From contig NW_027117347.1 in assembly GCF_038025025.1 (NCBI RefSeq), positions 310,001 to 374,000 on the forward strand: a DNA stretch of 64,000 nt, given 5' to 3'. Position 1 is the stretch's first letter, and the number at the start of each line of letters is the position of its first letter. Source of the stretch: Phyllosticta citribraziliensis. Its lineage: Eukaryota. The notes below the pieces were generated by a model. It had not been told where the DNA came from. It saw only the letters and a program-made list of their open reading frames with translations, and made no database searches. Position numbers and translations under genes: made by a program. This document shows positions 1 to 64,000 of the stretch, piece by piece.

Positions 1-2873
1 ACCGCTTCCCTCCACCTCAATCCTTCCCGTACCACTCTTCCTGACCACGACAGTGCCATTGATGAGCAGAGTTCCTTCGCCTCTGAATTCAGCAGCAAAG
101 CCACTCGACTGCATGACCCGGCGGAGATCAGCTAGCCTCAAGTCGCCGACGTGGAGAGGCTGAGCGACTGAGCGTGTCGCCGCGGCCATGCTGACCGGCA
201 CCACGTCCAGAACTGGAGTTGCGTTGACCACTTCCCTGTCTGCGTCGTCAGATTCTGGAACGTCGCCATTGTCGACTTTGGCCTTCTTCTTTGCGCTGCC
301 CTTTTCATTGGTGGCGTCTTCTTTGGGGAGTTGTGCCTCCAGTCGCCCAGTGATAGCCACAACACCAAGACCCTTGACGTTCTGCCAACGCAAACGACGG
401 ACGAGTGTTTGACTGAGTTTGACAGTCCACGCGTTGGTGTCAACGCTGGCATCAATCGTGAAGCCAACTTGGGGAGTGAAGACCTCAATGGCGCTCTCGG
501 TCAAGTCGGCAGCGGCAGCTTCGGCCAGCTTCCGGCAATCCGACGCAAGGGCCAAAGTCTCGTCCTGCTCGCCAGCAACCAGGATGAGTTTGCGCGGGCG
601 AATGAGTGGGATCAAGAGTTGGAGGCTGCGTTTGTCGTGTAATCCGGAAAAGTCGACAAACGCAATGCGACACTCCAGGCGAACTGTCTCGGAAGAAAAC
701 AAGACCTTCGAGGGCCCGGAAACAGCTCCATCAGAAGGCTCCTCTTCAGATTCCGAGCCTTCGTCATTGCTGGCGTCATCTTCCAATAATGCGCCTCCTT
801 GAGAAGAGTCCTCTTGTCCTCTGCGACGCTTCGTCGTGCCGTTTGCCAGCTGGCGCTTGCCGGTGCCACCTTTGCCAACCTGGTCGTCCCACTTGCGCTT
901 CTGGCCAACGCCAGTCTCTCTTTGAGATGTACCATTGCGCATGTCCTGGCCGTCCATGTCGTCGCGTTCTTCGGCGCGCAAATACTCCTCGGGTCTGATG
1001 AGGTCGCCAAACTCGTCGTTCCGGCGTCGTTTGGCGACGTAGGGAAACATCTTTTCTCTGCCTCTCTTGCCACGCGTGTCATAATCATGTACATGCTTTC
1101 GTCGGAGCAGAATGTTGATGCCGAGTTCGGCGTCGCTCAGGCCCAACTTGTGCCGAGAATGCGTCAACGCAGCAGAGATGTTCAAAGACTTTCCTTGGTG
1201 TTCAGCATCAGACTCATCAGAGGACTCGGAACTAGACGACGACCGATCGTCAATCACGTCTGCAGATGTCTCCAACGACGTTGCACCATCAGTCTGCATC
1301 GTATTGTGTAGTTGACGCTGCTGTGCCAAGTACTGTTGGTACAGTGGGATTTCGTTGCCTTGAAGTGGAGTCGCAGTGACGGTTTGAACAGTCGCCGAAG
1401 TGCCAGTTTCGTGCACCGAGGCGTCCGCGGAGTCCTCAGCAGTCGCCTTCGCGCCACTCCTTTCGGCCCAGAGTTCCCAAAGCAACCTACCCAATCCTTT
1501 TTTCTCGACCGACAGCTGCGACATACGTTCAGTAAGCACCACCAGGTTGCGGCCATCTGCGGCCAAGGTGCGCAAAGCCTCCTTTGAGAAACCCCACTCT
1601 AGCGAGACGTCACTCGCGAGAATGACCTTGGGGCCCTCGGTGGCGAGCATGCGATTCACTTGAGCCTTGCGTTCCAGTAGTCTGAGATGCTTAAAGTCGA
1701 ATGGCGCAGTCGCTTTTTTCGTGTCATCTTTGCCTCTGTTCGGCCCTTGCGAGGCTTTTGTCCGCTTGTTGTCTTCTGGGCCTGGGCCACCGCTGGCTGC
1801 TTCGAATTCACGAACAATTCCTTCATCCATCCACTCCAGCATACTACGCGTATAACGCATCGTCGCGCCACATGTCCGACTGGCAAGGTACAAAGACGCC
1901 TTTCCAAAGGAACTAGAGTCCGCCTGCCATGTGGTCTCCAGGAGATATGCCAGTTCGAGCATTCGAGCGCTCGAGTCTGAAGGGATCAAGACTGAGCCCC
2001 CTTTGGCGACGGTGTCTTTCAACAATTCAAGAAGAATTTCGTCGCGTTTCTGCCGACCTCCAGCCAAAGCTACGCGCTCTGCACCTCTGCTGCTGCATAT
2101 CATGGCTGTGGGTCGTCGCAGCTGTTCAATGACTTCGGCGCCTCCAGCACCGGAGCCGCTTAGCCATGCGGCCCCGGAAAGAACGTGCTCTCTTGCCTGG
2201 TTCCAGTCCACCGCATAAACAATGGATTCCAGACCGTGCTGCAAGTGCCAAATGGTTCCACCAAGTGTATGCCCGGCGCTATATGCTGTTATAGTGAGGC
2301 CATTGAGTGGAGGGGAGAATGGCGAGGGTAAAGGCTGGTGTGGCTGAGAGAATTTCAGAGGATGAATGAGAGAGAAGTAGCCGGCAATCTCTTCGGCGGT
2401 GGGGGGCTGGAGAAGGATGTTGGGATGGTTCCCGCCTTGCAAAGCAGGGAACGAGTATGCCGAGTCGGCCAGGGCAGATTCGGGAATAATTGAAGATGCC
2501 AAGGGAGTCGAAGCGTAGAGGTCTTGTAGAAGCGTGCGTCCGAGGGAGATGACGGGTGTGGTGGCATAAATGGGTATCCGAGTAAACAGAGGGAAATGCT
2601 TGCAGCAATGCGCGAATGCTCCGAGGTGTGCTGTGGTTGCGTGGGTGAGGAGGATGACTGAGAGGGTGGGTATCTGCCTGCGTTGGCCTGTCAGAATGGA
2701 GTTGGACGAGGCCAGGGTGATGCGCACCTTTCGAGCTCTTTGAGCTTTTCGACATCAAAGGTCTCATCCCAGCCGACATCTACAAGGATTTTGATGCCCC
2801 CATCGAGCTCAAGGAGCGACTGCGACGCGGGTGACGTCGACTGGGCACCCAGAAGAGGTGTGAAGTTGAACAT
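1..2873 (-). CDS. CFT2: Cleavage and polyadenylation specificity factor subunit 2 (CPSF100/Cft2, inactive metallo-beta-lactamase/beta-CASP fold); 3' end lies outside the window
   Basis: ATG at 2873 gives MFNFTPLLGAQSTSPASQSLLELDGGIKILVDVGWDETF. An intron at 2678-2727 (GTGCGC...CTGAC...CAG) joins to RQIPTLSVILLTHATTAHLGAFAHCCKHFP...YSAGHTLGGTIWHLQHGLESIVYAVDWNQAREH...GGSVLIPSDSSARMLEL...VILASDVSLEWGFSK. The frame appears to stay open to base 1, which would explain its absence from the ORF track. Confidence 0.92.
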
Positions 2874-5598
2874 GATGGCCGCGCTGGACCGGCGCCTTCA
2901 CGCAGAGAGGAGGCCTAGCTACCAGATGGCATGGGGATCCAATGACACGGGATTTTGAGGCGATATTGTCGAATCGGGGCGTAGAGGGACAAAGGGTTGT
3001 GCTGTAATGATGCAGCTCACGGCTGGAGACTCGCGCATCTCGGAGGTGTCGCGTTTGTCTGGACATGGCCCGTGCGCCAGAAATTGCAAACCAAGCAAAC
3101 TCCAACTTCGCTTAGAACGGCGCTAGTCCCAAACAACTTGGAGATACCTTACATAGACCATACCTACATCAACGACTCTCAATCCCTTCCACTCTGCCAC
3201 CTCCGCCGACTTCTGAAAGATCCCGGAATGATCTACGCTGCAACAATTCTCCCGCATGTCAAGTTACGGGAGTAACCTTTATCAGAGGGCACCGCGTCAT
3301 GCACCTCGCTTCCGTTGTCAAAGTCTTGCTCAAGCATCAACGTCGCTACATTCATCTCTACTGTAATCAAACCCGCATTCTGTTCAAATCATGGCTTTGT
3401 TCCCTTGTCAGTGTGTTACCGCAGTCAACGGCAGATCTCACCTTGCAGCTCGCCAAAAGGTCATTGGGCGACAAGCCTCTGAAATATGCAGCGTTCCTGT
3501 GGATCTGAGAGGTCGGAACAAGTTCCGGTCCAATGCAGACGCCGACTCGTTCTCTTGTCGTTGCAAGTCCACGTAGCTGGATGCACAATTTCGGCCTTGG
3601 ACAGCCAGCAAATTACACGCTACCCGTGGCACAAGACCTGTCCTAGTGTGAGGACCCCTCATCAGGGCCTTTACGCCATGACGCATTGCCGAACCAGTCG
3701 CTTCCAACTTCTCGGAACTCCTTCACCAAGCATTGGTTCAATCTTCGACTTTGATAGCCACTCTTGCCCCTCCGAAAGATCGCCAGAACGAAGCCCCGGG
3801 TGCCGAATTGACATGTCGCATTGGCGGCGCTGCGCTGGCGGGCATCCCCGCAACAACATGTGCCGAAGCCCAACCCAAAGGGTCCAACAAACTACAGGGG
3901 TGCGTCATAGGACACGAAAATCACGTCGCTCGCGTCGTCTGCTGCATCTTTGACCTTGAGCGGCTCCCTCTCGTCACCGACGTTGTTGGGTGCCAAGCAA
4001 GGGTGCTTCGGATAAGGATGACAGCCGGGACCGATTTGAGGATGGAGCGCGCAGAAGGATCTGCAAGCCGTTTTTGTACCGCTGCAGAACGGGCAAAGAA
4101 AGCGAGCGACGCGACAAGGAGCGGGAGGCCCTGCAGACTCGCCCACGGCCATCCAAGAGGAATGTCTCTGAAGAGCATTCCGCCCTCTGCACCGAACACG
4201 CTACGCGGTCATGGATGCCTGGAAAATGACTGTCCAAAAGCAGGGCACCTGGCATCAGTAAGCCACCTCAAGCCGTTGAGGCCTGGTGCTGTCTTTCCTT
4301 GTGGGGCGGAGTTTTCCAAAAAGGCCCTCCATATCTCCATGCGACGTTACTCAAACAGACCTGATCCGGCAGACAAAACGACCGCAATCCAAAAGCGTTG
4401 GCTGGGCCGTGTTTCAAACGATGCAGAGGCCGCCAGAAGAAGAGGCAGGTCAGAACTGGGCCGACGGTATCCGGGCAGCTTGATGGTGTTGGAAGGACTG
4501 CATGTGACGCCACACGTGGATTATTTAGAGACAGCGCCACGCCAAGCCGAATTATGCGTCCAGGGCCGCAGTTTCTATAGCGGAGGGACGCCGACCGAAA
4601 AGTCCAGGAACAGCAAAGGCCGAATCGAGAGAGGGGGTCATCATGAATGCTTGCTTGTACGACGCCGCAACGCAACCGAGTGGCTGTTGCCCGCCATGTC
4701 AGCAGACTGCACTCCCATCACACTCGGACGACGCCAAACTGGCAGACGGAGGTCGATAGTCGGGGTCTCGTTCGCGCCAGGCAAGCAGGGAGAGCCTCGC
4801 TGGAGAGCGACGCTGGTCGATGCTGGAGATGTGAAGCGACTTGCAGCAGCGCTGGCTGGAGCCAAGGGCATGCCGGACTCGACGGACAGGATGCGGCTCT
4901 CTGGGCATCCACATCGCCGCGCATCGCTGCGCATCATCGCCGGGTAGCAGAGCGGCATCACGATCCTGGACCCCTGAAGGCACCTTGTCACAACGTTGCC
5001 GGCCGCTGTCAAAACGGCGGGCGGTGCATTGATCAGCTCGTCCAAGCGGCCGCCTATCTGCCGCTGCTCCAGGTCCCCCCCGTCAACTCCACCCTGCCCA
5101 CCGCTGGGTTGAACCTTTGACACCTCCCGCCGCCGCTCCCAAAGCATCCCTGACATGGCGAAGACAATGTTATATCTGCCTACCATTCCTCTCACTACCC
5201 CACTCGTACTGTGCTGCTGTACCTGTACGCCTACAGCCCCACCACATGCCCAGATATCTCTCCGGACGCCTCGACGTCCAAAGGCGAAAGAGCAGCACCT
5301 CGATCCGCTGACTAAGGTCTCGACCCCCGCTCCAGAGCTTGCTGTCCCCATTTATCACTGGCCCACAGGCCGGTCGCGGTAAGCAGCCCTTTTCACTTTT
5401 CGCCTCGTCTCTTGTCCTACCCTCCGCTGCCCCTGGGGCATAAAACTTGTCAACCACGAGGCTGCTCACGCTCAAGTCAGCCCGTACTTGCCCCGTGTCC
5501 CACCTGTCCGTATATCTACCTACGGGCCGCTGCGTATGCATATGCATCCATAGAGTCCACTTTCCGCTGTCCCTCCGGTTTCTCATCACTCCCTCCGA

Positions 5599-7488
5599 AT
5601 GCCTTCCTATCCAATCCCCGATACCTGGCCGGCCGTCTCGCCCACTGCTGTGCCAGTCATATCACCCGCATCTCGCCTCAGTCCGTCAAAAATGGCGCCG
5701 GGGGCGCAAGTTTGCTCCCTTGAAATTCAGTACAACTTTCCATTCGGCACATCCAACCGCGCCAGTTTCAGTTCATCATCATCATCCGAGACTCCACGAT
5801 CATCGACCGGATCCCCGAGGCCCTCACCCAGCGAGGCTTTTACGTCTCCAGAGGAGCCCTGCAGGTTAGAAGAAATCAAGGAAGAGGAGGACGTCGACAA
5901 AGAATCGCTGCCCGCTGTACCCCCAGTTCCAGTTTCTGCCCCTCAGCCCCCTGGAAATGTCATTGTCAAACGGCCACGGGGGCGACCTCGCAAACATCCC
6001 ATCCCAGAAGCCACGGCAGAGTCCAAATCCCCAAAAGGTCGATCAAAGACGGGCTGCATAACATGCAGAAGAAGGAAGAAAAAGTGTGACGAGACCAAGC
6101 CTGCCTGTGAGTTTTCCCATGATGCCATTGAATCACGGTCGACTGACACTTTTACAAGGCATGCATTGCCAGAAAAACAATGTCGTCTGTGAAGGATATC
6201 CACCCAGAGAATACTGGAAAAGCGGAAAACAAAGGTCTACGGGTAAGCAGCTAGTTTGTGTCGGCCTTGGACCTCGTCGAACTGACTTGGTCCAGCACGC
6301 CATGGAACTCTTGAACCTCCAAGTTTGCCATTGATTATCAATGGAGTCGAAAACAACGTCGACCGCGAATTCTTTTCATACTTTGCCGACTACGTCAGCT
6401 GCAAACTGAGCCTGTGGCATGACGAAAACAACCCCTTTACAAAACTATTGATACCAATGGCATTCGAGCACGAAGGCTTGATGCATTCATTGTTGTATCT
6501 TTCTGGAACACACTTCACTTTGAACCAATACGCTACGGACGACTGCCACGTCAGGACCGAGTACCACTGGATGAAAGCAGTGCAATCGCTCCGAGAGAGC
6601 GTGGCGCAAATCATTGCCAGAGATCAGAGTTCCTCTGCGTCAAATGCTTCCGTCGACATCCCCGTCGTTGCGTCGAGTCTTGTTATGATCTTGCAAACCA
6701 TTGCAGCTGGAGACACGACACGACGGCATCTCGATCACATCAAGGCTGTCAAATACTGGCTTAGGAATCTTCAGACAACAACGGCAAACGAAGAGGTCCA
6801 AAACTTCCTAGTCGAGTTTCTGGTTTACCACGACGTCGCCAATTCGATCACGGCCACGAATCATCTAAACGTGCTTATGACGGATGAGTTCAAGCTTGAC
6901 TGTTTCCAATGCACCCCCGACGCTGCAACGCTTCTCGGGGTTGTGGATGGCCTCTTTGTCATTCTTTCCCGAGTCAGCTCGCTTCGTGCCCAGGTGCGAG
7001 TCAACAGAGAGCAAGGCAAGATTCCAAGCGTGCCATATCCTCTGATGGCTCAAGCATTGGAAATCGAGCGACAGATCAACGAATGGAGTCCCAACCAAGA
7101 CCCCGAATCCCCACGATATTACACCGCCATGCTATACCGTCAATGCACCTGGATCTATCTCTACCGCTCCATCAAAGAATCACAGCCAGATCAAAAAATC
7201 AAGGATGCTGTGGACGGCGCCATCGAATACCTACAGGCAGTCCCAAGAGACTCGGGTACCCAAAGCGTACTCCTGATGCCCGTCTTTTTGATAGCCTGTG
7301 CTGCCTTTGAGCACGAGCAAAGGCTGCCCATTCTAGACGCATTTGACGAGTTGCAGAGCTTCTCGAGCCTTGGAAACATCAACCGCACGCGTGAAGCGGT
7401 TTCCAAGGTGTGGGAGCTTATGGATCAGGGCAGCGCAGATTCGTGGGACTGGGAAAAGATTGTCGACGGCAACTTTTTGGTCACGTAA
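5599..7488 (+). CDS. Zn(II)2Cys6 transcription factor with N-terminal AT-hook and C-terminal fungal-specific TF domain (Fungal_trans_2-like)
   Basis: AT-hook KRPRGRPRK. The binuclear cluster CITCRRRKKKCDETKPAC|MHCQKNNVVC is rebuilt across intron 6107-6158 (GTGAGT...CTGAC...AAG). Intron 6243-6295 (GTAAGC...CTGAC...CAG) joins in frame to the ORF at 6325-7488 (NPFTKLLIPMA...LMPVFLIACAA...WDWEKI). An alternative start is the ATG at 5692. Confidence 0.9.
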
Positions 7489-8735
7489 TGGCAGAAGAAA
7501 GCAGGAGACTCGGAATGTGGCTCATGCCGATTCAGAGACAGAAAGGAAAAAGCAAGAAAAACAAAAAAAACACGTTCCTGGTTGCTTTTTTCGACTCGTC
7601 CTGCAGCCACGCATATGCAAGAAAACACCGAACGAAACCTCTTGACGTCGGCAGAATGCAAGGGCCCAAGTCGCACAATAACGGGACTCCCGGCGCAAAC
7701 TCGCGCGCATCGGGCCGATGATATCCGCCTGTATGTACGTCGTCCTGCCCTGCGGAGAGTACCGTTTCAACACGTCGTCCTACCACCCCTGATTCTTCCG
7801 GTTCACGTGGGCATGATGCTGCCGCACCCAGCAGCTCTGCGCCCCCTCTGCTCCTCTAGCCGACCTCATCACATCATCATCCTGTACTACTCTGCTCTTG
7901 GTTTGTTCGCACATGTCTCCGGTTCCGAAAGAAAAAAAACTCTCCGCTTTGTTTCAAAACACCAACGCCTCGGTTCTCCGCTGCCGCTGCTACTGGCTAT
8001 GTATGATGCCAACTCTATTCGACCTGCTTTCTTCTCTTCTCTTCGTCATTTGGCGCGCGAGCTGCAGTCAATCAAAACTCGTAGAATCGTCGCAGCGCCA
8101 AAACTTTCAAACCACGTGGGATCATTGGCATCCCATGACTTTTGTTCCGGGCCATGTTGAGAATTTTCTCTTATTCGTCGAGCGACGGCGGCAATTACTT
8201 TGATTAGCGCTTCTTTTTTCCTTCGATCTTTTTTCTTTTCGGCGAGCGAGTGCAGCAGTAGCAGCAGTGGCGGCTTCTTTCTCCTCGCTCGACCTGGGGG
8301 GTTATTGCATGCGTTAGCATTGGGACGGCGTTATGACGGGACACCTTGGCAGCAATGCATCATTCTACTTGACAGGCACCGCTCTGTACGTTGTCCGCAC
8401 CTACCTACCTACCTAGTCCTTGGTCATTTCTCGCGTGTGGTTGCGCGCCGGCTTCTTTTCTTTCTTTCTCTATCGTCTCTCATTCGTCGACGTCGACGAA
8501 AAGGCCATTTGAGCGAGCGCGCTACGGCTGGCCTACTACTTGGCTTCGTTCAGCTTGTTGACCTCGCCGTCGTTGCGCAGTACTGCCTGCTCCCTGGCTC
8601 GCTGGCTGCGTCGCCACGTCACTTACTCGCGCTCTGCCTGTCTGTCTGTCTGCTGGTACCTCCAAACACACAGCGCGCGACGGCGCGGCGCGGCGCGGAG
8701 CGATGCGGTGCGGGACGCCTAGGTGGCTGTCTTCT

Positions 8736-8780
8736 TGCCTGCCTGCCTGCCTGCCTGCCTGCCAACCTGCCAACCTGCCA
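8736..8780. repeat. (TGCC)7 microsatellite followed by an AACCTGCC duplication
   Basis: Read directly: tgcctgcctgcctgcctgcctgcctgccaacctgccaacctgcc. Confidence 0.9.
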
Positions 8781-9104
8781 AACGATCTCGCTGACCGGTT
8801 CGCCCGGCGTCCAGCGTAGCACTCACACAGTGCCTTGGCAGAGCCCCGAGTAAACCCGCTCGCCCGGCCGGCCACGACATGACGCGATGCCACCTACGCA
8901 CTTGACCTGCCTGTCTGCGCAATGAGCGACGGACGGAGGCGCGACTGTCTGGTGTGTGTGGTGGTAGGCAAGCGAGCAGGCATGCAGGCAGGCGGCTACT
9001 ATCTACCTAGGTAGCGGCTTGTTGCCGCGCGAGTCAAAGTCAAAGTCAAGGATGGATGGATGGACGTACGGCACGCCCCGAACATCGAGCAAACGGAACG
9101 CGCA

Positions 9105-9128
9105 AGCGAGCGAGCGAGCGAGCGAGCA
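9105..9128. repeat. (AGCG)n tetranucleotide microsatellite
   Basis: agcgagcgagcgagcgagcgagc. Confidence 0.85.
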
Positions 9129-10097
9129 GCCAAAACCCGTCGGTCACCGTCACGTCTCCCCCTTCTTCAATTACATCTCTCGCATTGGCGAGTATTTCCG
9201 TGATGGCTGGCTAAGGGATCCAACCAAGTATATGGTCTACGTCCCTGGCCTGGCTTGTCCGTGTATGTATGTACAGTTCGGTACAGTATCAGAGGATTTA
9301 CGGCTGCCCGGTTGCCGGTGGCGGATCATGGACATGTAATTATCTCTGATGGTCGATTCTACTGCGTTCTGTGTATAGTACATTGGGTATGTGTGTTTGT
9401 ATGTGAGTATGTGCGTATGTACATTCTTCCCCTCCAATAAAACAGCGGCAGCGTTCTCTCCTGGGTCAAATCCGATGATTGTACCAACCACAGAACCAAT
9501 TAGATCAGTGCGTAAAAACACATCATTATGATGGGCAGTAATCTCCCACAGCACCCGCGATTCCAAGCCGGCGCTGTCGTGGTGTAGTGTGGTATGGTAG
9601 TGCTTCAAGGCCTCCGCCTCCGCCTCACACACCTCCCTCCCTACCTCAGCCAAGCGAGCCGGGAAGAAGTGACTCATTACTCACGTACTTACTGCACCGC
9701 ACCGTACCTACCTCGGACATATCATGGCAGCCGTTCCACACTGGTGGGCGGCGTCGGTCGCCTCGGCCGGCTGCTCTCGACAGTCAGTGCGGTGTCCAAG
9801 CCAAACATACTGCCCCTGCCCTGTCTGTCTACCCTGGACTCCACTGTCTGCCCTATCTAGGTACCGCACTGGCTGGGTGGGTGTACGTATCCATCTGCCC
9901 GCCCGCCCGCCCGGCTCGGCTGCGTGTGTGGCTGCTGACTCTGCCTGCGGTACAGTCAGTCAGTCAGTACGTAGACGGTTGATTCCTTTGGGTGTGCGCG
10001 CGTGTACGGGCCTCTGGCTGTTCACTGCTGCTGCCTACGACTACGACTGCGACTGTGATTGCAAATGCGAATGCAACCATGGACTACGATGACGGAT

Positions 10098-10115
10098 TGA
10101 CTGACTGACTGACTG
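10098..10115. repeat. (TGAC)n microsatellite
   Basis: tgactgactgactgactg. Confidence 0.8.
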
Positions 10116-13100
10116 CTCACTGACGCAAGTGCTGAGATGACAAGAGAAGTGAGGGAAGGAATCTGGGCCTGTTTCTGCCCCGTCATCCACACCGAGCTAT
10201 TCTCTCTCACCGCAACAACACGTCCGTCTTGTAATAACCAGCACCTTTGCCATCGTCATCCACCATACCTTGCCGACAACCGCCAGACGGCTCAGGCGCG
10301 CAAAGAAAAGAGTCCATCCTGCACCAATCCCAGTCTTCGGCCCGCCCCTGCATCCAACCACATGGCCGCCGCCGCCGCCTGTTTGCGATAGATGAAGCGA
10401 GCACGCACGAGTTCGGTTTGCGGTGTAAGGAACGAGGGTCCTGTATCCTGCACCCGTCGCCTTCTCACATTTGTACTGTAGTGGAGCCGGCGGGCGTGAA
10501 GGAGAGGAGGTTGTCGACATTGCCACGAGCCGTGAGTAGCGGTGGGACAGTTGTGGAGGGAAAGTTGGACTGACGGAGCAAGGGCTCGGTGTTTTGCCTA
10601 CCAGTGAGAGCGGGAGGCTCATTACCAGATTCACTTGTTCTCCGCCGCGCGGAAAGAAAGGGGATACCGTCATGACTGCGCGTCCGTGATGCATCGGTGG
10701 ATATCGGCAGTTCAAATGGTGGCGTACACTTGAAGAGATGAAGCGACTGTGCATGGCTGTCAACCGCACCTCCCTGCCCTCAGTCTGCCCAGGAATCTTC
10801 TCCTGCCCTTGACCACGACGAAGACTGCAGCAGACAGTGTGGGTAAGTGGATACACCCAGTTGCGCCGCAAGCCAGCCGAGATCTAATCGCGAGGTGAAT
10901 GACGGAGCTCAACAGGCTCAAACAGGTTTAGAGAGGTAGGCCTTCATCCCAAAAGGTCAGAAGAGATGTGTCACCGAGCTGATTGAAGTCGCTGACCGAC
11001 TCGTCTCATGCCATATGGCCCCTCCCTCTCTCTGCCGCGGTGGAGGCGCAGACCTACAGGCCGGCCGTCCTTGCGTGACCAGCCAGCCAGGCCCTTCGCC
11101 ACCGCGCCCACCGTCGTCGGTCAGGGTGCGAAAGGTGGAGGCGACGCGTCTAGTGCCCAGGACAGACAGCAACCCAGCCAACAGCGAGCCGCTGCGCGGG
11201 TGCAGGGGCCGGGGTCGGCCGTGCTTCGGGTGGTGCACTCGCAGAATATGGGCAGGTCTACCCACTAGCCGTGCAAGATGGGACAGGCCATATCCATCGG
11301 GGATCGAGCGGGTGTGTGGTGTGTGTGGCTGTGGTGAGGAATTTGCTCACTGCTCGCGCCGGCATCTTCTAGGGCTGACTGGCCGTTGCACGAGGAAGCA
11401 GTGTCAAGTTGGCCTTGCTGGCCTCCTTGCGCCTGCAGGTCCAGTACTGCCAGTCAGGCCTCAGAACCAGCAGCGCAGGCGGGCGGGTAGCTGCTGCTGT
11501 CAACTAGTGTTTTGTATGCACGTGTGTCGACATGCATTCGATGTCTAGTATCGAGTCTAGAACATGGACCTTCGGGACACGGTGAGGTACCTTGCGCAAA
11601 GGTCTGCTACCATGTGGAACATGGAGCGGAAAGAGATCGAGCGAACAGGGGGGCGGTGTTTACTGCGCTGGTCGGCCTGGGTGTCGCAGTAAAGCGTCTT
11701 GTTCAGGCTAGCTGGCGTTCGGGTTTGCCCTTTCGAGGTCTTCAGGACTTGGACGAGAGACAAGGAATGACGTCCTTGATAGGGACCGTGACAAGGAGAG
11801 AATGACTCTGCAATCGCAGTACGCGGACATTTCTGCGCGCACCGGACAAGTCTGGTAGGGAAGGTCAGCTTTTAACAGGAGGCGTCGTCCACTCAGCACC
11901 CAGAACTTGGCTGCTGATCACCCACCATATGCACCTCTCCCACCACAACCACCCGACACCCCTGCCCATCTTGGGTCTCCGCCTCTGCAGCCGTTACTTT
12001 TCGCTCAAGTTTTCTTTTTCTTCCCGCTGCTGCTCCACTGCAGGGCTACTCGTGCCACCTCCTCCTCTTCCACCTCTGAAGCGCCTTCCCCTCTCGTGTA
12101 TGCAGCCCGTCTTTCTTTTTCCCGCGATCGACCGCGCGGCGCATATGGGCGCGATTGACTCTTCCTCTGTATTTTTCCACGGCGCCTTCGGTGGGAGGAC
12201 GAGAGTGGGGCTTGAGTGCTGCGCGCCATCAGTTCCTGCCGGACTGCCACCCCTTTACCTGTCCCCCGTGTCTCCTCGTATTCCTGCAGATGGATGGACG
12301 TCTGTTTATGCGCAACATGCTGCTGACGCTGTGTCACCGTTGAGCGTACATGCTTACCTTAAACATGGCGGGGAGCTGCGGCAGATCAGGTACCATCGGC
12401 TGCAGAGTGACGGTCGGTTGTGCCGCTGACCACAAGACCCAGAAGGCGAACAGACAGGAAAAGACAGAGTGTGTAAAGAGCAGAAGCAGGCTCACCTTGA
12501 TCTCGTTCTCGTCTCGGAGCCATCCAAAAAAAATGCACTCTCGATCCCCAAACCCTAGCTTTCCGCAATCAAGTCCACCAGAATCCACTTACTTTCTCCC
12601 TGGAGCCCAACAGCAGACGCCGAGGCCTGCGCATACAAAGCCAAACCCATCATCTCAACTCTTCTCACGGCTTGCTGCCCACCCACGCTCTGTCGATCCC
12701 TCCTCCAACATACGACTCCCGTTCATCCCGCCCCTGAAGAGTGCAGCCGGCAAAGCTGAGCTGCAGGCGTGCTGCGGACGACGTCGCGCACCACACCTCA
12801 TGCCAGCACCCCTCCGAGCCCAGCCCGCGATCGACTCTGCATTCATTATCTATAATAAAACAGGCACACGTACTAGTTGACTCGACGTTCAACATGCAGC
12901 CGCGATGCTGCACTGCATGTTCGCAGAAAGTTAGAGTGCGGCGGATGGTGGCGCGGTCTTTGTTTGCGTTGCAGATTGATGAGTCCGGGCCAATTGAAGA
13001 TGTAAGGACGGTCGATTCTCTGGCTAAAGAAGACGCGCCGTCCAATAGTAAGGAAAGTGAGAGCGATTTTTCCAGAAAATGACGCGATAGGCTGGAAGGA

Positions 13101-24771: not shown

Positions 24772-26528
24772 ATGATTTTCAAAAAGTGGCTCGGCGTCGC
24801 TCTTTTGGCGGCGCCCGCCCTCACCCAGTAAGTCCACCTGCCTGGGATCGACCTCACCGTTGCCACCCGGTCTGCACTTCAGCCTGTGGCGCTCAGAGAG
24901 CATCTATCCAGCAGCCCGGGTGCGCTCCAGGAGCTGCCGCTCGCCACCAAAGCTGCGCTCAAGCAAACACTCCATGCTGACCCTTGGGCTACAGGGAGAC
25001 CTTGGGATGTGACTGTGTCGCCCCTACCGTCACGCAGTACATCACGGTCGCTGGTCCTACTGTGACCTTGTGCCCTGACGCTGTGAGCGCCTCCCAGGCC
25101 ATCACTTCGTCTTCCACCGTGCCCTACATGTGCGCGGGCGACCCTTGCACGAGCTGGGTCGGGGGCCACAGTCCAGCGTCTACTGACATTGTGACCTTCA
25201 AGCCCACCACCGTCACCCAGTACCCGGTTCCGCAGTCTCTCGTCCCGACCATCTCCTCCACGTCGAGGCGCACCAAGACGTTCACGGTCCAGACAAGCAC
25301 CATCATTCCTCCCTCGACCACTGACGAGGACTGCGACACGGATGCTCCCACTGCTACAGCTGCCCCAGTCACGGTCACGGTCACCACGGAGCCAGAGCCG
25401 GAGTCTACGACCACCGTCATCGAGTTTTCGACCACCACCGAGCACTTGACGACGACGCGCACCCATGGAGGCCCCCCCTTCCTTACGACGGCGCACCTGA
25501 GCTTCAACTCGTCCAGCGGTCATCATTCGTCTTTCGCCGGCTTCGGCGGCCATGGCTGGAACTTGACCGCGTCGACTGCCCATCTTAATGGCACGGCCCT
25601 GCAGACTCATCGCCCCTCTCACGGCGGTCACTACACTCCGTCGGCCAAGTGGAACACGGTCACGTTGTCCTGGGGAGCTTCCCGCAACTCTTCGCCCGGT
25701 CAGACCTCGATGGCGACGCCGATCTCGCCGGTTCACTCCCACAAGCCGTCGGCCATGGGCTGGAGTGTGTCATTCAACACCACAACCCACCACGTTCCTT
25801 TGCCCATTCACTCCACGTCCGCTGCGATTGCGCCTCCGTACGCCAACCACACCTCTGCGCATTTTGTCAAGAGAAACGCCACAGTTCCTGTGCATGCCCC
25901 GATTCTGAGCGCCACCGGATGCCCGGTTTCTCCAGAAGAGCTTGGCAACTTTGTCTACGGCGTACGTTGTCTCCCGCGTAGTTCAAGTGACGTCTCTAAT
26001 TCGTTGTAGCACCAGCCATCGTACTTGAATGAGGTCAATGTCAAAGCGTTGACCAGAAACCGCCTCTCTGCCAACGGCTACGCCAGGGTTGATGATGCGG
26101 GCTCGGAGACGTCGTTCATGTTCATGCCCGCACTGATGGAATGGTACGAAGCTGCGTATTCCGTCTTTCCTGGTGGTATCGGGGCCGGCAACAACCGCGC
26201 GCACGACTACTTTCATTTCGATGCCTTTGGTGCCAGCGTCGCGTGCGCCTCTGAGCAGTGCCAGATTCGAGTCGTCGGATACGCGCTCAACCCAGCCGAT
26301 GGCAGCGAGGCCGAGAAGGTTTCAGCGTGGTACACAATCGGTGGTTGCCACGGGATGAAGAACGGGTGCGAATACTCGGCCATCGAGTTCACGCCCGGAT
26401 TCCGCGACTTGACGTCGATTGTCATTTTGGCGAGCTCCATCGACAAGACGTTCTACATGGACAAGCTCGAGCTGGGCTGGACGATGCAGGACTGCGAGTC
26501 GGCGATGAAGCGTCACGGCAGCGAGTGA
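24772..26528 (+). CDS. Secreted Thr/Ser-rich protein with a C-terminal conserved Cys-containing domain (DUF7371-like)
   Basis: ATG at 24772 (CACCATG) gives the signal-peptide-like MIFKKWLGVALLAAPALTQ. Introns at 24828-24994 (GTAAGT...GCTGAC...CAG) and 25962-26009 (GTACGT...CTAAT...TAG) link the track ORFs 24984-26009 and 26025-26528. A Thr-rich stalk precedes FDAFGASVACASEQCQIRVVGY...FRDLTSI...FYMDKLELGW..C. The domain name is from recall. Confidence 0.8.
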
Positions 26529-26796
26529 GGGAGTGGGGGCATGTAGGTCGTCGTTGTAGGGCGGCGGGAGGTACCTACGGTAGTCAGCTACATTTCGAGC
26601 TAGCGTAGCATGATGAAATGCAAGCAAGGATTCTGATAAACGCATGTCGAGGGAGAGCGGCCGCTTCCGGCCAGGCGGCGGCGACGAGTGCCGGGCCTGG
26701 GACCTGACGTACGAGTGCAGTGCAGAGGGGAGGGCACGAGATAGAGACGATGACGATGATTCTGATGATGGCATGCCCTGCCGTGGAGAGCAGCCC

Positions 26797-26826
26797 GCCC
26801 ACGCCCACGCCCACGCCCACGCCCAC
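26797..26826. repeat. (GCCCAC)5 hexanucleotide repeat
   Basis: Five perfect units read directly. Confidence 0.9.
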
Positions 26827-27310
26827 GGCCGCCTCGTGACGGGTTTGGCGTGTGGCATGGGACACCATGATCTCGAGCATTGCCACTGCCACACCGCCGT
26901 ATCAGCTCTTGGGAGTGCATTGCCGTGAGAGCAAGCATTGCGTGCGAATCCAGTTGTTATCGGCCTCCATTGGTTGCATCGGCCTAAGCGAGCGCGTCCG
27001 TCCCCGTCCCTCTTCTCTGCACTGCATCCCTAAGCCGCCGCCCCGAGTCACTTGGGTCTGCTCGTCACTACAGGACCCAGAACCCACAACACCACGCCCC
27101 GACACCCATCTCCGCGACTTGCGGCTCGAGTCCGACTCCTCCCAGATGACCACCTCGACCGAGAGCCCCCATCCGCCCCAACCGCCCTCGACTCTCTTCC
27201 ATCCTCACCACCCCGCCAGTCCCTCCGCCGATACCCCGCCCGATGCTCTGCTCCACCCTCAGCACCCTCAGCACCCTCAGCATCCGCAGTCCAACCACCA
27301 CGCCGCGGCC

Positions 27311-29557
27311 ATGACGAGCTTCGGCCCCCAATTCCCTCCGCCCAACCAACCCGCCAACGGCTCTCGCGTCCCTCCCTCCCGCCACTCGCGCGACTACAGC
27401 GGCCACGCCCACAATGGCGCCAACGGCAACGGCCAAGCTTCCGCCGTGCCCATCCACAACCGCATCGCCAGCGGCCCTGGCCACATGCGCGCCATGAGTG
27501 GCTTCGAGGGCGCCCGCAGCCCTCCAAACAGCAAAAGTGAGACGCGTCGACACAACAAGGCGGCCTCGACCCGCAACAAGAGCTCCATGGCTGATACCGC
27601 AGCACTCAAAGGCACCGCCCACGTCCCCTGCAAATTCTTTAGGCAGGGCGTGTGCCAGGCCGGCAAGGCCTGTCCCTTTTTGCACTCGACCGAGCCCGCC
27701 ACCGAGACGGCCCCGTGTAAATACTTTCAAAAGGTGAGGTCGTCGCCAGAGCCCGGCTCCGCGAGCCAACGCTGACGACGACAGGGCAACTGCAAGTTTG
27801 GCGCAAAATGCGCCTTGGCTCACATTCTGCCCGACGGCCGGCGAGTCAACGGCCCCGGCATGGGCATGGGAAGACATCCATATGGACGACCTCACTATCC
27901 TCCGGAGCCTTCGCTCCTCACTCAGCAGGCAATGGCTGGTCCTGGTCCTGGTCCGCAGAGCCCCTACCCCTACATGACGTCCGACGACCCATACGCTCCC
28001 GCACAATCCAAGCAGATTCATGACATGATACCCACCATCGATCAGACCTTCTCATCGAATCCAGGCTCCAACTTTGGCTCGCCGCCAAACGACGCACGTC
28101 TGCCAACCTCGCCTGTGCAAAAGGGGCTCAGCGTGCTCGACGCCCCGCTGCCCGCTTCGTTCGACAGCCAAGGCATCTCCCACATGGCCCGCTACGGTCC
28201 GATTGCCGCATCGGTGCCCTCGAGATTTGGCCTCGAGTCGTCTTCGCCCCCCTCGTCGTACACGAACAAGCCGGCCGAGTCGGCTGCGCTGCGGAACCTG
28301 CACAACTCGGCATTTGGGGAGGAGGCAAGAGCACGGAACGGCTTTGGCTCGTCGCCGCCGGCGGCCGAGGAGCCCTTTGGTGGTAGACGCATCATGCATT
28401 CGGAGCGCTTTTCGCGACCCAAGATGCTGTCGGCAAGCTTGGGCACGCGGTCACTTGCTGGCGGGGACGAATGGGACGAGAACTTTGCATTTGAGGAGGA
28501 CCTGGTTCCAAACAGCCTGCACGAGCTGCTGACTCCACAAGAAAAGATGCGGCGCTTTTCGCGCGCCGGAGAGGAGGACCACTCGTTCAACCACCGTCAA
28601 TCCCTGTCTGGCATTGGCACACCAGGCGAGTCCAAGGTCGGCTCACCGCTCGCTTCGTCGCCATCGCGGTTCGGCGCTCTCTTTTCACGCACTCACAAAC
28701 CCGTTCCTGAAGATGCCGCCGGCTCCAGTCCCGGCGCCAGCGCCTTTGGTCACGTCGGCAGCCCCCTTCGAAACTCGTCGCTCATCCCCAACCCCATGTC
28801 CTCGTCGCCAGGTCTGCGGCCCATCGGTGGCGACCGCCGAACAACGCCCTCGTCCTCATCCATTGGCGACCCCTCGCCCTTTGGTCTGAGCAGCCCGCCG
28901 CGCCAGGCCAGCATGAGCATGATCTCGCAGCAGCTGCAGCGCACGCGGCTCAGCTCGCTGGTCAGCGACTCCAAGCCCGAAGGCGCGCCCTCGCCCGACA
29001 GCAACACGCCCACGCACCCGCACCCGGGCATGCCGCGCCTGGGGTCGGCGTCCAGCGTCGGGTCTGTGGCCTCAGCCTCTGGGGCCCCGTCCGCCATGTC
29101 CATGGCCATGCGCCCCGGCCTCGGCATCGACCACCGCGCCGTCAGCAGCACGAGCATCGGCCGCGAGCGCATAGAAGAAGAGCAGGAGCAGGGCCTGTTC
29201 GACATGGAGGAGGAGGAGGAGCGCGCGCTGAGCGTCGCCGGCAGCGACGGCCGCAAGGCCAAGCGCTACAGCGGCATCAGCGTCGCGAGCGCCGGCGGCA
29301 GCGCCAGCGGCAACACGTCGACTGTCGGCGGCACGGCGTCTGGTGGGAGCGGCAGCGTCGGCGCAGCGGGCGCGCCAAACGGCAGTGCCTCCGGCAGCAA
29401 CAGTCCTTGGGGCTCGTCGGCGCCGTTTGTCGGCAGCTTGGGCGGCTTGGGCGCCGACGTCACGGCAGCAGCCGCAGCACCAACAGGCGGCGCGTCAAAA
29501 GGAGCGACGGCGGAGGACGCAGTGGCGGCGGCGGCGGCGAACAAAAGTGCAAAGTGA
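27311..29557 (+). CDS. Tandem CCCH zinc-finger protein, Cps3/Scp3/Lee1-like (spindle-poison sensitivity family)
   Basis: Fingers VPCKFFRQGVCQAGKACPFLH and APCKYFQK|GNCKFGAKCALAH. Introns at 27537-27611 (75 nt, in frame) and 27734-27784. Conserved blocks LDAPLPASFDSQGIS and FEEDLVPNSLHELLTPQEKMRRFSR. An upstream in-frame ATG near 27147 is possible. Confidence 0.87.
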
Positions 29558-29699
29558 ACGAACGAATGGACGTGAATATACGGGCATGGACGGACTGGCT
29601 TGGCTGGCTTGCACACAGGCATAAAGAAAGGCATTTTTGCGACTTGGCTTGCGCGCGCACGAGGCGGCGGCGAACAATGGGAAAGGAAAGTTCATGAAT

Positions 29700-30050
29700 G
29701 CTTGATTGGATGGATTGGTCTGCTTTGAGTTGGTGGATTGATGGATTGATTGGCTGGCTGGCTGGCGGCTGGCTGATTAGTTGGTTCCAACCGCCGGCCG
29801 GCGGACAGGCGGGACAGGTTACGTGGTAGGTAGGTAGGGAGGCTTGGTCGGTTGATTGCACATTTGAGGTTCCCTGGTTTACTTTGCTTCTGGTTCTGGA
29901 TGGATGGATGGTTGGCTGGTTGGTTGGATGCATGGATGCACGAAAAAAAAAACACGATTGACAAAATATTGAGTGGCTATCTTCCTGCCTTTTCTTTTAG
30001 TTTTGCTGGGCTCGTTGTGGTGGTGGTGGTGGTAGTGGTGGTAGTGGATA
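29700..30050. repeat. Compound low-complexity microsatellite tract (TGGA/TGGC/TGGT/GGTA/GGT units) in the 3' UTR
   Basis: Runs such as ggatggattgg, ggctggctggctgg, ggtaggtaggtagg and ggtggtggtggtggtagtggtggtagtgg. Confidence 0.8.
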
Positions 30051-30743
30051 GTGGGACAGGGCAGAAAGATGGGTCTGGGTAGGGAGGCAGACGGACGGGG
30101 CAGATAGAGAGGCGCCATGTATAGACATCATACATTACGTGCATACATTGATGCATTTGCACATCTGCCTACAGTAGAGGACAGCGAGAGGGGGTGGTAG
30201 AACAGATGGCGATAGAGAGAGCATAGCAAGTAAGGAAGGAAGGAGGGAGGAGGAGGAGGGAGGCTACAAAGCTATGTAATAGAACCACACGTCCCGCAGT
30301 CACGACCATACTGATGATACTTCAGAGACATGGAAATACGTCTTGATTCCAGCACACCGCAGCATGTGTGCGTTCTTCTAACCTAGAATGTACGTGGCAC
30401 ACCTCCCGCATGCATGCGTGTCTATCCAGTGCTTGATTCATCTACAGACATGTATCGCAATCAATGATGCCACCAACATGTCACATCAAGTTGCGCGCGA
30501 AGTCAGGGGCATTCAATCCATTCCGTTCCGCCGTCAATCAGCAGCTCGAACGTATAACCAGAGAACGGAACCCACAAGAGAGAAAAGAGGAAGAGAGAAT
30601 CCAAGATACACAGTAGATGCGCCAAATCGAAGGAGAAGAGGAAGAAGAGAAGAGGGAGAAAGATCTATGCCAAGACATAGCGAACGAAAAATCCACCAGA
30701 CGCACGCAAACACCAGGCAGCCGCCAAACGCTCATCACGACTT

Positions 30744-32906
30744 TTACAACTTGCTACCAGGCGCACAGCACGCATCCTGTGGTGCGCCGGCCTTGCCCAC
30801 GCTGCCCTGCACGGCCGGCTGCTGATGCTGGCTCGCCAACGCCGTGCTCTGGTTGAAGCGCTGCTCGCTCTGCGGCACGTCGAGCGCCGGGTTGCGGTCG
30901 AAGAAGTTGACAGGCTTGAGCGCCACCTTGAGGATCTCGCACGGCATGACGGGGAAGTCCTCGATGCGCGGCACGTGGTTGATGCCGAACTGCACGAACA
31001 GCAAAATGTCCGTGTCGAGCGTCGGCTCGGCGCGGCCGGCCCAGCTGCGCACGCCCGTGCCGCCGCGCGACTGGTTGGTGTAGAGGCCGCCGGCGAACAG
31101 GTCGGCGCGCAGCGGCGGCTGCGTCGCGTCGTGCTTGACCAGGTAGATGTTGTGGTCGGCGAACTCGGCGCGCCGGTGGTTGAAGGATTGCTCGTCCGAG
31201 ATCATCTTTTGGAAGTCGGGCGCCATGATCTTGTACGCGACGGGCAGCCCGTTGACCGGGTTGCGCACGGCGGCGTTTTGGATCTTGAAGACGCGGTTTG
31301 TCGCCGTGTTGAGGTCGAGTCCGGTGCTGCTCGTCACGGGCACCTCGGTCGTGTAGTAGCCTGTGCCGTGCGGGTTGAAGTCGCTGCGCGGCATGGGCAG
31401 TGCTTCCGAGTAGACGAGGCGGTTGGAGTGGCCCTCGATGGCAGGGTCGATGCGCAGGGAGAAGATGTGTTGGTGGTGGGCAGCCAGGACACCCGGGTGC
31501 ACGACGGTACCCCAGGGGACCGTGAGGCCCTCGTCTATGGGCTGAGTGGACAGGATGCCCGTGGCGCGGACCTCGTACATGAGTTCGGCAGCTTGGTTGA
31601 ACTGGAAGGCGAGGATGTATTCGTAGTTGGCAACAGTGATGATGGACTGCAGTACCAACTCGCGCTGGCGGACGACGGCTGCGCGTCCGGTGCGGAAGTT
31701 GGTGTGCTTCCAGCCAATGCCCGCGTCTTGCTCGTGGATGCAGACTACGTTGGGCATGTCAATTGTACCGCCCTTGTCATCGCTCAGGATCGAGTCGAGG
31801 TAGTAGATGCTGCCGAGACAGTCGCAGCCAAGCTTGAGGTTGTTGGCCATCATGCCGGCGCCCGTGTCGCCCAAGTCAAAGGCAGACTTTTTGTGGTAGG
31901 GGTGTCGTGGGTCCGCATAGGGGATGTTCATGTCGGACAAGGAGAGACGGTAGAAGAGCGAGCGGCCGTCGTACCGCACGTCGTAGAGGACCATGCCCTC
32001 GCGCTGGTTGAAGCCGACGCGGAAGTTCCATTTTTGCCAGTTGATGACAGTTGAGGGCCCTTGGTGCTCAACGGTAAAGCCTGCACCCTCGGGTTGGACC
32101 ACTTGCAGCGGCTTGATGTCGGTACGCAAGTTCTGAGCCTCTGGGATGTACTCGTTTGCAGGGTAAATCTTGACGGGGCCGAACGGCCTGAGGGTGTTAT
32201 CGGCCCCAGTAGGCAGAGTGTCGATGCGAATGACCTCCAGGGAGTCGGCGCTAATGACGGGGGAGATGGGCAAGGGCAATGCGTAGTGGTTGCTGTCAAG
32301 CTCGTTGGGGTTCAAGGGGTCGCGCATGTAGAGGAAGCACTGGAAGAGGCGCTCATCGTCATTGATGCCGTCCGAGCCGTAGATCCACGGGTCGCAGACG
32401 ACGACGGCGCCCTTGGGAAGCTGAAGCTTGGCAATTTCAGCCTTGACCTTGGGGTCGTCAATGGCAATTTTTTCAATGGCCACGATCTCGTCGCCATCGG
32501 CATTGGCGTGGAGGTTGGGTCCCAGGCGCACATTGCTCTCGACGGAGCGCGAGGCCAAGTCGACGGTGGCCTCGTGGAATTTGTTCTGCAGACATCAGCG
32601 GGTGTTGGGCCATGGCTTCAAGCCACTTACAGTGTTGCGGATGTAGTAGTTGATGAAGGCTTTGCGGCGGATTCCTGAGGGCAAAGGAGAGCCAGCATGC
32701 TCGGCGTCCAAATAAGGCACCACCTCGGCCTTTGCGGGCTCCTCAAGGGTGATGTTCTTGAATTGCAAGTCAGTCCCCGTGGGCCATACGCTCTTGATGA
32801 TGGCAGCAGCGGCCTTGATCTCCTCGGCCGTCAGAGGCGCAAGAGGGTGCAATTGACGCTGCTTGACAAGGCGCTCTGGGAGGCTCGAAACGGACTCTGT
32901 GGCCAT
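30744..32906 (-). CDS. Copper-containing (TPQ) amine oxidase, peroxisomal
   Basis: ATG at 32906 (MATESV...HPLAPLTAEEI). Intron at 32586-32630. TPQ consensus TVANYEY, copper ligands HHQH and HVPRIEDFPVMP. The C-terminus ends in SKL*, a canonical PTS1. Confidence 0.94.
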
Positions 32907-33697
32907 GGCGGGCAATGAGGCAACAACGCAGGCGAATTGATACGGCGAAGGGGGTGCTGCGTGCCTGAATGGTCTATGAGGAGGAATGCAATTTATAGGT
33001 TCGGCAGGGCGGCGTCAGCGGTGTCGAGGTGGTCGTGAATAATGTAAGTGATGGCGATAAGCAAAGTGGGGAACTGGGGATGGTGGTCGAGGTCGGAATC
33101 CCTGCCGCGTGGACTTGCTCGATTGAGCATATCTCGGGACGTGCCAACGACGGGACTTGTAGGAGCGTCCAGTGTCGTTACGTACTGGACCTGGCCTGGA
33201 GAACCACAAGTCCTGTCGAGTGTCGACATAGGGCGCGATTATCTAAGCTTAAGCTGCGTCCGCCCATGGCGCCGAGCGTCGATACGTTTGCAAGACGTTC
33301 CAACGTGGAGTTTGTGGGAGGGCGGCGTCTACGGCGCCAGGACCAGACATGGTTGATTCGGGCGGAAATGCGGCTGGCGCAGGGCTACCGAACCGAATCG
33401 AAGGCAGAGACGAATCATACAGAGATACATGCATGTAGGTATTGTTGTTCCGTACAATAATACAGCGTCAAGACTTTTCCTCGGCGAGCATGGACCGCCT
33501 TGTTCGAGCTTAGGCCATCCTGGTTGGGTGAGGTGTTCTGCCTCCATTCACATCCCCGGACCAGCACCCATCACCACCACATCACCATCCCCAGACCCAC
33601 CGCGGCACCTCCACATCCTCCAAACAAGCTCGCGCCCATACCGCCGACCGTCGCTGCCTCTACGCGCCTCGTTTCACCCACGCGTCGCTCCACCAAA

Positions 33698-34636
33698 ATG
33701 CCTCCCGAGAAAGGCGGCAGGGTCGTCTTCATCGGCAACATTCCCTATGGCGTGAGCGAGGAGCTCATCGTCGAGACCCTTAGCCGCGTCGGACAGGTCC
33801 TCAGCTTCAGGCTCGTATACGACAAGGACAGCGGCAGGCCCAAGGGTTTTGGCTTTGCAGAATTCTCCGACGCCGAAGATGCTGCCTCGGCGGTGCGCAA
33901 TCTCAACGACTACGAGCTCATGGGCCGCAAGCTGCGCGTCGACTACTCGAATGACAATGGCGCTGGCGACAGTGCCCCCGCCGGCTACACCCAACAACCA
34001 CAGCAGCCTCAGCACATGCAGAATGGCCAGGACTTTGGCCAGAGTGCCGCTCTGCCTCCTCTGCCTCCCGGCGCAGACCCTCCGCCCGACTTGACGTGCG
34101 CCGACGCCATCTCAAAGACGCTCTCGACGCTTCCTCCCCCGCAGCTATTGGACATTCTCTCGCAAATGAAGAACCTGGTCACGACGGATCCGGCAAAAGC
34201 GACGGAGCTGCTGCGCCAGGCCCCGCAGGTCTCGTTTGCCATTTTCCAAGCGCTGCTTCTTCTCGGCCTCATCGACCAGAAGCTGCTCGGCTCCGTCGTC
34301 GACACGGCCAGCATTCCCCAGGTGCCTCAGCAACCTCCGCCTTCGAGCACGCCCATGCCACCGCAAGCGTTTCCGGGCTTCCCACCACAGCCCAGCCGCG
34401 GGCCCATGAACGTTGCCACGCCGCCCGTGGGCAACCCCTACCAGCAACCGCCAATGCCGATGCAGCTGCCACCGCAGCAAGCAGCGCAGCCAGCAGCAGC
34501 GGGGATGCCGAATCAGCAGGACCTTATCCGGCAGGTGCTGTCGATGACGCCGGAGCAGATTTCAGCATTGCGCCCCGAGGATCGCATGCAGATAGAAGCA
34601 TTGCGACAGCGTCTCATGTCCGGACAAGGGTTCTAG
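33698..34636 (+). CDS. RNA15: Cleavage stimulation factor 64-kDa subunit / Rna15 (RRM, hinge and C-terminal domain)
   Basis: RRM VVFIGNIPYG...RPKGFGFAEF...AVRNLNDYELMGRKLRVD. Hinge DAISKTLSTLPPPQLLDILSQMK...LLRQAPQ. C-terminal QVLSMTPEQISALRPEDRMQIEALR. Intronless. Confidence 0.92.
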   Translation: MPPEKGGRVVFIGNIPYGVSEELIVETLSRVGQVLSFRLVYDKDSGRPKGFGFAEFSDAEDAASAVRNLNDYELMGRKLRVDYSNDNGAGDSAPAGYTQQPQQPQHMQNGQDFGQSAALPPLPPGADPPPDLTCADAISKTLSTLPPPQLLDILSQMKNLVTTDPAKATELLRQAPQVSFAIFQALLLLGLIDQKLLGSVVDTASIPQVPQQPPPSSTPMPPQAFPGFPPQPSRGPMNVATPPVGNPYQQPPMPMQLPPQQAAQPAAAGMPNQQDLIRQVLSMTPEQISALRPEDRMQIEALRQRLMSGQGF

Positions 34637-35275
34637 AGAGTCGAGAGGCGGGCAGGCGAATGGGAACGGACCGGGCGTTTGGCGCATGAAAAGTCGAGGG
34701 TTCATTGGCATATTGGTGTATGACGGACATGGGCGGCATCTGGATTGGTTTGGCTACATATTCCGGTCAAGCAGGTAACGCAAGGATGCCAAAAGTCGAG
34801 TTCTTGGAGGAGGCTACAAGTCACAGAGCGAGGAAACAAAAAGAGGTTTCGAATGATAGCTCACCACCAAACATTTCACGTGTGTCCAAGTGCCGTCGTC
34901 GGGTTCCCTGTTTAATCGGGTGGCTGAACTACCTTGACGTGGGTTAGCCACCCATGGATGCCGCCCGAAGCCCGGCCCGTGCGCTCACCACCTCGCCGGC
35001 TCAGCTACCTCTCACTGCACCTCTCATTCGCGCTCGCTACACACTCGTCCTGCAAGCCCAGAGACACACCTGACGGACAGCCTTTTGCTCCTCGGACGCC
35101 GCCCGTCACCGCTGCTCCTGTCTCCAATCCATCTCTCAATTCATTCCCCCCTCTCTCTGTACCAATATCATTCATGACTTTACGACTTGATGACCCAGCC
35201 TGATACCAAAAAAAATACCCTCCCACCCTTGGCCTCTGTCGCGCTTTGCTTTCATTTCATCACATCGCCCCTGTC

Positions 35276-38200
35276 ATGTGGAACAAACTCACTGGAAAAA
35301 GCGACACCTCGTCGCAAGATGGCCGACGCAAAGACCAGCGCCGCCGCACCGGCTCTGTAGCCTCGTCCCATGCCTCGCGCAATCCGACGCGCCTGGAAGA
35401 CCGCAGCGACTATCCACCAACTCTGTCCTCTCGGGGTACCACCTATCCGCCACCTCCATCCTCTGCCTCAATTGCTTCGTACGCCACTGCCCCAGACCGT
35501 CGAAGTACCATGGACCACGACGTCCGGTCCGAGCGGACCGCCGCCTACGATGATCGCGAGGATGATCCGCGCTCCACGCGCACAGACAGGCGTCGCGACG
35601 ACGAGTCGCGCTCTGAGCGTTCCTCCAAGCACCGTGAACGCTCCACCAGCCGAGACCGCAAGCGAGACCGCGACGACACTGAACGCGAACACAAAAAGAA
35701 GGGCAAAAAGGACACCAAGGATGGCAAGGAACGCCGCGAAAAGGACGAACCTTCGAAAAAGTCTACGCACAAGTCGCGGGCCCGAGCGAGCAGCAAGGCC
35801 GACGACAGCATCGTCGACGAGCCTGTCCGCCCTCGCGCTGGAGACTCGCTTCAGCGTGGTGATTCATATACCAGCCAAACCGCGTACCAACCATTCAAAT
35901 ATGCGACGGAATCTGCGCCTACGACCCCGGCCGAACGCCTCGATGCTCACGTCGGGGGCCAGTTCCCTGGCCAGAACCCTTCTAAGTACGCTGGCGCATA
36001 CCGTCCACCGCTCGGTGAGGCGACCAGCTACTATGGCGACCAGGGTGAATCCGTAACCTACCAGCCTGGAGTGCGCGTTGAAGACCCAGACATGTTGATA
36101 AATCCTCATACTCACCTCATCACTCCATCGGCTGTTCCCCAGCCTCCCGAGGAAACAGGTCATGGGTCGGCTGCCGACTTCTATTCCGGTACCTTTGACG
36201 TCGGAGTCGGCGAAGATCCTCCCACAAAACCTCCTCGCCCTCAGTCAATGCCCGGGAGCTTTGAGCCAGACGCTCGTCCCAAACCAACGCGTAAAAGCTC
36301 AAAGACGGAAAAAGTGCACAAACTGTCCTCTGCTGCCTCTGCTGCCGGAAGTGCCGCTTTGGGTTATGCTCTGGGGAAGCACTCTAGCCACAATCAAAGT
36401 GGAAGCACTCACGTAAGCAGCCGCATTGAAGAGAACGTCGAAAACTACACCTCCAGCTCTGGCAAAAATTCTGGACATTATTCAACCTCTTACTCAGTGC
36501 CACCAAGTGGCGACTATGTGCCCCCCACCAGCCAGTCTGACAGACCTGGCGAAAACTACATTTCTGGAGACAATCTCGGACACCGTCCGACATCTTACTC
36601 AATGCCACCAAGCGGAGAGTACGTGCCAGTTACCAGTCAGGCCAGCAGGCCAGGATTGACGCAATCTTACTCAATGCCGGCGAGCGGAGCCTACGTTCCC
36701 GTCGCCAGTCAGTCCAGCAAACCAGGCATGTCATCCTCTCACTCTAATGCTGGTCTCTATGCAGGTGCAGCTGGTCTGGCGGCGGGCTACGGCCTCCACG
36801 AACTCCATTCATCCCACCATCACTCTCCTGCATTGCCGCCTCGCCCGAGCCAGAACGGCAATCACGGATCTCAAGGCCTCGGTTATGCCGCGCTAGGCAT
36901 GCAACACAGGCAAAACGGGCCAGTTTCCAAATTTGTGGACTGGTGGAAGGATCATGAGGATGTTCGCAAGATGGAAGAGTACACCGAGTACATTGGTGTC
37001 TGCCGTGATTGCTTCGATCCTCGAGAACCTCCGTCCATGGCTCCCCGAAAGCATCACTATCACCATCACCACAAACGCCGTTCTAACGGCTCACTTCGCT
37101 CCAACCGCGTCGACAAGGAGAGCCGCTACCACTACTCTTCGTCCGATGATGATGGAAGACGCAATAGCAATTCGTGGGTCGCCAAAGGCCTCGCTGGCTA
37201 CGGACTGGCAAAAGTCGGCAAGGCCCTTTGGTGGCAGAATCAGGACTTTGACGATACATACAGTGCGAAGTCTGGCCGGCGCTACCGCTCATCTCGATCC
37301 TCGACGGGCCGCCGCAGCAGAAGCGGATCTAGAGACCGCACGAGCACAACCTCCCGCGGTGTCATCCGCCACAGGAGCAACTCGAGGGACTCGCGCACCA
37401 GCCGAAACTACTCCAAGACCATCAGAGACTACAAGATTGTGCACCACCATGGTCACTCGAGATCGAGGTCGAGGTCAAGAGACAGGAAAAGCGGAGTCTT
37501 TTCTGCTGCAGCCGGCGCCGCTCTCGGAGCGTCACTGGTTGGTCGTTCCAAGGAGAGGAGCCGTAGCCGCTCCAAATCTCCAAGCCGTGAGTATGTCATC
37601 AAAAAGAGCTACGTCGAGAAGCCCCGAAGCTCAGGCTCCGCGCTAGGCGTAGAAGACGCTCGTCGATTTAGCTCTCGTCACTCCACGACCTCTTCACACG
37701 TCGACCACAATTCGCACCGAAGCTCGAAGCAAAACTCTACCGGCGTTTTTGGATTGTTTACCAGTGCAGCATCTGCCTCCGACCGCAGAAAGACCCACTC
37801 CAAGAAAAAGAAGGGCTTCTTCACGTTTGCCAATGGCTCATCCTCATCGACCGACTCTGGCCTAGTCTATGGTGGCAGTCCAGAGCTGAGAAGACGCAGC
37901 AGTGAACTTCGTCGCAAAGGATCGCACAAGAAACGACGCAATTCTGATGACAAGTTGAACTCTACATTGCTGGGGCTCGGTGCTACGGCTGCTGCTCTGG
38001 CTGCCGTCCAGGGTCGTCGTGATGAAAAGACTCGCAGTAAGCATCGGCCTAGCCCTGAAGTGATTGCCGTCCGCGAAAGCAAGAGCCGCAAGCACCCGGA
38101 CAAGCGTCAGCACATGCCTGGCTCTTATGATATTTCTTCGTCGGAAGACGAGGAGTGGGAAGAAGTGTCCGATGCTGAAGACGACGCTGCCAGTATCGAT

Positions 38201-41200
38201 ACCGGTCTGGCATTTGGAGACTATGCCCAGTCGATCAAGAGTCGCAAGAGCGTAGACAGTCTTCGGTCAGACGGATCAGGCACAAACAAATGGGACTGGC
38301 GCTGGGGCAGCAAAAAGGACAAGCGCAAGCGCACCTCGACCGAAAGTCTCAAGAATGGCACGCACGTTGACGGCAGAAGCAGTGTCAGCAGCGTGCCTAC
38401 ATTGCAGACCGTCTTTCCCGTCCCAACCTCGGATCCCACCATGTTTGACGCTGCTGGCCGCTCATCTTCCATCCCGTCGACTCCTCAGGCCCCCTATGGC
38501 CACCCTCTCGTCACCTCCCGTCCTGAACCTCCTCCTCTGCAACAACCACAACCCATCATGCCCGTGTCAAATTCCATCTACACTAGCCAGGCTCCAGGCC
38601 CCTCATACATGGCACCCTCTGGCCCACCAGTCTTTTCGAGCGGTAGGCCGCCCTTGGCCAACTTTAGAAATTCCTCTGATTACTTCCGCGCTGAAGACCG
38701 TCCTATGAGCTCTCCGCGCCGAGAAGAACCTTCAACACCAACAAGCTCTTGGAAACGTGACGCGGCCATTGCAGGTGTAGCTGCAGCTACTGGTGCTGCG
38801 ATAGCCACAGCCCATTCCCATGCGTCATCCAAAGCAGGGTCAAGTTCTCCGAGCCAATCCACGGCGTCGAGGAGAGTTAGTTCTCCAAGCTCGGTCAGAT
38901 TTGACCTTACAAAAGAGCAAGAGGCAAGGGAGGACCGACAGAGGCGCAAGGATTTGAGAAAGAAGGAAGAGGAACAAGCTGAACGTGAGCGTTTGCGTCG
39001 TCTTGAAGACGAAGCTAGTCTCAAAGAAGCCAAGAAGCGTGAAGAGGCTGAGAATTTGGCTGCCATCAAGCGCGATGCGGAAGAGATGCAAGCTCGAGCT
39101 CGAGAAAAACGAGAAAGAGAGGGAAGAGCGTATGCGGCAAGCGAAATGGAGCGCGAGACTCGGCGTATCCAGAGAGAGCGTGAGACTATGGCCCTCCAAG
39201 CTGCCGAGCTGGAGCGCGCTGCTCGGGACGAAGCTGAGCGGCTGAGGCAAGAGTCGGAAGCCGCTACTCGCCAGCGAGAAAGGTTGGAACGTGAAATTCT
39301 CGAGGCAGACTCGCGTCGGGAACGAGAGCGTGCCGAAGCTGAAGAACGCCAGCCTTCTGAATTCGAATACGACGTCGAGTCCAGGGAACGTCAGCTTCAA
39401 GAGAGAGAAGCAGACGTTGTGGATCCGAACAAGTGGTCCGGCTGGAAGGAGCCTGCTGCTGCTGTTGGCATTGCTGCGGGTGCTGCTGCTGCTGCCGCTG
39501 GTCTTGCGTACAGCTCCAAAAATGACCTACACGAGGCACCGCGGGATGACAGTCCGCGCGGTGGAAGGGTTCAATTTGACGATGACCGCAATCACGAAGA
39601 GCCGTCCTTTGATCCAGACTACTTCCGTAAAAGGGACCAGGCTCGCCCTTCCTCGCGCGATAGGGAGAGCGACATTGTCCGCAAAGCCGCCTCAAAGGTT
39701 CTCGCCGACTATGACGACGACAGCGCCAAGGTGTTGGCTGATCTAGAAGAGCGGTACAAGGAACCTCAACGCAGGCAGAGCATGGCGGAATTCTTTTCCC
39801 CAAGCGAGCTTTCTGACCGCAAAACCTCCATCTCAAGGGACTACTTTGGACCCAATGCTGATGCTGATGTTCAATCGTTCAATGTTCCTCGGATCGTCAC
39901 AGTCGAGCCGCCTTATGCTCCAGAATACAGCTTCACGGCCACCCATGATGACGAGGATGCGCACAGGTACAATGACATTCCCAGGCTGAACCTCATTGAG
40001 CCGACGCCACCTGTCAGCGTAGCCAGCAGCATCCGAGGCGATCGTTCGCACCCCACGTCACCATCGATGCCCGCGCACCACGATCCAATCACGACTGTTG
40101 AAGAGGAAGTCGAGCCCAAGGACGACAAGCAGCCTAAGAGACCCGGTGTTACCTGGGGTGTGGATGAGACGCACTACTTTGACACGCCGACCCCAGACAG
40201 CGTCCGAGAGCACTTTGTGTCAGACCAAGACTTGAGAAAGAGCGCCTTGGAGGAGTTGACAAGACGCAAGGAGCACGAACAAGAAGATCGCCAGCGCGAG
40301 CGGCAAGAGCATGATGAAATTGTGGTCGAACACGACTCGCCCAACTCTCCTGGCAAGCGCACGTCGTATCGTGTATCTCCTGAGCGCTCTTATGCTGAAG
40401 CAGAACTCCCTCCCAAGCCAGAGCTCGACCGCAAGCCCAAATCTAGATCATCCGATGACGACTCGCCGGTGGAAGAAATCAAGCGATTCGAAGACGATGA
40501 CCGCGAGATCATTGAGGCTACGTCTCCGGAACGCACGCCCGTTGTCCTCACGCCCACAGAGCAAAGGGGTCAGTTCTACCAGTCGCCATTCTTCGAGACC
40601 GTGTCGGATTTCACGACGGCGTTCGACGTTAGCCCGACAGGGTCTGCTTCTGGGTTCGTCGAAGAGCTTGGACCTGATGAGCGGCCTGATGTCAGCGAAA
40701 GGGGCATGCCAGGTGCTTGGGGGTTTGTCGAAGACGATGTCGCGTCCAATCCCTTCAGCGACACGCGAGTCGTGGAAGAGCTTCCATCGCCGACCGAGCC
40801 CCACGCAAAAGACCCCGACCTCCAGCCAAAGGTCGAAGAAGTGGAGGACCAAGTCTTTGAGAAGCCCCTCAGCAAGCGCGAACAGAGGAAAAAGGACAAG
40901 GTTGCCAAACGTGGCAGTCTTGGGCATGATGATTCTCCGTCTGTCGCTTCGACGCCAATGGATGAGCCTGTCCCGGAGGAGCTCTGGGAGGATACCTCGA
41001 GCTCCAAGAGCAAGAAGAAGAAGAAGAAGAATCGTGATTCCTTTGGCATCGACACTGGCAGCGCATCTGCGTCTGTTGCATCCACTCCCGTTGCCGAGGA
41101 ACCCGCTGCCGAAGACTTGTGGGCTGAGGTTCCGCTGTCGAAGAAGGATAAGCGGAAGAAGAAGGAGCGTGATCGCGAAGAGAAGCGAATGGGGCGCGAG

Positions 41201-44200
41201 CGCGATCCCAAAGACATGGAGCCTTCGATAACTACGACGAGCGGATCCTATACCCCATCGGCGTCTGGCCTGGACATCGCGGGGGATGCGGCAAAAGGAC
41301 TGGGGTACGCTGCTGCTGCGGGAGTTCTCGCGGGCGCAATGATGGGCTCCAAACACACGGAAAGGCAACCAGAAGAGCCCCGTGGCCGAGAGCAAACCTC
41401 CCGCCAGCCTCCGTATCCTACGGAAGATCCTTATATTGGCTTCAGCCAAACTCCTGGGTCCTATGGCAGCGAGGGCGAACACACACCCTCGGGTACCTTT
41501 ACATCAACCGCTCCGTACATTCCCAGCAGGGCTTTTGACGACGTCGAGGAACTTGCAGATGCAAAGAAGCCGGGCAAAAAGGGCAAGAGACGCTCCAAGT
41601 ATGGCAGCCCTAGTCCAGGCAGCCCTTTGAGGACCGAGGTCGCATTCGACGACTACGTTGGCATGGACGCAGCGGCAGCTGCGACAGCCGCGCTCCCGCA
41701 TGGCTCGAATGCCGGCGCGTACCAGACGTCAGATTTCGCAGACGCCGTCAACGCCCCTTTGCCAAAGGACGACGCGTCTGTCAGCTCGCGCGAGTCGGAA
41801 AAGGAGTCCAGACGCAGGAGGCAGTATGTCTATGACGAGCCTGAGGAAGCCGGTGTGCCTCTCTTCGCGTACCGAGAGCAAGAGGCCGACAACGAACGCA
41901 ATTCCGTCTTTGCTTACAGGGACGATTGGAAAGAGCACCGCCGCGGCAGCCGCCAGGAGAGCGAAGGCGGCGTCTCTCGAGAGGGCGGCGATGCACGCTC
42001 CACGGCGTCGGATGAGCGTGTCGTAGACGAACACGGCCGCCGGAAACATCGTCACCACCGTCGGCGGGAGAGTGAGCGCTCCGACAGCACGCGCGATGCA
42101 GATACGCGCTCGGTTGTGTCCGAAGGTCGGTACGACGAAGAAGGCCACCGCAAGCACAAGCATCGCAAGCACCGCTCTACCGGCGTCGATAAGGATGATG
42201 TGGGCGCTGTCGTGGCCGAGTTTCGTGACGACGAAGACGACGACCTGAGGCGCAAGCATAAGCACAAGAAGCGTTTCGAGATCGAGCCTACCATCCCCGA
42301 ACGCCCAAAATCTGATCCCGGCGTGGAAGATGCTGGCGAGGAACGCCGCAAGCACAAGCGCCGGTCAAAGCGTGAAAGCGAACGAGGCGACGACGAAGAT
42401 AATGTGTCAATAGTTTCCGGTCCTGCTAAGTACAGCGAGAAGGAGAAGGAGAAGCGAAGCAGTCTCTTTTCATCTCTCTTTGGCCGGTCCTCGAAAGAAA
42501 GTGTTGCATCCCGCGAGTCCAAGGACGACCGCAGCATCGACGACGAGGAACGCAAACACCGCAGGCGCAAGCATAGGAGCTCCACGCTGCAATCATCCTA
42601 TGCTTCGGATCCAGAGGACGACGGGGTGAGTAGTACCACGGCCAGCCGCCGCCATCGCAGCAGCAGCAGCAGACGCGAGAAGGAATCGGCTCGAGACGAC
42701 TCAGGTATGGACTACAATTCTTCCCAACAAAGAAAACATGAACACGACAAGGTATTTGACTACTACCCATCATCGCGTGTTACTGCTTCTCGTTTCTCTG
42801 CATATACGACCGTTGGGGATGAGTCGCGGTCTTTTTCGCCAGCAGCCGTTCTTAGTGGTGGTTCTCCTTTTCCTACAACTATCGAGGATGATGATGGCGT
42901 TGGCCATGTCTACGATGAAAGACGGCAATCTTTCCTATCTCGTTCATCTTCTCCTTTGAGCTATGTTGATGATGCAGTCGAGGATGTACTGAGCACTGGT
43001 CTGAAACAGATTTACACGTCCACACCACCAACCGCCACCACCGAAGCGGCTCCCTCGGCAGACTTGAGTAATCCCCTTCCATCCCAGCAGATCCCACACG
43101 TTGCCTCGCAGACAGAAGAAGAGAAGTCTTTTTTATCCCGTCGGGCAAGAGGTCCTGAAGCCCCTGCCAGCTTGACCAGCCCTCCTCTGCCCATCAATAC
43201 CTCTGTCGGACACGCCGCACAGCAGCCCCCTCTGCCATCGGCAAGTCACCAACATCCCCCGACCACAGCTGCCTCCCTGCTCTCTCTGGGTGGTGATGAG
43301 AACGATCCCGAATTCGATGAAGCGTTTCCAATCTTTACAGCGCTTCCTCCCAGTCGGCCTGGCTCCCCTACAGGCATCGTTCCCGCCACTGCCGATGAGT
43401 CGACTGTCACTAGTCCTCCGCCCAGCCTCGGCATCAATACAAAGGCGTCGAGGCAGGTTGAAAGTCCAGCCTCAGGCATGCGGTCGCCGTCTGCTACTGC
43501 AATTCCACTTCGCTTCAGGATTGGTGCAAGTAGGAACGTTAGTGGTGGCACGAGCGCTGTGCAGTCGCCCGTGGAGCCGCATCACGGCAGCAGTGCAACG
43601 GGCGGTGCATGGGACGAGCATCCCCAGCATCAGAATTTCGGCTTCTCGCCTTCCCCGTCGCCTTTCCAGGACCGCTACTACGCACAGGCTCCATGGCAGC
43701 AGCCGCATCAAGAATCTGCTGCATCATCGCCGGTTCCAACGACGATGCCAACGCCGACGCATTCACGGCATGCTACAGCCTCGCCCATGCCCTCACCCAC
43801 TGCGATTCCAAACCCCTTCTTCCGTCCCCGCCCTTCGTCCATGCACATGCACAAGAAGACGTCTTCCGCTGGCGTCGTGTCGACGGGCAAGGAGTTTCGC
43901 CCCCTCTACCTCGTCGAGAGCGTGAGGGGTCGAAGCAAGAGCTCCCCTTCCGGCGTCAGGGGCAAGGAGCGATGGACGGCGGACGAGCAGGCTTGGGCCG
44001 AGGCGCGGGATGATCGGTGGGACGATGTGGCCGTGGAGGACTTGCCGGCTTTGCCAGGCAGTCGAAGGGGAAGCGAGGCTAGTGTTCAGAGCGCGAGGAG
44101 TGCCGATGACGAGCCCGAGGGTGATACGGCAAGAGGGGATGTTGAAAATGCAGCGCAGCCGGAGATGGTGGAAATCTCGCGCAACTCCCCTGTGCATTCA

Positions 44201-47200
44201 CTCGCTGAGATGACACCTGCACCGACCTCGACAAATGTCTTTGACTTTTTGGTTCAAGACAATGACGACGATGAACCGACCGGTACCACATCCACGCAGG
44301 ATCCGCCAATTGAAAAAAACCCAAAGGCGTCCGCTTCGAAGAAGTCGTCTCCGGCCTCATCACTGTTTGGTGGACTACTCAGCCGCACTTCTTCCAAAAA
44401 GGGCAAGAAGGGCAAGAAGGCGAAGAAGCTGGGTACCGCGTCGCCGCCTCGCTCGTCGTCCCCGCCACCACGCGACCCAGAGCTTGACCTAGCGTGGCGG
44501 GAAAGAGACACGGCCGATGCGGTGGCCGATTGGTTCGAAGGCGGTGATGTTTTGGCTGGCGAGAGTGCCGCTGACGCCGCAAAAGAGCCAGGAGAGCCGA
44601 TTGCGAAGGAGGAGGAAGAAGCGCCGAAAGTGGTACACGTCCCGCCTGCGTTGCTCACAAGAGACAGCAAGGGCAAAGGCAAAGCCAAGGCGAAGGGCAA
44701 AAGCAAGGCAAAGTCGAAGAAGGGCAAGGACAAGAGCAAAAGTGAGGGTCAGAATGACGACGATGTCCAACAGGAGGCCGGCGATCTTAGCTTGTCCGAG
44801 GCACCCACGCCGGGCGCCGCAACGCCGCTCGAGGCACCAGACCCGTCCCGTTCGGCATCTGGCTTCGATAGAGACGTCGACAGGGATTTGTGGCGCGAAG
44901 AGATCGAGTCACATCGCTCTGGTAACGAGAGATCCCGTTCACGCTCGCCGCGAGCGCCCTTGGAGCCTCGAGAGGTCGGTGAGGGACAGCAGATGAGCGC
45001 TTCGCGAGATCTGGGCGAGGGCCCCCATGTTGAGACCGAACAGGAATCAGTTGCGCCTCGGGACGACCCAACTGTCCAGCCTCTCGCTCAAGATTCTCCG
45101 CCAGTACAAGCTCCTGTTGACGTTTTTGCTTACCTTGAACGGGAGGATGAACCCAATGTCTCATCGATGTCGTCTTCAGCTCCCGTTCCTGAATCCGTCT
45201 CCGTACGGGCACCTATCGATGTCGAGCCAGACTCGAGCAGCTCCACAAAGGAGGAGCACAAATCGCCCGACGTTGGCGACGAGCATAAAAATGACGCCGC
45301 TGCCGTCGGCTCTGGTCTGGCAGTTGCAACAGGAGCCCTGCTCGCTGCACACGGACAAGAACAGCAGCAGACATCCCCATTGCCCGAAGCAGAACCAATC
45401 GTCGAGGAGCCCTCGGTTCCAGAGCCGTCTACCCCAGCCGACGATTCAGACTTGAACCCCGTGCTCGCGCCAGCCAAGGTGCCGAAAAAGGACAAGAGGA
45501 AGGCGAAGAAGAAGAATAAATTGCTGCGTGGACAGAGCGATGAGGGGGTCACGACTGTGCGTGCTCCTTCTCCCGCTCCTGCTGCTGCGAAGGGGCTGGA
45601 AGTGAAGACTGCTGGATCGCTTTTGTCGGAGTCGGGGTCAGCGCCTGCGGTGGGCGATGATTCGAGTTTACTGAAGACTACTGGTGGCGATGAGGGGGAG
45701 GGAGTGGGTAAGCCAGCGGCCACGCCTATTTTACAGGATGAAGGGACGACGGGGCGAAGTGAAGTCGAACTCCGTGGAGTCTCTGGCGACTTGGACGTTG
45801 CACAGCCGCAGAGTTTGGAGCCTGCCATGCTCCAGGAAACAGGCCCAAGTCTTAAAGAGGTTCAAGAAGAGCGGGCAGTCGGCGGTGACTTTGATCAAGC
45901 AGCCACGCCACTCGAACAACCGTCAGACTTCCATCAAATATCACATGCCCAAAGGCAACCCTCACCTGAGCTTGAGCACGACTTCCCGAGACACGGGTCC
46001 GGTGGCGGTGCGCAGTCGATTCCTACCGACCACCATCACGAAACCCCAGATAATGAGGCATTCTCCACTCCCCTCCCACTCTCACCTCCATCGTCACCTC
46101 TGTCCTTGCCCATCACCTCGGCCGTCATGGAGTCAATCTTTTCAGCCACAGAACAGGCCGGGCACCCACGCGGTCTTGCCGAGTGGGATGACAGGCAGGA
46201 ATTGGGAAGAGACAACGTCGCCAACATGCCTCTGCCCGATTTGGCCGAGGACGGGATGCATTTCCAGAGAGAAGGACCTCTGAGGGAGGGCGAGCAAAGC
46301 CGTGGGTTGGAAATGGAAGAGAGGAACGATGTCAAGACCGCTTCCATAAGTGGCCACACTCAGCTGGAGGACCAAGCTTCAAATTTTCAAGGCCAAGCAT
46401 CGTCCACAGTCAAACCGCAAAAGATTCCCATCCCTCCAAACTACCTCGAACAGCCCATCGTCCAGGAGCCATCATCAATCGGACAATCTCAAACGCCGTC
46501 CTCCGCGTCGGTCGATACACCACCTGCTGCCGGAAACGTCGCTACTCCGACCGCAACCACGCCCGGCAAAAAAGGCAAAAAGCGCTCCTCTTCCGTCGCG
46601 GCCGTCACTGCGGCGCCATCTGCTCCCCTTCCCACCCTTGCTACTCCGCCGCCGGTCCAGAAAGCACGCAAACGCGGCGAGCCGAGGGCAAACAAAGAGT
46701 TTATCCCGTCTCTGGAGGAAACGGCCGCGCCGGTGCCAATGTCTGAGCCTGTCTCTTCACGCTCATTGCCTCTATCCGCTGAGGAAGTAGCCAGGCCGGT
46801 GCAAACGTCTGAGCCTGTCTCCTCCCGCTCATTGCCTTTACCCGTTGAGGAAGAGCGAGCAGGAGCCGCGACGCCCGAGCCCGAGCACGATCCCGAGACG
46901 TTGGATAGCGGCGTCAACACTCCGCCTATCCACGTCCTCGAAATGGGCCAGGCTGTGCAGGTCGAGGTCACGTCGCCGACGCAGAAACCGACGTCGGTCG
47001 TTGTGGGACAGGCCATGCCCGTTCCCGGGCGTTCAGAGCGTCCGGTTCCCGTCTCGTTGCAACACGAAGACGACGGGATTCGGGATCGCGATGGCTCGTT
47101 TGAAAGTGCAGGGCTTGAAGGGCAAGAGGGCGGCAGTGAGGAGCGAATGAAGCGCGATCGAGATATCGCCGCGGCTAAGAGGCAGCTGGAGGCGTTGGGC

Positions 47201-50200
47201 GTTGGCGCGCCGTTGGAGGTCGTCATGGAAGACCTGGCCGAGGCGAATGTGGAGAAGGAGCAGGAGCAGAAACAATATCGACGGCGTGACGACGAAGAGA
47301 AGTTGGCTCCCGCCATTGGCCCTGATGCTTTGGCCTACGAGGGCATCGAACCTGCGGGAAAACCTTTGGAGACACCCAGCGTCGAGACTCAAGAACCGAG
47401 CCCCTTCCCGGCTGGACAGCGCTTCGAGCCCGAGGAAGCGGGCGACGACGAGTGGGCCGTGTCGACCAGCAAGAAAAAGGGCAAAAAGGGCAAGGCGAAG
47501 AAAGGGAAACAAACTTCCCCACCAAGCACTCCTCAAGAGGCTGAACCCGAGTCTGCTCCTCGCGTTCTCACCAGTGAGCCGCCTGCGCAAGAGTCGCCAA
47601 CCGATTTGTCCTTTCAGCAACACCAAGAGCGGACAATTGGTGAAGAAACCACCTCGGGAGCCGTGGCGGCCGAGCCTGAGGAGGCTGGTGATGACGAGTG
47701 GGCTGTCCCCGTCAGCAAGAAGAAGGCCAAGAAGGGGAAGAAGGGGAAGCGTGCCTCACTGCTGAACTCACCGCCGCTCGAGCCTCGAACTGAATCTGTC
47801 GAGCCTTTGCAAGACTCACGACTCGACGAATCGGTCAACGAGCCCTCTGTCTCACTCAAACCTGATCCGCCAACTGAAATTGACCGCGAGCAGCCAGCGC
47901 CCGAGGAGGCCGAGGCCACGGCTTCGTCTACTTTGCCCACGGAAGTGACTGCAGATGACGAGTGGACTATGCCCAGCGCGAAAAAGAAGGGCAAGAAAGG
48001 AAAGAAAGGAAAGCGGATATCCCTGCCCGGTAGTCCTGCACCCGAGCCTGTAGCGAGCGAGCGAGAGCCCGAAGTCGTCGAACACGCACAGGAATCCGCC
48101 TTCGACCGACAAAGCGAGGGGCCTGCGTCGCAGTTTGCGGCTAAGGACGTTGCCGACGACGTTCAAACGCAACTACAGACCGAGGACGCGTCGGCTGCTC
48201 CCGCTGATGCTGGTGGAGAAGCAGGCGAGGAGGAGTGGACGGTGCCTGTTAGGAAGAAGAGTAAGAAGGGGAAGAAGTGGAAAGCTGTTGAGCCGGCTTC
48301 CGACTCGGTCACTGCTGGTTCTGGTACCATTATCGAACCGGAGTCTCGGATGGAGCCCGCATCGTTGGTTGAGCCCGCAGTTGAGTCTGAGTCTGTCAAA
48401 GCTGTGGACGACGATCCTTCAGACAGCCAGACTGTCCAGATTAAGGAGGAAATCCCGACGGATTCTCCGCTTACACGGGAAACTCGTCAGGACGATCAGA
48501 TCAGCGCAATTCAGCCAGAGGAGGCGGGTGAAGATGAATGGGCCGTGTCGAGCGGCAAGAAAAAGGGGGAAAAGGGCAAGAAGGGAAAACGAGCTTCCCT
48601 TCCCGTCTCTCCACCTGCCGAACCTGAGCTAGAGTCTACAGTAAAGCCTGTCTCCGACTCTTTTGAGACCTTCCCAGGCCCTGTGGTCCCGGAGCAAGAG
48701 ACGATTACTCGTGACCAAGCAAGCAAGACGCTCGGTGAGCAGGCTGCCAGCGATCAAGAGGCGATGCCGACGGAGGCCGGCGAGGATGAGTGGGCCCTGC
48801 CCGGGAAGAAGAAGAAGGGTAAAAGTGGGAGGAGAACGTCAACACAAGGGTTGGGGGCACTTGAATCTGAGGTGCCGGGCAAAACCTCTCTTGTTGACCC
48901 CAATCAAGATTCACAACACCTCGACGCAAGCATGGAAGCGAGTGGTGAGGCAAACAAGCCCAGCGCCCCTGTTGGCGTGGAGCTTGGCGGGGACCAGTTG
49001 CGTGCAGAGCATGCAGGTGAGAGCGACTCATTGCCTACGATGACAGTGCCGCCCACCCAGGAATCTCACGGCAGTGAGATCACGTCGCAGTCTTTGGATG
49101 AGCCAATAATCCGAGAAGAATTGGAGACGGCGACTTCGCCACAAGAAGCTGATGAATGGTCAATCCCAAAGAAGAAGAAGAAAGGCAAAAAATCAAGATT
49201 GTCGCTACCAAGCACGCCACCCGTTCTCGAAGATACCGAGAGGCAGATTGAATCGAGTGAGGAGCAATTCATCGATCCGAGTGATGTTCTCAAGTACGCG
49301 TCAGCTGCGTCGGTCGAAAACGAGCCTCCAATGGTCGATTCGAAGTCAATGGACAATCAACCGCAGGAATTCCACCAGGACCCGGTTCTGCCTGAAGTCG
49401 AGCCCGAGAGGGGCGCTTCTGGTGATGTCGAAGAGTTCATCGACCCAAGCGACGTGCTCAAGTACGCCGCAGCTTCCCAGGCGGGACAGGATCGCTCGCT
49501 GGACGAAGAGGAGCGCGCTGCGGAGTTTGACGATCCGAGACCAGTCTCCACTGCTGAGAATGATGCACCGCATCAAAGATCTGCCTCGCCTGTGGCAGAG
49601 CAAATTACCGATCAACCGTCCATTGCAGAGCCTTCTTTCCAAGCTGACGACTCCGACTTGAACCCAGTCCTCGCGCCAGCCAAGGTATCTAAAAAGGACA
49701 AGAAGAAGACCAAGAAGAAGAACAAGCTGCAGGCATCTCTCGCTGACTACGCGCCCCTCGATTCTTCCCAAAACGCAACCGACACGGAGCCTCTCCTCGC
49801 CCGTGAGCCCTTCGCGGAACCTTCAAGTGCGCGTCCAGTTCAGACTGAAGACGCGCGACCCCAATCACCACAGGCGCCCGCAGCCACGGCCACGCCTGAG
49901 GATGAGTGGGCCGTGCCAGCGAAGAAGAGCAAAAAGGACAAGAGGAAGTCGAAGAAAAGTCGTGGTGCGGCTTCGCCGCCGATGCCTCCGCACGAGGGCG
50001 ATTTGATGGCCGGGGTTGAGTATTTCTCGCCGACAGAGGAGACGGAGCGGGCGGCACTCGATGAGCCTACGACTTTTGGGCTCACTCGAGATGTCGCTGC
50101 ATCGGTGCCTGAGAGGTCTTCTCGTGGTGAGGCTTTGGGCATGTTCGATGAGGGTCTCGTGTCTGGTGCTGGCTCTCCTGCTCCGAGAGAAAATTTGGAG

Positions 50201-53200
50201 GAGAGTTCTAGGAGAGGTCAAGATGTGGAGCCGCTACCTTCTTCAGAACATGAGGGCAGTAGAAAGCGCGAAGTTGACCCTTCCCCGGAAGGACCTGTCC
50301 GTAGGTTACCGACTCCACATGAGACCTCGGGCGTCAGTTTCGTACAAGACGAACCCATCAACGAGCCGCAAGCCTCAAAGAGCAGACCAAAGACGCCTGA
50401 AGAGCGCGCTAAATCACCAAACCGAGACATTGATTTTGCCGCAACGGTCGCCGCCGGTTTGGAAGGCGCTGGTCTCGACGCCAATCTCGTTCTCAATGAC
50501 CCGGCCTTTTCTGAGCGCAAGAGCCCGCCTCGCTCCACGGGCGAAGCAGACCCTGAAGAGGTGTTTATTCCAGCGCGGCCTCGGAAAAATGAGAGCACAG
50601 ATGCCACGTCTCCACCGGCTGAGAAAATCAAGAATACATCGACATCTGGAGAAAAGCTGTCGGGCCAGGATGCTGCCTTTGACGCCGCGCTCTCGTCTGT
50701 CCTCGCCGATCCGACGTTCAACAGGCGGACTCCGTCTCCTGACTCTGCCAAGGAGGCCGTGTCGGATGAATTCTTCCCTTTTCAGAAGAGGTCGAAAAAG
50801 AAGAAGAGCAAGGCACCTGCTTCTGAGGAATTGCCGGCGACTCGGGAACGCATCGAAGATTCAAGAGCGTCGGCTCGCAACTCTACTGGTATACCGTTCG
50901 CAACGCCCGATGACAACGAGCCCTTCTCAGATCCCGGCACTCCGTTTGAAGAACACATGACCGAGTACTTCCCAGTCGGCGCTGCTCATCCGGCGGCTAC
51001 TCATATACCTCCACCTCCTCCACTGCCAAATCTTGGCGAAGATGAGCAGCATGAGAAACCAAGGAGAGAGGGGCTGGGTTTGATGGGTATGGGGAGTTCG
51101 TCCAAGTCTTGGGCGGAGCAGATGGAAGAGGAGGAGAAGAAGGTGTCGGGAATGGAGGAAGACGAGGGGATGATGGGAATGGGTGGTAAGGCGGCAGCGG
51201 TGGGGGCTGCTGGTTTCGGAGCTGCTGGTGTGGCAGCTTTAAGGCATCGAGGCGACAGTGAAGGAGGAGAGGAGACCGGAGAATCCGTAAGCAAGGCTGA
51301 TGCGAACATGGCATCTAGCCACCTCGGTGCGTCCAAGAGTGTGGAGGATTTCAAAGTTACGCCAGAGGAGAGGCCGTTCTCACCACCAACTCCAAGCAAG
51401 CTTGCTCATCTGTTCCCCGGACTGGAGCGCGTTAAACGGCGCGTGCCATCGCCTAGGGATGATTTTGAGCAGAGCGTCCCAGAGCGGAGACCGTCACCGA
51501 TCAAGCAGGACAACAACGCGGTCAGACTTACCCAGCCGATTCAATCGAACTGGAACCCTCTTATCCGCGACAGCGCCGTCACCATGAACGATACGCCTCC
51601 TTTAGGCGTCGACGCGTTCCACGATGCTGGACGGGACAGCGGGTATCATGATGACTCGAGGAGGGAGTCGGCACATGTTCCCGGACAATTGCTCGATCCA
51701 GTTCCTGAGATTGCAAGGCATCAGGTTGAGGGCCCAGCGCTGACATCGAACCCTCAAGACAACGCGGCGGCATCGTCTCCAACGGAGTCAATCACGACCA
51801 CCAAGCAACGATCATCGGCTTTGTTTCAATCGCCGGGGTCTACAAATGAGGCACCTGCTGAGTCCCAAGGACTCGCTGAGGCTTCTGGTCATGGCAGTAC
51901 TGCGCCGCCTTTTCCTCAACACGTTACGGAACCAATCACTGTTCCTGCGGAAACTACTCAGCCGTACGTGTCCATCTTTGGCGACGGCGTTCCTGGGTCT
52001 GCTGACAAGCCGCCTCCAAGTTTGACTCCTCCCAGAATGTGGTCACCGCAGCCTCTAGACACGATCAGAGAGCACAGCCCGGAAGAGTCTCCCTTGGCCA
52101 AAAAGAGCAGACCTCTGTCTGACGTAGGGATGCCCGAGCATGGACTCAAATCCATGCGCCGATCGGACACGGAGGACATGGAGGCCTCTCCGCGACTCCC
52201 GAGCGACGATAACGGACCGCCCAAGAAGATCTGGTCAGGAAAGCCGCCAGAGAAAGGGCCTGGTCGCGCACGCGGTGCAAGCGTGGGCAGTGATGTGGCA
52301 GTGTTAAGTGGACGGCGGTCGCCGAGCGGGCAAAGTGACCTGTCTGCGGCAAGCAAGGGCGATTTTGGCAGCATATTCGCCAGGATCAAGACGCCAGATA
52401 TGCTCTCGCCTGCAGGAAGCACCCTCAGCCAGCGATCAGCGACTCCTCCGCTGCGGCGAATCAACAGGGCCATGTCAGGTGACTTGAGGACGGCAAGTCT
52501 GGTTGCCGAGGCCAAGGCGTTGACGCGCTCCAACGCTCAGACCGCCGCTCCCTCAGCAACCACCGCCACTGCCGGCCCGTCAACATACGACCGCGTCCAC
52601 GACAAGGGCAAGGCGCGGGCCCTGACCATGAACGAGGAATATGTACGTGTCTCTGCTGCTTCACTTGTCAATGACTTCCAATGGCTGACTTCTATTTCTC
52701 TGCAGGAGGGCTGGGGTGACGCACCAGACACGCCTCGATCACCGTCGAGACCGCCGAGCATCCGCAAGCGCCAGAGCATGCACATCATGGACCTCGAGAC
52801 GCGGCTCGACCAGCTCGTTTCTGAAAACCGCCTGCTGCAGGATGCCAAAGCGAGGGCTGAGGACCATCAGCGCGACTCGACCGATCGGCAAATAGCCGAG
52901 GCCGTCCAAGCACGTGATGAAGAGCTGCGCGCCAAGGATGCCGAGATAGCTTCCATCAACCAGACGCTGGCCAGTTTGAGGGAAGAGATTGCCCGTCTCA
53001 CCGATGTCAATGCTTCTCTCGCTGCTTCCAACAAGAACCTCACCGAGGATACCAACCAGCGCTATGCTACGCTGCAGGTCGAGACGCAGCAAGCTCAAGA
53101 ACAGTATGAGCAGACCACGGCCGACCTTGATCTCCTTCAGCAGCAGTACCGACATCTCCAGGCCGGCGTAGAGGGCGTCGTGCGCGACGAGGTCAACCAT

Positions 53201-54286
53201 CGTCTAAGAGAAAAGGAAGCCGAGATTGCTCGGCTGCATGGCGAACTTGCGGATGCAACGGAGCAAATCAAGACGCTGCAACAGCAGATTCTTGGATCCA
53301 GGCAAGGCGAGACGTTCCTCGAGTTCCGAGACGAGGACTACTTCGATCAGGCCTGCCAGCAGCTTTGCCAACACGTGCAGCAGTGGGTGCTCCGCTTCTC
53401 CAAGTTTTCAGACACCAGAGCTTGCCGCCTATCCTCGGAAGTGAGGGATGAGAAGATCGAGACGCGGCTCGACAATGCCATTCTCGACGGTACTGACGTC
53501 GACATGCTACTCGCAGACCGCGTCCGACGGCGCGATGTCTTCATGTCGGTCGTCATGACCATGATTTGGGAGTACGTCTTTACGCGGTACCTGTTCGGCA
53601 TGGACCGCGAGCAGCGCCAAAAGCTCAAGGCGCTGGAGAAGCAGCTGTCAGAGGTCGGACCACCACGCGCCGTGGCACAATGGCGCGCCATCACGCTTAC
53701 ACTGCTCTCACGTCGCGAGAACTTCCAATATCAGCGCTCGCAAGATACAGAGGCCGTGGTCCAAGAGATTTACAACTCACTATCCGCACTACTCCCACCG
53801 CCCTCCAATCTCGTCGACAAGGTGCTCGACTCGCTGCGCAACGTGATGCGCCTGGCCGTCGACCTGTCCATCGAAATGCGCACCCAGCGCGCCGAGTACA
53901 TTATGCTGCCGCCGCTGCAGCCCGAGTACGACAAGCACGGCAACCTGCTGCGCAAGGTGCATTTCAAAGCATCGCTCATGAACGAACGCTCGGGCGAGAC
54001 GACGTCCAACGCGGAGCTCGAAACCGCGCACGCCGTGGTCAAAATCGTCCTCTTCCCGCTCGTCGTGAAAAAGGGCGACGACCTCGGCGACGGCGAGGAT
54101 GAAATCGTCGTCTGCCCCGCCCAGGTCCTCACGGCCAAGCCGTCGCGCGACCGCAAGGTCGTCCGCGTCCTGAGCGGCGCCATGGAGATTGACGACCGTC
54201 GCAGCGCGGGCAATGCCAGCCGCGCGAGCGCGCTGCCGGCTGACGACGGCGGCAGGAGCGTCGTCGACTTGGAGGGGGGTTTCTAG
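35276..54286 (+). CDS. lah: Leashin (Woronin body tether; often annotated as 'involucrin repeat protein'), ~6,300 aa
   Basis: One 19,011-nt open frame from the ATG at 35276. The conserved N-terminal block is GPVSKFVDWWKDHEDVRKMEEYTEYIGVCRDCFDPR. A huge disordered acidic/poly-Lys middle follows. The conserved C-terminal coiled-coil domain reads RKRQSMHIMDLETRLDQLVSEN...DEDYFDQACQQLCQHVQQWVLRFSK...VVKIVLFPLVVKKGDD. There is an in-frame 63-nt intron at 52643-52705. Size and architecture match Pezizomycotina LAH proteins. Confidence 0.85.
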   Translation: MWNKLTGKSDTSSQDGRRKDQRRRTGSVASSHASRNPTRLEDRSDYPPTLSSRGTTYPPPPSSASIASYATAPDRRSTMDHDVRSERTAAYDDREDDPRSTRTDRRRDDESRSERSSKHRERSTSRDRKRDRDDTEREHKKKGKKDTKDGKERREKDEPSKKSTHKSRARASSKADDSIVDEPVRPRAGDSLQRGDSYTSQTAYQPFKYATESAPTTPAERLDAHVGGQFPGQNPSKYAGAYRPPLGEATSYYGDQGESVTYQPGVRVEDPDMLINPHTHLITPSAVPQPPEETGHGSAADFYSGTFDVGVGEDPPTKPPRPQSMPGSFEPDARPKPTRKSSKTEKVHKLSSAASAAGSAALGYALGKHSSHNQSGSTHVSSRIEENVENYTSSSGKNSGHYSTSYSVPPSGDYVPPTSQSDRPGENYISGDNLGHRPTSYSMPPSGEYVPVTSQASRPGLTQSYSMPASGAYVPVASQSSKPGMSSSHSNAGLYAGAAGLAAGYGLHELHSSHHHSPALPPRPSQNGNHGSQGLGYAALGMQHRQNGPVSKFVDWWKDHEDVRKMEEYTEYIGVCRDCFDPREPPSMAPRKHHYHHHHKRRSNGSLRSNRVDKESRYHYSSSDDDGRRNSNSWVAKGLAGYGLAKVGKALWWQNQDFDDTYSAKSGRRYRSSRSSTGRRSRSGSRDRTSTTSRGVIRHRSNSRDSRTSRNYSKTIRDYKIVHHHGHSRSRSRSRDRKSGVFSAAAGAALGASLVGRSKERSRSRSKSPSREYVIKKSYVEKPRSSGSALGVEDARRFSSRHSTTSSHVDHNSHRSSKQNSTGVFGLFTSAASASDRRKTHSKKKKGFFTFANGSSSSTDSGLVYGGSPELRRRSSELRRKGSHKKRRNSDDKLNSTLLGLGATAAALAAVQGRRDEKTRSKHRPSPEVIAVRESKSRKHPDKRQHMPGSYDISSSEDEEWEEVSDAEDDAASIDTGLAFGDYAQSIKSRKSVDSLRSDGSGTNKWDWRWGSKKDKRKRTSTESLKNGTHVDGRSSVSSVPTLQTVFPVPTSDPTMFDAAGRSSSIPSTPQAPYGHPLVTSRPEPPPLQQPQPIMPVSNSIYTSQAPGPSYMAPSGPPVFSSGRPPLANFRNSSDYFRAEDRPMSSPRREEPSTPTSSWKRDAAIAGVAAATGAAIATAHSHASSKAGSSSPSQSTASRRVSSPSSVRFDLTKEQEAREDRQRRKDLRKKEEEQAERERLRRLEDEASLKEAKKREEAENLAAIKRDAEEMQARAREKREREGRAYAASEMERETRRIQRERETMALQAAELERAARDEAERLRQESEAATRQRERLEREILEADSRRERERAEAEERQPSEFEYDVESRERQLQEREADVVDPNKWSGWKEPAAAVGIAAGAAAAAAGLAYSSKNDLHEAPRDDSPRGGRVQFDDDRNHEEPSFDPDYFRKRDQARPSSRDRESDIVRKAASKVLADYDDDSAKVLADLEERYKEPQRRQSMAEFFSPSELSDRKTSISRDYFGPNADADVQSFNVPRIVTVEPPYAPEYSFTATHDDEDAHRYNDIPRLNLIEPTPPVSVASSIRGDRSHPTSPSMPAHHDPITTVEEEVEPKDDKQPKRPGVTWGVDETHYFDTPTPDSVREHFVSDQDLRKSALEELTRRKEHEQEDRQRERQEHDEIVVEHDSPNSPGKRTSYRVSPERSYAEAELPPKPELDRKPKSRSSDDDSPVEEIKRFEDDDREIIEATSPERTPVVLTPTEQRGQFYQSPFFETVSDFTTAFDVSPTGSASGFVEELGPDERPDVSERGMPGAWGFVEDDVASNPFSDTRVVEELPSPTEPHAKDPDLQPKVEEVEDQVFEKPLSKREQRKKDKVAKRGSLGHDDSPSVASTPMDEPVPEELWEDTSSSKSKKKKKKNRDSFGIDTGSASASVASTPVAEEPAAEDLWAEVPLSKKDKRKKKERDREEKRMGRERDPKDMEPSITTTSGSYTPSASGLDIAGDAAKGLGYAAAAGVLAGAMMGSKHTERQPEEPRGREQTSRQPPYPTEDPYIGFSQTPGSYGSEGEHTPSGTFTSTAPYIPSRAFDDVEELADAKKPGKKGKRRSKYGSPSPGSPLRTEVAFDDYVGMDAAAAATAALPHGSNAGAYQTSDFADAVNAPLPKDDASVSSRESEKESRRRRQYVYDEPEEAGVPLFAYREQEADNERNSVFAYRDDWKEHRRGSRQESEGGVSREGGDARSTASDERVVDEHGRRKHRHHRRRESERSDSTRDADTRSVVSEGRYDEEGHRKHKHRKHRSTGVDKDDVGAVVAEFRDDEDDDLRRKHKHKKRFEIEPTIPERPKSDPGVEDAGEERRKHKRRSKRESERGDDEDNVSIVSGPAKYSEKEKEKRSSLFSSLFGRSSKESVASRESKDDRSIDDEERKHRRRKHRSSTLQSSYASDPEDDGVSSTTASRRHRSSSSRREKESARDDSGMDYNSSQQRKHEHDKVFDYYPSSRVTASRFSAYTTVGDESRSFSPAAVLSGGSPFPTTIEDDDGVGHVYDERRQSFLSRSSSPLSYVDDAVEDVLSTGLKQIYTSTPPTATTEAAPSADLSNPLPSQQIPHVASQTEEEKSFLSRRARGPEAPASLTSPPLPINTSVGHAAQQPPLPSASHQHPPTTAASLLSLGGDENDPEFDEAFPIFTALPPSRPGSPTGIVPATADESTVTSPPPSLGINTKASRQVESPASGMRSPSATAIPLRFRIGASRNVSGGTSAVQSPVEPHHGSSATGGAWDEHPQHQNFGFSPSPSPFQDRYYAQAPWQQPHQESAASSPVPTTMPTPTHSRHATASPMPSPTAIPNPFFRPRPSSMHMHKKTSSAGVVSTGKEFRPLYLVESVRGRSKSSPSGVRGKERWTADEQAWAEARDDRWDDVAVEDLPALPGSRRGSEASVQSARSADDEPEGDTARGDVENAAQPEMVEISRNSPVHSLAEMTPAPTSTNVFDFLVQDNDDDEPTGTTSTQDPPIEKNPKASASKKSSPASSLFGGLLSRTSSKKGKKGKKAKKLGTASPPRSSSPPPRDPELDLAWRERDTADAVADWFEGGDVLAGESAADAAKEPGEPIAKEEEEAPKVVHVPPALLTRDSKGKGKAKAKGKSKAKSKKGKDKSKSEGQNDDDVQQEAGDLSLSEAPTPGAATPLEAPDPSRSASGFDRDVDRDLWREEIESHRSGNERSRSRSPRAPLEPREVGEGQQMSASRDLGEGPHVETEQESVAPRDDPTVQPLAQDSPPVQAPVDVFAYLEREDEPNVSSMSSSAPVPESVSVRAPIDVEPDSSSSTKEEHKSPDVGDEHKNDAAAVGSGLAVATGALLAAHGQEQQQTSPLPEAEPIVEEPSVPEPSTPADDSDLNPVLAPAKVPKKDKRKAKKKNKLLRGQSDEGVTTVRAPSPAPAAAKGLEVKTAGSLLSESGSAPAVGDDSSLLKTTGGDEGEGVGKPAATPILQDEGTTGRSEVELRGVSGDLDVAQPQSLEPAMLQETGPSLKEVQEERAVGGDFDQAATPLEQPSDFHQISHAQRQPSPELEHDFPRHGSGGGAQSIPTDHHHETPDNEAFSTPLPLSPPSSPLSLPITSAVMESIFSATEQAGHPRGLAEWDDRQELGRDNVANMPLPDLAEDGMHFQREGPLREGEQSRGLEMEERNDVKTASISGHTQLEDQASNFQGQASSTVKPQKIPIPPNYLEQPIVQEPSSIGQSQTPSSASVDTPPAAGNVATPTATTPGKKGKKRSSSVAAVTAAPSAPLPTLATPPPVQKARKRGEPRANKEFIPSLEETAAPVPMSEPVSSRSLPLSAEEVARPVQTSEPVSSRSLPLPVEEERAGAATPEPEHDPETLDSGVNTPPIHVLEMGQAVQVEVTSPTQKPTSVVVGQAMPVPGRSERPVPVSLQHEDDGIRDRDGSFESAGLEGQEGGSEERMKRDRDIAAAKRQLEALGVGAPLEVVMEDLAEANVEKEQEQKQYRRRDDEEKLAPAIGPDALAYEGIEPAGKPLETPSVETQEPSPFPAGQRFEPEEAGDDEWAVSTSKKKGKKGKAKKGKQTSPPSTPQEAEPESAPRVLTSEPPAQESPTDLSFQQHQERTIGEETTSGAVAAEPEEAGDDEWAVPVSKKKAKKGKKGKRASLLNSPPLEPRTESVEPLQDSRLDESVNEPSVSLKPDPPTEIDREQPAPEEAEATASSTLPTEVTADDEWTMPSAKKKGKKGKKGKRISLPGSPAPEPVASEREPEVVEHAQESAFDRQSEGPASQFAAKDVADDVQTQLQTEDASAAPADAGGEAGEEEWTVPVRKKSKKGKKWKAVEPASDSVTAGSGTIIEPESRMEPASLVEPAVESESVKAVDDDPSDSQTVQIKEEIPTDSPLTRETRQDDQISAIQPEEAGEDEWAVSSGKKKGEKGKKGKRASLPVSPPAEPELESTVKPVSDSFETFPGPVVPEQETITRDQASKTLGEQAASDQEAMPTEAGEDEWALPGKKKKGKSGRRTSTQGLGALESEVPGKTSLVDPNQDSQHLDASMEASGEANKPSAPVGVELGGDQLRAEHAGESDSLPTMTVPPTQESHGSEITSQSLDEPIIREELETATSPQEADEWSIPKKKKKGKKSRLSLPSTPPVLEDTERQIESSEEQFIDPSDVLKYASAASVENEPPMVDSKSMDNQPQEFHQDPVLPEVEPERGASGDVEEFIDPSDVLKYAAASQAGQDRSLDEEERAAEFDDPRPVSTAENDAPHQRSASPVAEQITDQPSIAEPSFQADDSDLNPVLAPAKVSKKDKKKTKKKNKLQASLADYAPLDSSQNATDTEPLLAREPFAEPSSARPVQTEDARPQSPQAPAATATPEDEWAVPAKKSKKDKRKSKKSRGAASPPMPPHEGDLMAGVEYFSPTEETERAALDEPTTFGLTRDVAASVPERSSRGEALGMFDEGLVSGAGSPAPRENLEESSRRGQDVEPLPSSEHEGSRKREVDPSPEGPVRRLPTPHETSGVSFVQDEPINEPQASKSRPKTPEERAKSPNRDIDFAATVAAGLEGAGLDANLVLNDPAFSERKSPPRSTGEADPEEVFIPARPRKNESTDATSPPAEKIKNTSTSGEKLSGQDAAFDAALSSVLADPTFNRRTPSPDSAKEAVSDEFFPFQKRSKKKKSKAPASEELPATRERIEDSRASARNSTGIPFATPDDNEPFSDPGTPFEEHMTEYFPVGAAHPAATHIPPPPPLPNLGEDEQHEKPRREGLGLMGMGSSSKSWAEQMEEEEKKVSGMEEDEGMMGMGGKAAAVGAAGFGAAGVAALRHRGDSEGGEETGESVSKADANMASSHLGASKSVEDFKVTPEERPFSPPTPSKLAHLFPGLERVKRRVPSPRDDFEQSVPERRPSPIKQDNNAVRLTQPIQSNWNPLIRDSAVTMNDTPPLGVDAFHDAGRDSGYHDDSRRESAHVPGQLLDPVPEIARHQVEGPALTSNPQDNAAASSPTESITTTKQRSSALFQSPGSTNEAPAESQGLAEASGHGSTAPPFPQHVTEPITVPAETTQPYVSIFGDGVPGSADKPPPSLTPPRMWSPQPLDTIREHSPEESPLAKKSRPLSDVGMPEHGLKSMRRSDTEDMEASPRLPSDDNGPPKKIWSGKPPEKGPGRARGASVGSDVAVLSGRRSPSGQSDLSAASKGDFGSIFARIKTPDMLSPAGSTLSQRSATPPLRRINRAMSGDLRTASLVAEAKALTRSNAQTAAPSATTATAGPSTYDRVHDKGKARALTMNEEYVRVSAASLVNDFQWLTSISLQEGWGDAPDTPRSPSRPPSIRKRQSMHIMDLETRLDQLVSENRLLQDAKARAEDHQRDSTDRQIAEAVQARDEELRAKDAEIASINQTLASLREEIARLTDVNASLAASNKNLTEDTNQRYATLQVETQQAQEQYEQTTADLDLLQQQYRHLQAGVEGVVRDEVNHRLREKEAEIARLHGELADATEQIKTLQQQILGSRQGETFLEFRDEDYFDQACQQLCQHVQQWVLRFSKFSDTRACRLSSEVRDEKIETRLDNAILDGTDVDMLLADRVRRRDVFMSVVMTMIWEYVFTRYLFGMDREQRQKLKALEKQLSEVGPPRAVAQWRAITLTLLSRRENFQYQRSQDTEAVVQEIYNSLSALLPPPSNLVDKVLDSLRNVMRLAVDLSIEMRTQRAEYIMLPPLQPEYDKHGNLLRKVHFKASLMNERSGETTSNAELETAHAVVKIVLFPLVVKKGDDLGDGEDEIVVCPAQVLTAKPSRDRKVVRVLSGAMEIDDRRSAGNASRASALPADDGGRSVVDLEGGF

Positions 54287-55281
54287 GCCGCTGGCGTTTG
54301 GGGTCTGGATTGCTAGTCCTGCGATACGGGCATTTTTGATTCTGGGTTCTGACTGGGTCTCTTTTTACTTCTTCGGGTCTGCTTTTTTTCTCTTCTTGGG
54401 TTCTCCCCTTTTTTCCCCCTTCACTATTCTTTTGTAATGACTTTGATGCCTCTCCTTTGGGGTTTGGAGCTGGAGGGAGCGGACGTGAGGGCTGGAGCAG
54501 AGAATGACGTGGTAGTTGGGGGTCTCGGCGGGTGGAAGGACAAAAATCGGAGGCAGCGAGCGTGCGTGCGTGCATGGCTTGCGATCGGTATCAAAATCTG
54601 CACAGCAGACACGCATGATGGTCATGGGGATTGGGGTTGGAATTGGGCATGATATATAGCGTGCATGAGGTAGCGAACAAATGACGATCTGAACTACGAT
54701 GACGAGCTTGTCTCCTTTTCTTCCATACTTTGCCTTTCTGGCAGCAAAACACGGCTTTGTTAATAACGCGTGACAGGACTGATAGAGCATCATGTGGTGC
54801 TTGACTCGCCGCCCACGTCGGAAAGAAGCGTTTAGCTCACTCGAAGAACACTCATCTTTTGCCAAGGCAGTGAGTGATGTCCTCCCGAATTCTCGCGACG
54901 CAAAGGCGAACTGAACTCGAAAGTCCCTGATCAGGGTAGTGACGGCGACTTTATCTGACGACTTTGTCTGTCGCCCAGAGCCACCGAACACTTCTCGACT
55001 GTCCCTCCGCCGCTCCTTATCCCGTCGAATCGTGATAAAGGGATTGTGTGAAATATCAATTCAACTACTCTACTAAACTGCCCACTTTATGGAAAATACT
55101 AGATGGCTTACATAATTCAGTATCACCATCTACAAACGGACCTCTGTGATATCGCGGACTAGGCGCGCTGGTTGAGCAGGTTGCCTGTTCTGACAAATCG
55201 TCGACCCGTAGCCGTACGCGCGAGTGAACTGACTGACCGACCGACTAACTGGTAACGCGACCACCATACCAAATCCGCGAT

Positions 55282-56034
55282 TTACAACACCCAAATCGGC
55301 ATCGGCCGCCCAGGCAGGCCCTGCAGCAACCCAGTATTACCAACGACGACAGGCTTAGCCTTGCCATCACGGTCCTTCCTATTGCTCTTCTTCGCCTTCC
55401 TCCGCGCAACGAGGAAGTTGTGGAAGATTCGGCTGTGCGGGCGGCGGCCAGGGGCAGCACGCAGCCTTTGCACCAGCGTCTGCTGTCCTCCGTTCCCCTC
55501 GTTCGCCCGCCCCGTCAGTTGCTCCTGGATAACCGCCTCCGCTCTCTCCTTCTTCTTCCTCTCCTCGCGGAGGCGCTGGAGTCGCCATGCGCGCCTTTTG
55601 TCGCCCAGCCACTGGATCGGTCGCAAAATTTGTTGCTGGTTTCTGTTGTTCTTGTTGTTAAGGTGGCGGTGTGTGGGCTGCTGCTCCGGAACCGTGGATT
55701 GTTCCGTGGTGGTGCTGTTCTGGTTGACAATGACGAGTTGCAGTTGTCTCGGCGTGCGGTCGAGGCCTGATACTGCGATATCGAACGTCCGGACGCGTGG
55801 CTCGGGGGTGGCGGGCGCGGCGGGAGTGTCGGTCATGCCGTTGCTTTTGTCATCGATGGCGGACGTGGGGGTATTCGTGCGTTGCGGGTTGTCGCGGAGC
55901 AGTGGGAACATTCTGCAGAGACTCATTTGTCCGTGAGGCAACGGGAATGTCGCAATCATCGCCAGCGTCGATATGAAGAAGGCGACGCTGAGTACGGCAA
56001 TGGTGGCGTGCAGCCAGCAGGGAGCGCGAGCCAT
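55282..56034 (-). CDS. Hypothetical protein with an N-terminal hydrophobic segment and a basic coiled-coil-like region
   Basis: ATG at 56034 in GCCATGG context, 250 codons. Hydrophobic stretch TIAVLSVAFFISTLAMIATF and charged stretch RLQRLREERKKKERAEAVIQEQL. No recognised family. Confidence 0.45.
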   Translation of the reverse strand: MARAPCWLHATIAVLSVAFFISTLAMIATFPLPHGQMSLCRMFPLLRDNPQRTNTPTSAIDDKSNGMTDTPAAPATPEPRVRTFDIAVSGLDRTPRQLQLVIVNQNSTTTEQSTVPEQQPTHRHLNNKNNRNQQQILRPIQWLGDKRRAWRLQRLREERKKKERAEAVIQEQLTGRANEGNGGQQTLVQRLRAAPGRRPHSRIFHNFLVARRKAKKSNRKDRDGKAKPVVVGNTGLLQGLPGRPMPIWVL

Positions 56035-56536
56035 GGCGAGAGAGAGAAAAGCAAAGCCGGGTGGCACGAGAGGATTTGTGAGCGAAGGTTCGATGAGACG
56101 GCTCTGAGGTGCTATTTGTCCCTTTTTATGTTCCGCAGGGGTATTTTTGGTTGGTAATGCAGCCTTTGGATCATTCTCCTGTGTTGAGGTACTGATGCCG
56201 TAACTGAGCCAGCCCTGGATGGACAGTGAGTATCCGGATCACAATCTGTGGTGAGGGGCGAGCGAGCCGAACCACAAATGGGTGTTCCAATAGATTCCCG
56301 ACGAAAGTATGCCTTCCTGTCGGATCAGGAGGACTGGTACGAAGGATGTCGTCGCCCCTTGAAAATTCGCAGTCGTGGCAGTCGTATGGTTTTCACGCCT
56401 CCATCTTGGAGATTTCGATCCTCCCCCTCTTGCTTGGCCTCTCTGATGGCTTGATCTTTACTCCCATCTTAACCGCCCCAACTACGGAGCAGATTGGTCG
56501 GCGAAGACGACTTCTCAATGCCTCACTCCACCCACA

Positions 56537-58469
56537 TCACCCCTCAAGCAGCAAAGAACGCCGGTTTTGAAAGTGCCTGTGAGCACTCATCCACCACCAC
56601 CCAAAGCTAAACAGCGCTATAGCAGCAGCAACACAAACCGCATAATTCATGTTCTCCGCGTCGACCGGCCAGGCCGCCGGAAAGAAGAGAATGACGCTAA
56701 TGAACAACACCCAGGAGCAAGCGACGGCGTTGACGGGCTTGCTCCAGCGACCCATGGTGTAGGGCCCGTCGACAAAGGGCACGCGGTGCTCGTAGACGCG
56801 GCGCGCGACGATGACGGCCACGTAGCTGAGATCGAGGGCTGGCGCCGTCACGTTGAAGATGGAGTAGATGGTGCGCGTGCTGCCGATGCCGAGGAGGTCG
56901 AGGCAGGCGCAGAAGGCGACGACGAGCCACACGGCGTTGAGCGGGGTGCCGGTGTGCGGGTTGATTTTGCTCCAGTGACTGGTTCCATCAGCACTTGTGT
57001 CTATGTTGGTTTCGGCGACTCGAAAAGGAACCTACTCGGAGAAGGGAAGCCCGTTGTCGCGCGCAAAGGCATACGTCATGCGCGCGTTTGCGAGCATGGC
57101 TGAGCACCCCGTGAAGAACTGGATCAGGATGACAAAGAACCACATCGCTGTCCCGCCGGCTCGTCCGCCGGCGTTGAGGAAGATCTGCGCCACTGGTAGC
57201 CCAGCCGTAGTGTTTACTATCGCGTCGTACTCGGTGAGGCAGAAGCAGAATGTGACGGTCAACATCCAGCCAACGAGACCGGAGACTAGAATGGCTAGTC
57301 GTATCGCAACCGGTCCGCGGATGGCCGCATCGTGAGTCTCCTCAGACATGCTTCCATTTGTCAGTGATGTTGAAAATCAGTCTCGGTAGATGTGGACTTA
57401 CTGCGTCGTCCCGTCGTAATCAGTCATGGTCCATGCCACGGATAGAAACCTCAAACCGTCAGCCAGATACGTCAACCCCTGAAAAGAAATCAAGGTACCC
57501 CAGCAAGAATGAAAACCCTCAATTCCCCCACCCAGAGCCGTCTGTCACCTCTGTGAAGACCCACTTTGCGCTTTGCTTGTTGGGTGTTAAGACAAGAAGC
57601 GCTATGCAAATGCCGACTGACGCCAAAACTGACCTCTCTGTCAGCAACCGTCAGCAACCTAAGGGTCACTCTTGAGCTATGAGAACTCACTGTTAATGGG
57701 AGCAAACCACAGCACAATCCGATGGAGAGCCTTGGTAGTCAGGGAGCAAATGACGCCAAAAAGGCACAACACCAAGATGGCAAGCAACACCGTCTGCAGC
57801 GCGTTCCTAGACTGCGAGTCAAACAAAGCCGCAGCTCAAGACCAGGAAGCGTACATACGGCGTAAAAGAATACGACCCATCCGCACGCTGGCCCGACGTC
57901 ATGACCGCCGCAGCCAACACCATCTGCGAGACCGAGTACGCCAGACTCGCCACGCCAGCAGCCTGGCCGAGGAAGTTGCTCCAGCCAATAACCCACGCCC
58001 AGACGGCGACGTGTTCGGGCGGCACGACGTGCTTTGCGACAAAGTACATGCCGCCGGCCGTCGGATAAGCCGACACCAACTCGGCGACTGCAGAAGCGGC
58101 AACAACGTCAGTGGAAAAGCCGAGACGCAGAAGAGAAGAAGTGGCAGACTGTTAAGGTGCTACCCGAGGGACGCCGCACCAGAGCTCGCTATGCACAGGG
58201 CCATGGTGCTCCCGATGAGCCAGGCCCACACGGCCGTCGCTGGACCGCCCGCCGTGATCGGGCTGCCGAATGTTGCGGGCACTGAGCCGAGCACTCCCAG
58301 GATCGAGATGGCGTGCGATACGGTCGACCACTGGGTGAATTCTCTCCGGAGCTCCTATGGTGTGGAGGTCCATGAGTTTTGGGTGCCGGGTTTGACTGGG
58401 GAAGGAGCGTACCTGGGCGTATCCCATGCGCGCGAGAAGGCGTTCGTCGTCATCCTCAACGGTAGCCAT
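56537..58469 (-). pseudogene. APC-superfamily amino-acid/GABA permease (UGA4/HNM1-like) interrupted by an in-frame TGA
   Basis: Exons rebuilt across introns 58355-58412, 58088-58179, 57807-57858, 57629-57690, 57450-57498, 57351-57401 and 56979-57035. They give LARMGYAQELRREF...VAELVSAYPTAGGMY...DGSGWGN*GFSFLLGFLSVAWTMTDYDGTTHMSEETHDAA...YAFARDNGLPFS...TPLNAVW...NMNYA. The TGA is at 57521-57519. The family call is strong; pseudogene status rests on one base. Confidence 0.75.
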
Positions 58470-59223
58470 GACGCGCTGGCGGCTCTAGTATGGATTCTTA
58501 ACTTGAATTTGCGTTTTCAGCTTGACAGTGTCTATTCGTGAGCCTCAGTCTTTAAGTGGGAGTTGGTGTCTGTCAGACAACGGGAGAACGACGTTGAAAA
58601 CTTACCAGTGCAGCCATCTGGCGTGGGGATTGATTGACTGCAGAGTCATTGAGAGGACGAATTGTCTATGCAACACCCTCAATACATGTTAGTTAGATTA
58701 TTGGAAAAGGATAAAATGCTTGCTGATGACAGTGAGGGGAGATACAAGGGACGCGTGACCTGGCGATAGGACCCTTGAAACACCTGCAGCTCAAAGGCGG
58801 TGAGCGGCATAATTGAAACGGGATGTGCAAAAAATGGTTTTGCCATCAGAAAACGCTGTTCGGCGTCGGCAGCGATAGCGAGCATTCTTTGCATGGTGTT
58901 CATTGGGACAGCAGGTCGTCCAACGGAAACCAAAACTTAGGTGGCTAGAATCGTTTTCGAGAGTCGGGGAAAGTGGATCGCTGAAGAAGTCAAAGGCATC
59001 GAGGTTTGAAACACGTCTCGTTATAAGTTACTAAAAGCAAAGTGTGCATCGTGCTGGGATATCAAATCAACGCCCATCTGAGTTCACGTCCCGACCTGAG
59101 AAACCCAAATTCGCAATCGGCCATAGGGACGACAAGTGAAAGAAAAGTCCCGTCCATGAGGCATAGACTCGTCAGCCAATTCCGAAGCCGTAAAGGAAAG
59201 TTCAACTTGTACGCGCATCCCTC

Positions 59224-61783
59224 TTAATAGGGGCTGTTGACGATTTCGTTGCGAGAGAGATAGCTTCCGCGGGTGGCCCTCTTAGGAGTTCCGATGCGGG
59301 TCGGCATGGCAATGCTCTCGCGCGTGGGCCGGCGCAAAGCGCGCCTGCTCACCATGTCGACTTCGTTGGGGAGAGCAACAATGACATTCTTGTCCGATCC
59401 AAAGCGGAAGTTGTCGGCCTTGACCTCCTCGCTATAGCGCTTGATGCTGTACGGGTCCTTCCGGCCGGCCAGGACCTTCTTGAGGCTCCACGTGATGATG
59501 AATGGTCCGCTTGCCGTGATGATGTTCGTCTCCTCGCTTTCAACGCCTGCGTTGAAGCGAGCTGGGGTGAATGAGATTGGGTTCTTGGTCTCGTGCTGGA
59601 ATTGCGCAACGTGGCTAGGAGTCAGAGCAAGACGGCGCGGTTGAGGCTTCGCATCCTTGGGGAAAGCCTTCTCAAAGCCAAGCTTTCCTTCGTTCTTGCC
59701 CTCAGACTGGAGCGCATCAATCAGAAGCAAGTAGGTTCTCGTGGTGGCGAGGACCCAGCGGCCGTCAGCAGACACGTCGACGCCAATGATGGGGTCACCA
59801 ATCTGGGGAAGAGCTGTCTTCGCATTGATGCCCAGACGGTCGAACATGCGGATGTCGCCCTTGTTCGACGCCACTGCGATGTAACCCTTTTCAGTTGTGG
59901 CAGCAGCAGAAAAGTCGTTCTTGGACGTGTACTGCTTCCACTCCGAGTCGACCAGCTTGTTGCCCGAGAGACGAGGGTCGACGCGATAAAGGGCATTGCG
60001 TGAAAGGCCTAGGAAGGTCTGTTCTCCGGTCATTTGAGAGTATTTCTGTCTCATTGTTAGCAACAAGGCCTTGCGGAGTCTTGACAGAGAAACAACTTGC
60101 CTTTTCGGGAGCAAAAATGTCCACGGGAATGTCATCATGAATCTTCCACTCATCGACCACCTGGCCTCGTTCAAGATCCATGCGATACAGAGAGTTGGGG
60201 TTGTCGGGATTTTGGAGAATCATGTCGCGATCCTCCATATGAAGCATGACCTTTTTCGGGCTGAAGAGTTTGCCTTTGGGAGTCTCCACCTTGGAAATGT
60301 TGGTGGAGAACTCGAGGTGGTTGTCGTCGGTGTGTTTAAAGACGCCAATCTTGGAGCCTCTCACAACAAAAGACCTGTCGTGCTTGTAACCGACAGCGAG
60401 TTGGGAGTTGACGTTGCCATCTGCTTCCTTGGGGATTTGATCATCCTCCTTGTCGTCCTCCTCCGACTCGTAGCTCTTCGCACGAGGCCTGTCCTCTTCG
60501 TCGTCGTCGTCCTCCTCCTCTTCCTCCTCTTCCTCGCCCGCCTTTTCATCCTCCATGGTCAAATCCTGGAAGGCTTCGAGAACATAGTCACGTTCCTCGT
60601 CTTTGCTCTTTGCCCACTTGACTTGGTTGAGATGCTCCCACAAAGCTTGCATCAGACCCTGCTGGAAACGCTCCTCGGTCTCCTGGTCCTTGAAACGAAG
60701 CAGCCATGAGTAGGCTGACCCATCTTCGGTGTAGTGGTTGAAGATGAATGACAGGTACTCGAAGTTGAACACGGGGTTGATGTCTGGGACCACAGGCTGG
60801 CCCAGCCACTCTCTCTTCTCACTGGTGATGTGGAGCCAGTACTTCCAATTGCCAATCTCAGAAACTGACGCGGTAACCTCCGAATCCTGAAGGATGAAGG
60901 CGCCTGACTCAAAGTCGAACAGGTGGAGCTCGGCCTTTTCATGCGAAAGGACCTCGCGAGCTTCCGGTTGCGGGCGCGATTCGGGCGCGGTCGTGGGGTT
61001 TTTGGAGCTCTCAGGCTGAGGAGATGGCTTCGATACCATGGTGTCGATGGTTGCTGGAGGCTGATCAAGGCTGAAGCTCGAGCGACCCAACTCTGGAGAG
61101 GGCGAATTTACGGGCGAGCGGACTCTCGGGCTCGAAACCGGGCTGGCGTCTGGAATAGGCTCTTCCTCGAAGTAAAACTGCTTGAGGTCCTGCTCGGTAG
61201 CGTTGGTGTGACTCTTGCGAAACTTCCTCTCGTACTGGCACTGGACGGCCACTAGTTCGAACGACGCGATGGTTGAAGCCTGGACGGAGCTGTCGCACAC
61301 GAACTCCCACAAGTCGCCTTCGTCTCCGCTGAGATCGTTCCAGGCAAAAACCTGCTCTCCAGTCGAGCGCACGTCTGTCCGCAGCCGCAGGGCCTCGTCG
61401 AGCAAAAAAGTTCGCTCGTCCTTCTCGAAGCCGGCGCCCTCGACGTTGTCTGGATCCTCTTCTTCCTCAAGCAGTTCTCGTTCTCCCTCTTCGTATGCGC
61501 GCTGGATGACAAGCTGGTACTGGAATTCCTGGCCGGTGCGACGGATGGAGGCGGCGGCGTCCTTGAAGATGAGCTCTGAGTAGCCCTTGACGGAAAGCGG
61601 GCGAACGAGGTAGAGCTGTCCTTGGGGGAGTTCGATGATGGATTCCTTGGAGCTATCACCGAAAAGGTATTTGCTCACTGTGGCGGTCAAACGGATTAGC
61701 ACATGAAAGAGATGCAAGCAGGCAGTGGGGCCGGAAAGCGGTCAAAGATGAAGTAGTATTATACCATTTCGTAGCATAAACAT
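59224..61783 (-). CDS. VID27: Vacuolar import and degradation protein 27 (PH-like domains and a C-terminal beta-propeller)
   Basis: ATG at 61783 gives MFMLRN|VSKYLFG across intron 61678-61764, then IELPQGQLYLVRPLSVKGYSELIFKDA and NSQLAVGYKHDRSFVVRG. A GC-AG intron at 60046-60100 joins FAPEK|KYSQMTGEQTFLG. The protein ends EIVNSPY*. Confidence 0.92.
60046..60100 (-). other. Non-canonical GC-AG spliceosomal intron in VID27
   Basis: Donor AAG|GCAAGT, branch point GCTAAC, acceptor CAG. It is required to join the two frames in the ORF track (59891-61717 and 59224-60174). Confidence 0.85.
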
Positions 61784-62081
61784 GTCGGCAGGCGGGCTGG
61801 CAGAGAGTGGTTGGAAAACGTGCCGGTGCAGCCTTACCTGTGTCCTTGGAGCGAAGGCGGCGGGAAAGACGACGGCAGGATGTGGTTGAAGGTGGACACT
61901 GGAGTGGCACACGCAGCTGGTGGAGGGGAGGCATGAAGAACCTTGGCGTCAACACGGCGCCACACCACTCATGAGGTGCTGCGCCACAACACAGAGCTGG
62001 GGACTGCCTCTGCAGTGGATGCATGCCAACAAACGCCCTCTGGATTTCTCTGTACTTTTCCATGTAATGCTACAGACTGCC

Positions 62082-62825
62082 CTACGCCGACTTTTGCTGC
62101 TCTTCCTCTGCAACCTTGTCTTCGGTCTTCCCCCACTTCATTCTCGCCTTGATCCTCCGCCTGGCCTCTGGTCCCGACGGTCCAAACAACAAGTGCCTCC
62201 CGTCGCAATACCCAGCTCCCACTTCCTCAAAGGGCTGCTCCTTCTCCCACAGCTCTGAGATTTTGGCCTCTTCCGCTTCTAATCTGGCAATTTCCTGCTG
62301 CACTTCTTCCGGTGGCTCTTCTCCCTTCTTCTCCGCAACCTTGAGCGCATGCATGAGGTCACCATCCAGCCGCGCCGCGTCCCGGAGTCGCTGGTTTGGG
62401 GCCGTACGTCCATTCGCAGCCTGCTTGATGTCCCGCTTGAGTCTCTCGTATCGTAGCTGGGCCTGGCGCTCCTCCTCGGTGGGAATCGGCGGTCTTTCCG
62501 TGATGGGCGTGCCGAAAGGCGAGACGATGGACGTTACGACGTGACGAATGGTACGAGACGTCCTGAAGCCATTGCGCAATTGAATCACATCTCCCTCGTT
62601 GACGGATTGGGTTGGGTCTGAACAGAGTACGTGGTATGGCGCAGGGAAATACTACAGCCAGTCAGTCACCGAGTCCGGCCAAGTGTAGCACGTCCATGGA
62701 CCTACCTTCTTGATGTGCTTGTCCCACTTTTGAGCGGCGATGCGGACCTTGACGCACTTGGGGAGCTTGCCGGCAGACACAACGACACCTGTGAATTGAC
62801 GAAATGCGGCGCCGGGAGTCGGCAT
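62082..62825 (-). CDS. MRPS17: Mitochondrial ribosomal protein uS17m (S17 OB-fold with a fungal C-terminal extension)
   Basis: MPTPGAAFRQFTGVVVSAGKLPKCVKVRIAAQKWDKHIKK|YFPAPYHVLCSDPTQSVNEGDVIQLRNGFRTSRTIRHVVTSIVSPFG. Intron at 62652-62705 (GTAGGT...CTGAC...TAG). Confidence 0.85.
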
Positions 62826-63366
62826 GGTGACGGTGTTGTGTGGTTTTACGCCAGGCCCGGAGGGCCAATCCGGTAGATGGTGAAGTAAACTTGTGGTGAC
62901 AGTCCGCGATTTAGAAGAAGTCAAGGCTTTGGGCTTTTGGTGACCAGTTGTGCCGATGGGACGGCGTTTCGACAGCGGTGATGATGCGGAAGCGCGACAT
63001 TGCGGGCACTTTTCCACACCTGCAGCGCGCCAGGGTGGTCCGAGCACTCACCGCCCTTGATCGCGAGCCACTATGCACAATTATTTGACCACCATGGATA
63101 CACATCTTTTGCACTTCATCAGCCATGAGTGGAATTGGGATATCTATCTCTGGGAACTCCCATCTACAGACGCCTCGCAAATTGACGCCTTATCCGCGCC
63201 ATAGGCCCATTGGAATTGGAAGAGCAAAAAGGCCCCACTGCCTTTGAAACCATTCAATCATAGTCTTCGCCATCGACGTGCACTCATGCCGCATATCGTC
63301 GTTGATCCATGATGCTCCTTTACTCCCGGTAAACTTTTTTCGCCCTCAAGTAGTTGGCAGGTTGCC

Positions 63367-64000
63367 TCAAGCCGAGGTAGAGCTCGTGCCGACGTCATCA
63401 GTGTTGGTCGGGACGTCCAGAATCGATCCACGACGCACGTTCAGCTTCTTCTCCGCCTGCTCCGAGATCCTGTTGAGCTCGTTGACGAAAGACTTGCCCC
63501 ACCAAGCGCTGAACAATCAAATGTCAGCCATGTCCGACGTCACAGGGGTATTCCTGTGTAGAGCTTACCTGGTGTACTTGTTGACGTATTTGGAGAGCTT
63601 CTGGTAGTTGAGCGCGCGCTGTTCAGCTCCCATGGTGACCGAGTCGTGGATGGCGTCAGCCAGCTCCTCCGTGTTCCACGGATTCACGATGATGCTGCCG
63701 TTGAGACTCTGGGCTGCGCCAGCGAACTCGGACATGATCATGGAACCGTGGCGCTTCTGCTGGCAGGCAATGTACTCGTAGGAAACGAGGTTCATGCCAT
63801 CGCGAGTCGAAGAGACCAGGCAGACGTCGGAAACAGCGTACAGAGCGATGAGCTCATCGAAGGCAACCGACTTGTGCATGAAGTGGATTGGCATGAACTC
63901 AATAGTTCCTGTGGCACGTTAGAAACGAGTCTTTCTGGTTGTTCAAAAAAGACTTACCGAATTTGCCGTTGATCCTACCGACAAGCTCATTGACAACGGC
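63367..64000 (-). CDS. TPS1: Trehalose-6-phosphate synthase (GT20), 3' portion; 5' end lies outside the window
   Basis: VNELVGRINGKF|GTIEFMPIHF...SSTRDGMNLVSYEY...SEFAGAAQSL...VNPWN...YT|SAWWGKSFV. Introns at 63909-63957 and 63509-63568. TGA at 63369-63367. Confidence 0.95.

Follow-up and report, generated by a model that had tools for sequence, protein, structure and literature searches.

Leashin (LAH) proteins bind the Woronin body through their N-terminus and the septal pore through their C-terminus, a role that for the protein considered here is a predicted one. In Neurospora crassa, RT-PCR of lah revealed seven new introns, six of which are in frame and therefore leave the polypeptide little altered, as described in the portion of Ng et al. 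2009 (PMC2690989) drawn on here. The same portion of that report describes intron 10 of lah, in which a frame-shifting splice leads into a 2,607-bp exon encoding the cortex-binding end, with an internal lah-2 promoter beyond it. Exitrons, defined by Marquez et al. 2015 and represented here by excerpts from PMC5602073, lie within coding exons and are mostly retained and exon-like. Excerpts from a study of Yarrowia lipolytica (PMC2911113) report a general depletion of introns that are stop-free and whose length is a multiple of three (3n).

A leashin-like gene in the window

The window, by which we mean the whole 64-kb stretch of DNA that was analysed, contains a giant gene on the forward strand.

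35276..54286, + strand: leashin (LAH)-like gene, with its ATG at 35276 and its stop at 54284-54286; all internal introns are open in frame

The frame from 35246 to 54286 comprises 6,346 codons without a stop, and the 19-kb frame is thus open across the segment discussed below, as had been read from the letters. Removal of two constitutive introns of 258 and 63 nt leaves a predicted tether of 6,229 aa, a size in keeping with the ∼5,900-7,500 aa given for leashins of Pezizomycotina in the same portion of PMC2690989. A protein search with the C-terminal part returned 504 relatives of 3,490-11,106 aa. The 120 matches listed are giant proteins that share 56-76% identity with the C-terminal 497 aa, and their names are mostly those of Pezizomycotina (Dothideomycetes, Eurotiomycetes and lichen-forming fungi), with three under tree species; the Lah sequences of A. 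fumigatus, N. crassa and A. oryzae are absent from these 120.

BLASTP against nine orthologues revealed conserved terminal regions flanking a charged, poorly conserved middle. The N-terminal blocks are collinear and in six of the nine none lies beyond query residue ∼1,900, while in the closest orthologue, P0007, they reach ∼2,290. The C-terminal conserved block spans ∼600-930 aa, and between ∼2,300 and 5,370 there was no alignment except for a short block near residue 5,050 in four of the nine. The net charge of the protein is −174. A simple composition test located a 136-aa stretch without Pro or Gly 509-373 residues from the C-terminal end, which resembles a coiled coil, and a simple hydropathy test placed a hydrophobic 19-mer after it, ending 230 residues from the C-terminus, with a modest peak of 1.19; this order of elements is that given for Lah in the excerpt of PMC5345055 used here. 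Pfam returned no families on five pieces of the tether protein. Judged from its architecture, which fits the identification made in the original prediction, the gene looks like the leashin orthologue of a Phyllosticta-like fungus.

RNA evidence for an intron in the middle of the gene

Inside the open frame lies a segment bounded by splice signals.

42752..43009, + strand: 258-nt phase-0, stop-free GT..AG intron, identified from an RNA joint, composition and shuffles
42752..42757, + strand: used 5′ splice site AAG/GTATTT, from the RNA joint and motif position
42987..42993, + strand: branch-like TACTGAG, not a canonical CTRAY; its A precedes the 3′ splice site by 17 nt
43007..43009, + strand: used 3′ splice site CAG/ (the AACAG that ends at 43009), from the RNA joint and motif

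The RNA evidence consists of the assembled contigs of four runs (X1, X2, X3 and X5), which were compared over 42200-62000; X1 and X2 may derive from the window's own strain. A junction at 42751/43010, which removes 42752-43009 with GT..AG ends, is present in all four runs (tabulated as 42749 to 43008, skipping 258 nt, GT..AG with the cut moved by +2), and at least 31 letters flank it on either side in three of them. Depth and side length at this joint were 1606 and 255 in X1, 14.7 and 255 in X2, 3.69 and 65 in X5, and 69.1 and 28 in X3, and all pieces listed for X1 and X2 contained no other letters. Another 12 segments, 49-87 nt in length, are skipped by the same contigs; the ends are GT..AG or CT..AC in 11 and CT..GC in the remaining one, and these mostly splice-type ends show that the runs are RNA. 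These data demonstrate that 42752-43009 is a genuine spliceosomal intron and that 42752/43009 is the form assembled, consistent with the earlier claim that this donor removes 258 nt in frame and keeps the full-length protein.

The depths of the X1 bins are those of a single spliced contig (1606.1 × 550/661 = 1336.4; 1606.1 × 514/661 = 1249), and there is therefore no other X1 contig inside the intron. Neither X1 nor X2 yielded a contig that retains the intron, with the qualification that contigs lose rare variants, give no splicing ratios and say nothing firm on retention; low-level or condition-specific isoforms could escape. A joint from 44419 to 49168 (4,748 nt, GC..CC, side 21; in X1, X2 and X5) was rejected as a splice and is attributed to misassembly at a repeat.

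Signals and composition of the 258-nt segment

As position 42752 is the first position of a codon, the 258-nt segment is in phase 0 and spans 86 codons. All the motif coordinates proposed from the letters (donor GTs at 42705 and 42752, TACTGAG at 42987-42993 and the end of AACAG at 43009) were confirmed. The intron departs from consensus in three respects. The donor GTATTT is weak, lacking the G at +5 that 10 of the window's 12 other observed introns possess; CTRAY, present in 10 of those 12, occurs nowhere within the intron; and at 258 nt the intron is 3-5 times as long as its neighbours, the other 12 measuring 49-87 nt.

The composition of the segment is intron-like. Across 42700-43000 the GC content drops from ∼0.60 to 0.46-0.49 and the AT skew goes negative. 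GC3 of the 86 codons is 0.337 versus a gene mean of 0.604 (s.d. 0.084), and T3 is 0.488 versus 0.22. When windows along the whole gene are ranked, those with the ten lowest GC3 values and those with the ten highest T3 values without exception begin between 42698 and 42776, so that the T-richness reported earlier proves to be the most extreme in the gene. The T content (0.33) and GC content (0.48) lie inside the range of the 12 other introns. By chance alone the segment would not be expected to be free of stops: of 20,000 shuffled versions of its 258 nt, 1.5% kept the frame open, and the other two frames contain 3 and 8 stops. An introner-like element or structured RNA was considered and rejected (fold z-score +0.84, with 155 of 200 shuffles folding equally well or better), and no second copy of the intron was found within the 64-kb window.

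The upstream donor and the public gene model

Two further donor-like sites precede the one that is used.

42705..42710, + strand: donor-like CAG/GTATGG; splicing from it to 43009 takes out 305 nt and alters the frame; used by gene model P0125
42626..42631, + strand: consensus-like GGG/GTGAGT, missed by the original prediction; joined to 43009 it would take out 384 nt and keep the frame
43069..43071, + strand: TAA closing the frame-shifted 42705 model, which in silico equals P0125 exactly

Joining 42704 to 43010 in silico shifts the frame and gives a product of 2,477 aa with a 20-residue tail, much as had been computed before (∼2,500 aa). The public gene model P0125 corresponds letter for letter to the join 35276-36707 + 36765-42704 + 43010-43071. 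The better consensus fit of 42705 at +5 is probably why the gene model took this donor. In a full search of the representative library the only gene models of the region were P0003 and P0125, and a comparison of P0001 with proteins of 526-2,000 aa (8,000 scored candidates) revealed no mid-length gene models containing it. P0125 could rest on transcript evidence.

Across the four runs the contigs display 29 joints, 14 of them weaker than the 15 listed. Among these 15 there is no junction from 42705, and none from 42626. The original prediction held that splicing at this point switches between tethered and untethered forms from one gene. Of the two junctions on which that claim depended, 42752-43009 is present in every run, while 42705-43009 is absent from the 15 of 29 joints and occurs in gene model P0125 only. 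Nor does the shifted frame supply a substantial new C-terminal domain, its 20-residue tail contrasting with the 2,607-bp exon of Neurospora. The switch, which would have been interesting if true, is thus unsupported. P0125 is a predictor's choice and no proof that the 42705 splice is used; it is probably a mis-annotation or, at most, represents a minor isoform likely degraded by nonsense-mediated decay.

Other introns of the gene

Three further in-frame segments of the gene behave as introns in RNA or in a gene model.

51964..52020, + strand: 57-nt GT..AG segment, 3n, stop-free and alternatively spliced (seen as a joint only in X1, with depth 743 and side 29)
52643..52705, + strand: 63-nt phase-0 intron, spliced in all four runs (side 255 in X1, X2 and X3, 89 in X5)
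36708..36764, + strand: 57-nt in-frame intron of P0125 only (GTCAGT..CTAAT..CAG), outside the 42200-62000 range of the RNA comparison

At 51964-52020 (GC 0.61, branch CTGAC) the X1 contigs are interrupted at either boundary and X2 contig 8 reads through, and the encoded peptide is conserved in P0003 and P0004. The position of the 63-nt intron is kept in Botryosphaeriaceae, Aureobasidium and Sarea models; the intron is stop-free here, whereas in P0004 a stop interrupts the frame within the homologue, and stop avoidance is therefore not general for this gene. Removal of 36708-36764 is required to reproduce P0125. A motif scan for more short introns in frame gave 22 matches, comprising the known ones and many unspecific hits. 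The 19-kb ‘single exon' thus contains at least three introns, which corrects the structure of the gene.

The homologous segment in relatives

The comparison with orthologues that had been proposed earlier indicates that the segment is intronic and that its frame is maintained. The NCBI model P0007 (Lasiodiplodia), which is 93% identical to P0008, lacks exactly this block, at ...HYK/DD..., and the intron position is common to Botryosphaeriaceae. In models that read through, the homologous segment measures 86 aa in P0003, 68 in P0004, 64 in P0005, 58 in P0006 and 60 in P0008, the boundaries in P0005, P0006 and P0008 being placed by homology rather than by RNA. With the window included, the nucleotide lengths are 258, 258, 204, 192, 174 and 180; they differ, yet all are 3n, and the frame is stop-free in all six read-through sequences (the window and five other Botryosphaeriales). 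A scan of metagenomes for the relatives' DNA matched 599 pattern stretches, none of which was confirmed.

The peptide itself shows little sign of constraint. P0003 differs at 29 of the 86 residues, which needs ∼0.20 substitutions per site; this is close to the third-position divergence estimated from the X3 differences in the flank, and the peptide therefore looks unconstrained. Identity to P0003 is higher in the 3′ half (34/43) than in the 5′ half (23/43). BLASTP with the intron peptide matched only P0003 and P0004 among 122 orthologues, compared with 23 for the upstream flank. In a substitution-only neutral simulation the frame remained stop-free in 28% of trials at a P0003-like divergence and in 21% at a P0004-like one. 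The case that selection acts against stops and frameshifts in the 258-nt intron is a moderate one. Preservation of the frame in six of six sequences points to avoidance of truncated products rather than to a switch that makes them.

Competing explanations

We consider it likely, with a probability of roughly 0.8, that 42752-43009 is a true phase-0 intron that would be translatable if retained, and that the 42705 model is an artefact or minor. It is hardly credible that the segment is coding exon and that misassembly or misalignment produced the junction. The public model P0003 does read through it and the frame is open, but the junction is canonical and recurs in four runs representing at least three divergence classes, the X1 and X2 contigs extend across it without a mismatch, and the Lasiodiplodia model, made independently, removes the homologous block. 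Regulated choice between 42752, giving the full tether, and 42705, giving the N-terminal fragment and so switching Woronin-body tethering, is very improbable. In its favour both donors exist, the +5 G belongs to 42705 and not to 42752, P0125 employs exactly 42705/43009, minor isoforms are compatible with contig data and, in the portion of PMC2690989 cited above, the frame-shifting splice of Neurospora intron 10 creates the C-terminus of LAH-1. Against these points stand the distribution of the two junctions in the RNA, the brevity of the new tail and the open frame of the relatives, which suggests that truncation is avoided. The X1 contig, moreover, is unbroken across the 42752 junction, yet X1 contigs break at the alternative segment 51964-52020. 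With later exon junctions lying over 9 kb downstream of its stop, the truncated form would be expected to undergo nonsense-mediated decay.

A functional exitron, in which spliced and retained mRNAs are both translated and an 86-residue insert tunes linker length or adds a short motif, is unlikely, although the segment has several of the hallmarks given in the excerpts of PMC5602073: it sits within a coding exon, its length is 3n and its frame stop-free, the linker that surrounds it is disordered, and its splice sites are weak. The conserved frame, the better conserved 3′ half and the presence of a truly alternatively spliced segment in the same gene are also consistent with such a function. 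Exon-like composition and coding-type constraint are, however, what the segment lacks, as its 86 codons have the least exon-like usage in the whole gene and its divergence from P0003 is at the neutral level; X1 and X2 have no retained-intron contig, the peptide finds few orthologues, and the conservation of the 3′ end is explicable by the branch site and acceptor, whose letters fall in the reading frame (CTGA inside codons). An ordinary intron whose open frame reflects chance and ascertainment, with no selection, also seems improbable. The observation is post hoc, as the segment was flagged for its open frame; neutral substitution often enough keeps such a frame open at the divergences seen, the three Phyllosticta sequences are related and not independent, and the 63-nt intron is open here and closed in P0004. 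Chance must nevertheless contend with a starting probability of ∼0.5% (one third for length × 0.015), with six differing lengths that are all 3n, and with three Botryosphaeriaceae segments that are strongly diverged from each other and still open. Broken forms would have been findable as C-terminal fragments of >3,490 aa, and there are none among the four Botryosphaeriaceae matches.

Under the preferred reading, that of a true intron translatable if retained, the spliceosome removes 42752-43009 from the middle of the leashin transcript and, with the 63-nt intron also out, the message encodes the full tether of ∼6,229 aa. Even a transcript left unspliced here would specify the whole tether, lengthened by 58-86 linker residues, as this intron and its homologues are 3n and stop-free. 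The 42705 form, if made at all, would be minor and probably subject to decay. Selection may disfavour N-terminal fragments that bind the Woronin body and are unable to reach the septal pore. The further step, that this mid-gene intron acts as a ‘fail-safe intron' held translatable by selection across Botryosphaeriales while its sequence and length (174-258 nt) drift, is tentative and somewhat doubtful. If it holds, failure of splicing on a ∼19-kb message would never yield a competing Woronin-body-binding fragment, and the same may extend to other hidden in-frame leashin introns. A wider hypothesis, which the hidden introns of this gene make testable, is that very long genes whose truncated products interfere may keep their introns translatable.

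Comparison with described systems

The likeness to A. fumigatus Lah (AFUA_2G08060) consists of a coiled-coil-like stretch and a hydrophobic segment ∼220-230 residues from the C-terminus, as given in the excerpts of PMC5345055 and PMC8227032 used here. The database name of that protein, ‘Involucrin repeat protein', is carried by many of the strongest C-terminal matches listed, and the tie to the studied Lah proteins is drawn from this family name, architecture and taxonomic spread rather than from alignment. With exitrons the 258-nt segment shares its place inside an apparent coding exon, its 3n stop-free sequence, its disordered surroundings and its weak splice sites; what sets it apart from them is that all assembled contigs have it removed and that no part of the gene is more intron-like in composition. 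The alternatively spliced segment at 51964-52020 fits the exitron picture better. Contrary to the trend described in the Yarrowia excerpts, all three RNA-confirmed introns in this frame are 3n and stop-free, and the ‘fail-safe' reading, if true, would represent the opposite of that depletion.

The closest parallel is with Neurospora. The 42705 splice, like that of intron 10, would shift the frame and end the N-terminal protein, but here the shifted frame amounts to 20 residues and its junction is not seen among the 15 of 29 joints. P0125, by taking what is probably the wrong donor, cuts the tether to 2,477 aa, and a tethering species would thereby mimic a Neurospora-like split locus. As in N. 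crassa leashin, the predicted open frame of a giant tether gene hides introns that are visible only in RNA; in contrast to it, the present gene is from a Phyllosticta-like member of the Dothideomycetes, and its intron is 258 nt long with weak signals. Hidden in-frame leashin introns were already reported in Neurospora in the portion of PMC2690989 used here, and the present intron adds an RNA-supported example from outside that genus. Beyond what that portion describes, its open frame and position were followed over six Botryosphaeriales sequences, showing that one hidden in-frame leashin intron holds its position across two families.

RNA evidence for an in-frame intron in a probable leashin gene

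Contigs assembled from RNA runs show that 42752-43009 is a real intron and that the in-frame donor at 42752 is the one used. The stretch was found in five runs, and the contigs of four were aligned over 42200-62000. A joint 42749->43008 that skips 258 nt with GT..AG ends (cut +2), corresponding to intron 42752-43009, was present in all four.

Table. Joints for intron 42752-43009 by run.
X1: depth 1606; 255 letters each side
X2: depth 14.7; 255 letters each side
X5: depth 3.69; 65 letters; labelled RNA-Seq library, diverged relative
X3: depth 69.1; 28 letters, under the 31-letter rule; another relative

The run labels read 'RNA?'. The same contigs skip 12 more segments of 49-87 nt in the leashin gene and in adjacent genes; of these, 11 have GT..AG or CT..AC ends and one has CT..GC. 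Such skips are not expected of DNA, and the runs were therefore taken as RNA. Every X1 and X2 piece among those listed displays 0 other letters, indicating that these two runs are of the window's own kind; they may also depend on the window's assembly. The X1 depth of both bins over the intron is exactly that expected from a single spliced contig, and thus no other X1 contig lies inside it. Further joints and introns in the contigs were as follows.

44419-49168, plus strand: X1, X2 and X5 contigs join both places, skipping 4,748 nt (ends GC..CC, short side 21 letters)
56979-61764, minus strand: ten short introns (49-87 nt) in neighbouring genes
60046-60100, minus strand: one of these ten, a GC-AG intron, seen in four of four runs

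Both 44419 and 49168 fall within repeated lysine-rich and acidic linker units, and this joint most probably arose during assembly, across repeats.

Identity of the gene

The best match over the region is a partial hypothetical protein from Phyllosticta paracitricarpa (80% identity). The C-terminal 497 amino acids are 56-76% identical to the best 120 of 504 giant proteins (search range 3,490-11,106 aa). Among the matches listed the named ones are mostly from Pezizomycotina, and a frequent name is 'Involucrin repeat protein', the database name of the A. fumigatus Woronin-body tether AFUA_2G08060 (PMC8227032). The protein is collinear with all nine orthologues compared in N-terminal blocks and a C-terminal block of 600-930 aa, while the middle does not align, save for one short stretch around residue 5,050 that four of the nine share. 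Counted back from the C-terminus, a coiled-coil-like stretch at 509-373 residues and a hydrophobic segment ending at 230 residues match the layout described for A. fumigatus Lah (PMC5345055). No Pfam family was found in the protein. The probable identity as leashin draws on family name, layout and the taxonomic spread of its relatives.

Intron signals and the choice of donor

The original prediction had pointed to a T-rich stretch inside the 19-kb open frame, bounded by donors at 42705 and 42752, a branch-like motif and an acceptor at 43009. All four motifs are present at the coordinates given, and the GC3 and T3 extremes of the gene fall there. GC over the segment drops from ~0.60 to 0.46-0.49 and AT skew is negative across 42700-43000; in 86-codon windows GC3 is 0.337 against a gene mean of 0.604 (sd 0.084) and T3 0.488 against 0.22, and the ten most extreme windows all start within 42698-42776. 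As 42752 is a first codon position of the open frame (35246-54286, 6,346 codons), 42752-43009 comprises 86 codons in phase 0. When the 258 nt were shuffled 20,000 times, only 1.5% of the results had no stop in frame; the two remaining frames of the actual segment contain 3 and 8 stops.

The intron is atypical in donor, branch motif and length. Its donor, GTATTT, is without the +5 G that 10 of the other 12 introns carry; a CTRAY motif, found in 10 of the 12, is absent, with ACTGAG alone in its place, 17 nt upstream of the acceptor; and it is 258 nt long compared with 49-87 nt. On paper, 42705 (GTATGG) and 42626 (GTGAGT), the latter absent from the original prediction, are closer to consensus.

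42626-42631, plus strand: in-frame consensus GTGAGT donor-like site, 126 nt before donor 42752; pairing with acceptor 43009 would remove 384 nt (128 residues)

No joint from 42626 was among those listed. An introner-like element is unlikely, as the intron displays no unusual RNA fold (z = +0.84) and has no second copy within the 64-kb window.

It had also been proposed that donor choice switches between full and truncated leashin. Joining 42704 to 43010 in silico yields a 2,477-aa product with the anticipated 20-residue tail and TAA at 43069-43071. This isoform is already embodied in a public gene model, P0125, retrieved from a representative-library search, which follows the window's protein as far as ...DDS, continues with the shifted tail, and is exactly the product, residue by residue, of joining 35276-36707 + 36765-42704 + 43010-43071.

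35276-43071, plus strand: P0125 record, window sequence with the 42705 donor
36708-36764, plus strand: further 57-nt in-frame segment removed in P0125 (GTCAGT..CTAAT..CAG), predicted only

At least one annotation thus makes the tether gene look truncated, perhaps even split. P0125 is a prediction and no evidence that 42705 is used, a transcript basis being conceivable; we infer that the predictor favoured the donor with G at +5. No joint from 42705 occurs in the best 15 of 29 joints from the four runs; contigs lose rare variants, and a low level of use may have escaped notice. Support for the frame-shifting donor comes from gene prediction only. Of the proposed switch, use of 42752 holds in all four runs, while 42705 was seen only in P0125.

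Conservation of position and frame

42404-42751, plus strand: peptide island (..SGPAKY.., ..LFSSLFG.., ..KHRRRKHRSST.., ..DDSGMDY..) directly upstream of the intron, residues ~2,400-2,500; orthologues from Botryosphaeriaceae and other Dothideomycetes retain it, although the non-conserved middle begins here
52643-52705, plus strand: 63-nt phase-0 intron directly before a conserved ...EGWGD... block, spliced in four of four runs; NCBI models from Lasiodiplodia, Aureobasidium and Sarea also splice at this position, and several read-through proteins lacking annotation continue across it

The related Phyllosticta protein P0003 reads through 42752-43009 with 57 of 86 residues identical and no indel; in P0004, another such protein, 41 of 68 are identical and 18 codons are absent, in several blocks. 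The upstream flank is much better conserved (94 of 100 residues in P0003), and its motif recurs at the corresponding place in orthologues from Botryosphaeriaceae; the intron peptide as query matched P0003 and P0004 only. At the homologous site P0007, an NCBI model from Lasiodiplodia hormozganensis, reads ...HYK/DD..., while the read-through protein P0008 (93% identical) has 60 extra residues, the first V and the last K, a difference that would fit a phase-0 GT..AG intron. The read-through proteins P0005 and P0006 have 64 and 58 extra residues there. Together these comparisons indicate an intron position common to two families. All six read-through sequences are stop-free multiples of three, and no broken form occurs among the four Botryosphaeriaceae matches, though such forms would have been retrievable as C-terminal fragments in the giant-protein search. 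Conservation of the open frame suggests that the gene avoids truncated tethers instead of making them.

The argument for selection, built on protein comparisons of relatives, has limits. In a neutral simulation with substitutions only, the frame survives without a stop in 28% of trials when divergence is set like that of P0003, and in 21% when it is set like that of P0004. The residue divergence of the segment fits ~0.20 substitutions per site, near the rough estimate from X3 third-position differences in the flank, and by this measure the peptide itself seems unconstrained; the one notable feature is the lack of stops and frameshifts. In the window the 63-nt intron carries no stop, but the P0004 frame ends inside it.

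Comparison with known systems

Stop-free introns of 3n length are generally depleted (PMC2911113), and the leashin gene here thus runs against the trend. The segment is exitron-like in being 3n, stop-free, in a disordered region and flanked by weak splice sites; unlike exitrons as described in the same source, its composition is not exon-like, and no retained form, let alone a predominant one, turned up in assembled contigs (PMC5602073). A literature search for exitrons in fungi returned no title on a fungal exitron among the matches listed. Another segment of the gene is a better fit to the exitron picture.

51964-52020, plus strand: 57-nt GT..AG segment, 3n, stop-free, GC 0.61, alternatively spliced (X1 spliced contig, depth 743, side 29; main X1 contigs break at both segment ends; X2 contig reads through); peptide conserved in P0003 and P0004

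Using RT-PCR, Ng et al. (2009) reported seven new introns in Neurospora lah, of which six are in frame and one, intron 10, moves the reading frame into an exon of 2,607 bp that ends LAH-1 (PMC2690989); searches for leashin with Woronin or splicing found no other report of leashin splicing. None of the features of the intron-10 type, the model behind the original prediction, was seen here. The main value lies in a corrected gene annotation and a testable 'fail-safe intron' idea. The intron is a further case of the already known hidden in-frame leashin introns.
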